A stretch of DNA of 63,693 bases, filler included. It is 4 parts of 4 records of this genome, joined end to end, with 100 filler letters (N's around TTAATTAATTAA, not from the genome) between each part and the next. Parts side by side here need not be neighbours in the genome. Positions count along the whole stretch, not along the records: positions 26,350 to 37,688 come from SRR22947725_7667; 3 more parts are not named here. One strand, written 5' to 3'. Position numbers and translations under genes: made by a program. The notes below the pieces were generated by a model, which was not told the DNA's origin, made no database searches, and was given only the letters and a program-made list of their open reading frames with translations. Shown piece by piece: positions 1-63,693 of the stretch; the stretch's first letter is position 1; each line of letters opens with the position of its first letter.

Positions 1-33
1 TTGAAAATCAACAAAAATGAAGAAAAGGAATAA

Positions 34-921
34 TCACTGAAAGGCGAGAAGGCCTGTACTCCACTCAGAAATTTGCTTATGCTCGATACATTTTAAGCCA
101 AAAGGCTCAAAAGAAGTCAACACATCTTCAAACTGTTCATGCAGAATACCTGAAACAACTAGCCTAGAATCTTTACTGTTATTTAAAGCTGCCACTATCC
201 TATCTGGATTCGCCATCAGCACAACTGCTAAAATATTAGCAATAACTAAATCATATTGTCTCGAAGCTTCATAAGTAGAGAGATCTTGTACAAATACATC
301 TATACCTTTACATGAAGACAACTCAAAATTCCCCTTTGAGATCTTCACAGCATCTGCATCATAATCAAAAGCTGATATATCTTTATAACCAAGCTTACTG
401 GCTGCCATTGTCAAAATACCAGAACCACTGCCCATATCTATAAAGGACTTAGGAGTCTCCGTCGCCAATTCATCTAAATACTCCAAACAAGCTCTAGTAG
501 TCCCGTGATTGCCAGTTCCAAAACTCATGCCCGGATCTATCTCTAATACTATCTGACCTCTACTCGCGTCGTAGTCTTCCCAAGAAGGCTTCACTATCAA
601 TCGTTCAGAAACCTTTATAACATGAAAAAAGGCTTTCCAAGTTTCTGTCCAATCCTCTTTTTGTATCTCGGTCGTAAATATCTCAAGTCGACTTAAATCT
701 AAAGTAAAGAATTCCTGCCAAGACTTGACCGAGTCTTTAACTTTGCGAAAAACCTCTTCCATAGTTGCTATATCTTCACTATATAAATATATATGAGCAG
801 AATGATCATCACGGTCAAAATACGATGTGGGAAATAAATCTATACTTGGCAGCATCTCATCAATCACATTGCCGGAATCCGCATCACTATTAATAACAAC
901 TGTATATAAGATGTCTGACAT
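34..921 (-). CDS. prmA: Ribosomal protein L11 methyltransferase
   Basis: Motifs DW..TWK.FF, IDPGMSFGTGNHGTT, DMGSGSGIL, YDLVIANIL, SGIL typical of PrmA. Confidence 0.95.
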   Translation of the reverse strand: MSDILYTVVINSDADSGNVIDEMLPSIDLFPTSYFDRDDHSAHIYLYSEDIATMEEVFRKVKDSVKSWQEFFTLDLSRLEIFTTEIQKEDWTETWKAFFHVIKVSERLIVKPSWEDYDASRGQIVLEIDPGMSFGTGNHGTTRACLEYLDELATETPKSFIDMGSGSGILTMAASKLGYKDISAFDYDADAVKISKGNFELSSCKGIDVFVQDLSTYEASRQYDLVIANILAVVLMANPDRIVAALNNSKDSRLVVSGILHEQFEDVLTSFEPFGLKCIEHKQISEWSTGLLAFQ

Positions 922-938
922 CTATTTTCTCTCTTAAA

Positions 939-1649
939 TTAAATCTTATCTTTTCCTGTCAACTGCTCTTCGAGGCTATCTGCCAACTCAGCCATCCTCA
1001 CAATACTCGTTTTAAGCAAAGCTGAGTCACTACTTTCCTGATGTATCTCTGCTGCTAAAGTCACCTTAACTGCCGAGCCATCTTCAACAATTGCCAATTC
1101 AGCCCAAGTTAACTTTTGATCAAAATCTTCAACTAATTTTCTTTGGGCCTGATTTATCTCACCACATTCTGTATAAATAGACACCGCTTTTTCTTTTTCA
1201 TAAACAAGCACCTCTTGACGACGACTTTGAGGTAAAGGAAGAACAATACTGCAGTATGAGTGATGGATCTCAAAACTCAAGAACTCACCTACTGCAAAAT
1301 CTTTCTTTAAATCCAAAAAGATACCCGGACTCTTTAACATCTTGCGCCATAGATCAACATCAGCCTCCAAATCCAAACCTGTAATTTCCCTTAGTGCATT
1401 ACAAATATCCATCTGCAAAGGAGTCTCTTTATCCATTAATTGCAGAAGAGCTTCGGTCGCACCCGACCATTTCCACTCTCGAAAAATATCCACTAAAGCC
1501 CATAGAGTATTTTCGGGGCATTCACTAAAGGCCCTATCAATTAAAGCTTGGCCAACAATAAGTGGGTCCATTTCAACCAGGGTACGCCTCGCCTCAGAAC
1601 GAGTCTTAAAATTATCGAGGTCGCACAATGACTTCTGTAAATTTGACAC
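939..1649 (-). CDS. Hypothetical protein with N-terminal HEAT-like helices and C-terminal YbjN/T3SS-chaperone-like domain
   Basis: 236 aa ORF; NALREITG.DL HEAT-like segment; C-terminal RRQEV...SIYTECG...ADSLEEQLTGKD resembles PVC YbjN-like domains (recognised by eye). Confidence 0.5.
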   Translation of the reverse strand: MSNLQKSLCDLDNFKTRSEARRTLVEMDPLIVGQALIDRAFSECPENTLWALVDIFREWKWSGATEALLQLMDKETPLQMDICNALREITGLDLEADVDLWRKMLKSPGIFLDLKKDFAVGEFLSFEIHHSYCSIVLPLPQSRRQEVLVYEKEKAVSIYTECGEINQAQRKLVEDFDQKLTWAELAIVEDGSAVKVTLAAEIHQESSDSALLKTSIVRMAELADSLEEQLTGKDKI

Positions 1650-1697
1650 GAAGAACTCCCTTATTTAAATATTCTTATTAAAATGACAAAAGTTACC

Positions 1698-1726
1698 TTG
1701 CAGAAAACAAAAAGGTTCCCTATTTT
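1698..1726 (+). promoter_or_regulatory. Sigma70-type promoter of the tRNA-Ser gene
   Basis: TTGCAG-N17-TATTTT followed by a GC-rich discriminator, 27 nt upstream of the tRNA. Confidence 0.55.
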
Positions 1727-1753
1727 AGGCCTCCCACGCGGACTATACAATGC

Positions 1754-1843
1754 GGAAAGATGACTGAGTGGTTGAAGGTGCTCGCCTGGAAAGCGAGTGT
1801 GGGGGCAACTCCACCGAGAGTTCGAATCTCTCTCTTTCCGCCA
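1754..1843 (+). tRNA. tRNA-Ser (anticodon GGA)
   Basis: Acceptor GGAAAGA/TCTTTCC + G discriminator + CCA; anticodon arm CTCGC-CT GGA AA-GCGAG; long variable arm; T-arm GAGAG TTCGAAT CTCTC. Confidence 0.97.
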
Positions 1844-1934
1844 TTCTCTTGGCAGAATCACAGTATACACTACTGCTGAAGTTTTCAAAAAAAATAAAGC
1901 TACGAAGGACTCATAGCCTGCAAAGGGGGGGTCT

Positions 1935-1962
1935 CACAACCTCAAGTAATCCTGAGGTTGTG
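1935..1962. terminator. Hairpin between convergent tRNA-Ser and csp genes, probable terminator
   Basis: CACAACCTCA-N8-TGAGGTTGTG perfect 10-bp stem. Confidence 0.55.
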
Positions 1963-1997
1963 TCGTTTATATCTTAAACTTTCACTTAGAGTGAAAA

Positions 1998-2201
1998 TTA
2001 TGCAGATACAACTTTAGTCGCACATGGCCCTTTCTGGCCTTCACCGACGATATATTCTACTTTCTGACCTTCGTCAAGTGACGCGTAGCCTGAAACTTGA
2101 ATTTCAGAATGGTGAACGAATAAATCCTTACCACCAGCATCTGGAGTGATAAAACCGAAACCCTTATCTGCGTTAAACCACTTTACTGTACCTGTATCCA
2201 T
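1998..2201 (-). CDS. cspA: Cold-shock protein (CSD)
   Basis: [15 protein letters not shown] (RNP1) and DLFVHHS (RNP2); paralogue identity uncertain. Confidence 0.95.
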
Positions 2202-2500
2202 CTCGTATATTTCCTTGTTAGGTTATTGCTAGTTTTTAAAATTCTACAAACTCATAGAAAATTTCAACTGATGTATTAAGTCCCTAAAATAAAAAAAATC
2301 CAGTCCTTTTGAGCATATATCCACAATACTAAGCAGAATATTTTCTTTAAAATAGCTAAAAAAGGCATTTTTCAATCAATACTAAACCGACATTTCTACA
2401 ATTTAGCCCCAAAAGTTGGCACCAACAGGTGAGTCATTCTCTTTGACAAATATCGGTTTAATGGTTAAATAACGCCATAAAATATTTTAAGGACTTACAT

Positions 2501-2944
2501 ATGTCACACTATGAAAAAATTTGGTGGTTAGAAGATCAACTTCTTGGCGGTATGCGCCAACCTCCCCTAGAAGAGATATCAAACCTTTACAATAATGGAC
2601 TAAGGGCGATTGCTTCTTTTTTAGAATCACAAGAAAATCTTGAGGAATATAAACAAAATAATCTCGAAGCTTGCTGGATACCAGTAATTGATGACCTTGC
2701 CCCAACGCGCCAACAAGTAGAAGAGTTCTCTGATTTTGTCGATAAAATGAAAAAAGAGAACAAACCTTTAGCCGTACACTGCAAGGGAGGCAATGGAAGA
2801 GCCGGGACAATGCTAGCTGGATACTTCATACTGAAGGGAAAAAGCTCTCAAGAAACCTTAGAGTGGATGAGATTAGTTAACCCGAAAGCTGTTCGTACTA
2901 AAGTCCAAGAGGATTTCCTACACAGCTTAGCCTTCAATAAATGA
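2501..2944 (+). CDS. Dual-specificity/protein-tyrosine phosphatase family protein
   Basis: Catalytic loop VHCKGGNGRAG (HCxxGxxR); upstream PVIDDLAP general-acid loop. Confidence 0.9.
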   Translation: MSHYEKIWWLEDQLLGGMRQPPLEEISNLYNNGLRAIASFLESQENLEEYKQNNLEACWIPVIDDLAPTRQQVEEFSDFVDKMKKENKPLAVHCKGGNGRAGTMLAGYFILKGKSSQETLEWMRLVNPKAVRTKVQEDFLHSLAFNK

Positions 2945-3062
2945 GATAACTATCTGAGCGCCCTAATGACTTCTCGCAGACTAGAGTTAGTAAAATTTTC
3001 AGCATCGGCTATACTACAAACATCATATTTTTTATGCGACAATTTTTACATGGATTTCCCAA

Positions 3063-5315
3063 ATGATTTTTAGATTAATTTTATTCATTGGTATAGCTTG
3101 CTCTCTTAGCCTGTCTGCCTATGAGCTTGGCACCAAAGATTACAAAATCAGTGCTGACACCTCCCGACAATTTCTTGATGAAAATAAAATAGAACTTGAA
3201 GGTAATGTTGCCATTACTTATAAAGATGCAGTGATCTACTGTGACCGTCTTATCTACAACACATTAACAAAAGATTTTAACGCAACTGGGAAAGTTAAAG
3301 TAGTGAGTCAGTTTTCAGACTTTCGCACTAATGAAATAGTTGGTAACCTTGACACTAAACTCATCCAAACCAATCACCACCATTTAACTAGTGGACCTTG
3401 GTTTATCATCGGTCAAGAAGCTCAAAGCTTCCCTGATCGATCCATTGAAAGTAAACAAATACGCTGCACTACTTGTGATGTACACGAAGCCCCACACTGG
3501 CACATGACTGGCAGTACTGTCAACTATTTTGAAAATGGTGACTTTGAAGTCTACAACCCAGTTATGTGGTTTGGTGGCATTCCTTTTTTCTGGCTTCCAT
3601 ACATGCAAAGTGACATCAAAGGCAACGATGGCTTCTTAACTATTCGTCCAGGTTACGATTCTGACTGGGGTGCTTTCGCACTCATCTCCACCAAATATAG
3701 AATGAATGATTACGTTACCATTGAACCCATGATTGATTATCGCTCCAAAAAGGGTCTCGGCGGTGGCATACGCACAAACATAGACACCCAAAACTCTAAA
3801 ACTGAAATTTTACTATATGGCTCACAAGACAACGATCCTGAAGAGGATGACAGCGTAAATAAACTCTACCGAAGATTTGCTGTGGAAGATAGCCCCTACC
3901 GAATTTATGCCAATCACCGCAGTTCCTTTCACGACGACCGCTTAACTATTCAAGCTAAAGTTGATAAACTCAGTAATTACACCATGCTCGAAGACTTTTT
4001 CGAAGATGAGCATCACTATCGCCATCAACAATCAAGTAGCTATGCTGATATCGAATGGGCTGAAGAGAATTATAACACTTCACTTTATTTTCGACCTCGC
4101 TTAAATGATTTCTACAATGTTGTCGAGAGGTCTCCAGAGTTTCGTTTCAACTTACCTCGATATGAATTATTCAATAACCTTTATTTCACTTCTAAAAACT
4201 CTATCGGCCAACTTTCTACAGAATGGCTTGAATTTGACGAAGAATTGAACCCTGGTGCTATTGAAAATGAAAACTATGATTCTCTTAGAGCAGATTCACT
4301 CAACATGTTTCATTATCAAACGACTATAAATAATTGGCTTAACTTTATTCCAAGAGCCGGATTGCGATTTACTGCCTATTCTGACTCATCAAAAGAAGAT
4401 ATCGATAATGATGACCTCTCAGGACTAATCGATGCGAGTAACCCCTTGCGTGGCCCAGACTTTACAGTAAATAATTATGATGATGACGGCAGCAGCCTAT
4501 TTAGAGTACTTGGTGAAATTGGCTTTGAATCTAATTTTAAAATGTACAATACCCATCACGATTACAAAAGCGAATTCTGGGAAATTGATGGCCTCAGGCA
4601 TATCGTCATGCCTTATATGAACTGGAACTGGATTCCATTCTCCACCGAAGATCGTGAAAATATTTACTTTTTCGATGAAGTAGACCGCATACAAGAACAG
4701 AATTTTGTCAGAACTGGTGTAGAGCAGAGGTTCCAAACCCGTAGAGATGGTAAAATTCACACTCTCCTGACAGTTGAAAACTATATAGATTTTCACATAG
4801 ACTCAAAAGAAGCGAATGAAGGCATCGGCGACTTTGGCACTAAAGTTATCTGGAAGCCCTTCAAAGATTTGTCAGTTAATTCAGATGTTTTGATCGATAT
4901 GAATGACGGTTCTCTCAATGTTTTCCGCTCCTCAGCTAAATTCAGAGTAACAGACTCTATACTAGCATCTTTAGGATATCGGTACAGGGACGAATATGTA
5001 TCTCGTGACCTATATTCAAATGGATCCGAACTTAGCTCTGCCGTTTCCTCAAATGGCTTTGCCACCTCATATAGAGAATCTCACACTGTCCGTGCAGCCC
5101 TATCATACATGATTACTCCTAAGAACTTAGTTGTAGGCTCAGTACGTTATGATCTTCAAAATCAAGAATGGGTCGACACTAGTATTGAATTTCAACATAA
5201 ATTACACTGTTGGACTGTAAGTCTTTACCTTGGGAAAGATTATGATGACGACACTAAGCTCATGCTTATGTTCTATCTCAACGCTTATCCAGATGTCTCA
5301 CTTGGTGGCGGCTAA
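3063..5315 (+). CDS. lptD: LPS-assembly outer membrane protein LptD
   Basis: Signal peptide, OstA-like N-domain, TTCD...PHW, P.FWLPY, beta-barrel strands, C-terminal LHCW. Confidence 0.85.
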   Translation: MIFRLILFIGIACSLSLSAYELGTKDYKISADTSRQFLDENKIELEGNVAITYKDAVIYCDRLIYNTLTKDFNATGKVKVVSQFSDFRTNEIVGNLDTKLIQTNHHHLTSGPWFIIGQEAQSFPDRSIESKQIRCTTCDVHEAPHWHMTGSTVNYFENGDFEVYNPVMWFGGIPFFWLPYMQSDIKGNDGFLTIRPGYDSDWGAFALISTKYRMNDYVTIEPMIDYRSKKGLGGGIRTNIDTQNSKTEILLYGSQDNDPEEDDSVNKLYRRFAVEDSPYRIYANHRSSFHDDRLTIQAKVDKLSNYTMLEDFFEDEHHYRHQQSSSYADIEWAEENYNTSLYFRPRLNDFYNVVERSPEFRFNLPRYELFNNLYFTSKNSIGQLSTEWLEFDEELNPGAIENENYDSLRADSLNMFHYQTTINNWLNFIPRAGLRFTAYSDSSKEDIDNDDLSGLIDASNPLRGPDFTVNNYDDDGSSLFRVLGEIGFESNFKMYNTHHDYKSEFWEIDGLRHIVMPYMNWNWIPFSTEDRENIYFFDEVDRIQEQNFVRTGVEQRFQTRRDGKIHTLLTVENYIDFHIDSKEANEGIGDFGTKVIWKPFKDLSVNSDVLIDMNDGSLNVFRSSAKFRVTDSILASLGYRYRDEYVSRDLYSNGSELSSAVSSNGFATSYRESHTVRAALSYMITPKNLVVGSVRYDLQNQEWVDTSIEFQHKLHCWTVSLYLGKDYDDDTKLMLMFYLNAYPDVSLGGG

Positions 5316-5749
5316 TTCTTAATTCTTCTAAGCATAATTTTAGAGGTACCCATTTCAATAGTAAGTTCATTCTGAGTTACTATGTACTTCCATTCTAGGC
5401 CCTTTATTTCATCTTTATGCTTGGGGTTATACCACACGAAAGTTTTAGGACTGGATTTCAATTCTTTTTTAATAGAAGGAATGATATAACCTTTCTTATC
5501 TAATGATATGCGAATGGTCTTCTCATAAGATTGACCCTCATTGCCATAAGCATTCATTTTTAAATAAGTGAGCTTAGTCTTATTGTAAGCTGTAATTTCT
5601 AAAAGAATCCTTTTGGGAGGCGATGGTTCTTTTGAACGAATAATGAAAGTCTCCCACTTTCCATGTAAAAGTGACCGTTCTTTATCCTGTTCTTTACCCT
5701 TATTACAGGCAGTCAACAAAATCAATAATACTATAAAAAAATATTTCAT
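5312..5749 (-). CDS. Hypothetical lipoprotein (lipocalin-like)
   Basis: Lipobox LLTAC; LHGKW motif after the signal. Confidence 0.55.
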   Translation of the reverse strand: MKYFFIVLLILLTACNKGKEQDKERSLLHGKWETFIIRSKEPSPPKRILLEITAYNKTKLTYLKMNAYGNEGQSYEKTIRISLDKKGYIIPSIKKELKSSPKTFVWYNPKHKDEIKGLEWKYIVTQNELTIEMGTSKIMLRRIKN

Positions 5750-5806
5750 AAGATATCACAAACTCATTTTAAGTGCCAATTTATAACATCTAGTTAAAAT
5801 ATAAGT

Positions 5807-6721
5807 TCATAGACTTTTTGAAAACCAGATGAAATTGTGACTTTTACCTTCAGTTTCAAGAGGTGAGGAAGTCACTTTAAAATCCAATTTTTGAAAAAGG
5901 GTAATAGCTTGTGGCATACGAGTTGCCGTTTTTGCATACACTGTTCTGTAGCCATAAGCACGTGCCTTTTCGAGGCCCCTTAACAAAATTTTCTTACCTA
6001 GTCCAAACCCGCGTTCTTCACTTTGTAAGTACATTTTTCTGACTTCACAGCAATGCTTACCAGCTGTAGACAATGGACTAATTCCAAGCCCACCCTTAAC
6101 GAGCCCCGATTTTAATACTGTATAAAAAATATGACCTTTTTGAGAATAAACTTGATACATCGAGCGAACTTCTTCATCCTCATAGGCATTCGTCAATTCT
6201 CGAGCATTAAATTCTGCTAAAACTTGAAGAATGATCTTACCCAAGGCTATATCATCAGCCCCGATAATTTCCCTCACCGTATATTGTGCTTGAAGACGCG
6301 AATAATACAAAGCTCGAGAGAATAACTCCATACCTTGTACCGCATGCTCCAACTCATCGTTCTGCAAGATCGCCAAAGCCTCAATTATAGCTTCTGCCGC
6401 ACGCTCATCCAGCATACCTACTAAATCGCGACCTTTTTTCGTTAAAGTATAAGGCTTCAAACGGTTATCAGTCGGATCGACTAATTGCATTATATACTGT
6501 TGCTCCAGTAAGAATTTTATATTTCTACTGGTTGTTGATTTATTTTGCGACAACAAGCGACTCAATTCAATAATGGTTAAAGTATGCAGCCGTTGTAATT
6601 CTAGTAAAATCTGACATTGCGATTGCCCAAGCCCAAAGTCATTACTTTCAAAAATCTCCGATTCACGAATAATCCTTAAAATGGACTCCCTGATTGATAC
6701 TACATCTTGACTCAAACTCAT
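5807..6721 (-). CDS. Bifunctional MarR-type HTH regulator / GNAT acetyltransferase
   Basis: N-terminal wHTH (ELSRLL..NKSTTSR, DPTDNRLKPYTLTKKG); C-terminal GNAT (CEVRKMYL, RGFGLGK, AITLFQKLDF). Confidence 0.9.
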   Translation of the reverse strand: MSLSQDVVSIRESILRIIRESEIFESNDFGLGQSQCQILLELQRLHTLTIIELSRLLSQNKSTTSRNIKFLLEQQYIMQLVDPTDNRLKPYTLTKKGRDLVGMLDERAAEAIIEALAILQNDELEHAVQGMELFSRALYYSRLQAQYTVREIIGADDIALGKIILQVLAEFNARELTNAYEDEEVRSMYQVYSQKGHIFYTVLKSGLVKGGLGISPLSTAGKHCCEVRKMYLQSEERGFGLGKKILLRGLEKARAYGYRTVYAKTATRMPQAITLFQKLDFKVTSSPLETEGKSHNFIWFSKSL

Positions 6722-6908
6722 TTCACTCCTTCTAAATCGCTATTCTTATAAACATAATAATATAAAATATCACCACCCAAAATAAGCCCCTTTAAGAAAA
6801 TATGGCTTAAAAAGTTGCACCCTGAGATTAATTTTTAAAATGAATTCTGTGCTCGAAATACATTAATTCATTCTGAATACTGGAATTTACATATTACATA
6901 CGACTATA

Positions 6909-6929
6909 TTAGTTGCATAAGGAAACTAA
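6909..6929. promoter_or_regulatory. Palindromic candidate MarR operator upstream of phhA
   Basis: TTAGTTGCATAAGGAAACTAA; outer TTAGTT/AACTAA perfect, 16 of 21 positions symmetric; extra half-site AGTTGCA at 6813. Confidence 0.5.
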
Positions 6930-6940
6930 CTAAAGCCACT

Positions 6941-7729
6941 ATGAAAAAGGAATCGACATATAAATCAAAACCAACTTCTCCGAGTGGCAGAGTTCAATGG
7001 AGCCTTTCGGAAAATCACCTATGGTCAGATTTATTAAAAATGCAGATGCCACAAGTACAAAAAAAGGCCTGCAGTGAATACTTACTCGGCTTGAACGTTC
7101 TTAATTTTCAAAAAAATGAAATCCCTCAGATACCAGATATCAATAAAATAATATCAAAGCGTACCGGCTGGGTTATAGAGCCAGTTCCTGCTCTTATAGA
7201 TTTTGATACCTTCTTTCATCTGTTGGCTACAAGACATTTCCCATGCGCGACATTCATTCGCAAGAAAAAAGACTTGTACTACTTACCTGAACCAGACATC
7301 TTCCATGAAATATTTGGTCATTGCCCCTTACTCACTAACCCTCATTTTGCTGATTTTACTGCCCGTTATGGCAAACTCGGCCTAAATGCAACTCACAAAG
7401 AAAGAATTAAACTAGCAAGACTCTATTGGTTCACGGTAGAATTCGGCTTATTAAAGAAAGCTGATAATTGGAAAGTATTTGGAGGGGGAATACTTTCCAG
7501 CATTGGTGAAACAGATTATTGTGATGCCCCTGAGGTTGAAAAGCAGCCATTCGATTTATTAACTATAATGAGAACACCTTATAGAATAGATATCCTTCAA
7601 CCCATATACTATTACTTAGAATCGCTCGAAGAACTCGAATCATTATCCGAAGAATTAATCATGGAAAATGTTCACGAAGCAATGAATTTAGGTCTTCTTC
7701 CCGCAAAATTCCCTCCGAAATCAGCATAA
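6941..7729 (+). CDS. phhA: Phenylalanine 4-monooxygenase
   Basis: YLPEPDIFHEIFGHCPLL iron-binding motif, LYWFTVEFGL, GGGILSSIGE, YRIDILQPIYY. Confidence 0.97.
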   Translation: MKKESTYKSKPTSPSGRVQWSLSENHLWSDLLKMQMPQVQKKACSEYLLGLNVLNFQKNEIPQIPDINKIISKRTGWVIEPVPALIDFDTFFHLLATRHFPCATFIRKKKDLYYLPEPDIFHEIFGHCPLLTNPHFADFTARYGKLGLNATHKERIKLARLYWFTVEFGLLKKADNWKVFGGGILSSIGETDYCDAPEVEKQPFDLLTIMRTPYRIDILQPIYYYLESLEELESLSEELIMENVHEAMNLGLLPAKFPPKSA

Positions 7730-7784
7730 AATTTTCAATCTTACTTTTAATCCCTTATAATAATATAAGTAAGTGGGAATTGTC

Positions 7785-8804
7785 ATGCAGATCACCTTTA
7801 ACACCTCAAGTTTTCTAATCTCAGAAGTAGACTCAACCCTCAACGGCGAAGACTACAGTTTGAGTAATGCTATTATTGATCTACAAAACATTAATACCCC
7901 AGAAATAGAAAATAGTGGTTCCACAAGCTTCTCTTCAAGCACCATCGCAGAAAAAAGGCGCATCTTACAAAGAGCTTTAAATCTTCAGGATGCTGCTCAA
8001 ACTCTTTCATCTCATTTGAAGTCAAATAGAAACAATCTATCTGGGAGCTTAGCCTCAGATACATCAACTGAAGCTTTAGAAATAAACTTTGGAGATGAAG
8101 AGAATATAATCAGTGCAGTAAGTGGTCTTTCTGAACTGACTAGTGGCACCTTCCAAATAAATGGCAAGGTAATTGGTATTGACACATCAACAGATTCACT
8201 AATAGATGTGATTGACAGAGTCAATTCTTCAGAAAGTGGTGTACAACTATCATATGACTATGCCGAACAGGCGCTTACCATTTCCTCACTCAACCGTCAC
8301 CAAATTTTACTTAATGATGGCAGCAGTAACTTCTTTTCCGCACTAAATTTACATGAAGGCTATATTAGTGGAGATCAAAGCAATAGCGAAGAAGCCACCG
8401 CCACTGATGCCGATACCCAGCGCTACTTTAAACGTTTTGCGGCTCGTTTTAATCGATTATTGCAAAGTGACTTCTCTATCGCTGGTGAAGAAACCTTTAA
8501 GGATGCCTTAATAAATGCAGCCCAAAATTCAATTCAAACCTTCATTGATAGCTCATTTACAAGTGGAGAAACTCGACTTGCATCAAATGTCCTTATGACC
8601 ATCAATTCCCAGACGGCTCAATTTGGAAGTACAGAAATATCTTTCGAAAAAAATGACTCGCCAAGTCAATTTCTTAACTTCCTGAGCTCACCACAAGGTT
8701 TAGTTTCACCATTTACTTCATTAACAAATAATAAAAATGAACAACTAAAAGAAAGCCTCAGAACAAACAACTCAAATGGGGTCATTATCTCCACACAAAT
8801 TTAA
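7785..8804 (+). CDS. Hypothetical protein with FliD/flagellin hook-IN-like domain
   Basis: GTFQINGKVIGIDTSTDSLIDVIDRVNSSESGVQLSYD...SNFFSALNL resembles the FliD/flagellin variable domain; start uncertain (7773 GTG or 7785 ATG). Confidence 0.5.
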   Translation: MQITFNTSSFLISEVDSTLNGEDYSLSNAIIDLQNINTPEIENSGSTSFSSSTIAEKRRILQRALNLQDAAQTLSSHLKSNRNNLSGSLASDTSTEALEINFGDEENIISAVSGLSELTSGTFQINGKVIGIDTSTDSLIDVIDRVNSSESGVQLSYDYAEQALTISSLNRHQILLNDGSSNFFSALNLHEGYISGDQSNSEEATATDADTQRYFKRFAARFNRLLQSDFSIAGEETFKDALINAAQNSIQTFIDSSFTSGETRLASNVLMTINSQTAQFGSTEISFEKNDSPSQFLNFLSSPQGLVSPFTSLTNNKNEQLKESLRTNNSNGVIISTQI

Positions 8805-8805
8805 T

Positions 8806-9339
8806 TCAGTTTTGAAACTCTAACAGAATTCTCTCATCCTGAATAAAATACTTTATGAAGATACCTGTTAAGTAATTTTTAGTTGGAAATGTGAAAGCAA
8901 AAAGAATAAGTAAAGGTAAATAGGCTAAAAGGTTATAAAGGTTTGCACCCATAATTACCGTCACAGCGCTAAATAGGGCACTGGCTTCGAGTAAAGCTAA
9001 GCGGGCGATAATCACAGTCCGAATCTTCATAGATGCTTGCTCGACGCCATTATCATCATCAAGATTAACGCCGCGCATCAATACACCAGGGACAAAAGAC
9101 ATAACTAGTATATTAAAAGCAATGAAAATAAAATTGATCATGGTCAACAATGAAAGAAGCTCACTCTCATTTGGCTTAGCAACTGCCGTCGCTACAACAG
9201 CAAAGATAAGTGGGCCTCCAACTAATGAACACGAAACAACTCTTAACTGCATCATATAAGCCCCATCTAACATTTCCTTGAATTGACTTACTTTCTCTTT
9301 CAATTGCTCCATAAAACCCCGATTAAATACATTATCCAC
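8806..9339 (-). CDS. Hypothetical membrane protein (about 4 TM helices)
   Basis: Four hydrophobic segments, IARLALLEASALF motif. Confidence 0.6.
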   Translation of the reverse strand: MDNVFNRGFMEQLKEKVSQFKEMLDGAYMMQLRVVSCSLVGGPLIFAVVATAVAKPNESELLSLLTMINFIFIAFNILVMSFVPGVLMRGVNLDDDNGVEQASMKIRTVIIARLALLEASALFSAVTVIMGANLYNLLAYLPLLILFAFTFPTKNYLTGIFIKYFIQDERILLEFQN

Positions 9340-9813
9340 CTATAAGATTTCATTATATATAAAAATGACGACTTTTGTAATAAATAGACTCACGACTTAA
9401 TCTATGTCACATAATTTAATCAATCGTGTGTTCGTGAAAGTCATTTTACTGATCTGCCTATTATCTACTCATACTTCAAATGCAGATGGCCACCTAAGGT
9501 AACCTTCATAAAAATGTCAGACCTATACCGATAATTTTCGCTTACTGAAAGCTTGATTTACACAAACGTCAAATTTATAGCACATACTATTCTGTTGTAC
9601 TACGCTTTATACTAAAAATACTTATGTGAAATATTCGCAACTCTAAAAAACAAAAAATGGCCACCTTAAGAATTCATCCTCCAATGAATTCCTTCTTACA
9701 ACTTCTACAAACAACTAACAGTTAAATAAATACATTTTTTAATAAAAGTTGTATATTACGCGATAAATACAACTGTTGTACTTGTAGATTTTAAACTGCC
9801 AGTTAGAATTTAT

Positions 9814-9869
9814 TGGGTTCCCGCTATCGTCATCCCTCTTCCCCTCAGTGTAACTATGGCGGGAACCCA
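9814..9869 (+). ncRNA. Candidate small RNA: 14-bp terminal stem with a CU-rich loop
   Basis: TGGGTTCCCGCTAT pairs with ATGGCGGGAACCCA (one U-G pair); loop CATCCCTCTTCCCCTCAG; promoter TTGTAG-N16-TAGAAT ends 5 nt before the GGG that opens the stem. Confidence 0.5.
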
Positions 9870-9953
9870 CCTGCCCCTATTTACGTCTAAGTTTTCTAGA
9901 ATCCAAAAGTAATTTTTTTACATAAAAGCTATGTATGCTATAAAAGGTTTCTT

Positions 9954-10724
9954 ATGAAGTTTCATTTTCTACTCACACTACTTCTAATGACAACTCTAAC
10001 TGCCAGTGAGACCCTCATGGCGAAGAAGGGCAAACTCATTTTCCATGATGATATGAACCTCGATCGAGGCAAGACAAAGAAAACAACAATAAACGATGAT
10101 TGGTTCTTGCGATCAAACATGGGGCTCTGGACTAAAAAAAATAATTACTGGCAAAGTAGCTGGAAACCTGGAATCGGCCATACTCCGGTTATGGCCTATG
10201 TCGGAAAGTTCAAAAATGCCATTATTGAAGTTCAATTTCGCTATAACAAGATGAACTTAGACTGGCACACTCAGTGCTTTAGAATTGCCCTTGATAACAA
10301 AGACCTCTATACAGGCCATATTTTATCCGCATGGGCCAACCCAAATAACGACTTTATAGAAACTGGCTTTTTACTCCAACACATTTCTAAAAAAGCCGAT
10401 AAAACCATTATCTCTGATCTCCTTTTCGACAAACAGCCTCTCAAACATAAAGTAGGCCAGTGGCATACGGCAATTTTAGAAGTCGTTAATGACGAAGCTA
10501 TCTTTCACATGGATGGTAATTTAGCTTACGCAAAATCTGAAAAATTAAATGTCGACAAAGCACTTATCAGCCTAACCCTGGGCAAAACTCTACACGACAT
10601 TAAAAGTGTAAAAGTCTGGTCTGCCAGTCTAAAAGAAAACTGGTCTGACAATAAAAATAAAGTCATCCATAAGCGGCAGTCATTCACTACACAAAAACAC
10701 AACTACTCAAAAACAAAAAAATAA
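9954..10724 (+). CDS. Secreted hypothetical protein (ConA/DUF1080-like beta-sandwich)
   Basis: Signal peptide, KKGKLIFHDD, GQWHTAILEVVNDE; own promoter TTTACA-N16-TATAAA at 9917-9944. Confidence 0.6.
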   Translation: MKFHFLLTLLLMTTLTASETLMAKKGKLIFHDDMNLDRGKTKKTTINDDWFLRSNMGLWTKKNNYWQSSWKPGIGHTPVMAYVGKFKNAIIEVQFRYNKMNLDWHTQCFRIALDNKDLYTGHILSAWANPNNDFIETGFLLQHISKKADKTIISDLLFDKQPLKHKVGQWHTAILEVVNDEAIFHMDGNLAYAKSEKLNVDKALISLTLGKTLHDIKSVKVWSASLKENWSDNKNKVIHKRQSFTTQKHNYSKTKK

Positions 10725-10784
10725 GCTTGAGAAATGCCTCATATACAAGCACAATATAAACTGACTTAATAACGAGGCTAAAAA

Positions 10785-11276
10785 ATGACTCCTGCAGAGG
10801 CTCGGCAATTTGCCCTAGACAAACACGGCGACCAAAAATACGGTGATAAACCTTATAGTTATCACCTCGATAAAGTGGCTGAAATTTGCCAGCATTACAG
10901 CGAACAAACTCAAGTTATTGCCTACCTCCATGATACCGTTGAAGATACCGACACGACTCTTACTGAAATTGAAGAAAAGTTTGGGTCTGTCGTCGCCGAT
11001 TGCGTCGCTCTTCTGAGTGATCAACCTAGTAAAAATAGGAAAGAACAAAAAATTCTCACTTATAAAAAAATGAAAGTTGTTAACGATCATCGTTTACCCG
11101 CTTTAATTGTCAAAGCCGCCGATCGATTAGCCAATCTACAAGCTTGTGTCGAATTCGGCAATAAAGATAAGTTCATCATGTACAAAATGGAGCATAGACT
11201 CTTTAAAAAAGCCGTCTTCAAAGGCAGCCTCTGCGATGAGATATGGATTAAAATTCAGCACCTTGTCGAGAAGTAA
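10785..11276 (+). CDS. Stand-alone RelA/SpoT-type HD hydrolase (small alarmone hydrolase, Mesh1-like)
   Basis: HGDQKY..KPYSYHL, AYLHDTVEDT, EIEEKFG, VKAADRLANL. Confidence 0.88.
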   Translation: MTPAEARQFALDKHGDQKYGDKPYSYHLDKVAEICQHYSEQTQVIAYLHDTVEDTDTTLTEIEEKFGSVVADCVALLSDQPSKNRKEQKILTYKKMKVVNDHRLPALIVKAADRLANLQACVEFGNKDKFIMYKMEHRLFKKAVFKGSLCDEIWIKIQHLVEK

Positions 11277-11444
11277 ATACCATAATTTAATTATTATGCC
11301 GGCCCATTGACTAGCACTATTTTTTGACTTAAAGGCAATCTCTACTCCGAATAAAATTAGCACATAAAGTATTGTAAACTAAACACTTCTAACCTAAATT
11401 CATTTAGACACAATAATAGCCTAAAGGAGGCATTTGCATCCAAT

Positions 11445-11678
11445 ATGGGGGTCTATATGAATAAGAAATATAAAGATGAAGATATCCGTAAAGGTTTCGA
11501 AAACCTAGCAAGACTACGCAAAGAGAATAATAAGATTCTTCAACAATTGCGTAAAATTAAATTAGAATTAGCCACCTACAAAGCTAAAGAAGTTGGCTTA
11601 GAGATGGTTAAAATGGGTTTTAACAATAGAGAAGCTCTTGCAGCAATCTCTATGCTTCATAGAATTATAAAACAATGA
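11445..11678 (+). CDS. Small basic hypothetical protein
   Basis: 77 aa ORF with upstream AGGAGG; coiled-coil-like. Confidence 0.55.
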   Translation: MGVYMNKKYKDEDIRKGFENLARLRKENNKILQQLRKIKLELATYKAKEVGLEMVKMGFNNREALAAISMLHRIIKQ

Positions 11679-11873
11679 CAGACCAAACTAAGTAGAACGA
11701 GCTATCAATTATTCTTCTAATATTGATTTGGGCTAGCTTTTTCTACGCTTTGGAACTTTAATTTAAGACAATGCTCAAATATGCCATTCTATATACTTCA
11801 AAGCCATGCTAAATTTGCTATCTCGTGCAATAATTGTGTTAATATCGTCAAACTTTATGGAGTTAATTATAAC

Positions 11874-13433
11874 ATGAAAGGGTTTATTCTCTTATTTTCT
11901 TTACTCTTCTGCAGCTTGAGCTTACAAGCCAAAGAAAAACTCAACTTTATGTTCTTCCTCGTCGATGATCTCGGCAAAATGGATATTGGTATTGAAGGCA
12001 GCAGCTTTTACGAAACTCCTCATATAGATGCCCTTGCTCAAAGTGGTATACGCTTTCAAAATGGCTACGCTGCCTGCCAAGTGTGCTCCCCATCAAGAGC
12101 TGCCATTATGTTGGGAACTTATCCAGCAAGAAATAAAATCACCGACTGGATTGGTGCCAAAACAGGAACTGACTGGAAAAGAAATGACAAAGTTCTACCA
12201 GCAGAATATATCCATGCCCTTCCCAAAGAGAAGATCACTATCGCAGAAGCCATGCGTGAAGGCGGTTACAAAACATTCTTCGCTGGTAAGTGGCATATGG
12301 GCGGTGAAAGCAACTTCCCAGAAGATCACGGCTTCGACATAAATATCGGCGGCCACCACCGCGGTTCTCCTCCAGGAGGATTCTTTTCGCCTTATACCAA
12401 TCCAAAAATGGAAAGTGGCCCTCAAGGAGAATCACTTACACTTAGATTAGCCAACGATACAGCAAATTTCATCGACAGTCAAAAAGACAAGGATCAGCCA
12501 TTCTTCGCTTACCTTTCTTTTTATGCCGTTCACGGGCCTATACAGACTACAGAAAATCTCTGGAAGAAATACCAGAAAAAAGCCATTGCCAAAGGACTTG
12601 TTGAGAAGCGCTTTATCTTCGATAGAACAAAAGCCGTTCGCCAGGTTCAAGACAACCCAGTTTACGCCGGCATGATGGAAACCCTTGACGATGCCATCGG
12701 TATAGTTATGAAGAAACTCAAAGAAACCGGCCAGGATAAAAATACTGTTGTAATCTTCACTGGTGACAACGGCGGCGTTTCGTCTGGGGATGCCTTCTCA
12801 ACTTCTTCTCTTCCATTCCGCGGCGGCAAAGGACGTCAATGGGAAGGTGGTATTCGCGAACCTTACTACATCTATGTTCCTGGCATAACTAAAGAAGGCT
12901 CCCTAACTGAAATCCCTGCAACTGGTACAGACTTCTACCCGACGATCCTTGAACTCGCTGGCCTTAAGCTAAAGCCCGAACAACACAAAGATGGTGTTAG
13001 CCTAGTTCCTATTTTCAAAGGTAAAGAAATAGCCAAACGTGATCTTTTCTGGCATTACCCCCACTACGGCAATCAAGGTGGTGAGCCCTCCAGCATTATT
13101 CGTTCTGGAAACTTTAAACTGATCCATTACTACGAAGATGGTCGCGATGAGCTCTACAATCTCAATGACGATGTCGGTGAACAAACTGACATCTTAAAGC
13201 AAAACCCCGAAGTGGCCAAACAACTACGCCAGAAACTCGATAATTGGCTTAAAGAAACAGGGGCTAGAATTCCACAAGTCGATTCACGATTCGACGCCAA
13301 TAAAAAGAAAGCCCAACTCAAATCGGCTGCCACTAAACAAATGCAAGGCCTTGAGAAAAAGCACGCCAATTACCTCAAGCCAGATTACGTCCCAAACAAA
13401 ACCTGGTGGGATAGCAAGATTCCTAAGGATTAA
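11874..13433 (+). CDS. Secreted S1 (formylglycine) sulfatase
   Basis: Signal peptide from MKGFILL; VDDLG, CSPSR (CxPxR), GKWH, GDNGG, EGGIREP. Confidence 0.95.
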   Translation: MKGFILLFSLLFCSLSLQAKEKLNFMFFLVDDLGKMDIGIEGSSFYETPHIDALAQSGIRFQNGYAACQVCSPSRAAIMLGTYPARNKITDWIGAKTGTDWKRNDKVLPAEYIHALPKEKITIAEAMREGGYKTFFAGKWHMGGESNFPEDHGFDINIGGHHRGSPPGGFFSPYTNPKMESGPQGESLTLRLANDTANFIDSQKDKDQPFFAYLSFYAVHGPIQTTENLWKKYQKKAIAKGLVEKRFIFDRTKAVRQVQDNPVYAGMMETLDDAIGIVMKKLKETGQDKNTVVIFTGDNGGVSSGDAFSTSSLPFRGGKGRQWEGGIREPYYIYVPGITKEGSLTEIPATGTDFYPTILELAGLKLKPEQHKDGVSLVPIFKGKEIAKRDLFWHYPHYGNQGGEPSSIIRSGNFKLIHYYEDGRDELYNLNDDVGEQTDILKQNPEVAKQLRQKLDNWLKETGARIPQVDSRFDANKKKAQLKSAATKQMQGLEKKHANYLKPDYVPNKTWWDSKIPKD

Positions 13434-13448
13434 GTGACATAGATTCTA

Positions 13449-13500
13449 AAGGGGTACTTTTTGTGCAAAAAAGGATCCCCTCGCCCCACCTTTCAAAAAA
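13449..13500 (-). repeat. Palindromic intergenic element after sulfatase 1
   Basis: AGGGG..TTTTTG-TG-CAAAAA..CCCCT hairpin; reverse strand TTTTTTGAAAGGTGGGGCGAGGGG resembles TTTCTTAAGGAGTGGGTGTGGG at 17584. Confidence 0.45.
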
Positions 13501-13504
13501 ATAT

Positions 13505-14157
13505 ATGAAGATTACAAAGGAAATGATTACCTTTGACGGGTATGGGCAGAGCCCACACCAATTGTCAAATTTCCTTCATGATGGCTTCGCCAAGAAACTG
13601 TTTATTCAGGACCCAATCGTAAAGAAAGGTCTGGAGCTTTCTGCGCCTTATTTACAACGAGACCCAAAACTGCTTAAACGTTCGGCCAAAAGTGATGCGG
13701 AGCCAATCAAAAAGACTCGTATTTTGCAAAAGTGGGTCTGTAACACAACTAGACCTTTCGAAAATGGGATCTAACAATCCTGGCGTTTTGAAAGTTATGC
13801 AAGAAAATGATTTAGAAATTATTAAAGCAGCTGGAAACGGGAAAGCTGCAAGTACTTCGTATTCCAATTAACTCTTTGAACATTGCCAAGCTTGATCGTG
13901 CAGAATTTGAGTTTAAATCATTTAAAGGTAATAAAACTCTTCCTGAAAGTATTCGATTCCAGTTAACTGATAAATTTGGACAAAGTCGCTGGACTTATCT
14001 CACTCTTCAACCCAATGGAAAAAACTATAGCGTGAAAGCACGTGACATCTATTGCTTTACATTTGATGACATCATTGAGAGTGCCACTTTGGTTTTTGAA
14101 AGAGAATCATGGTTCTATCACAATGCTCTCTTTCATAGCAATGATTTCACTCTTTAG
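13505..14157 (+). pseudogene. Probable degraded gene in two or three frames
   Basis: Successive protein-like fragments 13505-13774, about 13777-13870 and 13816-14157 in different frames, with no proper starts for the later ones. Confidence 0.4.
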
Positions 14158-14351
14158 TTAAAATATTTTTTTGCTTAATAGCATCGACTTTATTTCTTCA
14201 GGCTGGTGCCAATAGCTTCTATTGTATTGGTGATTATTTTGATTTTTATGCGAAACTGTGAAATCTCATGTAACAAAACCTAATGTCAGGGAAAGAGTAT
14301 CCAATACCGTGTTGGATCACAGTCAATAGTTTTTAACAAGAAGGATTAAAT

Positions 14352-15734
14352 ATGAATAAAATCACCCTATTCACCTTATTAATTTCATTATCAATTACCA
14401 ATTTAGCCGATAAAAAAACAGGACTAGCCTATCCAGTTATTCCTACTCCTAAAACTCTTACACCCCTTATGGAGCGCGAACTGCGCGGTTGTTTTGACTT
14501 CTTTTGGAACGAATGGGTGAAGGATCCAAAGAGTCCAACCTACGGACTGACAAATGGTGACTACGTCGGCATGAATAAATATTCACCGATTCCAATCGAG
14601 TCACAGGGCTTTTATCTCACTGCTATAGTGATCGGCGTTGAACGCGGCTGGATTAGCCGCCAAGCCGGATACCAACGAGCCGTCATCGCGCTAAGTACAA
14701 TCAAAAAACTCAAACAGGTCAAAGGTCACTATTACCATTTTATTGACCCGGATACTGGCCTAAGGGGCTGGAACGACAATCATGACATCGAGCTTACCAA
14801 TGCCGCAACCGGAACGATGATTATGGGTGCCCTGATCGCCAGCGAATACTTTGGCAGTGAAGTCAAAAAGCTCACAGATGAAATCTACTCTAGAATCGAT
14901 TGGCGGTGGTTTACAAATCCCGTAACCAAACATCCCTACCTTGCATGTTACCCGGAAGATAAACCGGCAAAGACACCGCCCGGAGGTATGAATAAAGAGG
15001 GCTTTTTCGGTGCATGGTCGGCCTACACTGAACACCTTTTCCTCTATGTCCTTGGAGCTGGGGCGCCCAATCCCAATTTCGCCACCGGTGCAGACTCCTA
15101 TTACGCCATGAAGACATACAAAAATCGCTACAAAGGCGAAGAATTCATCATGTGTGGTAGCGGTGCAGCCTTCACCTACCAATGGACTCATGCCTTTATC
15201 GACTTTCGCCACATGCAAGATGACAAAGGCCGCAATTGGTTCGAAAACTCTCGCCATGCCGCCATCGCCGCGCGGCAGTACGCCATTGACAACGCCAATC
15301 GCATCAAAGGACTGGGGCCTAATTCCTGGGGAATGTCCGCATGCATCAGTCCGTCTACCGGCTATAGCGGTGCTTATGGTTCACTGCCAACCTCTCCAGG
15401 CCATAAATTGCTCGAAGACGGCTCTGTCGCGCCCTATGGTTCTTCGGCCTTTGTCGTTTTTACTCCTAAAGAATCAATAGAGGCGCTCAACTATATGTAC
15501 ACCATACCGGGACTTGCAGGCAAGTATGGTCTTTACGACGCTTACAGCTTTAAGACCAAGAACAAAGGAGACCAACCATGGATCGGCAAGAGCTACCTTG
15601 GCATCGATAAAGGCCTCGTTCTGCTCATGTTCGAAAACTATTCCAGTCAACTCATATGGCACTTACTCCACCAAAGTCCCTATATTCAAAAAGGCTTAAA
15701 AGTGCTAAAATTTCAGCATGTCAAACAGCCATAG
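14352..15734 (+). CDS. GH144-like (glucoamylase-like family) secreted glycoside hydrolase
   Basis: GVERGWIS, GHYYHFID, FTYQWTHAFIDFR, WFENSR, DGSVAPY, YLGIDKG, ENYSS motifs of the beta-1,2-glucanase-like family. Confidence 0.8.
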   Translation: MNKITLFTLLISLSITNLADKKTGLAYPVIPTPKTLTPLMERELRGCFDFFWNEWVKDPKSPTYGLTNGDYVGMNKYSPIPIESQGFYLTAIVIGVERGWISRQAGYQRAVIALSTIKKLKQVKGHYYHFIDPDTGLRGWNDNHDIELTNAATGTMIMGALIASEYFGSEVKKLTDEIYSRIDWRWFTNPVTKHPYLACYPEDKPAKTPPGGMNKEGFFGAWSAYTEHLFLYVLGAGAPNPNFATGADSYYAMKTYKNRYKGEEFIMCGSGAAFTYQWTHAFIDFRHMQDDKGRNWFENSRHAAIAARQYAIDNANRIKGLGPNSWGMSACISPSTGYSGAYGSLPTSPGHKLLEDGSVAPYGSSAFVVFTPKESIEALNYMYTIPGLAGKYGLYDAYSFKTKNKGDQPWIGKSYLGIDKGLVLLMFENYSSQLIWHLLHQSPYIQKGLKVLKFQHVKQP

Positions 15735-15881
15735 CCTTCTTTTCACGGTAAGACGTACAAGTCTATTCCCAAAAAATACAAGAAAGAACCTTTCTTCAAT
15801 CTTTTATCTCCAAGTTAGTCATAATAGAATACTCCCATTGGTAGTCTCTGTACTGTTGTGAACTTAAGCGTGGAGTTATAA

Positions 15882-17378
15882 ATGAAGTTTCTAAGCTTCT
15901 TTTTTGTGTTATTTATCGGAATGTTGGCTGCTGCCGACAAACCCAATTTTGTTATTTTCTTAGTCGATGATATGGGCGTCATGGATACCTCTGTGCCATT
16001 CTTGATGGACAATTCCGGGAATCCTGTAAAACATGACTTAAATAAATTTTACAAAACTCCTGCCATGGAAGCATTGGCCGCCAACGGCACCAGATTTTCA
16101 ACTTTTTATGCCAATAGCGTTTGCTCCCCCACTCGTGCTTCCATAATGAATGGTCAATCTTCAGCTCGCCATAAAACGACTCAATTCATAAAGCCTGAAA
16201 GTAAAAATACCGGCGGCAACGGACCAGAAGCATGGAACTGGGCTGGACTCACAAAAAATGATGTAACTTTACCAAGAATTATGCAAACTGCCGGATACAA
16301 AACGATTTTTTCTGGAAAAGCTCACTTTGCACCAATCGGCAAAGAAGGAGAAAATCCTGAAGTTCTTGGGTTCGATGTCAATATTGCTGGCTGCGCCTTC
16401 GGAGCTCCTGGAAGTTATCTTGGCCTAAAAAATTTCGGCCATGGCATGAAGGGCCGTAGCGGAAACCGTGCCGTGCCAGGACTTAAACAATACCACGGCA
16501 AAGACATTCACTTGAGCGAAGCCCTGACGATTGAAGTCAACAAAGAAATCACTAAGGCAGTAAAAGAAAAGAAGCCATTCTTCACCTACATGAGCCACTA
16601 TGCCGTGCACTCCCCTTTTGAAGCCGATCCACGTTTTGTGAATAACTATGCTAATTCAAATAAAGGCACAAAAGGAGAAATCTTTGCATCAATGATCGAA
16701 GGGATGGACAAATCACTCAAAGACATAACTTCCAACCTTGAGAAACTCGGTGTTGCAGAAAATACCATCATCATCTTTCTTGGTGATAACGGCACAGATG
16801 CCCCTCTTGGCGAAACCCATGAAGTCGCCTGCTCTGCCCCTCTGCGCGGCAAAAAAGGCACCCATTATGAAGGGGGAATGCACGTACCATTTATCGCTGC
16901 CTGGGCCAAACCATCAGCAAGCTCTGAACTGCAAAAGAAGTTCCCTATCAAGCAAGGAGGAATTGTGAAAGGCGACTTCGCCAATATCACCGACATATTC
17001 CCTACTGTTCTGGAAATGGCCGAAGTTAAACACCCTGAAAATCACCTTGTCGATGGCCACAGCCTGACTTCTTACTTTGCTAAACAACAAGGGTCACGCC
17101 CACAAAACTTCCTCATGCACTTCCCTCACTCACACCGCAGTAGTTACTTCACTTCTTACCGCCAAGGCAACTTAAAACTGGTCTATCATTACCTGCCTAA
17201 AAAAGGTGGAGATAAGTATGAGCTTTTCGATCTAAAAAAAGACCCTTATGAAGAAAATAACCTCGCCGCGCAAGACAAAAGTACATTGCAGAAAATGATC
17301 GCTGCCATGAATGACGAACTGGCAAAAGCAGACGCACAGTATCCGGTTAAAGATGGCAAAGAACTAAAACCAGAGTAA
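15882..17378 (+). CDS. Secreted S1 sulfatase
   Basis: KPNFVIFLVDDMG, CSPTR, GKAH, GDNG, EGGMHVP. Confidence 0.95.
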   Translation: MKFLSFFFVLFIGMLAAADKPNFVIFLVDDMGVMDTSVPFLMDNSGNPVKHDLNKFYKTPAMEALAANGTRFSTFYANSVCSPTRASIMNGQSSARHKTTQFIKPESKNTGGNGPEAWNWAGLTKNDVTLPRIMQTAGYKTIFSGKAHFAPIGKEGENPEVLGFDVNIAGCAFGAPGSYLGLKNFGHGMKGRSGNRAVPGLKQYHGKDIHLSEALTIEVNKEITKAVKEKKPFFTYMSHYAVHSPFEADPRFVNNYANSNKGTKGEIFASMIEGMDKSLKDITSNLEKLGVAENTIIIFLGDNGTDAPLGETHEVACSAPLRGKKGTHYEGGMHVPFIAAWAKPSASSELQKKFPIKQGGIVKGDFANITDIFPTVLEMAEVKHPENHLVDGHSLTSYFAKQQGSRPQNFLMHFPHSHRSSYFTSYRQGNLKLVYHYLPKKGGDKYELFDLKKDPYEENNLAAQDKSTLQKMIAAMNDELAKADAQYPVKDGKELKPE

Positions 17379-17421
17379 CTGCCGTAGCCGATAGAGACAT
17401 GGATTTATGATTCCTGGATAT

Positions 17422-17657
17422 TTAAGGTGCTAGCACCTTGAACGGGTCAGGGTAGAGCCCAATTTAAAGTCTCCTTCCGAGGCCGCCGGACAAAGTGAGA
17501 GCTTGCTCGAGAGAGCCGCCTGAATAGAAGAGGACTTAAGAAATTCTGAGCTCGAAAAGTAGGAGATTGAAAAACTTCACAGGTTTCTTAAGGAGTGGGT
17601 GTGGGCAAAGCCCATAAGTAAGAAGCCTCCGGCGGTCGGAGTCGCCTCCGAAGGCAT
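17422..17657 (+). repeat. Large GC-rich multi-hairpin intergenic element (REP/BIME-like)
   Basis: 16-bp palindrome AAGGTGCTAGCACCTT; nested IRs CCTTC.GAGGC/GCCTC.GAAGG, CCGCCGGA/TCCGGCGG, CTTAAGAAA/TTTCTTAAG; two GGGYARAGCCC hairpins. Confidence 0.65.
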
Positions 17658-17766
17658 GGGTTTTTACTGAAGAAAGAGCAGCCTGGGCTCAGCATAAATA
17701 TAGCAGACTATTAGACCTTACGAGTATAAGGGATTACCTTTTCTCAATCACTCAAAAGGACATCTA

Positions 17767-18486
17767 ATGAAAGCTTTCAAAACCCTGCCATTTTTTCTTC
17801 TCTTATTTAGCTCATTTGCTGGTGAAAACATCCTTTTCATCGGTAACAGCTATACCGGACAAATCCGCAAAACAGTTACTGAACTTTTTAAGCAGCAAAA
17901 AGTCGATGCCAATTTAAAGTTCATTAATCCTGGTGGTAAAAACCTCAAGTTTCACTTTGAAAACAAAGAGACAAAAGAGATTATTAAAACAGGAAACTGG
18001 GATAGAATCATCCTTCAAGATCAAAGTCAGACCCCTGCTCTCCCAGGCTACAATAAAATCTTTCACCAAGCCACCGATGACTTTGATAAACTGTTTAAGT
18101 CACTCAAGAAAAAACCACAAGTGTACCTCTATATGACTTGGGGTAGACGCGATGGCGATAAAAGAAATAAAAAGCTCTTTCCTGATTACCTAAAGATGCA
18201 AAAAGCCCTTACCGAGAATTACACAAAAGCTGCCAAAAAAATCAACGCTACAATCCTACCCGTAGGCCTGGGTTTTAAAGAAATTCATACAGCAGACAAA
18301 GATCTTTTTAAAAAACTCTACAAGAACGATGGTAGCCACCCAGCTACTACTGGTGCCTACTTAGCTGCCTGTACATTTTACTCAATCCTCTTCAAAAAAG
18401 ATCCAACGACCATTACCTGGAAAGCAAATCTAGAAGATAAAACTGCAAAACTTCTACAGAAAACGGTCTTAAAGACAATCAGATAA
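17767..18486 (+). CDS. SGNH/GDSL hydrolase (DUF4886-like)
   Basis: ILFIGNSYT, WDRIILQDQS, YMTW, DGSHP catalytic motif; signal peptide. Confidence 0.88.
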   Translation: MKAFKTLPFFLLLFSSFAGENILFIGNSYTGQIRKTVTELFKQQKVDANLKFINPGGKNLKFHFENKETKEIIKTGNWDRIILQDQSQTPALPGYNKIFHQATDDFDKLFKSLKKKPQVYLYMTWGRRDGDKRNKKLFPDYLKMQKALTENYTKAAKKINATILPVGLGFKEIHTADKDLFKKLYKNDGSHPATTGAYLAACTFYSILFKKDPTTITWKANLEDKTAKLLQKTVLKTIR

Positions 18487-18487
18487 A

Positions 18488-18817
18488 ATGGCACACTCGG
18501 AGCACCTCGAAGAAATACTCAACCGCCTAACCGACGACTGGCCGGTTCTCGAAACTAAAAAGATGTTTGGCGGTATCGTCTATATGATAAACGGCAATGT
18601 CTGCCTCGGTATCTGGCAGGAAAACGTCATCGTCCGCATTGGTAAAGAAAATGAAGCCAAACTCAAAAAAGAAGACTGGTGTATCGACTTCGACATCACC
18701 GGAAAATCAATGAAAAGCTGGGCCATGATCACCCCCGATGGCTGGGAAGATAAAGAGATTCTCAAAAGAGTCACTTCCATGGCACAAGTTTTTGTGACAG
18801 CACTCCCCATAAAATAA
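18488..18817 (+). CDS. TfoX/Sxy N-terminal domain protein
   Basis: KKMFGG..YMINGN, FDITGKSMKSW motifs. Confidence 0.88.
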   Translation: MAHSEHLEEILNRLTDDWPVLETKKMFGGIVYMINGNVCLGIWQENVIVRIGKENEAKLKKEDWCIDFDITGKSMKSWAMITPDGWEDKEILKRVTSMAQVFVTALPIK

Positions 18818-18997
18818 CATCAACACAGACAAAAAAATCATTATCTAGGCATAAATTAAAACAACTAGGCAAATATAAAGAAAGATTACATCTAAGCCTT
18901 TGTCATTGGTATTAGTTCAACAACGTATAATTTGTGTGTCCATTATTAGGGACTTGTGAGTTATACTAAGTAAGACTAAATTAAAAATAGGCAAATT

Positions 18998-20905
18998 ATG
19001 CAAATTATGCAAATTAAATCTATATGGGTTCCAATCCTATTACTAGCCTTCTGCATTTCAGGCATAGCTCAGGAAAAACGGCCAAATATCCTTTGGCTAT
19101 CGGCTGAAGATATAAGTGCTCATTTTGGCTGCTATGGTGATAAGAACGCCAAAACCCCGACTATCGATAAACTCGCGAATGAAGGAGTTCTTTATAGTAA
19201 GGCATTTACTACAGCCGGAGTCTGTGCACCTTGTCGAAGTGGCATTATTACTGGGATGTATCAAACGACTTTGGGGACGCAGCATATGCGCTGCACCGCC
19301 ACTCTTCCTGACGAAGTCCGTCCATTTTCAAAGTACCTCAGAGAAGCCGGTTACTACTGCACCAATAATTCCAAACAAGATTATCAATTTAAAACACCTA
19401 AAGACTCCTGGGATGACAGTAGTAAAAAAGGTCACTGGCGCAATAGGCCGGATAAGAATCAACCCTTCTTTGCCATATTTAACTACACCGGATGCCACGA
19501 GTCCGGCATCTCCAAAACTGAAAAGTATGAAAAAGTCACTGAAGATTTATCCATTGAGAAAAGGCAAAATGCCGGACGCTTACAGATCCCTCCTTACTTC
19601 CCGGATACACCCACCGTTCGTGAAGACTGGAAACGAAACTATGAGTTGATTTCCGCCTACGATAAATGGTGTGCTGACCTTATTCAGCAATTAAAAGACG
19701 ACGGTCTCTATGAAAACACCATCATCATGGCCTGGTCAGATCATGGCGTCGGCTTGCCTCGTTCAAAGCGCTGGCTCTATAACTCAGGAACACACATTCC
19801 ACTAGTCGTCCGCATACCAGAAAAATATAAAAGCGTATCATCATTCAAACCAGGTTCCACAAATGACGAACTCATCAGTTCAATCGACCTTGGGCCAACA
19901 GTCCTAAACCTTGCTGGGGTTAAAGTTCCAAAACACATTCAGGGACGAGCTTTTCTTGGTGAAACTGTTAGCGCAAAAAGAAAGTATGTTCACGGCGCCA
20001 GAGACCGTATGGATGAGCGCTACGACATCATCCGTACTGTGCGCAACGAACGCTTTCTCTATATTCGCAACTACGAACCCTTAAAGACTTTCTACCAGTA
20101 CATGAACACTCCTGAAAAAGGCGCCACGATGAAGGAGCTCAGAACCTTACATGAAGCCGGGAAACTTCCTCCGGCAGCTGAGTACTACTTCAATCCCACT
20201 AAGCCTGTAGAAGAACTCTACGACTACATTTCCGATCCTCATAACATCAACAACCTCGCCGACAAATCACAATACAAAGAAGTACTTGCAGAGCTGCGCG
20301 CTGAGCATATCGACTGGGTTAAAAGGAGTAAAGACACTGGACTTATTCCGGAGCCTATCCTCAGGGAGAAAGCCAAAAAAGCTGGTAGTGAATATGAAGT
20401 ATTACGTCAAGATGGAGCCGATGAACTCACAGATCGCATCGCCACTGCAGCCATCAATGCCTCTGAAGGAATTAAAGCTTTAGGTGCACTTCTCAAAGCT
20501 GCTAAAGACAGTGACAGTGCGGTTCGCTACTGGGGTGCCACTGGCCTTGGAAATATTGGTCCTGAACTGGCCAACAACCCTCAAGTTATCAGTACATTCA
20601 ATACACTTCTAAAAGATCCGTCATCGACTGTCAGAACCGCTGCTGCTCGCGGTCTTTGCCGCCTGAACAAGCCAGAAAAAGCTCTTCCTGTCCTCATCAA
20701 TGAACTCACTAAAGGGGCTCAATGGGAAAGACTACATGCTGCCATCGCTCTCGATGAGATGGATGAAATGGCCAGGCCTGTAGCCGAGCAAATGAAAGAA
20801 GGCCTTAAGTACCAAAAAGGCTTTAACTCCGATGGCAAGTATAGAGTACGCGTGATAAACCGGGCGCTGAATGAACTCAACGGTACAAATAATACAGTAA
20901 ATTAA
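18998..20905 (+). CDS. S1 sulfatase with C-terminal HEAT repeats
   Basis: RPNILWLSAED, CAPCR, SDHG, RDRMDE; HEAT repeats DSDSAVRYWGATGLG, DPSSTVRTAAARGL. Confidence 0.92.
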   Translation: MQIMQIKSIWVPILLLAFCISGIAQEKRPNILWLSAEDISAHFGCYGDKNAKTPTIDKLANEGVLYSKAFTTAGVCAPCRSGIITGMYQTTLGTQHMRCTATLPDEVRPFSKYLREAGYYCTNNSKQDYQFKTPKDSWDDSSKKGHWRNRPDKNQPFFAIFNYTGCHESGISKTEKYEKVTEDLSIEKRQNAGRLQIPPYFPDTPTVREDWKRNYELISAYDKWCADLIQQLKDDGLYENTIIMAWSDHGVGLPRSKRWLYNSGTHIPLVVRIPEKYKSVSSFKPGSTNDELISSIDLGPTVLNLAGVKVPKHIQGRAFLGETVSAKRKYVHGARDRMDERYDIIRTVRNERFLYIRNYEPLKTFYQYMNTPEKGATMKELRTLHEAGKLPPAAEYYFNPTKPVEELYDYISDPHNINNLADKSQYKEVLAELRAEHIDWVKRSKDTGLIPEPILREKAKKAGSEYEVLRQDGADELTDRIATAAINASEGIKALGALLKAAKDSDSAVRYWGATGLGNIGPELANNPQVISTFNTLLKDPSSTVRTAAARGLCRLNKPEKALPVLINELTKGAQWERLHAAIALDEMDEMARPVAEQMKEGLKYQKGFNSDGKYRVRVINRALNELNGTNNTVN

Positions 20906-20920
20906 CCCAAGTCAAATCCA

Positions 20921-21010
20921 AGCCTCTGCCGGCTGCGGCAGCCGCCAGACAAGGTGAATAGCGACAGCTAGAGAAGGTAGCCTAGGCTAGGCACGGTCCC
21001 CGTGAGGCAT
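20921..21010 (+). repeat. Shorter relative of the 17422-17657 palindromic element
   Basis: Shares GCCGCC(A/G)GACAA(G/A)GTGA-hairpin-GAGA..GCCT core and a terminal AGGCAT; outer GCCTC/GAGGC IR. Confidence 0.6.
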
Positions 21011-21030
21011 ATTAAAGAACAGGGTCAAAC

Positions 21031-22089
21031 CTATCTCTCGAGGATCAGCATTGGTCCGCCACCAATCTTCAGTTCCTTAAAAAATTTCAGGGAACCATCC
21101 TTGTTGATGTGATGAATAAAAGTGGAAGCTTTGGATGAGCTATATAGGAACTTACCTGAGCGATCAACATTTATCTCTCTGGATCTATCGGCATCGTTGG
21201 CGTAAACTCCGACTCTTTTAAGAATCTTGCCTGTTTTAGGGTCCAGGCTAAAAACGGCGATGCTCCCCTGACTGCCGTCTTGATCACCTCTGTTGGACAT
21301 GAAAAGAAAACGACAATCCTTGGTCATTACAATTGTGGATGGGTTAGCAGACCAACCTTCTTTCGCTGATGAAAATTCCTGCCAGATTTTAACGCCTTTC
21401 TTGTCGTAGGTTAAAGAAGCAATTCCACCGCCTTTTTCATAGGTACAGTAAAGAACATTTTGCTGTGGGTGTTGAGCTAAGCTACGGAAATTTGCATAAC
21501 CTATTTTCTCTAAATTTGGGCCAGTGATAAAGGGTGGATCAAGAGGTGTTAACTTACCCGTTTTCTGATTGAACTTAAACTGATAAAAACGGTTATCCCA
21601 ATTGTGAGGGACAAAAACAAATTTGCCGTCATTTGAAAAGGTCACATCGTGTGGGTGGTCTGTAGTCGATACCAGATCAACTTGCTTACCAACAAATTGA
21701 TAATCCTTCATTGCCAATACCGATACTTTGTTTGCTCGGTAATTATACTGAACATAAAAACGGCCATCGGCAGAGAGCTTGCCGCTACCAGTCAATGAAC
21801 TCTTAGCAGAACCTTTAATCGCCAGCTTGCCTTTCTCTCCGACATAAAGAGTCACCAGTTCAGACTTGGAATAAGTATGAATATACCTTTCATTAGCTGA
21901 GAGGCTTAAACCACCCGCACCACTCTTCAATTTAAGCTTTTTAACCAGTTTTAACTGGCCATTCTTAGAGTTAATCGAGTATTGATCAATCGACTTCCCT
22001 TTTTTATTGGATAAGTACAAGTACTGCTCGGAATAAGCCGTCTGCACCATAAAAATAAGGATTATTAAGTACTGTATGAAACGCTTCAT
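21031..22089 (-). CDS. Secreted lactonase-family 7-bladed beta-propeller (Pgl-like)
   Basis: Signal peptide, HPHDV, FMSNRG, repeated propeller blades. Confidence 0.8.
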   Translation of the reverse strand: MKRFIQYLIILIFMVQTAYSEQYLYLSNKKGKSIDQYSINSKNGQLKLVKKLKLKSGAGGLSLSANERYIHTYSKSELVTLYVGEKGKLAIKGSAKSSLTGSGKLSADGRFYVQYNYRANKVSVLAMKDYQFVGKQVDLVSTTDHPHDVTFSNDGKFVFVPHNWDNRFYQFKFNQKTGKLTPLDPPFITGPNLEKIGYANFRSLAQHPQQNVLYCTYEKGGGIASLTYDKKGVKIWQEFSSAKEGWSANPSTIVMTKDCRFLFMSNRGDQDGSQGSIAVFSLDPKTGKILKRVGVYANDADRSREINVDRSGKFLYSSSKASTFIHHINKDGSLKFFKELKIGGGPMLILER

Positions 22090-22459
22090 GGATTTCTAAA
22101 ACCTTTTTTGATAAATTCTTATAGTCCCATACGCTCAAAGAGCTCAAATTCAGACAGCAACTATCAATTTAATTTTTATTAAACAGTCCATAATTTCATT
22201 GTTGAGATACTATTGGTGCCCAGAAATAATGATGTTTGTGAATACTACGAATAAATATTTTTGTACTAAGCCATAAATATATTTAACTTCTAGCATCCAC
22301 ATAACACGGTACCTGCCACTTTACTGTAAAAATATATCCAAACTTTTGAGACCTTTAAAAAGATGTAAATGCTTCATTATAAAGTTATTTTCAATTTCAC
22401 CATGGCGTATTTCGTAGCTTTATGTAAACTAAATCAATAAAAAAAGGCGCAAATTGCAT

Positions 22460-23296
22460 ATGTCACAAATAATACTTGGCTCTTTGATGGATCAAGCTTC
22501 AGAATTCATAGAAAAGGATTTCCCCCAATTTCTACAGAATATTATAGTTGCGCTGATTATTTTCATCGTAGGTAAGATTGTATCCATCTTACTCACAAAT
22601 ATTGCTGGCAAACTTATGCTCGCATCTAAAATGGAAGAAACAATTGTTAACTTTCTAAAAGCGCTCATCAACATAGGTTTGATGATAGTCGTTGCTTTAG
22701 CGTCACTAGAACAACTGGGCATAAAAACTACTTCTTTTGTAGCGATCCTTGCTGCAGCAGGTTTAGCCGTAGGTATGGCCTTAAAAGACACACTGGGGAA
22801 CTTCGCTTCAGGTGTTATGATTATCATGTTTAAGCCCTATAAAGTCGGCCACTTTGTAGAAATCGCAGGAACTGCTGGTGTAATTGAAGAAGTCAATCTG
22901 TTTAACACTGTTTTAAGAACTGGCGATAATATACAAATGTATTTACCAAACGGCTCTGTTACTGGCAGTAAAATCTGTAATTATTCAATTAAAGAAGAGC
23001 GCAGAATCGACCTCGTTATAGGGTGTGGCTATAATGATGACCTTAAAGCTGTTAAAAAAACTATACTTGAAGTCATCACGACTCATGAAAATGTCTTAAA
23101 AGACCCAGAACCAGTAGTAGCCGTTGCGGAATTAGGCGATAGTTCTGTTAATTTTGTAGTGCGCCCCTGGGTCAAAAACGCCGATTATTGGCCGGTTAGA
23201 TTTGAGCTAATCGAAAACATAAAAATTGCCTTTGATAAAGAAGGCTTCAGTATACCTTATCCACAGCAAGACGTTCATATGTACAATGAAAAATAA
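22460..23296 (+). CDS. mscS: Small-conductance mechanosensitive channel
   Basis: AAAGLAVGMALKDTLGNFASG, RRIDLVIG, DSSVNF, IPYPQQDV. Confidence 0.95.
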   Translation: MSQIILGSLMDQASEFIEKDFPQFLQNIIVALIIFIVGKIVSILLTNIAGKLMLASKMEETIVNFLKALINIGLMIVVALASLEQLGIKTTSFVAILAAAGLAVGMALKDTLGNFASGVMIIMFKPYKVGHFVEIAGTAGVIEEVNLFNTVLRTGDNIQMYLPNGSVTGSKICNYSIKEERRIDLVIGCGYNDDLKAVKKTILEVITTHENVLKDPEPVVAVAELGDSSVNFVVRPWVKNADYWPVRFELIENIKIAFDKEGFSIPYPQQDVHMYNEK

Positions 23297-23324
23297 TTTA
23301 TTTAATACAAACAATAAGGATATT

Positions 23325-24284
23325 ATGAAATATCTCTTTTTCTTTATTCTCTGTTTCTCACTCGTAGCAGATGAAGTCAAAATGAAGGATGGCTCTCTAC
23401 TTAAAGGAACCATCACAAAAATCCATAAAGGTAAGATCACCTTAAATACTGCATATGCAGGGACAATCAGTATCCTTCAAGATCATGTTGATTCTTACTC
23501 AACGGATAAAGAAGTAAATACAAAAAATGCTCAAGAACAAATTGTTCAGGAAGTTGTAACCCCTGAAAAAAACAAGGACATACTTACACTTTGGTCAGAT
23601 GGCCATGACCCAGATGTATTCCAAGAAAAATGGGTTCGTAAAGTTTGGTTCTCATTTAAAAGTTCAGAAGGCAACTCTGAAGAAAGAAATATTAATATCG
23701 GCTTCGACTTTTCTTACCTTAAAGAATTGAGCACATTAAAACTTTACGGTAGATGGTCAGATGAGGAAGATAATGATCGTCAAACGACCGATGAGTGGGT
23801 TTTGGGTGCTGACTATGAAAGAAGAATAGCAAATAGCAAAAGCTCTTGGTATGCTAGAGCAGAATATGAAAGAGATAAAATTGATGATATCAAATTAGCT
23901 CAAACCTATGCTGCTGGTTATGGTTACTACTTCATTGATGAAGGCCCAACAACGCTCAGGGGTCGAGTTGGTTTACAGTACCGTATGGATGATTACTATG
24001 ATGACGAAGATACAGACTCTGTAGGTCTTGACTTTGGCTTAAACTTTAAAACTGATATTACTGAAACAGTTAAGTGGTACACAGACATTACTTACACTCC
24101 TTCATTTGAGGACTACGCAAATGACTATAAAATCAAACACCAATCAGGTATCGCCATGCCTTTAGCTGCAGCGTGGGATATGTACTTGAAAGCCGGTGTC
24201 GAGCATGACTACAACAGCATGCCCTCTGAAGGTAATGAACACCTAGATACTGAATACTTCTTAAGATTGGAAGTCGTATTCTAG
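23325..24284 (+). CDS. DUF481 outer-membrane beta-barrel protein
   Basis: Signal peptide, ADEVKMKDGS.LKG N-domain, GNSE, GYGYYF, terminal aromatic residue. Confidence 0.8.
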   Translation: MKYLFFFILCFSLVADEVKMKDGSLLKGTITKIHKGKITLNTAYAGTISILQDHVDSYSTDKEVNTKNAQEQIVQEVVTPEKNKDILTLWSDGHDPDVFQEKWVRKVWFSFKSSEGNSEERNINIGFDFSYLKELSTLKLYGRWSDEEDNDRQTTDEWVLGADYERRIANSKSSWYARAEYERDKIDDIKLAQTYAAGYGYYFIDEGPTTLRGRVGLQYRMDDYYDDEDTDSVGLDFGLNFKTDITETVKWYTDITYTPSFEDYANDYKIKHQSGIAMPLAAAWDMYLKAGVEHDYNSMPSEGNEHLDTEYFLRLEVVF

Positions 24285-24392
24285 AAGTTTTAATGAACAA
24301 TAGGAGCTATGTACCTAGTCCTTTATTATATCAAAGAAAAAAGCCCATAATGAAGAGTCATTATCTCTATTGACTGCAAGATGATATTCTCT

Positions 24393-25394
24393 TCAAGGTT
24401 TTAACTTAAAATACTCATTCAGTAATTCCCTTGAGTCTTTTATAGATGGGTAGAAATAAATAAAGGGAGGGGGCTTTTCAGAATTCAAAATAGTCTTAAG
24501 AGTATCTTGGCTAGAGATAGTCTCATTAAATTCACCTACGTGCGGGCCATTGGATTTACCCAGAAGACCTAGCCAACGTTTATCAGTTTTCTCAATATAG
24601 GTATTGAAGTAAGCGTATAATTGCCATTCTGAAAATCCTAACCTGATTTTACTTTGCAACTCTTCTAGACCTATTACTTCTTTAGACGTTTCATGAGAGA
24701 ACGAAAGGTTGCGAAATCCACTTCCTCGATGAAAATATTGTTGGTGTTCACTTAGGAATAGATGCCATTTATTAACTATGGCCTCTTGCCAGGGAAGGTG
24801 ATGGATCTTTTCTACATACCTTTTTAGTCGTCTTAATGTTTTTTGACTCCAAATAACGCAAGCATCTATGGCCGCTAGTTCCGAAGTTTCTTGAAGGTCA
24901 AGTAGAGTGTTGGTTGACCAAGTCATTGCATAATGCCAATCAAGATAGTTTTGAGGTTCAGATGTAGGAGTATTTACAGCCTGGTACTCTTTACAGAGAA
25001 TCGGCTTTTCATGTCGTGATCGCATGTAGTAAATAGGACAATTAGCCCTAAAAAATAAATCTTCTTCAATATTTCTGATGGCAATTGTATCAACGTCTGT
25101 AAATAAGAAAAGTTCGCTTAGGTTATGTGTCTTCCTTAGTTGATCAACTGAAAGCTTAAGAAGTTGTTGGTAGATCCATTTATTACTACAAATTTTAGAG
25201 CTTAGGATCTTTGACTCGGGGATAAAGATAATGTGTGATGAGCTCTTAAAATCCTCTATAAGTTCTAAGATTGCAGAAGTCTCTGCATAGATATAAAAAC
25301 TTCTGTCGATTAGTGGATTGTATTTACGAGTAGACTCTATGTGAAACTTTAAACTTTCTCCATCATGTGGTCCGATAAGAGCAACTTGATCCAT
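24393..25394 (-). CDS. Glycosyltransferase-like protein (DUF6492-like)
   Basis: WIYQQLLKL, DVD (DxD) motif, FSEWQLY. Confidence 0.6.
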   Translation of the reverse strand: MDQVALIGPHDGESLKFHIESTRKYNPLIDRSFYIYAETSAILELIEDFKSSSHIIFIPESKILSSKICSNKWIYQQLLKLSVDQLRKTHNLSELFLFTDVDTIAIRNIEEDLFFRANCPIYYMRSRHEKPILCKEYQAVNTPTSEPQNYLDWHYAMTWSTNTLLDLQETSELAAIDACVIWSQKTLRRLKRYVEKIHHLPWQEAIVNKWHLFLSEHQQYFHRGSGFRNLSFSHETSKEVIGLEELQSKIRLGFSEWQLYAYFNTYIEKTDKRWLGLLGKSNGPHVGEFNETISSQDTLKTILNSEKPPPFIYFYPSIKDSRELLNEYFKLKP

Positions 25395-25969
25395 TATTTT
25401 TTAAACCTACCTGGTTTAATAACTTCAAGATCTATAATAGTGGCTTTGATGACATTATTGAAAGATTTAATAGCATGCTGTAAATCACCTTGGCTTATTT
25501 CTCCTTTTTGCCGCATTACGGCCCAATGATCATCTAAGCTGAAGGTAGTTTTGGTGATTTCGAAATCAACATCAAGAAATATTCCTAAAAGTGAGTTTGG
25601 TGCATTATTGTCTATCCAGTGCTGATTGAGCTTTTGACTAAATAAGCCAAAGCTTTCAGGAGTAACTGCTCTGACATGGGTGGGGTCATGTAGAAAAGTA
25701 TCGTGTCGTGGATGAGGAACTTCGATGAATATTTTGGCACCATTTTCGCAAACTCTATATATTTCTTGAACTATGTTCAGATAAGTTTCTGTATCTTTAC
25801 CCAAGTGCTCGAGTACATGTTGTAGAATTATCTCAGAAACACTGTTATTTTCCCATGGCCAAGGGAATATTTCAAGGTCTGTATTAAGTTCCGGCTCACC
25901 ATATTTATCGACATTTAAATAGCCTTTGCGGAAATCGCTGCCACAACCTAAATTTAGTTTTAGTCCCAT
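25394..25969 (-). CDS. Class I SAM-dependent methyltransferase
   Basis: KLNLGCG, QHVLEHL, EIYRVC, DPTHVR; RBS GGGAG before ATG 25969; stop overlaps next start. Confidence 0.85.
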   Translation of the reverse strand: MGLKLNLGCGSDFRKGYLNVDKYGEPELNTDLEIFPWPWENNSVSEIILQHVLEHLGKDTETYLNIVQEIYRVCENGAKIFIEVPHPRHDTFLHDPTHVRAVTPESFGLFSQKLNQHWIDNNAPNSLLGIFLDVDFEITKTTFSLDDHWAVMRQKGEISQGDLQHAIKSFNNVIKATIIDLEVIKPGRFKK

Positions 25970-26249
25970 ACTTACTCCCACATTTTAATTTATAGAATCG
26001 AAAGTTTTATGCCAGTTGCTTTCCTTTTAGTCTGTCTCCTGGAATTAGGAAAAAGCTTAGGCCTTTCTTGATAAACCTTTGAGTATTTCAATGACTAATG
26101 TGTGTAAAATATAATCCAATTTATCCCACGGTTCTCCCTGAACTTTTCGACTTTCCTCAGCCTGTGTTATTCTTCCCATAATGAGCCCGTCCCCATCAGA
26201 TTTAAACTTTTCGTCCTGAGAGCGCTGGCGTCCACGCCGGCATTAGACT

Positions 26250-26349
26250 NNNNNNNNNNNNNNNNNNNNNNNNNNNNNNNNNNNNNNNNNNNNTTAATTA
26301 ATTAANNNNNNNNNNNNNNNNNNNNNNNNNNNNNNNNNNNNNNNNNNNN
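26250..26349. other. Artificial contig linker (N44-TTAATTAATTAA-N44)
   Basis: Ns with a six-frame stop cassette; identical 100-nt linkers recur. Confidence 0.99.
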
Positions 26350-26440
26350 AAAAGACTAAGGAAATCAACGATTGATTTCAAAGTGTGAAAGTAATGTGTA
26401 AGTAGTTAATACAATTAAATCAATGACTTACAAAAGAAAA

Positions 26441-26456
26441 ACTACTCCCACTCAAT
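26441..26456. repeat. att core, distal copy of the guaA 3' end
   Basis: ACTACTCCCACTCAAT identical to 28580-28595. Confidence 0.9.
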
Positions 26457-26582
26457 AGTTTCAAGCTTGTAAGGCATTGTTTTATAACACTTTTAATTTA
26501 TGTTTCGAAGTAGTTTCTAAGTTTTTTCTATTTTTCTTAGATTTATTCTAATGCTGCAACTGTTGAAGAGCAACAGAAATGC

Positions 26583-26609
26583 TCAATTTGAGTTAGAAAG
26601 TTTATAAGT
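26583..26609. repeat. Inner 27-bp direct repeat, copy 1
   Basis: TCAATTTGAGTTAGAAAGTTTATAAGT, 1 mismatch to 28516-28542. Confidence 0.85.
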
Positions 26610-26851
26610 ATTTTTTTAAGTAAAATACCATGTATAACATTAGAAATTGCGTCTTTTACTTCTTTTTTTTACGACTAATTTTTTGTGTGATTACTATCGT
26701 CTTATAAGCAATTTCTTCCACTTCTTTACTTACAAAAACTGCTTTAACATCAAGTATTTCTGCTAATTTAGAAATGATATTAATAATATCATAATAATAA
26801 TTTTAGTTAAATAATTTTTAATATGTTTTTATAAATTTTCTTTATACCAAC

Positions 26852-27076
26852 TTATTGTTTAACAAGCGCACAAGAATACATCCTTTTATTCTTAGCAACT
26901 TTTTCACATTGTTTTTTACCTGCTCTATAACAATTCACAACCTTACCATCACTATTGTTAACCATACACCAAAGAGACTTAGAATTGGACACGTACTGAA
27001 TTTTAGAATTTGCTAGAGTAAAGGAAGTGATTGTTAAAAAAATACAGAATATTAAAAACTTGTAAAAATTTTTCAT
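26852..27076 (-). CDS. Small secreted cationic protein with 4 Cys in the mature part
   Basis: Signal MKNFYKFLIFCIFLTITSFTLA; WC-x11-C-x7-C-x11-C spacing reminiscent of DUF3551; RBS GAGG. Confidence 0.7.
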   Translation of the reverse strand: MKNFYKFLIFCIFLTITSFTLANSKIQYVSNSKSLWCMVNNSDGKVVNCYRAGKKQCEKVAKNKRMYSCALVKQ

Positions 27077-27121
27077 AATTTTAAACCTCATCATAATATG
27101 TTTAATAAAAGTTACTACAAT

Positions 27122-27460
27122 TTAACAAGAAGTCCCGCCTGCTCGTTTTCCAGTAGCAATGGCATTTTTGAAAGAAAGAATTGCAATTTCAAACGTATCC
27201 CATATACGAAAATTTGGTCTACTTTTCATAATACCAAGTGCATATCTCATATTTTCCATTCCTGTATCATATTGAGCTTTAACCTGATATACGTCTACTG
27301 TTTGGTTTTTGGGAACAGAATAATAACAATTAATTACCATTTTACTCATTTTGTTAGCTCTTTCTGCGGCTTTTAAATTTTTAGCTTCAATTGTATTTGC
27401 ATTTGCATTTACATTAAAAGCTAAAATAAATAAAATTAAAATACTTTTTAACTTTTTCAT
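27122..27460 (-). CDS. Small secreted protein (2 Cys)
   Basis: Signal peptide ending ANA, RBS AGGAG, C-terminal Cys. Confidence 0.75.
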   Translation of the reverse strand: MKKLKSILILFILAFNVNANANTIEAKNLKAAERANKMSKMVINCYYSVPKNQTVDVYQVKAQYDTGMENMRYALGIMKSRPNFRIWDTFEIAILSFKNAIATGKRAGGTSC

Positions 27461-27560
27461 ACTAAACTCCTAAAATATTAAATTTCAAAAATTACTTTGT
27501 TGTCAATATCTTGTTTTTTTAACTACATCATATTATTAGTAATAGAGTTCCTAACTTAAA

Positions 27561-27905
27561 TCACTGAAAACATCCTCCACCCATATGAGTAGCGAAAGTT
27601 GTTCTACCGCCATCATTAGTGTAAAGATCAAAAGCTCCACATGTTACAGGTCCTTTTGCTGTATCAAAAGTTGAAACGCATCTTTCTAAATAATATTTGT
27701 CGTATCCCCATTTAGTACCTAACCACCTAACTGAAGTCATTGATACTTGCATATAAGAGGCAATAGATTGTATATCATTTGCTCCATAGTTATTTACTTT
27801 TTGGCAATTAGTTTGATTATAAGTCACTTTTAAAGTTTTGGCATAGACCGGTGAAAATCCTAAAAAAATTAAAATCATTAAAGTAAATTGAATATATTTT
27901 CTCAT
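27561..27905 (-). CDS. Small secreted protein (4 Cys)
   Basis: Signal peptide ending VYA; four Cys in the mature part. Confidence 0.75.
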   Translation of the reverse strand: MRKYIQFTLMILIFLGFSPVYAKTLKVTYNQTNCQKVNNYGANDIQSIASYMQVSMTSVRWLGTKWGYDKYYLERCVSTFDTAKGPVTCGAFDLYTNDGGRTTFATHMGGGCFQ

Positions 27906-27943
27906 GTTAGACTTAACATAGATTTTATTTTATTATAAAGCAA

Positions 27944-28438
27944 TTAACATGCGTCAACAACCTTACCCTTATCAGTTATACAATGGCTCTTCCCCCATTT
28001 TAAACCATTATTAACCCAAAACATAAAAGAAAAATCTGTAGCATTCCCTCTTTTGATAAAGGTCATTTCTCTCGTATTTTCACAAGCTTTTTTACCTGTT
28101 GTACAATCAAACATGCTTTGACTATTTAAATAATATTGAACACTGAAATATCTGCCATTCAATAGCTTACTTATATTAAACGTACAGAGATTTTTATTTG
28201 TCGGAGGTGGTATATTATAATATTCAGAAAAATTATTTAATCCAGTAAAAGCTAGATCCAAAAAGTCTTTCCTAACGTAACCTTCACAAAGGTAATATTT
28301 AGTCTTACCCTTAATTTTAAATGGTGTAGCGGTTGGGTTAGGAACAAATGCATAACCTTCTTTTAACTCTGCAAACGCAGAAAAAGACAATAATGTAATT
28401 AAGATAAATTTATATAACACTGACAACAAATACTTCAT
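27944..28438 (-). CDS. Secreted protein (6 Cys)
   Basis: Signal peptide ending AFA; six Cys, the last being the C-terminal residue. Confidence 0.75.
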   Translation of the reverse strand: MKYLLSVLYKFILITLLSFSAFAELKEGYAFVPNPTATPFKIKGKTKYYLCEGYVRKDFLDLAFTGLNNFSEYYNIPPPTNKNLCTFNISKLLNGRYFSVQYYLNSQSMFDCTTGKKACENTREMTFIKRGNATDFSFMFWVNNGLKWGKSHCITDKGKVVDAC

Positions 28439-28515
28439 AAACTATAACTCATTATAAAAGATATAACATTTAAAAAACTTAAAAAATTTGTATTTAAAAA
28501 GCAAGAAAAATATAA

Positions 28516-28542
28516 TCAATTTGAGTTAGAAAGTTTCTAAGT
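28516..28542. repeat. Inner 27-bp direct repeat, copy 2 (contains palindrome TTAGAAA-G-TTTCTAA)
   Basis: TCAATTTGAGTTAGAAAGTTTCTAAGT. Confidence 0.85.
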
Positions 28543-28580
28543 TTTTTATCTAGTAATAACAATCACTTAATACCTAAACA

Positions 28581-30137
28581 CTACTCCCACTCAATTGTAC
28601 CAGGTGGTTTTGAAGTTATGTCATAAGTAACTCTATTAATACCATCCACATTATTAATAATTTTAGTCGCTGTTTCACTAAGAAAGTCATGATCAAAAGG
28701 ATAGTAATCAGCAGTCATACCATCAACAGAAGTAACTGCTCTTAAAGCACAGACATAGTCATAAGTCCTTGCATCTCCCATTACGCCAACAGTTTTTACA
28801 GGTAAAATAACTACAAATGCTTGCCAAATTTTTTTATATAATCCGTATTTTTTTATCTGATCAATATAAATCTGATCTGCGTTCCTGAGAATTTCTAATT
28901 TTTCTTTTGTTATTTCTCCTGGACATCTAATTGCCAAACCTGGCCCTGGAAAAGGATGTCTAGAAATAAACTTATCAGGTATTCCTAATTCTTGACCTAA
29001 AGCTCTGACTTCATCCTTAAATAATTCTTTTAGAGGTTCAATTAATTTCAAGTTCATTTTTTCTGGCAACCCACCTACATTATGATGGGATTTTATAGTT
29101 TCAGATGGAGCTCCAGAAAAACTTACACTTTCTATTACATCAGGATAAAGGGTACCCTGAGCTAAAAATTCAACATTACCAATTTCACTGGCGTGTTTTT
29201 CAAAAACATCAATAAATAATTTACCAATAATTTTTCTTTTTTGTTCAGGTTCACTGATCTCTTTTAAATGAGATAAAAATAAATCTTCTTCATGAGCAGC
29301 TTTAAGATTTAACTTAAAATTATTTTTATATAAATCTATAACCTCTTCACTTTCATTTTTTCTCATTAAACCATTGTTTACATAAACACAAGTTAGTTGA
29401 TCCCCTATTGCCTTATGAATTAAAATTGCTGTAACAGAACTATCTACACCTCCCGATAATGCGCAAATAACTTTTCTGTTACCAATTTCTTTTTTGATTT
29501 TTGATACTGAGTTTTTAAGATATGATTTCATATTCCAATCAAATGAAAGTTCTGCAATTTCTAAAAAATTTTTAAATAGAATCATTCCATTTACAGTATG
29601 AACAACCTCTGGATGAAATTGAACTCCATAAAAATGTTTTTGCTTATTCCCAATTATTGCAAACGGAGCATTTTCTGATTCACCATAAACTTCAAAATTT
29701 TCAGGAAGATTTGAGACATTGTCTCCGTGAGACATCCAAACCTCTTCGTCTAAATTGTCTTTAAACAAATTTTGTAAAAAATTAATCTCTTTATATTTAA
29801 ATTTTACAAATGATTTTCCAAACTCAGAAGTTCCATTTCCAGAACTAACTGTTCCACCCAAGATTTTCACCATGATTTGCTGACCGTAACATATTCCTAA
29901 AATTGGTATTCCCAGTTCAAAAATATTTGAAGGTGGCCTTGGAGCACCTTTATCTAACACACTTGCTGGGCCACCAGATAAAATAATTGCCTTTGGATTA
30001 AGTTTTTGCATTAATAAATTGTTAATTTTATTAAATGGATGTATTTCGCAATATACTTTTAATTCTCTTAATCTTCTGGCAATTAATTGTGTAACCTGAC
30101 TTCCAAAATCAATTATTATCACTAAATCATTTTTCAT
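28581..30137 (-). CDS. guaA: GMP synthase (glutamine-hydrolysing)
   Basis: [41 protein letters not shown]. Confidence 0.98.
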
Positions 30138-30140
30138 TAA

Positions 30141-31471
30141 TTATCTTTTCCTCTGAAACATAGATATATAAAAACCATCCGTTCTATGAATAGCCGGATT
30201 TAAAACTATACCATTTTTATCAGTTTCAAAAGGATATGGTGTTTGATTATTTGATAAAATCGTATCATTCCACATGTTAATCATATTAATTTCTGAAAAA
30301 TCTAAATTGTTTTCATTTTTAAACTTTTCTATTTGATTCAATCCTTCCTCTGGTAAAAAAGAACAAACCATATAGGCTAATTTTCCACCAGGTTTTACCA
30401 TCAAAGCCCCTTTAACTAAAAGTTCATATTGGATCTTTACTAGCTCATCTAATTTTTTTTTATCAAATTTAAATTTTGAATCTGGACTTCTTGACCATTT
30501 CCCAATTCCGCTACATGGAGCATCAATTAAAACTAGATCAAAAAAGTTTTCTAATCCTTTAACACTCCAGTTTTTGTTAACATGCCTTCTCTCAACGTTA
30601 TGAACGCCTGCTCTTTTAAGACGAATACTAGCAATTTCTAATCTCTTCTTATTTATATCAAAGGATACAATTCTTCCTTTATTCTCCATTAAGTCAGCTA
30701 GGATTAATGATTTACCACCAGCTCCAGAGCATATTTCTGCAATTTGTATTCCTGGTTTTGCGTCAGTTAGAATTGAAGCTACTTGAGATGCTTCACCTTG
30801 AATTTCTAAATAACCATTTTTATAAAGCTCATGACCTTCTATTGGATATCTTTTTGAAAACCTTATCCCTAATGGAGAATATTTAGAGTGCTGATGATCA
30901 ATCCCAAGATCTTTTAATTTCGTGCTTAATTTATCTCTTGATATATTTTTTAACCTATTGACCCTAACATCAAAAAAAGCTTCTTTGTTAATTGATAATG
31001 CAACATCTTGCCAATCATCAGGAAAACTTCCTTTAATGCTATTTAATAAGAATTCTTGAAGTTCATATTTAATATGATCTTCCATATTAGGATGATAAAA
31101 ATTTCTGTAAAGTTTTTCATCTAAAAAATCTAAACTTATTTGCTTGAAATCTTTATGATCTTTCGACATCAAAATAAGTAAACTTTTAATTTTAATAATA
31201 TTATTTTTATAGTAATCATTTAAAAAAAATAGTTCTAAGATTAACTGATTAGTATTTAAAGGTCTTAATCCCAGATTTTTAATATGCCACTTAATTTTAT
31301 ATTGATGTCTTATTATATTCCAAAATATATTAGAAATAAATTTTCTATCTTTAGAACCAATAAATTTTTTTGATCTAAAAAAGCTATTAACAATTTTACT
31401 AGCTGTTTTTAAAGAATTATCTAATGTATTTAAAAGTTCTAAAACACTGTATATTCTATCTTTATCTCTCA

Positions 31472-31472
<1 letters not shown>
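30141..31472 (-). CDS. rsmB: RsmB/NOP family m5C RNA methyltransferase
   Basis: EIQGEASQ, CSGAGGKS, DAPCSG, YMVCS, TDGFY; exact substrate uncertain. Confidence 0.85.
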
Positions 31473-32941
<1,469 letters not shown>

Positions 32942-33012
32942 TTAGATATTATAAATATTTTAACACCCTATATAAACTTTTGAAAATAAATTACAAAGAT
33001 AAAATATTGCAA

Positions 33013-33711
33013 TTACTCTATATTGAAACCAGTGGCGATAACATACCCCTCTACAGATTCTTTTCTACTAGCATCTGGCTTAATATGATTAACCCTTGAA
33101 AAATGTTTCTTCATCAAAGACAAGGAATCTATTTCAGTTCCTCCTTTGAAACATTTAGCCAAAAACACTCCATTTTTATTTAAGTTTTCTATAGCAAAAT
33201 CTAGGGCTATTTCTAATAAATATGTAGTCCTAATATGATCTGTCTGTCTATGACCTGTAGTATTTGCAGCCATATCAGATAAAACAATATCAGGCTTGCA
33301 ACCCAGAATTTTTATTAATTCATCTCCTATTTTTGCATCAGTAATATCCCCTAATATAGATATACAGCCAGCAATATCATCAGTTGGCAGTAAATCCACA
33401 CCAACTACTTTTTCTCTTCCAACAAGAGAATTTACTTTTTGAGAAGCAATTTGAAGCCAACCACCTGGTGCACACCCTAAATCTACAACAGAACGCCCAG
33501 GAATTAAAAACTTATACTTTTCGTCAATTTGCAGCAGTTTAAATGCTGCTCTAGATTTGTAACCTCTTTTTTGTGTTTCTAGAACATAAGGATCATTAAG
33601 TTGTCGTCCAATCCACCTAGTACTGGATGACTTTCTTTTCTTATCTTTTTTTATTTTTTGTGATAATCCCCTAGCACTTCCAAATGAACCAGGATTGTTT
33701 TGATCAGTCAT
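33013..33711 (-). CDS. rlmE: 23S rRNA Um2552 methyltransferase
   Basis: RQLNDPYV, GYKSRAAFKL, DLGCAPGGW, SDMA, KPDASRKES. Confidence 0.95.
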   Translation of the reverse strand: MTDQNNPGSFGSARGLSQKIKKDKKRKSSSTRWIGRQLNDPYVLETQKRGYKSRAAFKLLQIDEKYKFLIPGRSVVDLGCAPGGWLQIASQKVNSLVGREKVVGVDLLPTDDIAGCISILGDITDAKIGDELIKILGCKPDIVLSDMAANTTGHRQTDHIRTTYLLEIALDFAIENLNKNGVFLAKCFKGGTEIDSLSLMKKHFSRVNHIKPDASRKESVEGYVIATGFNIE

Positions 33712-34075
33712 TATTAATATTATTTGTTGATTTAAAAAAACAGCTTGTAGCACCTGTATGACAAGCAGGTCCAGTTTGTTCGATCAATGCGAGCATGGTA
33801 TCGTTATCACAATCTAATCTAAGTTCAAATAGCTTCTGAAAATACCCACTAGATTCTCCCTTTTGCCAGAGCTTTTGTCTTGATCTTGAAAAGTAATACA
33901 TATTATTTGTATTAATTGTTTTTTTTACAGCTTCTTCATTCATCCAAGCCATCATTAATACAGTACCAGTATTTACACATTGTGCAATGACAGGAACTAA
34001 TCCATCTTTATTAAATTTAATGTCTGAAGGATAAAAATTTTCAGAACTTAAAATTGTATAATCATTTTTGACCAT
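33704..34075 (-). CDS. hisI: Phosphoribosyl-AMP cyclohydrolase
   Basis: GLVPVIAQ, FSRSRQKLWQKGESSG, DCDND, ACHTG..SCF. Confidence 0.96.
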   Translation of the reverse strand: MVKNDYTILSSENFYPSDIKFNKDGLVPVIAQCVNTGTVLMMAWMNEEAVKKTINTNNMYYFSRSRQKLWQKGESSGYFQKLFELRLDCDNDTMLALIEQTGPACHTGATSCFFKSTNNINND

Positions 34076-34079
34076 TGTA

Positions 34080-37000
34080 TTATCTTCTCTTAAAGTTTTT
34101 AAAGAAATTTGAACAATCATTGCTTATACCCATCATAGATGGAACTATGACAAGTACAAGAAAAGCAGTAACGCCTAGGCCAAAAACTATTGTTGCAGCC
34201 ATTGGAATGAGAAACTGCGCTTGGAGTGATGTTTCAAACATAAGGGCTGATAATCCACCAATTGTTGTAAGAGATGTTAATAAAACTGGTCTAAACCTAT
34301 CAACAACTCCATTAATTATAGCTTCATTTATTATTTTATCATCATTATATTCTCTATCATTTTGATTACGTAAGTCTTCTAGCCTTCTTTCAATAGTTGA
34401 AACTAATATGATTGAATTATTTACTACTATTCCTGCTAAGGCCAAAAGGGCGAACATGGATAATATAGACATTGTTAAACCCAACAAATAATGACCAAGA
34501 ACAGCACCAATAAAAGCAAACGGTATCATAATCATGATAGAAAATGGCCTTGACCATGATTTAAATACCCAAGCTAATATAAAATAGATAAGTAATAAAC
34601 CAATTATTGAACCCGTTCCCATATCGGCAAATGTTTCTTTTTGTTCCAAATCTTTACCATCAAATCTATAAGATACATTATATTTTTTAGCGATTTCAGG
34701 CAGTCCATTTCCCATTAAAAAATTTCTTGCTTGGGCAGTATTCATCATTTCAGTAAATAAGTCTCCAGATATAGTAACTTCACGAAAACCATCTGTTCTA
34801 TTTATTGATGCAAAAGGAAGTGTTTCATTAATTATTGCTATTTCTTGAAGCCTGAAGCTTTCTCCAAGTGGAGAAATTATCCTCAACTCATTTATCATAT
34901 CTGTATTTTGTTCATCTTCGGATAATTTTAATCTAACTTTTACCTCTTCATCCCCCTTTGGAAATTCTGATATAATAGTCCCATTAATTGCTGATCTTAC
35001 CTGTTCGCCAATATTAGTTATAGAAAATCCTAAAGACTGTCCTTTTTCATTTAAACTTAGACTTTTTTCTTGAATGCCAAACTCTAGATTATCACTGAGT
35101 GATGATACACCAGGGATATTTCGGGCAATATTTATTAACTCATTAGATGCTAATTTAAGAGTTTTCAAGTCATCCCCTTGAAACCTTACATCAAGGTCTC
35201 TTCCAGGAGGCCCTCCACTTGGAGCTCTAATAGTAAGGTTATCTAAACCTGGTTCGTTTATGATATTTTTTTTCCATTCCTTTATAAAATCATTTGTTCT
35301 TATTTCTCTTTTATCAGCTGTTTTTAATTCAACAACCATAGATCCAAGCAAATCACTTCCAGAAGAGCTGGGCGATGAATCATTAGAAAAAGAGGTCCTT
35401 GATCCAATTGTAGACATGTTAAATTGAATAAGATTGGGAGATAATGCAAATTGGCTGGATGTTTTATCCAATGCTATCTTAATATTATCTAACATTTTGT
35501 TTGTTTGGGATTTAGTAGTACCAGAATGCATTTTAAAATTAGCTATTACTATATCAGCCTCTGGAGTAGGAAAAAAGCTAAATAAAACTCTACCTCCTGA
35601 CATCATTCCTATTGAAATTATAAACATTCCGATTGCTGTCATGAAGGTGATATATCTATAGTTAAAAGTGTAGATAACAAATTTTCTAAATATACCCTCT
35701 TGAAAAGAGTTAAATTTTTTATCAAACCATAACCTAAACCTACTTTCTTCTTGATTTGATCTATCATAATGAGCTAGATGAGCGGGCAAAACCAAAAAAC
35801 ATTCAATTAAACTTGCCACTAATACTGCACATACCACCCAAGGAATAGCTGCAATAATTTCTCCTATTACACCTTTAATCATAAATAGAGGTATAAAAGC
35901 TGCAACTGTGGTGAGCATTGCTGATATAACAGGCATTGACATTCTGGTTGCAGCCACAACTGGTGCTTTACTGGAATCCAGCCTCCTTTTAGTTTTCAAA
36001 TATGACGAGTGTTCTCCAACTACTATTGCGTCATCTACAACTATACCTAATGCCATTATTAAACCAAATAATGAAATCATATTGATAGACTGGCCTGATG
36101 CTAACATAACACCAAAGGTCGCTAAAAAAGCAATCGGAATACCAAAAGCAACCCAGATTGCAGTGTTACGTGACAAAAACAAAAATAATACTGCAAGAAC
36201 AATACAAAGACCACTAAGACCATTCTTGACTAACAATGATATTCTTTCTTGTATTAAATTAGCAGCAGTATTGTAAGTCTGGATTTCAATCTGATTACCT
36301 ATTAATTCTTGTGAATTAGAAATAACTTTATTTACATTTTCTGAAACTTTGAGGGCATCACTTGTTTTGCTTCTTCTAACCCATATCTCTACAGCTGGTT
36401 TCCCATCAACAAACTTTAAAACACTACTTTTTTCAATACTTGATTTTATATTTGCTATATCACCAAGTAAAATTCTTGCACCAGAAACTGAGTTTTTTAG
36501 CTCTAATTTTTTGAATGCTTCTACTAATCTTTTTTCACCTACTGTCCTTACTCTCAATGAGCCATCAGCAAAACTACCTCCGGAGACATCTTGTGTTTCA
36601 GATTTTATAAGGTTTGAGATTTCATTTAATGAAAGTTTTAGTTTAGCCACCTCTAATTGAGAAATTTCAATCAGAATTTCTTCTTGAGGCAAACCTAATA
36701 TGTCAACTTTATCTACACCAGAGTTTAGAAGTTCTTCTTTTAGTATTTTAGATTTTATCCTTAACTCTGATAAAGGTAAATCACTTGTTAAAACAATTCT
36801 AGTTACAGTGTCAAAAAATTCACCTACAACTATTTTAGGTTTATTCGCCTTTTCTGGAAAATTAATTCTTGATACAGCTGTTTCAACATCCGTTCTTCCT
36901 TTTTGCATATCATGCCCATAATTAAACTCAACTTGAGTACGTGCAATACCCTCAACAGATTTAGATGTAACTTTTTTAACGCCAGATATTGGTCGCAATT

Positions 37001-37226
37001 CCGGTTCAAGTAATTGAACTATATTTTTATCTATTTCTTCTGCAGTTGCTCCTGGCCAATCTAACGAAACGGCTACAATCTCAACGTCAAAGTCAGGAAA
37101 AAATTGTTTGTTTAATCTACCTATTGATAGCAAACCAACAATAATCATTAATATCATAATGATATTTGCTGCTGTCCTATGCTGTACAAAAAATTTTAAG
37201 AAACCAGACTCATTAAATTTTAACAA
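34080..37226 (-). CDS. RND efflux permease (AcrB/AcrD/AcrF family)
   Basis: 1048 aa, GIVVDDAIVVGE, GIVVNNSI, RFRPVLLTSLTT. Confidence 0.95.
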   Translation of the reverse strand: MLKFNESGFLKFFVQHRTAANIIMILMIIVGLLSIGRLNKQFFPDFDVEIVAVSLDWPGATAEEIDKNIVQLLEPELRPISGVKKVTSKSVEGIARTQVEFNYGHDMQKGRTDVETAVSRINFPEKANKPKIVVGEFFDTVTRIVLTSDLPLSELRIKSKILKEELLNSGVDKVDILGLPQEEILIEISQLEVAKLKLSLNEISNLIKSETQDVSGGSFADGSLRVRTVGEKRLVEAFKKLELKNSVSGARILLGDIANIKSSIEKSSVLKFVDGKPAVEIWVRRSKTSDALKVSENVNKVISNSQELIGNQIEIQTYNTAANLIQERISLLVKNGLSGLCIVLAVLFLFLSRNTAIWVAFGIPIAFLATFGVMLASGQSINMISLFGLIMALGIVVDDAIVVGEHSSYLKTKRRLDSSKAPVVAATRMSMPVISAMLTTVAAFIPLFMIKGVIGEIIAAIPWVVCAVLVASLIECFLVLPAHLAHYDRSNQEESRFRLWFDKKFNSFQEGIFRKFVIYTFNYRYITFMTAIGMFIISIGMMSGGRVLFSFFPTPEADIVIANFKMHSGTTKSQTNKMLDNIKIALDKTSSQFALSPNLIQFNMSTIGSRTSFSNDSSPSSSGSDLLGSMVVELKTADKREIRTNDFIKEWKKNIINEPGLDNLTIRAPSGGPPGRDLDVRFQGDDLKTLKLASNELINIARNIPGVSSLSDNLEFGIQEKSLSLNEKGQSLGFSITNIGEQVRSAINGTIISEFPKGDEEVKVRLKLSEDEQNTDMINELRIISPLGESFRLQEIAIINETLPFASINRTDGFREVTISGDLFTEMMNTAQARNFLMGNGLPEIAKKYNVSYRFDGKDLEQKETFADMGTGSIIGLLLIYFILAWVFKSWSRPFSIMIMIPFAFIGAVLGHYLLGLTMSILSMFALLALAGIVVNNSIILVSTIERRLEDLRNQNDREYNDDKIINEAIINGVVDRFRPVLLTSLTTIGGLSALMFETSLQAQFLIPMAATIVFGLGVTAFLVLVIVPSMMGISNDCSNFFKNFKRR

Positions 37227-37257
37227 AATTATATCCTAAATTATTTAAAGCATGCAT

Positions 37258-37688
37258 TTAATTAGTGATTGTAATTTTTTGATTATTAAGATTATTTGGT
37301 ATTTTAGTAATTATAATTTGATCTTTTTCTGATAAATCACCATCAATAATAACATACCCAGAACCTTTATGTTTCAAACTTATTTTTCTTTCTTTGGCAA
37401 TACCATTTTCTACAACGTAGACTTTATTCCCATATAATGCTGTTTCTGGAAGTCTAAATACGTTTACAAATTCATTTAATGGATAAATAACTCTTACAAA
37501 AGTTCCAAGGGGGATAATGTTTTTTTGATAATCTATCTTACCAAAAATTTTACCACCGCCCTCTTCTTCTATGATTTTACCTCCAGTTCGTAAAATTTTT
37601 CCTTTGATTGTTTTAAGAGAAGTGTCACTTGCTTCCCAAATAACTTCAATATTTTTTCCTATTAAATTTTGAGCATTTGAATAAACCT
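37258..37688 (-). CDS. RND periplasmic adaptor (MFP), 3' part truncated by contig end
   Basis: Manual translation ...VFRLPETALYGNKVYVVENG...IIITKIP...TN*. Confidence 0.75.
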
Positions 37689-37788
37689 NNNNNNNNNNNN
37701 NNNNNNNNNNNNNNNNNNNNNNNNNNNNNNNNTTAATTAATTAANNNNNNNNNNNNNNNNNNNNNNNNNNNNNNNNNNNNNNNNNNNN
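37689..37788. other. Artificial contig linker
   Basis: N44-TTAATTAATTAA-N44. Confidence 0.99.
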
Positions 37789-38654
37789 ACAATTGCTTTA
37801 TTAAACTGAACAGGAAAGCCAGATATCGTCGCCACTCGTCTAGAAAGATTCATCAACTTTGTAGAATCTATTCTAGTCCGGTACGGGAGAATATCACTTC
37901 GTACTTTAGTAGCCATAACTACTTCTTCTAAAGCAGTATTTCCAGCTCGCTCGCCTAATCCATTTATAGTACATTCAATTTGTCGGGCCCCTGCCTCAAC
38001 TGCGGCCAGCGAGTTTGCAGTTGCCATGCCTAGATCATTATGGCAGTGCGTTGCGAATATAATACTGTCAGCCCCTGGTACTTTATCTATAAGCATAGCA
38101 ATTAAATTCGAACTTTCTTTAGGAGCTGTATAACCCACTGTGTCTGGAATATTTATCGTAGTAGCACCTGCCTTTATAGCAATTTCTATCACACGGCACA
38201 AATAATCCTGTTCAGTACGGGTGGCATCCATAGGAGACCACTGAACGTCATCACATAGATTTCTAGCATAGGTCACAGTTTGGTTTATCTTTTCAGCCAT
38301 TTCATCCATTGTAAGGTTTGGAATGGCTCTATGGAGTGGCGATGTACCAATAAATGTGTGAATACGGGGTCGACGTGCTAAGCGCACAGCCTCCCAGCAT
38401 CTATCGATATCACTAAAATTCGCACGAGCAAGGCCACAGATAGATGCTACTTTCGTTTTGCAAGCAATCGCCCGTACCGCTTCAAAATCCCCGTCAGAAG
38501 CAATTGGAAACCCTGCTTCTATTATATCAACCCCCATCTCATCCAATAAATCTGCTATCTCTAGTTTTTCAACATGACTCATTGTTGCCCCTGGAGATTG
38601 CTCTCCATCACGTAACGTTGTGTCAAAAATTAAAATGTCCGTTTGTTTGTTCAT
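37789..38654 (-). CDS. leuA: 2-isopropylmalate synthase, 5' part (truncated)
   Basis: FDTTLRDGEQSPG, HCHNDLG, NGLGERAGN. Confidence 0.96.
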
Positions 38655-38697
38655 GTCTTTTCTCCCGCATGCTTTATTCTTGTTCTGACGCTATACA

Positions 38698-38795
38698 CCT
38701 CTGAGCGGTCGCGCCCAAAGGCACGCTCAGAGGGTGCTCAGCAGGAGCTCTGTCTCGTCACATTTATAAATTGAGTAACTTAAAAACCATAACAT
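38698..38795 (-). promoter_or_regulatory. leuA leader: Leu-rich uORF plus hairpin (attenuator-like)
   Basis: uORF 38795-38727 MLWFLSYSIYKCDETELLLSTL*; stem CCTCTGAGCG/CGCTCAGAGG overlapping its stop. Confidence 0.7.
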
Positions 38796-38872
38796 AATAA
38801 AATTATAAAGCTTATAATGGAAAAGAAAAGTAAATATTTTAGTTATTCTTAGTATTTGATCAAATTATAAGA

Positions 38873-40294
38873 TCAATTGTTAACAGGTATAAGTCTTTTC
38901 TTTGCGCTAATGAGCTTCCCGTCAATCCAAGATCCGATCGCAACCTCATTATTAGTATACCTCATGGATCCACTGCCAGATCGTTTTCCAGCTTTAAACT
39001 GTCCGATGTATATAGCTCCTGAAACGTACTCCTCAACTCCTTGACCATTGCGCTGGCCATTCAACCAATCACCCCGATAGGAATAACCAGAACTTTCATT
39101 TAAAATACCAAAGCCATTACGTTGCCCAGATTGGAACTCACCTTTATAAGTTGATCCATTAGCATAAAAAGAAGTTCCTCGGCCATGTCTTTTCCCTGAA
39201 AGCCATCCCCCTTTATACCGGTAACCAGAGGCATCAACTAATTCACCTTGCCCGTGATAGCCACCATCCTTGAAGCCACCCACAAAGCTTGTACCATCTT
39301 TGAACATAACTTTACCATTTCCTGTAGCAGCCCCATCACTCCAATCACCCTCATAGGTTGACCCATCTGCATAGGTCATTTTTCCTTTGCCATGAAGGAA
39401 ATCCCTGTCCAGCTGGCCTTCGTATAATGAACCATCTGGATAAGCTACCTTGCCGTAACCACTCATAATATTATCTACCCAGTTTCCTTGATATACAAAA
39501 CCATCTACCTTACTGAGAATACCTTGCCCATTCTTTTTATCACTTTTAAAAAAGCCATTATAGACATCACCCGTACTATAAGTCATCTGGCCCTTTCCGT
39601 GCCTTTGTCCAAGTTTGAACTCCCCATAATACTTACTTCCACTTGAATGGAGGAGTGTGCCTAAGCCGTTCCATTCTCCCTTTTTCCAAACTCCATGATA
39701 AGTTAAAATTGTTGAGTTTTTTGGAAATGTTAGTTTTCCATCGCCATGACAGTAGCCGTCTACCATGTTCCCATCATATTTTGAGCCATCAGCGTAGGTT
39801 ATAAAACCCTTCCCGTTCTGTTTTCCTTTTAACCAGCTGCCAAGGTAAATATATCCATCTTTTGTAGTTAATTTACCATATCCATGATACTTTGAATTTT
39901 TAAAATTACCCTTATAAGTTGTACCGTCAGTTAAAATTAAGGAGCCTTCGCCATTAGGTGATCCATCTTTCCATTCACCTTCATATATTTTTTTATCCAG
40001 AAAAACCATTTTGCCAATTCCTGAAGGTTTTCCCAAAGAGAATTCTCCCTTATATATAGAGCCATCAAGTAAGCTAGCTATTCCTTTTCCTTGAATCTTA
40101 CCTTCGACCCACTCACCATTATATTCATATCCATTGGGCAAAGAATAAACTCCTAACCCATGATGTAATCCTTTTTTTAACTGCCCTGTGTAAATAGAGC
40201 CATCAGGATATTTTTTTATGATTGTGTCTTCAGCATTTGCTAAGTTTACTGTAGTTAGAAAAATGATGAACAAGAGTTTTAAAAGTTGATACAA
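38873..40294 (-). CDS. Secreted MORN-repeat protein
   Basis: Signal peptide and many Y.G.W..G..HG.G repeats. Confidence 0.92.
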   Translation of the reverse strand: MYQLLKLLFIIFLTTVNLANAEDTIIKKYPDGSIYTGQLKKGLHHGLGVYSLPNGYEYNGEWVEGKIQGKGIASLLDGSIYKGEFSLGKPSGIGKMVFLDKKIYEGEWKDGSPNGEGSLILTDGTTYKGNFKNSKYHGYGKLTTKDGYIYLGSWLKGKQNGKGFITYADGSKYDGNMVDGYCHGDGKLTFPKNSTILTYHGVWKKGEWNGLGTLLHSSGSKYYGEFKLGQRHGKGQMTYSTGDVYNGFFKSDKKNGQGILSKVDGFVYQGNWVDNIMSGYGKVAYPDGSLYEGQLDRDFLHGKGKMTYADGSTYEGDWSDGAATGNGKVMFKDGTSFVGGFKDGGYHGQGELVDASGYRYKGGWLSGKRHGRGTSFYANGSTYKGEFQSGQRNGFGILNESSGYSYRGDWLNGQRNGQGVEEYVSGAIYIGQFKAGKRSGSGSMRYTNNEVAIGSWIDGKLISAKKRLIPVNN

Positions 40295-40422
40295 TGTGTT
40301 TCCGATTATATAGTAATTCTTGATTGCAACTTACGTTAACTGTCCACAACTGACAAGCGATTGCTCGCAGTATTAGCATCAAAAAGAATAGGGCTAAAAG
40401 AGTTTAATGGTTATAATACTTT

Positions 40423-42081
40423 ATGACAGATAGATTTAGATTAACAATTTCACAGTTAAACCCTACTCTCGGGAATTTTAAAGAGAATTTTTCTAAGGCG
40501 GTGACCTCCTGGAAAATTGGTAAAGCTGAAAAAGCAAATCTTGTAGCTTTACCCGAAATGTTCATTACAGGTTATCAAACTCAGGATCTAGTCTTAAAGA
40601 AAGCTTTTGTAAGAGAGGCAGAGCAGACAATAATTAACCTAGCGCAGCGTTGTTCTGACGGCCCCCCTATAGCCATCGGTCACCCAGTGTTAAGGGGCAC
40701 AAACCTTTATAACGCGTATTCTATTTTGGAAAATGGAAAGATAAAATTATCAATCTTTAAGCAAATTCTTCCTAATAATAGCGTATTTGATGAGAAGCGG
40801 TTATTTAGCCCAGGCATAGAAACGCAACCTTATTCAGTAGGTAATATAAGAATAGGTTCACCAATATGCGAAGATGCCTGGCATCCAGAAATTTCTGAAA
40901 CACTAGTTGAAACAGGGGCAGAACTACTTTTAGTTCCAAACGGTTCACCATATTCTAGAACCAAACATGACCTAAGAGTTAACACAATGGTATCAAGGGT
41001 AATCGAGACCGGTTTGCCACTTATTTATCTAAATACTGTTGGTGGGCAAGATGATCAGGTCTTTGACGGTGGTTCTTTTGTTCTAAATCCTGGAGGAAAA
41101 CTTGCTGTTCAGTTACCCTTTTTTGAGGAGTGCCATCAGTCAGTAGATTTTATTTTTCAAGAAAATAAGTGGATTGCTACACAAAGTCGGCTAGCTTCTC
41201 AACCATCAGAGTTAGAAAAAGATTACCAAGCGATGGTGAAAGGTCTTCAGGATTATGCAAGAAAAAGTGGCTTTGGAAAAGTTGTTCTTGGAATGTCCGG
41301 TGGAATTGACTCAGCATTAGTCGCAACAATTGCAGCAGATGCTTTAGGATCTAAAAATGTCAGATGTGTAATGTTACCGTCAGAGTTTACATCCAATACC
41401 TCACTAAAAGACGCAAAAGTAGTATCTCAAAACCTAGGTACTAGATTAGATGAGATATCAATTTCTGAGGCATATAAAAAGATATTAAACGACTTAAAAC
41501 CACTTTTTAATGGAGCAAAGCAAGATACATCAGAAGAAAACATTCAATCAAGGCTCCGAGGCATTTTTCTTATGGCGTTAAGTAATAAATTTGGAGAACT
41601 TTTACTTACGACTGGCAACAAGTCAGAAGTTGCGGTTGGTTATTCAACTATTTACGGTGACATGGCAGGAGGTTTTAATCCAATCAAAGATCTTTATAAA
41701 ACTAGAGTCTTTGAAACATGTAAATGGCGCAATTCAAATTATAGGTCGTGGATGCAAGCTCCAGCAAAAGTGCTAATCCCTAAGAATATTATAGAGAAAG
41801 CTCCAACTGCTGAACTTCGTGATAACCAGAAAGATGAAGACAGTCTCCCTCCATATGAAATCTTGGATGCGATACTCGAAAACCTCATAGATCGTGATCT
41901 CTCTATACAAAGTTGTGTTGAGCAAGGTTATGATAAGAAGTTAGTAGAAAAAATCGAAAACCTTATCTATCTAAGTGAATACAAACGTTTTCAAGCTGCA
42001 CCTGGAATTACCCTAACCGGACGATCTTTCTGGTTAGATAGACGATACCCAATTGTTAATCAGTGGCGAGATAGATCTTAA
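40423..42081 (+). CDS. nadE: Glutamine-dependent NAD+ synthetase
   Basis: CN-hydrolase domain (LPEM, ICED), SGGIDSA, TTGNKSE, PTAELR. Confidence 0.96.
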   Translation: MTDRFRLTISQLNPTLGNFKENFSKAVTSWKIGKAEKANLVALPEMFITGYQTQDLVLKKAFVREAEQTIINLAQRCSDGPPIAIGHPVLRGTNLYNAYSILENGKIKLSIFKQILPNNSVFDEKRLFSPGIETQPYSVGNIRIGSPICEDAWHPEISETLVETGAELLLVPNGSPYSRTKHDLRVNTMVSRVIETGLPLIYLNTVGGQDDQVFDGGSFVLNPGGKLAVQLPFFEECHQSVDFIFQENKWIATQSRLASQPSELEKDYQAMVKGLQDYARKSGFGKVVLGMSGGIDSALVATIAADALGSKNVRCVMLPSEFTSNTSLKDAKVVSQNLGTRLDEISISEAYKKILNDLKPLFNGAKQDTSEENIQSRLRGIFLMALSNKFGELLLTTGNKSEVAVGYSTIYGDMAGGFNPIKDLYKTRVFETCKWRNSNYRSWMQAPAKVLIPKNIIEKAPTAELRDNQKDEDSLPPYEILDAILENLIDRDLSIQSCVEQGYDKKLVEKIENLIYLSEYKRFQAAPGITLTGRSFWLDRRYPIVNQWRDRS

Positions 42082-42181
42082 TAAAGTAATAATTATTATT
42101 CATAAATTATCAAAGCTTTAAAGATTATATAGACAAAGTTTATCTGATATGTTTTTGAGTATTGAAATATAGGATTAGAGA

Positions 42182-43495
42182 ATGACAATTACTCGTTTTG
42201 CACCGTCGCCTACCGGCTTCTTACACGTTGGGAATTTAAGAACAGCACTAATTAATTACTTAGTGGCAAAAAAAGACAATGGCGAATTTATTTTAAGGTT
42301 AGATGACACTGATCCTGTACGCTCAAAACCAATATATGTTGATCAAATTAAAAGAGATCTTGAATGGTTGGGTCTGGAATGGGACAGAGTAGAGACCCAA
42401 TCGTCTCGAATAGATAGATATAATGAGGCGGCATTAGACCTTAAAAAACAAGATAAACTATATCAAGCTTTTGAAACATCTGTAGAGCTAGAACTAAAAA
42501 GGAAAAAGCAGTTAAGCATGGGTCTTCCACCAGTATATGATCGATCTGCATTAAAAATTACGGCTGAGGAATTAAAAACTAGGGAAGGATCGCAAACTGG
42601 TTATTGGCGTTTTCTTTTAAACCTTTCCCGAACTGAATGGCAGGATGGGATTTTAAGTTTAATTTCTATCGATACAAAAAGTGTTTCTGATCCAGTACTA
42701 ATTCGAAAAGATGGGCAATTTCTTTATACATTGGCTTCTGTAGTGGATGATATTGATATGAAAATAACTCACGTAGTTCGGGGAGCTGATCACGTTACAA
42801 ATACAGCTACTCAAATCCAAATAATGGAGGCCTTAGGAAAAGTGGCGCCAAGTTTTTCGCATCACTCCCTGCTTACAGGTCCAGGTGGCGAAGCTCTATC
42901 GAAGAGGTTAGGGACACTAGCTCTTAAAGATTTAAAGTTGGCCGGGATTGAACCAATGGCAATCCTAAGCCATCTATCAAAAATAGGGACATCAAATACA
43001 ACTGATCTGCAGACCTCCATCTCAGATCTAATTCATGACTTTGATTTAACAAAATTTGGTTCTTCTCCAACAAAGTTCGATATTAAAAATCTAACCCCCT
43101 TAACAGCAAAATTTCTAAAAACTCTCTCTTACGAAGATATAAAAAAAGACCTTGACCTTTTTGGTGTAGAGAAGAAGATACAGAAAACCTTCTGGTCAAT
43201 TGCAAAAGAAAATATAAACTGTAAATCAGATATAGAAACTTGGTGGAAGATTTGCTCTGAAGGTCCAACCCCAATTATCTCAGAGGCTGATAAAGAGTTT
43301 GTTGCTCTGGCAATTAAAATGTTACCTGTAAAACCATTTGATGAAAACACATGGTCAAGTTGGACAAAGGAAGTACGAAATAAGACTGGCCGTTCAGGAA
43401 AAAACCTTTATCTGCCCCTTCGAAAAGCTTTGACAGGCAAAGAATATGGGCCAGACATGTCCACATTTCTGCCTCTTTTAAAAAGTATACAGTAA
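42182..43495 (+). CDS. gltX: Glutamate-tRNA ligase
   Basis: RFAPSPTGFLHVGN, RLDDTD, RGADH, LSKR. Confidence 0.96.
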   Translation: MTITRFAPSPTGFLHVGNLRTALINYLVAKKDNGEFILRLDDTDPVRSKPIYVDQIKRDLEWLGLEWDRVETQSSRIDRYNEAALDLKKQDKLYQAFETSVELELKRKKQLSMGLPPVYDRSALKITAEELKTREGSQTGYWRFLLNLSRTEWQDGILSLISIDTKSVSDPVLIRKDGQFLYTLASVVDDIDMKITHVVRGADHVTNTATQIQIMEALGKVAPSFSHHSLLTGPGGEALSKRLGTLALKDLKLAGIEPMAILSHLSKIGTSNTTDLQTSISDLIHDFDLTKFGSSPTKFDIKNLTPLTAKFLKTLSYEDIKKDLDLFGVEKKIQKTFWSIAKENINCKSDIETWWKICSEGPTPIISEADKEFVALAIKMLPVKPFDENTWSSWTKEVRNKTGRSGKNLYLPLRKALTGKEYGPDMSTFLPLLKSIQ

Positions 43496-43498
43496 ACT

Positions 43499-44056
43499 TT
43501 ATTGTATCTTAATCCATTCCTTAAATAACTTTTGGGATTCCATGCTATCCCAAACTAAAGTTCCCTCTACTCTACCAACCTCTCTACCTTTAAAATCAAT
43601 CATTAAAGTTGTTGGCAAGACCGCAATATTAAGTTTCCTCGAAAATACGCTTTTGGAGTCAAAAAATTGACTCAAAAATGTTAAATTATTTGTTTCAAAA
43701 AAATTATTAACTTTGCTCTTATCATTTCGTCCAGTGGCAACCGCTATTACATCAAAACTCTTATCGTTTAAAAGCATCTTCAGGTTATCAAGGGAAGGCA
43801 TTTCTTCAACGCAAGGTGCACACCAAAGAGCCCAGAAATTTAATAAAATAAATTTTCCTTTGAAATCAGAAATTGTTACTTTCTCGCCCGTAATATTCTC
43901 GAAAGTAGCAAAATTTAGGGGTTTCGGTTCAGTGTGAAATTTAATTTTACCTAAATCGTTATTTGTTAACTCTAGCAAATTACTAACACTTGCATTAACG
44001 GTATTTGCACTGAACACAATGCAAGTATATAATAAGATCAATCTAACTTTGTTCAT
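43499..44056 (-). CDS. tlpA: TlpA-family thiol:disulfide oxidoreductase
   Basis: LNFWALWCAPCVEEMPSL; N-terminal anchor; divergent from argH. Confidence 0.88.
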   Translation of the reverse strand: MNKVRLILLYTCIVFSANTVNASVSNLLELTNNDLGKIKFHTEPKPLNFATFENITGEKVTISDFKGKFILLNFWALWCAPCVEEMPSLDNLKMLLNDKSFDVIAVATGRNDKSKVNNFFETNNLTFLSQFFDSKSVFSRKLNIAVLPTTLMIDFKGREVGRVEGTLVWDSMESQKLFKEWIKIQ

Positions 44057-44080
44057 TTTAATTACCTCTAGAAAGAGCTT

Positions 44081-45484
44081 ATGGCGAAATCAGAATCAAA
44101 CACAATGTGGGGCGGACGTTTTGCCTCAGGCCAAGACACTTTGATGGAATCACTAAATGCTTCTATTGGGTTTGATCAAAGGCTTTCCATTCAAGATATT
44201 CGAGGTTCAATTTCACACGCTTCCATGTTGAGAGAAACGGGTATAATTTCTAAGAGTGACGCAGATATAATAATAGCGGGTCTTAAGAAAATCCAACTTG
44301 AAATTGAATCAGGAGACTTTAAATTTTCGGTTAAGTTAGAAGATATTCATATGAATATAGAAGCTCGCCTAAAAGAGTTAATCGGTGATGCTGCCGGCAG
44401 ATTGCATACAGCTAGATCAAGAAATGATCAGGTAACAACAGATACAAAATTATGGGTTCGTGAGCAAATAGATAAACTGATGAAAACAATAAGGTTATTG
44501 CAACGACAACTAATTATCAACGCAGAAAGTCGAGCTGACTGGGTGATGCCTGGCTTTACTCACCTTCAAACGGCTCAACCAGTCACGTGGGGTCATCACA
44601 TGATGGCATATGTCGAAATGTTTGAAAGAGACTATCTAAGGTTTTATGATGCAAGAATTCGCTTGAATGAAAGTCCACTTGGTGCAGCAGCTCTTGCTGG
44701 AACCTCTTTTCCAATTGATCGCCAGCATACATCCGACAGTCTTGGATTTGATAGACCCACAGCAAATTCATTAGATTCTGTATCAGATAGAGATTTTGCC
44801 TTGGAATTTTTAAGTACAGCGTCGATCTGTGCAATGCACCTATCTAGATTTTGTGAGGAAATTATCATTTGGTCTTCTTCACAGTTTGGCTTTGTATCTT
44901 TGTCAGATGAATTTTCAACAGGCTCCTCCATTATGCCCCAAAAGAAAAACCCTGACTCGGCAGAACTTATTAGAGCAAAAGTTGGAAGGATCTTTGGTTC
45001 CAATGTTGCATTAATGATGGTTATGAAAGGGTTACCTTTAGCTTTCAATAAGGATATGCAAGAGGACAAAGAGCAGATTTTTGATGCATCAGACAATCTG
45101 TCAATTTCATTAAATGTCATGGTAAAAATAATTCAAACTATGCAAGTAAATAGGGAGGCTCTTGAAGAAGCAGCATCAAGTGGTTTTTCGACTGCCACAG
45201 ACTTAGCAGATTGGTTAGTTAGGGAATTAAACTTACCGTTTCGGGAGGCTCATCATATAACAGGAGAAATAGTAAAGATTTGCGAGCTAAAGAAATGTAG
45301 CCTATCCTCTTTAGCGTTAGAAGACATGCAAAATATTGAACCTCGAATTACTAAAAGCGTTTTTAATGTTCTAAGTGTTCAAAATTCAGTCTCAAGTAGG
45401 TCTAGCTTAGGTGGTACAGCTCCTGAACAGGTAATTAAACAAGTTTTAAGGTGGAAAAAAATTCTAAATGAAGAAATTATTTAA
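44081..45484 (+). CDS. argH: Argininosuccinate lyase
   Basis: [25 protein letters not shown]. Confidence 0.98.
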
Positions 45485-45578
45485 TTTACTAATCTTATTA
45501 AGTGTAGTGTGCTGTGGAATAGAAGGTGACCCAATTCCGCCAAAGCCTACGAATAATACAAAAGACATAACTCAATAA
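45468..45578 (+). CDS. Small lipoprotein (LptM/YifL-like), absent from the ORF track
   Basis: [36 protein letters not shown]; lipobox then CG.EG.P..P; overlaps the argH stop. Confidence 0.7.
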
Positions 45579-45616
45579 CTCTAAAATAATTTAAAACTAG
45601 CAAAGTGGTTTAAGCA

Positions 45617-46087
45617 ATGGAAAAAATCCCTATGACACCCAAAGGTCACAAAGCTTTGGATACGGAGCTAAGATTATTAAAAAGTGTGGAGCGACCTGCT
45701 ATAATAAAAGCAATTGCAGAAGCACGAGAGCACGGTGACCTATCTGAAAATGCTGAATATCACTCTGCCAGAGAAAAACAAAGTTTTATCGAGGGTCGTA
45801 TTAAAGAGCTTGAATCTTCTCTTGGCTTGGCAGAAGTAATTAATCCATCGACCTTATCTGGTTCAATTAAATTTGGTGCAACAGTGACTTTACTGGATGA
45901 AGAGACTGAGAAAGAAACAGCCTTTCAAATTGTTGGTAAAACTGAAGCTAATATTGAAAACGGTTTACTTAATATTCAGTCTCCTCTGGCACGAGCACTA
46001 ATTGGTAAAGAAATCGGAGACAGTGTTGAAGTAAAAACTCCAGGTGGAACACGGGATTACGAAATACTAGATGTGAAGTATAGTTAG
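45617..46087 (+). CDS. greA: Transcription elongation factor GreA
   Basis: [28 protein letters not shown]. Confidence 0.97.
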
Positions 46088-46097
46088 GGTACAAAAA

Positions 46098-47066
46098 ATG
46101 ACGAAGCAGCCTCAGTTTAAGGGTAAAATGTTTTCAAATGACAAACCCATATCAGAGACTGTCAAAGTGAGAGTACCATATGCAAAGTTATTTGTTATAT
46201 TGTGGGCTGTCATTCTTATTCCATTGATCTCTTACGGCCTGTTATCTAACTCTAGTCAAAATCTAAATTTTTATTTAATTGTCATACACTTTCTATTCTC
46301 CATTTTATTCTTTATCGTAATAAAATTTTCTTTTGAAAAGGATACCACTAAATTATACGAGGCTCAGAGTTATTTACAAAAAAAATTGACAAACTTAGAG
46401 AGCCTAAGCACTCTTGGAAAACCTTCAATCGATATGAATGCTACCCATCAGGTAAAAAATATTATTACAAGTCAGTCTGAATTCCATTCTAGACTCTCTG
46501 ATTTAGAAAATAAGATTTACCCACATCTAGCCTTAAACTCTAAAATAGGTAGAAGTAGTGATTTGAATGATAAATCAAACAGTAAAGACCAAATGCCAAT
46601 CTCTGTTAAAGATCTAATAGGAGCATTGAATTTTCCAAAAGACGAGGCTGATAGTGAAGGGTTTAGAAAGCTTCGAATAGCCTTAGCTGATTCTGAAAAT
46701 GGGGACCTACTAAGAGCAAGTCAAGATGTTCAGACACTTTTGAGTCAGGATGGTATTTACATGGATGACCTGATTGTTGAACCCTCACAACCTATCGTTT
46801 GGAGAAACTTCTCTAAAGGCCATCGGGGGCCAACTGTCCAATCACTTTGGGTAATTGAAAATGACGAAACTGTATTCTTGATATCTAAGAAACTGAGTGA
46901 TGACGAGATATTTAGAGATACAGTAAATCATTTTTTACGACATTTTGATAGTTCTCTGAATGAACTTTGTAAAAAAGCAAGTGATAGTGATTTACTACGG
47001 TTTTCAGATACAAGGACAGCTAGAGCATTTAAACTCTTAGGAACGGCCTCTGGGCGCTTTAACTAA
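46098..47066 (+). CDS. Conserved hypothetical membrane protein
   Basis: 2 TM helices; C-terminal ALNFP...LLSQDGIYMDDL...TRTARAF.LLG. Confidence 0.7.
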   Translation: MTKQPQFKGKMFSNDKPISETVKVRVPYAKLFVILWAVILIPLISYGLLSNSSQNLNFYLIVIHFLFSILFFIVIKFSFEKDTTKLYEAQSYLQKKLTNLESLSTLGKPSIDMNATHQVKNIITSQSEFHSRLSDLENKIYPHLALNSKIGRSSDLNDKSNSKDQMPISVKDLIGALNFPKDEADSEGFRKLRIALADSENGDLLRASQDVQTLLSQDGIYMDDLIVEPSQPIVWRNFSKGHRGPTVQSLWVIENDETVFLISKKLSDDEIFRDTVNHFLRHFDSSLNELCKKASDSDLLRFSDTRTARAFKLLGTASGRFN

Positions 47067-47077
47067 AACTCTTCTAA

Positions 47078-47539
47078 TTATACTGGAAGACCAGTTTCTT
47101 TAAATACATTTTTTAGAGAAAAGCTGGACTGAATTTGGGCTACTCCAGGCAAGCTGGCAAGGAATTTTCTATGAAGTTGTGCGAAATCATTAGTATCAGT
47201 TGCTACAACTTTTAGAAGGTAATCTGCTGAGCCAGCCATAAGATTACATTCCAATACATTAGGAATTTTTTTTACTTCCTTTTCAAATTTATTTAACACC
47301 TCATCCGCTTGACCATTAAGTGTTATCTCCACAAAGACTGTGGTAGATAAATTAACCTTTATTGGATCTAAAAGAGCAACATAGTTTTTTATAACTTTAT
47401 TTGACTCCAAGCGAGAAACCCTACGATGGCAAGCAGAGGCAGATAGATTTATCTCCATTGATAAATCAGAGTTAGAAATACGACCACGTTTCTGAATAAT
47501 CCTTAAGATTCGTAGATCAGTTGCGTCTAAGTTAAACAT
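47078..47539 (-). CDS. Lrp/AsnC regulator (AldR-like), divergent from ald
   Basis: LDATDLRIL, LSASACHRRV, GSADYLLKV. Confidence 0.9.
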   Translation of the reverse strand: MFNLDATDLRILRIIQKRGRISNSDLSMEINLSASACHRRVSRLESNKVIKNYVALLDPIKVNLSTTVFVEITLNGQADEVLNKFEKEVKKIPNVLECNLMAGSADYLLKVVATDTNDFAQLHRKFLASLPGVAQIQSSFSLKNVFKETGLPV

Positions 47540-47677
47540 ATTAGAATATCCTTTAATAAATATAGAAAATTTTATCAATTTATTCTAAAATACATTATAA
47601 AAATAGGCAACTTTTGTAGGTTATTTTTTTAACATTATGGTAACTTAGATTCAGATATTTAAATGAAGGAAATAATT

Positions 47678-48796
47678 ATGCTTATAGGCTGCCCCAAAGA
47701 AATTAAACCTCAAGAGTATCGTGTCGGACTAACTCCTAACGCTGTTAAAGAAATCATCCTAAATGGTCATAAAGTTTTAATAGAAAAAGATGCTGGTGCT
47801 GGTTCTGGGTTCTCAGATCAACTTTACGAAGAAGCAGGTGCAAAAATTCTCCAGTCAGCGGAAGAAATCTTTTCACAGTCTGAGATGATTGTTAAGGTTA
47901 AGGAGCCTCAAAGAGTTGAAAGAAAAATGCTTAAGGAATCACAATTACTTTTTACTTACCTCCATTTGGCACCAGACCCTGATCAAACACATGATTTACT
48001 AGAGTCAAAATGTACGGCCATAGCATATGAGACAGTTACAGATGATCAAGGCGGATTACCATTACTAGCACCAATGTCAGAAGTGGCTGGACGTTTAGCT
48101 CCTCAAGTCGGCGCATGGACTCTTCAAAAAGCCAATGGAGGTCGCGGAATTCTGTTAGGTGGTGTGCCTGGGGTAGAACCAGCAAGAGTCACCATAATTG
48201 GGGGTGGAGTTGTTGGAGCTAATGCAGCAAAAGTTGCGCTTGGCATGGGTGCTGATGTCACGATATTAGAACGGTCAATTACAAGAATGCGTCAACTAGA
48301 CGATATATTTCATGGCAATGTAAAAACTATTTTTGCAAATGCTGGCAGTACGGCTGAGCAATTAATAACTTCTGACTTATTAATTGGAGCAGTCCTAGTT
48401 CCTGGTGCCACAGCTCCAATGTTAGTATCAAGGTCTCAACTTTCTTCCATGAAACCTGGTGCTGCTATTGTTGATGTTGCGATTGACCAGGGTGGTTGTT
48501 TTGAAACATCTAAGGCTACCACTCATGAGGACCCAATATACGATGTTGACGGGATAATTCATTATTGCGTAGCAAATATGCCTGGGGCAGTAGCTCGCAC
48601 TTCCACTATAGCACTTGGAAATGCTACAATGCCATTCATACTGTCTCTTGCAAATAAAGGCTGGAGAAATGCTTGTAAAGAAAACGACCACCTTTTAAAT
48701 GGATTAAATGTGCACTTAGGAAATATAACCTATAAAGCTGTAGCGGAAGCCTTAGATTTAAAGTTCATTTCTCCAGAATCTGCACTTAGCATGTAA
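47678..48796 (+). CDS. ald: Alanine dehydrogenase
   Basis: [37 protein letters not shown]. Confidence 0.97.
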
Positions 48797-48846
48797 TTCA
48801 GATTTAAAAGGCTTTAGGGCCAAGAAAAAATTGAAAATTAACCTTA

Positions 48847-51258
48847 CTAGCTTCGAAGCTCTCCACCAGTTTTATCTCGCACAGCGGTAATTACTCTTGA
48901 AGAAATTTCTTCAATTTCTTTGTCGGTTAAAGTTTTACCCTGCGGTTGTAAGCGGACAGAAATCGCTAATGACTTCTTTCCCTCTCCAAACTGCTGGCTC
49001 GCCTTAACTCCTGAAAATTCATCAAAAACCATAACACATTCAATTAAAGCCTTATCAATACTTTCAGCTGCCCCAACCACTGAAGAAGCCTCTACTCTAT
49101 CATCTAAAATAAAGGAAAAATCTCTATCAACAGCCTGAAAATCACTTATATTGAGGGCATCTCTAGTGGCTGTATTAACTTTTCTCTTTGGAATATTCTC
49201 TAACAAAATGGTAAAAGCCAAAACTGAACCTTTCAATTCAAAGCTTTTAACAATTCTTGGGTGAACTTCACCGAATATCGCTAGTGTATTTTTAGGGCCC
49301 AGGGATATCCTACCTGATCTTCCTGGGTGCCAAACTTTAGGAATATCACGGTATATTTTACTTGTTTTAGGCGCACCTAAAGCCTGTAAAATTATTTCCA
49401 TATCCGCCTTTACATCAAAAACATCTACCAACCTGCGGTCCCCATGAGGATCTCTAGGACAAGTGTTGCCTATTAATAAACCTGTGGCGATCATAGACTG
49501 CTGACCTGGTTCTTTACCGCTAAATATAGTCCCTACTTCGAATAAGCTTAAATCTAAAAACCCTCGGGCTTGATTTCGTTGAGCAGCTTTTAATAAGTTT
49601 GGTAATAAATCTTGCCTCATGTAGCCCATATCAATTGAGATAGGATTTTCTAAAGGAATTAAATCATCGTCCTCACTAAACTGGAGTGCGCTATCTCTAT
49701 CTATAAAACTGTAGGAAACGCATTCATTGTAACCAATGGATGCCAATGTTCGCCGAGCGGTACGCTCTCGCTTTTGAAGTAAAGTTAATACTGGCTTAGG
49801 CACACCAACCTCAGTTCTGGCCATAGGTTTTCCAACAAGGTTTTGTAAAGATGAAACTCTAACAATCTCCTCGACCAAATCCGCTTCACCTAATATATCA
49901 GGCCTCCAACTTGGAGGATATGCTCTCCCTTGATTTACTTCAAAACCTAACTCACCAAGAATTCTTAGTTGCTCTCCTTCTGGCACATCCATTCCAACTA
50001 AAGTCTTTACTCTATTTAAATCCAACTTATAGCTTCGAACCTCACTCTCTAATTCACCAGCAGAAACGACTTTCGAAGGCTCCCCACCACAAAGCTCAAC
50101 TATCATCTTTGAGGCTAATTCAATTGCATTATTATTAAATCCTGGATCAATCCCTCGCTCATTCCTATATCTCGCATCAGAATTAATCTTTAGAGCTCTT
50201 CCAGTTTTTGCAATTTGAATATTGTCCCAGATTGCGGCCTCAAGAAAAACATTTTGTGTAGTATCCGTGCACCCTGAATTTAAGCCACCCATGATACCAG
50301 CAATACTTACTATTTCTTTGTCATCCGAAATTACAACCATACCCTCAGACAAACAGTGTTTTTTTTCATCTAAACCAATAAATTCAGTAGGTTCTGTTAA
50401 GTTGTGTACTCTCAAATTTCCACTTAACTTATCAGCATCAAAAACATGCAATGGCCGATTACTGTCAAAGGTAAAAAAGTTGGTTATATCCACTAATATA
50501 GAAATTGGGCGAAGCCCCAATGCAATCAAGCGATCCTGAAGCCAAGCAGGGCTTGGACCATTTTTTACTTTTCTAATCAGCCTCCCACTAAATATTTCAC
50601 AACCATTTTTTTTAGTGTTTTTATCGATAGATACTTTTATCTGGCTCTCAAACTCTCCTGGGATAGTAACTTTATCCTGAGCTTTCAGGACGCCTATACC
50701 TTTCGCTGCTAAATCTCGAGCTATACCCCTTATGCCCAAAGCATCTGGTCGGTTTGGTGTGATTGCAATTTCAATAACAGCGTCCATTTTATTTGGACTA
50801 TTTACTTTAAGCCAATCTAAAAACCGTTCACCAACCTGCCCTGTGGAAAGTTCAATTATGCCATCATGTTCATCACTCATGCCCATTTCTCGTTCCGAGC
50901 ACATCATTCCAGCACTTTCTACACCACGAATATTTCCAACTCCAATCGTAGAATCAATACCAGGGACATATGATCCAGGTTTGGCAACAACAACATTTAT
51001 ACCAGTTCTGGCATTAACAGCACCACAAATAATTTGCTTTTCACCCTCATCTGTTTGGACAAGACAAACTCGTAATCTATCAGCATTTGGATGTTGTTCA
51101 GTTTTTATAATTCTTCCAATAGTGAAATTTTCTAGATTTGCAGTTGGATCTAAAATATCTTCCACCTCCAAACCCAAATCGGTCAGTGCGTCTGCTATTT
51201 CAGAAACACTAGCTGTCGTTTCTAAATGCTCTTTTAACCAGGAAAAGGTAAACTTCAT
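48847..51258 (-). CDS. pheT: Phenylalanine-tRNA ligase beta subunit
   Basis: MKFTFSWLKEHL, HPNADRL, ITPNRPD, PSWRPDI, FDX-ACB end. Confidence 0.97.
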   Translation of the reverse strand: MKFTFSWLKEHLETTASVSEIADALTDLGLEVEDILDPTANLENFTIGRIIKTEQHPNADRLRVCLVQTDEGEKQIICGAVNARTGINVVVAKPGSYVPGIDSTIGVGNIRGVESAGMMCSEREMGMSDEHDGIIELSTGQVGERFLDWLKVNSPNKMDAVIEIAITPNRPDALGIRGIARDLAAKGIGVLKAQDKVTIPGEFESQIKVSIDKNTKKNGCEIFSGRLIRKVKNGPSPAWLQDRLIALGLRPISILVDITNFFTFDSNRPLHVFDADKLSGNLRVHNLTEPTEFIGLDEKKHCLSEGMVVISDDKEIVSIAGIMGGLNSGCTDTTQNVFLEAAIWDNIQIAKTGRALKINSDARYRNERGIDPGFNNNAIELASKMIVELCGGEPSKVVSAGELESEVRSYKLDLNRVKTLVGMDVPEGEQLRILGELGFEVNQGRAYPPSWRPDILGEADLVEEIVRVSSLQNLVGKPMARTEVGVPKPVLTLLQKRERTARRTLASIGYNECVSYSFIDRDSALQFSEDDDLIPLENPISIDMGYMRQDLLPNLLKAAQRNQARGFLDLSLFEVGTIFSGKEPGQQSMIATGLLIGNTCPRDPHGDRRLVDVFDVKADMEIILQALGAPKTSKIYRDIPKVWHPGRSGRISLGPKNTLAIFGEVHPRIVKSFELKGSVLAFTILLENIPKRKVNTATRDALNISDFQAVDRDFSFILDDRVEASSVVGAAESIDKALIECVMVFDEFSGVKASQQFGEGKKSLAISVRLQPQGKTLTDKEIEEISSRVITAVRDKTGGELRS

Positions 51259-51315
51259 TTTTGAGATTCCTTAACGTTAACTCTCAAAGAAAATTTATTT
51301 ACTATTTTCTTCAAT

Positions 51316-52398
51316 TTATTTACTCAAACCAGCAGAGAGACTCGGTTGATCTAGCGCTGCAAATCCATAATGTTTCAACCATCTTAGATCAGAATCAAAA
51401 AATGACCTAAGGTCAGGGATCCCGTATTTTAGCATTGCTATTCTATCTATGCCCATTCCAAAGGCAAACCCTTGCCATTTCTCAGGGTCTATGCCTCCAG
51501 CTTTAAGAACATTTGGATGAACCATTCCTGAGCCCAGAATCTCTAACCAATCATCACCCTCGCCAACTTTTAGCTGACCGCCACTCCAGGAGCACCTGAT
51601 ATCTACTTCCGCTGATGGTTCAGTAAATGGGAAATGAGAAGCCCGAAACCGTAATTCTACTTCATCAACTTCAAAAAATGCTCTTACAAACTCTTCTAAG
51701 ACCCACTTCAAATTTGCCATTGTAATGTCTTTATCAAGCGCTAGACCTTCGACCTGATGAAACATTGGTGTATGTGTCTGATCATAATCAGCCCGATAGA
51801 CTCGTCCAGGACAAATAACCTTTATAGGAGCACCTGAGGACTGCATAGTCCGAATCTGCACTGGGCTCGTATGCGTACGTAGAACATGTGGCGGTTCGCT
51901 ACTATTCCCTTGGTGTTTCATATAAAATGTGTCCATCTCCCCTCGCGCAGGGTGATGGCTAGGAATATTAAGAGCATCAAAGTTGTACCAATCGCTTTCA
52001 ATTTGAGGTCCCTCAGCAACTAAAAAACCCATATCTGCAAAAATTTCTGTTACTTCCTCAGTAACTTGCGAAACAGGGTGAATGGTACCCCCACTCTTCA
52101 CTCGACTAGGCAAAGTGACATCTAGCCATTCAGTTCGTAACCGCTCATCTAATGCAGTATCTTGAAATGCAGTTTTTTTTGCTATTAACGCTGAATTAAT
52201 CTCACCTTTAAGAGAGTTAAGTAAAGGCCCATAAGTCATTTTTTGCTCAGGGCTCATAGAACCCAACTCTCGCATTTTTAAACTTATTTCCCCTTTTTTC
52301 CCAAGAAACCTTAACCTTAAGTTTTCTAGTTCAACTTCATCGGAAACTTCAGAGATATGTTTTAAGACACCAGCTCGTAGGTTTTCTAAATCATCCAT
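51316..52398 (-). CDS. pheS: Phenylalanine-tRNA ligase alpha subunit
   Basis: [31 protein letters not shown]; start placed at MDDLEN. Confidence 0.97.
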
Positions 52399-52565
52399 GC
52401 CTACACTCATTTCAAACTTCACTATATTATTTTTATTTATTTTTATAGTTATCACTACCACCAATATTGGCAATGATATTAATACTATAATAGAAAAAAT
52501 TACTTTACCAGCTCCAGAGGTTTTTATACTTTGGAGCTCTAGAGAAAGCTTAAAGTTTTTTAAAT

Positions 52566-52931
52566 TTAGGCAGCTAGCGCTGCTTTAGCTTGCTCCACGA
52601 CAGATGCAAATGCTTCTGGCTCCTGAGCCGCTAAATCAGCTAAAACTTTTCTGTCCACCTCAATACCCGCTTTAGTCAAACCGTTAATAAAACGAGAGTA
52701 AGTAAGTGTTTCATCAATAGCTCTACAACCAGCATTTATTCTCTGAATCCAAAGAGCTCTAAAGTTCCTTTTTCTGACTTTACGATCTCTTGTGGCGTAC
52801 TGATTAGCCTTATCTACGGCCTGGGTAGCAGTCTTAAAAACATTTTTTCTTCGTCCATAATAGCCTTTTGCTGCTTTAATTACTTTTTTATGGCGGGCGT
52901 GGGTAACTTTTCCTGATGTAACTCGTGACAT
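52566..52931 (-). CDS. rplT: 50S ribosomal protein L20
   Basis: [23 protein letters not shown]. Confidence 0.98.
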
Positions 52932-52945
52932 TTAATAAATCTCCT

Positions 52946-53146
52946 TCAACGCGCGTATGGCATATATTTTTTTACGATTTTTTCATCTGCTGGGCAGAGA
53001 AGAGTCGTACCACGAGCATTTCGGATAAATTTCCTGCTACGCTTTATCATACCATGTCGCTTTCCAGCCTGTCCGGCTTTAACTCTACCGGAAGCTGTCA
53101 TGGAGAAGCGCTTTTTAGCGCCAGACTTCGTCTTCATCTTAGGCAT
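52946..53146 (-). CDS. rpmI: 50S ribosomal protein L35
   Basis: [22 protein letters not shown]. Confidence 0.98.
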
Positions 53147-53157
53147 TTCCATCTCCT

Positions 53158-53248
53158 AGGTTTGAGTGCTTTCGATTTGCCTCGGCATGCCAATTTAAGC
53201 CGGACAGATCACTAAGACCCGCTTATTAAGCAAGATAGCACCTCTTTG
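53158..53248 (-). promoter_or_regulatory. rpmI-rplT promoter and structured leader
   Basis: TTGCAA-N17-TAATAA, then hairpin AGTG..CGGC-loop(GGCAT)-GCCG..CACT abutting the RBS. Confidence 0.45.
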
Positions 53249-53304
53249 CAAGCCCTCATCGATGTTTATTACGGTGTTAGGTTTTAAAAAGTCAAAAGAA
53301 GTAA

Positions 53305-54750
53305 CTACTCAGGCTCACTTGAGGAAATCAACTGCTCATCACATGGTGCTACTCTTAAAATATTTGTCGACCCTGGAACATTAAAAGGTACTCCTGCTGT
53401 AACAACAATATAGTCTTTTTTCTCAGCAAATTTATATTTTATTGCGGCTCTTGAAGCATTAACTACGGCCATCTTAAATCTATCTAATTCCTCCGTCATA
53501 ACAGAATGCGCTCCCCAAGTTAAACACAAACGTCGAGCAGTATTAATCAACGACGTCATAGCTATTATCGGAACATGTGGTCTTTCTCTGGCTACAAGTA
53601 AGGCGGTGGTCCCAGACTGGCTAAAACAACAAATTGCCTTTATCTCAGTAGTTTCAGAGATCTCTCTAGCTGCCGAAACAATAGCATCCGCAATACTTTG
53701 TTTTTTTCCTTCCCTTTGTGCCGCTAGAATAACTCTGTGGTTAGGATCATTTTCCACTTCAATTGCAATACTATCCATAGTTGTAACGGCTTCTATAGGA
53801 AAATGCCCTGCCGCTGACTCTGCCGAAAGCATTACTGCATCTGCGCCCTCATATATTGCTGTTGCAACATCAGAAACCTCTGCTCGGGTGGGAATTGGAC
53901 TGTCAATCATTGACTCCAACATTTGTGTTGCAACAATAACTGGTTTTGCAAACTCACGACATTTACGAATAAGCTGTTTTTGTATAGGGGGAATATTTTG
54001 AACAGGTAACTCAACTCCAAGATCTCCCCTAGCCACCATAATTCCATCTGAGACTTTTAAGATCGAATCAAAGTTTTTAACAGCTGTTGGTTTTTCTATT
54101 TTAGACATAACAGCAGCTCGACCCTTAATTAACTTAATTGCCTCTTCTACATCTTCAGCTCTTTGCACAAAGCTTAGCGCCAGCCAATCTACTCCTAGAT
54201 TGCAAACAAACTCAAGGTCACTTTTATCTTTAGAAGACAACGCCTTCAAAGGGAGTACAGTATCTGGAATATTAACACCTTTATTATTTGAAATCGTACC
54301 ACCGACTACTACTTTACAATTGAGGTAATTTGCACCACCCTCAATAACCTCTAACCTTATTTTACCATCATTTATAAGAATTGAAGATCCAGGTTTTAAT
54401 ACTGAATAAATCTCTTTATGATGTAACTGTACCCTTTTAGCGTCTCCTTTATTGTCACACATATCTAACCTGAATAAATCGTTAGCTTTAAGTTCCGCTT
54501 TTCCACCTGCAAAACTACCAACACGCAGCTTGGGGCCTTGTAAATCTGCTAGAATTGCAATCGGACGTTGAACGTCACGTTCAACCATTCTGATTGTCTC
54601 ATGCCATATCTTGACCTGACCATGACTTCCGTGACTCATGTTTAATCTGAAAACATCTGCCCCTGCCATATAGAGCTCTTTAATTGTGTCGTAATCAGAT
54701 GAAGCAGGTCCTAGGGTGGCAACTACTTTAACACTTCTATGACGCCTCAT
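53305..54750 (-). CDS. pyk: Pyruvate kinase
   Basis: ATLGPAS, RLNMSHG, DLQGPKLR, MVARGDLGVE, ATQMLESM. Confidence 0.98.
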   Translation of the reverse strand: MRRHRSVKVVATLGPASSDYDTIKELYMAGADVFRLNMSHGSHGQVKIWHETIRMVERDVQRPIAILADLQGPKLRVGSFAGGKAELKANDLFRLDMCDNKGDAKRVQLHHKEIYSVLKPGSSILINDGKIRLEVIEGGANYLNCKVVVGGTISNNKGVNIPDTVLPLKALSSKDKSDLEFVCNLGVDWLALSFVQRAEDVEEAIKLIKGRAAVMSKIEKPTAVKNFDSILKVSDGIMVARGDLGVELPVQNIPPIQKQLIRKCREFAKPVIVATQMLESMIDSPIPTRAEVSDVATAIYEGADAVMLSAESAAGHFPIEAVTTMDSIAIEVENDPNHRVILAAQREGKKQSIADAIVSAAREISETTEIKAICCFSQSGTTALLVARERPHVPIIAMTSLINTARRLCLTWGAHSVMTEELDRFKMAVVNASRAAIKYKFAEKKDYIVVTAGVPFNVPGSTNILRVAPCDEQLISSSEPE

Positions 54751-54862
54751 AATAATCTTTTTCCCATTTTGTTCTATACTACCCTATATTTTATGTATGG
54801 TATATACTGTCAATCAGGATAAGCACTTGATCTATTAAAATTTAATTAAAAACTATAATTAT

Positions 54863-55612
54863 ATGAAATATACACCATTTGAATTAGTAGGCTCAAATAA
54901 GCCTAACAATATAATTTGTATCTGTGATCATGCCTCCAATGTGGTTCCTAACTTTTGGAGTAAAAAAGGACTTGGTATTAACAGATCAGAAATGGAGCGA
55001 CATATAGCCTACGACTTGGGAGCGAAAAATTTAACCAAAACATTATCAAAGCTCCTAAATGGACCAGCCATTTTATCAAACTTTTCTAGGTTGGTAATTG
55101 ATCCTAATCGTGGGAAAAATGATCCAACCTTGATTATGAAGTTATACGATGGGACTATTATCCCAGAAAATAGAGAAGTCAGTGAAATAGAAAAATTGCG
55201 TCGCGTTAATGAATACTATGATCCATATCACAACGCTGTTCAGACCGTTATAGACTCTAGAAAACATCCAATTATTATATCCATACATAGCTTTACACCA
55301 AAATTAAAGAATGGCCATCAAAGACCTTGGGAACTTGGCGTCCTACATACTATAGATAGAAGATTATCTAGCGATTTACTTGTAGAGCTGAGAAAGGATA
55401 AGGCATTGTGCATTGGTGATAATCTACCATATTCAGGTGACCTCCCCGGCGACACTCTGGATCAACATTGTATACCTTCCAATCACTTACATGCTCTGAT
55501 AGAATTACGAAATGACCTTTTAGCGAGTGAAACGTTAATAAATCATTGGGCAAATTACCTGGCTTCGAAAATCTTGAAGGTAGTAAAAAACTCAACTACG
55601 AAAAGGATATAA
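54863..55612 (+). CDS. N-formylglutamate amidohydrolase family protein
   Basis: CDHASN, HIAYDLG, SRLVIDPNR, SIHSFTP, ELRNDL. Confidence 0.92.
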   Translation: MKYTPFELVGSNKPNNIICICDHASNVVPNFWSKKGLGINRSEMERHIAYDLGAKNLTKTLSKLLNGPAILSNFSRLVIDPNRGKNDPTLIMKLYDGTIIPENREVSEIEKLRRVNEYYDPYHNAVQTVIDSRKHPIIISIHSFTPKLKNGHQRPWELGVLHTIDRRLSSDLLVELRKDKALCIGDNLPYSGDLPGDTLDQHCIPSNHLHALIELRNDLLASETLINHWANYLASKILKVVKNSTTKRI

Positions 55613-55613
55613 A

Positions 55614-55910
55614 TTGGACAACAAAACTGAAATTGAGGTTGAAGCAGCTGCATTTAGAACACTTCGAAAGCATTTGATGACTAGAAGTGACGTGCAAAAT
55701 ATTGACATGATGAACTTAACTGGTTTTTGCAGGAACTGCCTAAGCAGATGGTACCAAGAGGCTGCTGAAGATCAAGGCGTAACAATAGACAAAATGGCAG
55801 CACGAGAAATATTCTATGGTATGCCATTTGAAGACTGGATAGTTAAACATCAATCTGAAGCTACACCAGAACAAAATGAAAATTTTAAAAAATCACATTC
55901 TAATGAGTAA
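55614..55910 (+). CDS. DUF1244 protein
   Basis: EAAAFR, DVQNIDMMNLTGFCRNCL. Confidence 0.92.
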   Translation: MDNKTEIEVEAAAFRTLRKHLMTRSDVQNIDMMNLTGFCRNCLSRWYQEAAEDQGVTIDKMAAREIFYGMPFEDWIVKHQSEATPEQNENFKKSHSNE

Positions 55911-55919
55911 GATATAAAA

Positions 55920-56771
55920 TTAAATTGCTGTTTTTAAACTTTCCTCAATGTATATTTTTCTGAGCTGTTTCGAAACTTGTCCAGGTATTCCAGTACCTAT
56001 TTTTTGTCCATCGATTTCGACCACAGGGGTCGTGAATAAAGTGGCCGATGTGATAAAAGCTTCATCAGCTGATATCACCTCTTCAACTGTAAACGCCCGC
56101 TCGTCAACTTTCATATGCGCTAGATTAGCGTATCTAAGAATAGCTGAACGTGTGATCCCACCCAAAATTTCATTACCTAGTTCCCTTGTTATAATAGTGC
56201 CATTCTTAACAATATAAGCATTATTAGATGTCCCCTCAGTTACTTTTCCCTCATGCACCATCCAGGCATCATCAGCTCCAGAAGCTAAAGCCATCATTTT
56301 ACCCATACACGGATATAAAAGTTGTACTGTTTTAATATCACATCTACCCCAACGCTGATCATCTATAGAAATAACCTTCATTCCACGCTGTGCAAGTGGA
56401 CTTTCTGACATAGACTTTTCTTGCGTAAACATGACAACCGTCGGCGAGATATTATCTGGAAAGGCAAAATCTCTATCAGCCACGCCTCGTGTCACTTGTA
56501 GATATACTAAACCCTCTAAAACGCTATTCTTTTGAACCAATACCCTATGCACCTTCAAAAGGTCCTCTGAGGTTATAGGGTTAGCCATCTGGAGCTCTGA
56601 GAGAGACCTAGTTAAGCGCATAAAATGACCTTCAAAGTCAATTAACTTACCACCTATAACACTGGTAACTTCATATACACCATCTGCAAATAGAAAGCCC
56701 CTATCAAAAATCGATATCTTTGCCTCTTCTTCTCGTACGTACTCACCATTAACATAAACTATTCGCGTCAT
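55920..56771 (-). CDS. dat: D-amino-acid transaminase (class IV PLP)
   Basis: DRGFLFADGVYEV, RWGRCDIKT, EGTSNN, ILGGITR. Confidence 0.92.
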   Translation of the reverse strand: MTRIVYVNGEYVREEEAKISIFDRGFLFADGVYEVTSVIGGKLIDFEGHFMRLTRSLSELQMANPITSEDLLKVHRVLVQKNSVLEGLVYLQVTRGVADRDFAFPDNISPTVVMFTQEKSMSESPLAQRGMKVISIDDQRWGRCDIKTVQLLYPCMGKMMALASGADDAWMVHEGKVTEGTSNNAYIVKNGTIITRELGNEILGGITRSAILRYANLAHMKVDERAFTVEEVISADEAFITSATLFTTPVVEIDGQKIGTGIPGQVSKQLRKIYIEESLKTAI

Positions 56772-56892
56772 TTTATTAATTTACCAATCCTTTTTAAGAG
56801 ACTTTGCTTAACCATCTAAAAGCATTAACTTCAAGACCCTTTGGACAATAATTTATATGAAAGAGAGTCGCACTAAATACTTAAAAAAAATT

Positions 56893-57258
56893 TTAATACT
56901 TACTCAAAAGTCCAGATATTAGGCTTTCGTTTTTTTCAAAGTCCAAGGCGGGTCCTGATTTTATAACAGTATTACGTTTAAAACTAAAATCGATTACGTC
57001 ACCATTAACCTGCTGCGCAACAATTAACGCCTGGTAGGAATGCGAATTATTAGAATATATATCAACTAGACCACGTAATTTGATATCTTCCATTGCTTTA
57101 ATTGAAAAACTATTATCTGAAAATTTAATTATTGGATAAAACTTATCGTTAAATCTTACCTTCATAGAAATGTTTTTTTCTAACTTTTTATTCCGAGCTT
57201 TTCCAAGCTCATCAATTATATATTCTGGCAAATACCCTATCATTTCCATGCACCCCAC
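56893..57258 (-). CDS. Conserved hypothetical protein
   Basis: 121 aa ORF, LRGLVDIY..., FSFKRNT, PALDFE; start uncertain. Confidence 0.7.
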   Translation of the reverse strand: MGCMEMIGYLPEYIIDELGKARNKKLEKNISMKVRFNDKFYPIIKFSDNSFSIKAMEDIKLRGLVDIYSNNSHSYQALIVAQQVNGDVIDFSFKRNTVIKSGPALDFEKNESLISGLLSKY

Positions 57259-57319
57259 ACGTTACGTAAGAATATTGATTAAATCATAGGTGTCAAACTA
57301 TTTACATTAAAATTAAAAG

Positions 57320-57451
57320 CTAGTTAACTTTGGGCCTTAATAAATGTGGTATCTGAGGGTCATACAATGCTGAGTCCCTAAAATCCCGTATATCTGCCAT
57401 GGCTGGTCCAACCATTATTAATGCTGTGCGTGTGATTTTTTCTTTTTTTAC
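57320..57451 (-). CDS. cobM: Precorrin-4 C11-methyltransferase, 3' end (truncated)
   Basis: Manual translation VKKEKITRTALIMVGPAMADIRDFRDSALYDPQIPHLLRPKVN*. Confidence 0.8.
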   Translation of the reverse strand, partial: VKKEKITRTALIMVGPAMADIRDFRDSALYDPQIPHLLRPKVN

Positions 57452-57551
57452 NNNNNNNNNNNNNNNNNNNNNNNNNNNNNNNNNNNNNNNNNNNNTTAAT
57501 TAATTAANNNNNNNNNNNNNNNNNNNNNNNNNNNNNNNNNNNNNNNNNNNN
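57452..57551. other. Artificial contig linker
   Basis: N44-TTAATTAATTAA-N44. Confidence 0.99.
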
Positions 57552-57919
57552 CCATTAGTGCTAGTGATGTAAGCATATTCTAAAGTTTGAAAAAGGGTAC
57601 ACCTTAGAAACTCTTCGTCAAATTCTATACTGTTAAATCCAATATATGTAGCTTTGCCCCATCGTTTTAAAGTTTCAACAAATTGTCTTACCATCTCATA
57701 ATGAGATAAATTTGACTCCTTTAGCATTTTTGGTGTTGATTTATTTACAATCAAGGCCATAGCTTCAGGAATAATTCCTGGGTTTAATCTACATCTTGCA
57801 TCAAAACGATCTAGTTCATCCAAGTTATCGTTTGTTAAAACTGCTCCAATTTGAATGATTTGACCCCAATACTTATTTGATGAACTGGTCTCAAAATCGT
57901 AAAAGACAAAATTTGACAT
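57552..57919 (-). CDS. sbcB: Exonuclease I, 5' part (truncated)
   Basis: FVFYDFETS (DEDDh Exo I), QIGA, GFNSIEFDEEFLR. Confidence 0.88.
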
Positions 57920-57926
57920 GATAAAT

Positions 57927-58958
57927 TTATTTAAGAACTTTAATTTTTTCTGAATTTTCTTCTAAAGTTTCCTTAACTTGTTGAGGATCTTTTATATTAG
58001 AAAGTGTATTCATAATTGATCTTGCGTCTCTACCAAATCCATCAGTAGCGGTCATAGCTTGTTCAAGTTTTTTTCTCAAATCTTTGATGCCATCAAAATG
58101 TTTATCAAATCTTGAGCTAATATTTCTTAAATCGCTATAAATTTGAGTTGCATGTTGCTGTACTTTTAAAGTTTGAAATCCCAAATGATAAGATTGAAGT
58201 AAAGCTGATAAAGTATTAGGTCCTGAAATTGTTACTTTATATTTTGTTCTTAGTTCATGTAATAACAATTCTTTAGTTTTGGGATCTCTATAACTTGAAA
58301 GCTCTGCAAAAAGTCCTTCTGTGGGTACATAGACAATCGCAAAATCTGTGCTTTTAGGCGGAGCTATATATTTTAAATTTACTGACTTAGCTTTTAATCT
58401 AAATGCTGCCGCTAAATCTTTTCTTGCTTCTGCTTGAGCATCTTTATCATTAGCATTATACGCATCATCAATAGCTTTATATTTTTCCACAGGCCAGTGG
58501 CTGTCGATTGGCAACATGACGTCTTGGAGCTTAATAGCAAATTCTACTGTTTCTGAAGTTTCCTCAGGTTTCATTTTAACGTTAGCTATAAATTGTGATG
58601 CTGGCAGTAAATCTTTTAATAGCGAACCAAGTCCAAACTCGGCTAAAGTGCCGTAAGTTTTTACTCCACTTAAAATTTTACTGAAATTATCTTGGCTTCT
58701 ATTTAATTCACCTACTTGTTGATTAAAAACTCCAACTTTTTCATCTACTTTTGTAAGAGCCCCTGTCATATCTCTAGCTATCTCCTTGCTCATAGAGCCA
58801 AAGGATTGGCTAAAGGAATTCTTTAGCGAGCTAACTTCGTCTTTAAATATCTGACTATTGTCAGTTAACTCTGGCTGCTTACGCTTAAATAAGAGAACAA
58901 CTGCTATTAAATTAGCTAGTAATAGACAAATAACTATAGCAATAAGTATCGAATCCAT
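57927..58958 (-). CDS. rmuC: DNA recombination protein RmuC
   Basis: N-terminal TM + coiled coil, LPIDSHWP, KYIAPPKSTDFAIVYVPTEGLFAE, GPNTL. Confidence 0.9.
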   Translation of the reverse strand: MDSILIAIVICLLLANLIAVVLLFKRKQPELTDNSQIFKDEVSSLKNSFSQSFGSMSKEIARDMTGALTKVDEKVGVFNQQVGELNRSQDNFSKILSGVKTYGTLAEFGLGSLLKDLLPASQFIANVKMKPEETSETVEFAIKLQDVMLPIDSHWPVEKYKAIDDAYNANDKDAQAEARKDLAAAFRLKAKSVNLKYIAPPKSTDFAIVYVPTEGLFAELSSYRDPKTKELLLHELRTKYKVTISGPNTLSALLQSYHLGFQTLKVQQHATQIYSDLRNISSRFDKHFDGIKDLRKKLEQAMTATDGFGRDARSIMNTLSNIKDPQQVKETLEENSEKIKVLK

Positions 58959-59003
58959 AAACAATTATATATCATTTACGATATTAATTCTAAATGATTG
59001 GTT

Positions 59004-60317
59004 TTACGACTTATTTTCTTGGCTGGATAAGTCTGCCCCTGTATCAGGGTCAAGCTCAATACCTAGTGGAGTAATATCTTTTGGTAATGGAGTAAAAGAA
59101 CTATCTGGATTTTCTTCATATTCACTTCGCGTTATTCGATAGATGCCGAAGATGACCATTAGAGTTAAAAATAAAATAATGTAAACGAAAAAACCATTAG
59201 CACCAAGTAACTGCATTGTTACGGAGCACAATATTGGTCCAAATATTGCCCCTACTCCAAAAACTATGTTTAAGCCAGATCCAGCAGCTACGAATTTATC
59301 TTTTGTAATATTATCGTTTACATATGCAAGAATAATAGGGAAAAAAGTAAGTGTCATGCCCGCCATTAATGTAATACTTAAAAATAATTTTGTTTTTTCT
59401 AACGTAGTAGAAAAATAATTAAACTTAGTAAGATTATGAGTAAAAGCATTAATAAATGGTGTTCCTGAAAATAGTATTGCTGACATACAAAAAATAATTG
59501 CGAATATTCCACTAGTTATAATGACTTTTCTACGATCCATTCTGTCAGAGATATAACCAATAGGCCATTGAAAAATAGCTCCTGCAGCTACTATAAGAGT
59601 AAGAAGTATTGAAATTTCATAAATTGTTAAATTCATATTAGCCGCGTAAACCGAAGCAAGAGTTAAAACAGCAGAGTAAATAAATCCAGTGCACAACATA
59701 GCAAAACTTCCAAAAGGAGAAATACGATAGAGTTCTTTTATACTCATTGAAGCTGTTTTTTTAAATTTCGGGGGTTTTTTTTTTGCTAAAAGAATTGGTA
59801 CTAAAGCAATTGAAAATAAAACTGAAATTAAAATAAAAGGCTCATACTTAGTAGGGCTACTAACGTTTAGTAATAAATTACCTGTTGCAAAAGCAACGTA
59901 AGTAATAATCATATATAATGATAAAATTTGTCCTCGATTTCTATTAGTTGCTCTATCATTTAACCAACTTTCTGTAACAATAAAAATAGCTATCATTGAA
60001 AAACCAGTTAAAAATCTACCAAAAATCCAAACGTAAGGATTAACAAAAGTTACATGTATTAATGCACTTAGTGAAGCTAAACTAGCGAAAGCTGAAAATG
60101 TTCTGATATGTCCAACACTATTAATTAGTTTTGGACAATAAAATGCTCCAATGAAATAACCCAAAAAATATCCTGAAAAGAGTGCACCGACTGCTAGATA
60201 ATTAAATTTTTCTATTACCGCTCTTACTCCAAGAAGGTTTCCCTGAAATCCATGTGCTGTAGCTAAGATAGCAAAGCCAATAAATAGAGCCCAATTATTT
60301 TTTAAAGTTTTATACAT
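59004..60317 (-). CDS. MFS transporter (YcaD-like)
   Basis: 12 TM helices, VGHIRTFSAFAS, ESWLND, QWPIGYISDRMDRR. Confidence 0.92.
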   Translation of the reverse strand: MYKTLKNNWALFIGFAILATAHGFQGNLLGVRAVIEKFNYLAVGALFSGYFLGYFIGAFYCPKLINSVGHIRTFSAFASLASLSALIHVTFVNPYVWIFGRFLTGFSMIAIFIVTESWLNDRATNRNRGQILSLYMIITYVAFATGNLLLNVSSPTKYEPFILISVLFSIALVPILLAKKKPPKFKKTASMSIKELYRISPFGSFAMLCTGFIYSAVLTLASVYAANMNLTIYEISILLTLIVAAGAIFQWPIGYISDRMDRRKVIITSGIFAIIFCMSAILFSGTPFINAFTHNLTKFNYFSTTLEKTKLFLSITLMAGMTLTFFPIILAYVNDNITKDKFVAAGSGLNIVFGVGAIFGPILCSVTMQLLGANGFFVYIILFLTLMVIFGIYRITRSEYEENPDSSFTPLPKDITPLGIELDPDTGADLSSQENKS

Positions 60318-60327
60318 TCGGCCCTAA

Positions 60328-61293
60328 TTAAATATTAATTAAGTTTTTTTTGTGACTAATTATCTCTTTTGATGCCTTAGTTTTTTTAATCCATTGAAGA
60401 GGTATAGATTTAACACCCCTCAATGCCGCAAAATAAGCTCCAGTAAAATTAGCTCTAGAGCAATTACAACCACCAGCCTTAATTGTTTTGATGACGGCAG
60501 ATTTGTAGTTGGAGCTTGTTATGATTGCGTGAATAGACCCCATAAATGTACCCGGATAACTGCATGCCTTACCAAATTTTTTAACAACTTGAATATGATT
60601 TTGATTTTTTAATCTAAGAACTTTTTTAATATTATTTACCACCTCTTTAAAATACATACTTTTTCCGTATTTTTTTATGAACCTCTTAATGGGATCATTT
60701 TCACCTTTCTTGGCTAAATCTATGATCTTTAATTTTGCTAAAGCATAAACCTCATTAGTTTTTGTGTTAGCTACAGTTTTAATAATTTTTTTTAGATCTT
60801 TTTCTGAATTATTATAAAGATAATAAGGTAGAGCTGCACAGAAACCATCTGACTCATTTACTTTAGTGCCACCTGTTATGCCTTTTTTAGCTTTTATGTT
60901 TTTTATGGTCTCTAAAATGTTTTGATGAATCCAAGGACCATTCATAGGCTTTTTCCACTTAATTTTTTTGTATTTCTTACGAAGCTTTAAATTTCTCCAA
61001 TAAGCAGAACCTGGTCCAAAGTTTTTTACTATGTTTTTTTTAAAATTTTTAATTATGTCTGATTTTTTCTTTGTAGAAATTAGGGTTTTAAACATAACTT
61101 GGCCTACATCATTATAGCCTGACACATTTCCAGTTTTAATGGAGTAAAAAGGACTTTTATTTTTTTTTAGAAAAGCAATTTCTTTTTTACCCTTAATATA
61201 CCCTTTTAATTTTTTTGGATCGTAAACCCAGTGCAAAGGTCTTGCTGCAGCGTCAGCTACAGTTGCACCTAAAAAAATTTCAAAATTATCCAT
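60328..61293 (-). CDS. ADP-ribosylglycohydrolase family, SelJ/J1-crystallin-like
   Basis: GATVADAAARPLHWVYD, GKACSYPG, GGCNCSR, IP..W; start overlaps the rlmN stop. Confidence 0.75.
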   Translation of the reverse strand: MDNFEIFLGATVADAAARPLHWVYDPKKLKGYIKGKKEIAFLKKNKSPFYSIKTGNVSGYNDVGQVMFKTLISTKKKSDIIKNFKKNIVKNFGPGSAYWRNLKLRKKYKKIKWKKPMNGPWIHQNILETIKNIKAKKGITGGTKVNESDGFCAALPYYLYNNSEKDLKKIIKTVANTKTNEVYALAKLKIIDLAKKGENDPIKRFIKKYGKSMYFKEVVNNIKKVLRLKNQNHIQVVKKFGKACSYPGTFMGSIHAIITSSNYKSAVIKTIKAGGCNCSRANFTGAYFAALRGVKSIPLQWIKKTKASKEIISHKKNLINI

Positions 61294-62377
61294 TACCCAC
61301 TGCTTTCTTATTTGCAAGTGATCCACAAGAAGCATTTATATCTCGACCTCTACTTCTTCTAAATAAAGATAAAAAACCACTATCTTGAATAGTTTTTGAA
61401 AACTTATCTATTTTTTCTTGAGATGCAGGTTTAAAATCTTTATTTGCTAGAGGGTTAAATTCAATTAAATTTAACTTTGATGGAACTTTTTTCATAATCT
61501 TAATAAGTTCTTTTGCATGTTCATCAGTCATATTTTCTTCCAAACAAATCCACTCAATAAAAATAGGTAACTTAGTTAGATCGTAATATTTTTTTAGCTT
61601 TGGTATTAAAGAGTCAATAGAATACTTATCGTTAATAGGCATAATTTCTGATCTGTGTTTTGGAACAGAACTATGTAAACTCCAAGCTAAGTAAACGTCT
61701 AACTCTTTTGCAGCCCATTCAATAGCATCTACATCATCTTTTTTAATTCCAACTCCAACAGTGCTAACTGTAATACGTGTGCGTCCATACTCAAGGCCAT
61801 CTTTATTTTTAGAGTTATCGATTGCAATCTTCACTGAATCTAAATTTAAAAATGGGCTACCTTCACCCATTAGGACTTGATTGGTGATTAATTTCTGTGT
61901 TGACCAGTCATCAATATAATCCTTACATAAAATAATCTGAGAAATAATCTCTCCTGGTGTTAAATTTCGAACTAATTTTTTTGAAATTTGTGCAGTTGCA
62001 CAAAATTCACATGATAGATAACAACCTACCGAAACAGAAAGACAAATAGTATATCTGCTTTGAGTTTTGTCTGGAATTAAAACTGTTTCGACATTTCGTT
62101 TATCTTTTAATTCTAAGAGAAATTTAATTGTTCCATCTTTAGATTTTTGAACATCTATAATCTTGGGCTTATCTAAACTTATAAGATTTTTTATTTTTTC
62201 TCTAAGCTCTAAACCAAAGGTTGTTAATTCATCTAAACTTTTAATGTTCTTTTTGTATACAGCATTAAACATTTGTTGTGCCCGCATCTTAGCTTTGCTG
62301 CCATCAACTTCAGCTTTATCAATTAAAAAGTTTTTTAATTGATCAAAATTTAAATCATAGAAGTTTTGTTTTTCCAT
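61286..62377 (-). CDS. rlmN: RlmN/Cfr-family radical SAM RNA methyltransferase (divergent)
   Basis: SKDGTIKFL, VETVLIP, CYLSCEFCATA, RNLTPGEI, SLH, RGRDINASCG. Confidence 0.85.
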   Translation of the reverse strand: MEKQNFYDLNFDQLKNFLIDKAEVDGSKAKMRAQQMFNAVYKKNIKSLDELTTFGLELREKIKNLISLDKPKIIDVQKSKDGTIKFLLELKDKRNVETVLIPDKTQSRYTICLSVSVGCYLSCEFCATAQISKKLVRNLTPGEIISQIILCKDYIDDWSTQKLITNQVLMGEGSPFLNLDSVKIAIDNSKNKDGLEYGRTRITVSTVGVGIKKDDVDAIEWAAKELDVYLAWSLHSSVPKHRSEIMPINDKYSIDSLIPKLKKYYDLTKLPIFIEWICLEENMTDEHAKELIKIMKKVPSKLNLIEFNPLANKDFKPASQEKIDKFSKTIQDSGFLSLFRRSRGRDINASCGSLANKKAVGNG

Positions 62378-62398
62378 CTACGGGAGTATTAAAGACTT

Positions 62399-62422
62399 GA
62401 GAGGGGTTTTAAAACCCCTCTC
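62399..62422. terminator. Perfect 24-bp palindrome, probable terminator of the upstream small gene
   Basis: GAGAGGGGTTTTAAAACCCCTCTC, 8 nt after the 62431 stop on the minus strand. Confidence 0.65.
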
Positions 62423-62430
62423 TATAAAGA

Positions 62431-62622
62431 TTAAAGTTTATTTTTATCAGTTTTTAAATGCTTAAGTACTTTTCCAGCATTTTTTCCTTCCTTAATCAAA
62501 TAACCGCTCGTTCCATTAGCATTAGCTGCTGGAGCCTCAGTTGTCTTATTAAGTTGCTGTGCAAGTTTAGCCTCTGACTTTTTTCGGCTGAACTCACCAA
62601 GCAAACGTGAAAATCTATTCAT
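62431..62622 (-). CDS. Small basic hypothetical protein
   Basis: RBS AAAGGAG, ATG AAT AGA; motif ANGTSGYLIKEGKNAGKVLKH. Confidence 0.7.
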   Translation of the reverse strand: MNRFSRLLGEFSRKKSEAKLAQQLNKTTEAPAANANGTSGYLIKEGKNAGKVLKHLKTDKNKL

Positions 62623-62639
62623 CACATCTCCTTTCATTT

Positions 62640-62705
62640 TCAACCTACTTTGTAACTCTCTATAGAGTCATGCATGTAGATGCATAGTCTTTTTTTCCAT
62701 GACAT
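62640..62705 (-). CDS. Candidate 21-aa uORF within a structured leader
   Basis: GAGGA RBS, MSWKKRLCIYMHDSIESYKVG*, downstream of TTGACA-N16-TAAAGT. Confidence 0.35.
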   Translation of the reverse strand: MSWKKRLCIYMHDSIESYKVG

Positions 62706-62744
62706 ATGGATCCTCAAACTTTAATATAAGTTATAGATTTGTCA

Positions 62745-62900
62745 ATGAATAATAAAACGCTTGGAATAATCATAATTGTATTTGGGGGCCTTGTTCTGTA
62801 TAGCGAACAAGAGTATGCCTGGATTGTTTCAGCAATATCTATTGGAATTGGCAGTGGCATTTTTTTCTGGAAAGATAAGAAAAATAATATAGACACATAG
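62745..62900 (+). CDS. Small 2-TM membrane protein, absent from the ORF track
   Basis: MNNKTLGIIIIVFGGLVLYSEQEYAWIVSAISIGIGSGIFFWKDKKNNIDT*, 3 nt before the next gene. Confidence 0.65.
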   Translation: MNNKTLGIIIIVFGGLVLYSEQEYAWIVSAISIGIGSGIFFWKDKKNNIDT

Positions 62901-62903
62901 TCT

Positions 62904-63488
62904 ATGTCAAAACAGATACTCATCATCTTTGGTCATAATAATTACAAAGCAGGGTCAAGTTTTAACGCAGCGGTTCGTGATTCTTTCATTGATGAAGCAA
63001 AAAAAATTGGTCACAAAATTGATCTTGTAAATATATATGAAGAAAAACAAATAAAGTTCTGGGATGGCGAAAAACCTAAAGAGCAAATATTAAATTATCG
63101 AAAAAGATTAGAACAAGCAGATATTTTTATGATCATGAGTCCTTGTCATAACTATATAATGAACTCTGCAACAGAAAACTTTATAGCCAATGTTTTTACT
63201 CCACCTTGGAGCTTTAGTTATAAAAAAATTATTGGTAACTGGGGTTATCCTGTACCTAACGCGTTAAAAGGGAAAACAGCCATTATCAGTATGACATATG
63301 GTGGACCAAGCTTTTTTGTTTCTGCAATCATTCAACAAATACCAAGAAGAATTAAAAAAATGGTTTTCAGTGGGCTTTGTGGCGCCAACGTTCAATATTT
63401 ACGTTTTTATGAAGTTCTGCCTAATATGCCAAAAGAAATTTTTGAAAAATACATGAAAAAAGTGAGAAAATTTGTACAACAATTGTAA
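62904..63488 (+). CDS. NAD(P)H-dependent oxidoreductase, flavodoxin-like (Flavodoxin_2)
   Basis: ILIIFGH..SSFNAA, LEQADIF..SP, LKGKTAIISMTYGGP. Confidence 0.85.
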   Translation: MSKQILIIFGHNNYKAGSSFNAAVRDSFIDEAKKIGHKIDLVNIYEEKQIKFWDGEKPKEQILNYRKRLEQADIFMIMSPCHNYIMNSATENFIANVFTPPWSFSYKKIIGNWGYPVPNALKGKTAIISMTYGGPSFFVSAIIQQIPRRIKKMVFSGLCGANVQYLRFYEVLPNMPKEIFEKYMKKVRKFVQQL

Positions 63489-63526
63489 CAATTTACTTTT
63501 TAAATATTAAAGATATAAGTTTAATT

Positions 63527-63693
63527 ATGTTAGAAAAATTCAAAAATTTCATGACCGAATCTGCAAATATCATGTTTGACGATTCTAAGAATGATTTAAG
63601 AAGTTTGCCTAAAGCAGTTCGTTTACAAATTTTAATTGTACTTTCCTTTGTTTGGTCAACTGTTTTTAGTCTATATGTATTTTCAATTACATC
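63527..63693 (+). CDS. Hypothetical membrane protein, 5' part
   Basis: MLEKFKNF...NDLRSLPKAVRLQILIVLSFVWSTVF runs off the window. Confidence 0.6.
   Translation, partial: MLEKFKNFMTESANIMFDDSKNDLRSLPKAVRLQILIVLSFVWSTVFSLYVFSIT

Follow-up and report, generated by a model that had tools for sequence, protein, structure and literature searches.

The GIsul2 integrase moves CR2-sul2, a unit with no integrase of its own, between att copies at guaA, as set out in the available part of the GIsul2 study (PMC9376610). CIMEs and the accretion model are described in a second paper, here also drawn on in part (PMC5704250). Excised forms and tandem junctions of tycheposons are reported in sub-populations in the accessible portion of the corresponding preprint (bioRxiv 10.1101/2020.12.28.424599). 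In this work, we compare these systems with a locus behind guaA in a window of 63,693 bases (the whole stretch of DNA that was analysed). We read 26441-28598 as an att-flanked, integrase-less, CIME-like cargo module (the cassette) that was site-specifically placed, is guaA-proximal in an array and is movable only by an integrase from elsewhere, and we give this reading a probability of about 0.62.

The window consists of four contigs glued together and represents at least two organisms. An integrase 'elsewhere in the genome' is therefore ill-defined here. One of the three artificial linkers in the window lies at 26251-26350, which leaves just 90 nt between the distal core copy and the end of its 11.3-kb contig, and the sequence left of 26251 is an unrelated contig. 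GuaA is closest to records titled SAR116 (76-80% at the amino acid level), with Pelagibacterales records at 53-64%, and a SAR11 origin was rejected on these values. Judging from GuaA similarity, the host of the guaA contig is a SAR116-like marine bacterium. The features of the locus are as follows.

26251-26350, no strand: artificial, non-biological contig joiner (N50-TTAATTAATTAA-N50), across which GC goes from about 0.36 to about 0.27
26351-26440, no strand: opening 90 nt (P' arm) of another integrative element, 'L121-type', truncated by the contig end
26441-26459, no strand: distal att core, from the repeat search and shuffles; attR of the cassette and attL of the next element
26457-26623, no strand: distal (P) arm, from repeat analysis and in-register alignment with the P arms of 10 other elements
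26852-27094, minus strand: cargo c80; predicted signal peptide, four Cys in the mature part (translation read by eye)
27122-27460, minus strand: cargo c112; predicted signal peptide, two Cys in the mature part (translation read by eye)
27561-27905, minus strand: cargo c114; predicted signal peptide, four Cys in the mature part
27944-28438, minus strand: cargo c164; predicted signal peptide, six Cys in the mature part
28516-28579, no strand: guaA-side (P') arm, with repeat families D2 and D4, in register with relatives' P' arms; putative function
28580-28598, no strand: proximal att core (attL), 16 nt exact and 19 nt with one mismatch, containing GAGTGGGA and the guaA TAG stop
28581-30137, minus strand: guaA (GMP synthase), the insertion target; 518-aa ORF with Pfam GATase (2e-43) and GMP_synt_C (7.8e-42)

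The window holds two exact copies of the 16-mer ACTACTCCCACTCAAT, at 26441-26456 and 28580-28595 (a spacing of 2139 nt), with a chance expectation of 0.03 and at least two matches in 0 of 100 shuffles. No third copy was found anywhere in the window when up to two mismatches were allowed. Extended to 19 nt (26441-26459 and 28580-28598), the copies are identical at 18 of 19 bases. The last guaA codons and the stop lie inside the proximal core; read on the minus strand, this copy gives G-T-I-E-W-E-stop and the distal copy E-T-I-E-W-E-stop. An earlier sequence-only reading had reported both the repeat of the guaA end and a distal copy still encoding TIEWE-stop, and these observations are confirmed. 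Its proposal that DNA was inserted at the guaA 3' end, between copies of a core containing GAGTGGGA, is supported by the direct repeats on either side of the insert and by the empty and alternative sites of relatives described below.

Both ends of the cassette carry arms built like those of the guaA-integrase elements in relatives. The P' arm has a box (AACAATCACTTAA, 28558-28570), a palindromic candidate arm-type site (TTAGAAAGTTTCTAAG, 28526-28541) and a D2 copy (28516-28556), and the same order is seen in relatives, where the core is followed by about 9 nt, a CATTG box, some 14 nt more and tandem 10-11-nt repeats. In the P arm, a box (CTTGTAAGGCATTGTT, 26466-26481), tandem candidate arm-type repeats (GTTTCGAAGTAGTTTCTAAG, 26502-26521) and a D2' copy (26583-26623) follow an order shared with 10 other elements, namely two tandem repeats, an A-rich spacer, an AAtCAATg box, 13-15 nt and the core. 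This arm is 72-85% identical to P arms at seven metagenome loci. The cassette ends also share a 41-nt direct repeat (88% identity) and a three-copy motif. We infer that the arm repeats take part in recombination. Arms like these (TTAGAAA-type) accompany at least five unrelated cargos, with an integrase never in view.

Between the cores lie four ORFs of 80, 112, 114 and 164 aa, predicted to encode four small secreted, disulfide-type proteins; no other reading frame above 48 aa is present in 26351-26900. The largest product, c164, has 32 remote homologues at E ≤ 1e-3 (best 1.2e-12), and its six Cys are invariant or near-invariant across 28 sequences. Its alignment-based model reached a pLDDT of 84.5 (single-sequence fold, 41) and had no Foldseek match at E ≤ 0.001; a word-index search with c164 also returned no match. 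Two labels for this protein were rejected: cystatin-like, for which the VIA rows (Z 4.3-5.5) fall inside the noise range with no clear fold match, and LprI, which is attached to only 2 of 28 homologues. For c114, there is a single homologue cluster (P0001, four members, 90% identity) and no Pfam family above cut-off. The cargo ORFs gave no tblastn match in any fetched locus, and their atlas scores (0.76-0.79) are under the useful level. Rfam returned sub-threshold eukaryotic families only, and the promoter/terminator scan was uninformative (22 sites, with 14.7 expected). Neither Pfam, tblastn nor an HMM built from five guaA-type integrases found an integrase between the cores. No integrase fragment was detectable within the block, nor was any remnant of an integrase or transfer gene. 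Because 26457-28579 has no integrase gene, the cassette is non-autonomous.

In close relatives, the same site is empty or differently filled, with breakpoints at the core. The guaA gene of the same-species genome G053 (G053:C53) is 99% identical to that of the window at the nucleotide level, and the two are 99% identical across 9081 nt of flank; homology ends at window position 28580, and different cargo follows from the core onward. The G053 insert is a remnant: it has lost its distal core and retains a P' arm, a single ORF and part of a 54-aa ORF. Over the 6938 nt that lead up to the core, the metagenome contig L181 has 98.1% identity to the window, and it then continues at 90.8% identity to window 26459-26351; since homology resumes there, L181 is without exactly the 2.1-kb inter-core block, although it differs by 9% in the neighbour arm, so that the pair is not isogenic and may have separate histories. 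We also surveyed 20 family loci having both guaA and a conserved neighbour gene (177 aa). Three sites were empty (gaps of 45-83 nt), 14 held integrase-less inserts (225-1807 nt) and three held integrase islands (4.5-9.6 kb) with the integrase directly after guaA. The distal core is kept in 7 of the 14 integrase-less inserts and in all three islands. Empty sites end in GAGTAAATAAAAA; at occupied sites, this native end is often retained by the distal core, as predicted by integration within the core. The check on relatives proposed earlier thus yielded both empty sites and alternative cargo, the opposite of the uniform occupancy that had been named as counter-evidence.

The cassette has a neighbour. 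Over 110 nt, window 26350-26459 shares 91.8% identity with the stretch that immediately follows the guaA core in L121 (G055:C7); a 380-aa tyrosine integrase begins there about 165-260 nt past the core. Because the distal 90 nt match the arm of this integrase-bearing element, we place the block first, next to guaA, in a tandem array whose second element is cut off after 90 nt by the contig end, and the lone mini-island of the sequence-only reading is not borne out. Its description of small ORFs with no integrase stands for the 2.1 kb between the cores; as the G055 relative of the second element encodes an integrase, 'integrase-less' is valid for the 2.1 kb only. Tandem units are also present in G001, G055 and G052. 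The neighbour elements measure 6-7 kb, are without conjugation genes, and carry an integrase, DUF6626 and a second small recombinase. A 24-mer from 26351-26440 was found in 83 metagenome stretches. L121-type integrases are 87-100% identical over aligned stretches (94-98% for full-length copies), whereas the guaA genes preceding them are only 47-99% identical; integrases this similar behind such divergent genes indicate that this element type crosses wide host boundaries.

Which integrase could act on the cassette? Relatives carry five related integrase lineages directly behind guaA, each with its own arm repeats. The L010 and L121 integrases have PF00589 only, whereas a P4-type control integrase from G001 has PF00589, Arm-DNA-bind_3 and Phage_int_M. 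The P4-like enzyme suggested earlier therefore does not fit, as the guaA integrases of relatives are without the latter two domains. The G001 P4-type integrase was itself set aside as a guaA integrase, being on another contig with no guaA-like core there. None of the seven PF00589 matches in G053 is of the guaA type; its large integrases (C11, C45, C91) have no guaA core nearby and weak similarity at most. A search for a guaA-targeting integrase elsewhere in the genome had been proposed as a check; none matching the cassette arms was found in the window. The neighbour is no obvious helper either, because its arm repeats (ACTTACACA) differ from those of the cassette (TTAGAAAGT). Searches with the arms themselves gave one match at two mismatches for a cassette-arm 21-mer in 66 family genomes (two control matches) and none for a P-arm 23-mer in JGI metagenomes. 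In viral contigs (IMG/VR), the cassette-arm 21-mer and a neighbour-arm 24-mer both had 0 matches, and among the four ORFs there are no replication or packaging-hijack genes of the kind that mark phage satellites.

The distal core lies so close to the contig end, in a mixed bin, that a faulty assembly has to be weighed: guaA might have been joined to foreign DNA via the shared core, or the distal copy mis-joined. Several relatives' contigs also stop at the core. Among the short Logan contigs of the runs, none bridges either core by at least 31 nt on both sides (the nearest pieces reach 25 nt on the guaA side, X1 record 5, and 14 nt, X6 record 26), and there was no usable excised-circle or empty-site joint. 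Joints reported inside guaA have short sides and were treated as noise. Depth is about 2-6 in the block and about 17-50 in guaA, and such depth cannot rank the parts. Against an artefact, block-interior pieces with 0-3 differences come from contigs of four runs of four studies, including a 221-nt piece (28384-28604) with zero differences to the window; a 16-nt repeat is below the usual assembly word size; and both junctions show the arm architecture expected for real att sites. X1 may itself be the sample of origin. We consider an artefact very improbable. A more serious challenge, though still an unlikely one, is that the block is the dead remnant of a once-autonomous guaA element, its integrase deleted, now fixed and eroding, so that the intact cores reflect recency and not function. 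Decay is indeed frequent at this site: besides the G053 remnant, G014 has a 225-nt arm stump and L114 only 67 N-terminal integrase residues. Among 48 L121-type copies with enough downstream sequence, the integrase is full in 11, partial in 11 and absent in 26, with differing breakpoints, and no cognate integrase for the cassette was found anywhere searched. Yet the cores are perfect (16/16), both arms keep the family architecture, the block shows no trace of an integrase and it is precisely absent from a 98%-identical relative (L181). Moreover, at least five cargos within homologous TTAGAAA-type arms, all without an integrase, would be hard to obtain through independent deletions.

The adjoining L121-type arm raises a further alternative, that the block and the L121-type unit move as one island with an internal att copy and an integrase in cis past the contig end. 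The tandem units of G001, G055 and G052 agree with this, as does the attL/attLR/attR layout of GIsul2, a precedent in the part of that paper available (PMC9376610). Among the 67 L121-type arms that have upstream sequence, the left neighbour, where it is not guaA, is most often a TTAGAAA-type P arm (11 copies), but this count comes from a search seeded on the L121 arm and so shows no neighbour preference. In addition, the two units occur apart (G035 has a TTAGAAA-type unit without an L121-type neighbour, and L181 an L121-type unit without the block), and a full integrase is found in only 11/48 L121-type copies. We judge a composite island improbable, and somewhat more so than a dead remnant.

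We therefore favour the cargo module moved by an integrase from elsewhere. The cassette would belong to a group of small integrative elements that target the last guaA codons in SAR116-like and other marine bacteria. Its placement would have involved tyrosine-integrase site-specific recombination within the 16-19-bp core ATTGAGTGGGAGTAGT, with integration giving guaA a new TAG stop and duplicating the core. The distal core directly adjoins an arm belonging to another, widespread type of element, some copies of which encode an integrase. As both recombination arms are kept, the cassette could still be excised or moved, alone or with its neighbour, if an integrase were supplied from outside; such trans-mobilisation is plausible. 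A broader reading is speculative and, in our view, rather doubtful: TTAGAAA-arm units might together be a family of gene cassettes free of integrases, which co-resident broad-host-range elements would move in trans with their guaA integrases and whose arms would be conserved for that purpose. The guaA 3' end would then be an integron-like capture platform, common to marine Alpha- and Gammaproteobacteria, where small envelope-protein genes are stacked and swapped.

The locus offers a concrete, testable route by which the small genomes of the SAR116 group could exchange a few genes at once. Depending on the genome, a single hot spot behind guaA is empty or holds integrase-less mini-units or 4.5-10-kb integrase elements. 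If the integrase-less units no longer move, they document rapid element decay; if they still do, they are a marine counterpart of GIsul2/CR2-sul2, a system relevant to the spread of resistance. There is also a warning for annotation, as glued MAG contigs can make an island seem closed and integrase-free where the contig merely ends.

Tycheposons target tRNA genes. Those of Prochlorococcus resemble the cassette in being small elements of the tyrosine-recombinase type from which streamlined marine bacteria build flexible islands, and the available portion of the text mentions neither guaA nor SAR116 (bioRxiv 10.1101/2020.12.28.424599). Integron cassettes, which have an attC site beside an IntI/attI platform, appear to be an analogy only: the ends here copy 16-19 nt of the guaA end and have lambda-like arms, a different design. 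CIMEs come closer. The cassette retains attL and attR and has no integration or transfer genes, as in the CIMEs of the ICESt1/ICESt3 family, and like them it follows the 3' end of a housekeeping gene, with another element next to it in tandem (PMC5704250, definition taken from the part available). Among the differences, no remnant of ICE or IME descent was found in it, and its neighbours are short elements without conjugation genes. None of the TTAGAAA-type arms found here is accompanied by an integrase, a pattern that points to a family of cassettes more than to isolated decay.

The nearest parallel is GIsul2/CR2-sul2 of Gammaproteobacteria, which shares the last guaA codons as target, the core GAGTGGGA and att copies of about 19 bp, as well as an att-flanked integrase-less unit adjoining an integrase-bearing island (PMC9376610, available part). 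For CR2-sul2, excision and integration by the GIsul2 integrase are demonstrated there (PMC9376610), whereas the mobility of the marine cassette is something we infer. The cargo also differs, comprising small secreted proteins and not resistance genes, with no ISCR element. Close matches to the marine integrases are lacking among 72,556 plasmid records, where the L010 type has no match and the L121 type matches unrelated integrases at ≤28% identity; PLSDB includes GIsul2-bearing plasmids. The cassette is a known kind of element, like CIMEs and GIsul2/CR2-sul2, in a host group that is new.

The window mixes organisms. Three artificial joiners of the form N50-TTAATTAATTAA-N50 interrupt it (at 26251-26350, 37690-37790 and 57450-57550, with TTAATTAATTAA cores at 26294, 37733 and 57496), and GC content steps at every joint of the four contigs. 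The contig carrying guaA (26351 to ~37688) is 99% identical across 9081 nt (28600-37680) to G053:C53, from a genome of the same species, and its GuaA best matches records titled SAR116 cluster (76-80% amino acid identity; Pelagibacterales records give 53-64%). The stretch 37800-57400 is 99% identical to G001:C1, from a genome that belongs to another family and has a guaA of only 70% identity, and the contigs at 6251-26250 and 57560-63693 match neither G001 nor G053. With such a mixed bin, searching for a cognate integrase 'elsewhere in the genome', as the sequence-only reading had proposed, has no clear meaning for the window.

What that reading had observed at the guaA end (a repeat, small ORFs and an integrase-free interval) is real. 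The core ACTACTCCCACTCAAT has two exact copies in the window, starting at 26441 and 28580, and no extra copy there with up to two mismatches allowed; its chance expectation is 0.03, and two or more matches arose in 0 of 100 shuffles. Widening the comparison to 19 nt brings in one mismatch (18 of 19 agree). The right copy contains the last codons and TAG stop of guaA, and the left copy, on the guaA strand, reads ETIEWE-stop.

28581..30137, minus strand: guaA, 518 aa, with GATase and GMP_synt_C domains

Between the cores lie four ORFs, all on the minus strand (164, 114, 112 and 80 aa, here c164, c114, c112 and c80), and about 400 nt without any frame longer than 48 aa. Pfam, tblastn and an HMM built on five guaA-type integrases found no integrase in this interval. 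Upstream of guaA, on its strand, are an rsmB-like methyltransferase (30141..31472) and an IMP-dehydrogenase-like ORF (31472..32926, named from its translation by eye).

The block between the cores varies in presence. L181, a metagenome locus, matches the window at 98.1% identity across 6938 nt, core included, and past the core it continues at 90.8% identity with window positions 26459-26351, the 19-nt core falling in both alignments. Relative to L181, the window's insertion runs precisely from core to core, which supplies the empty-site comparison that had been proposed, albeit from a non-isogenic pair, since the neighbour's arm differs by 9%. G053 is 98-99% identical to the window from 28580 rightwards and has nothing alike to the left. 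Its 1334-nt insert holds an arm of the L010 type (another guaA element, with its own integrase), one 195-aa membrane ORF and a piece of a 54-aa ORF, and its lack of a distal core marks it as a decayed remnant.

Insertions recur at the guaA 3' end, a hot spot that has integrases of its own. Our family set comprised 66 species genomes around one matched SAR116 genome (G053 included), and guaA-downstream DNA was taken from 43 of the 49 with a guaA 3' end, the six omitted being contig-end cuts or partial. In twenty loci the sequence includes guaA as well as a conserved neighbour gene of 177 aa: three are empty sites (gap 45-83 nt), 14 carry integrase-less inserts (225-1807 nt) and three carry integrase islands (4492-9613 nt) whose tyrosine integrase immediately follows guaA and shares its strand. 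The proposed comparison of flanks in relatives returned both empty sites and varied inserts. Across all 43 loci, seven have an integrase so placed. These guaA-site integrases form five related lineages (380-441 aa) and contain PF00589 alone. A control integrase from G001 has P4-type arm-binding and central domains as well; the guaA-site integrases lack them, and the P4-like type assumed earlier is not supported. Empty sites end in GAGTAAATAAAAA. At occupied sites the guaA end is often GAGTAGT plus element sequence and the native end is kept at the distal core, as recombination inside the core predicts. A recognizable distal core is kept in 3/3 integrase islands and 7/14 integrase-less inserts.

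Two further observations concern this site. Assemblies tend to break there, with a guaA-end core ~80-3000 nt from a contig end in G056:C1, G063:C5, G064:C37, G042:C43 and G032:C22. Separately, the L010-type integrases of L120 (G058:C5) and L010 (G002) are 90% identical, and the guaA 3' regions of these loci are ~73-79% identical to the window's, which points to movement of the element between clades.

The att regions of all element types are laid out alike. Towards the distal (P) end come two tandem 10-11-nt repeats, an A-rich spacer, an AAtCAATg box, 13-15 nt and the core; the guaA (P') end mirrors this order. The repeat word varies with lineage (AGTTACAAAG, ACTTACACA, AGTTTCCAAG or GTTAGAAAGT). 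In the block, both arms are in register with this design, and a 41-nt direct repeat (88% identity) lies near both ends.

26457-26623, no strand assigned: P arm of the block, with GTTTCGAAGTAGTTTCTAAG and CTTGTAAGGCATTGTT
28516-28579, no strand assigned: P' arm of the block, with TTAGAAAGTTTCTAAG and AACAATCACTTAA

By their likeness to lambda-type att sites, the arm words are candidate integrase arm sites.

Beyond the distal core a second element begins. Because 26251-26350 is an artificial joiner, only 90 nt separate this core from the contig end; these 90 nt and the 19-nt core (26350-26459) match, at 91.8% identity, the DNA right behind the core at the guaA end of locus L121 in G055. In that locus the gene for a 380-aa integrase starts some 165-260 nt past the guaA stop codon, and the window's contig ends just before the matching point. 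The L121-type element is 6-7 kb long and also encodes DUF6626 and a second, 201-aa tyrosine recombinase. A 24-mer from the neighbour's arm retrieved 83 metagenome stretches; the analysis covered 79 of these loci, with 80 copies. Where an integrase is present, its identity to the G055 enzyme is 87-100% over aligned stretches (full-length copies: 94-98%). The preceding guaA (C-terminal 239 aa) is 47-99% identical to the window's, so the L121-type element has a very broad host range. The guaA genes ahead of it (L121; metagenome L144-L222) are of alpha- and gamma-proteobacterial style. In 48 copies the sequence extends 1400 nt or more downstream, and among these the integrase is full in 11, partial in 11 and missing in 26, with varying breakpoints; the window's second unit may therefore have an integrase or not.

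Tandem arrangements recur. In G055, a ~470-nt mini-unit follows the 6.3-kb element (L121, oriented, about 6330-6830) and encodes a ~50-aa peptide of largely Cys-rich repeats. L216 (patterns at 675 and 6772) and L149 show guaA, an L121-type element, a core and the same arm again, either a tandem duplicate or co-assembled integrated and circular forms (which would create a P-core-P' joint). Behind guaA in G001 stand three to four tandem copies of the guaA-end core (L004, G001:C2:258000-273000, about 7947-12007). They delimit an arms-only unit of ~120 nt, one of 1 kb that encodes a 236-aa membrane protein, and one of 3 kb with TPR/sulfotransferase-like ORFs, whose start is repeated past the last core. 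The array holds no integrase, and no guaA-type integrase was found in the genome (98% complete). Its first arm is ~90% identical to that of an integrase element in G026, a genome of another family. The G001 guaA appears as two ORFs (436 and 66 aa; L004 11993-13556), which suggests a frameshift or sequencing error near the 3' end.

In their translations, the block's four cargo proteins all begin with a signal-peptide-like segment and have even numbers of cysteines in the mature part (c164 six, c114 four, c112 two, c80 four). For c164 there are 32 remote homologues (best E 1.2e-12, 33% identity); over 28 aligned sequences five cysteines are invariant or at least 90% conserved, the sixth (C119) also reaching at least 90%. 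Its alignment-based model is of high confidence (pLDDT 84.5) but has no clear solved relative, and cystatin-like matches (Z 4.3-5.5) were within noise. One homologue cluster, 90% identical, matches c114. The cargo genes are accordingly real, and their products secreted or periplasmic. Other mini-units, too, have envelope-related cargo.

We read the block as an att-flanked non-autonomous module, movable only by a foreign integrase, with a probability of about 60%. Perfect cores, two intact arms and the precise absence from L181 count for present mobility. Window-like arms (72-85% identity) were also seen in G035, in G010 and at 11 metagenome loci. The cargo that such arms flank is of at least five unrelated kinds: the block's own four ORFs, a Cys-rich ORF of 57 aa, another ORF of 240 aa, one that is Wzz-like, and methyltransferase-like ORFs. 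No integrase is in view beside any of them. There is precedent for such movement: PMC9376610 reports that CR2-sul2, a unit without an integrase, is excised and integrated between att copies at guaA by the integrase of GIsul2, and PMC5704250 describes CIMEs and an accretion model.

Against present mobility count the commonness of decay at the guaA site and the neighbour's arm words, which are unlike the block's. Searches of the window, G053, the 66 family genomes, JGI metagenomes and IMG/VR turned up no integrase with matching arms, and no circle or empty-site joint was seen in the runs' short contigs, none of which spans a core with at least 31 nt on both sides. Weighing these points against the intact cores and arms, we consider a dead remnant unlikely, if the most serious rival. 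The claim of an integrase-less island mobilized in trans is only partly supported: no integrase lies in the block, but the island is open-ended at the contig break. That the block is the inner part of one composite element is more doubtful still, and an assembly artefact is very improbable.

The accessible parts of the literature on SAR116 islands and integrases and on guaA islands and integrases contain no description of this SAR116 or marine guaA element family, and the tycheposon preprint (bioRxiv 10.1101/2020.12.28.424599) mentions neither guaA nor SAR116. In mechanism and layout, the block resembles CIMEs and the GIsul2/CR2-sul2 pair; in proposed ecological role, it resembles tycheposons. 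It is a known kind of element, and what is new is this member and its host group.
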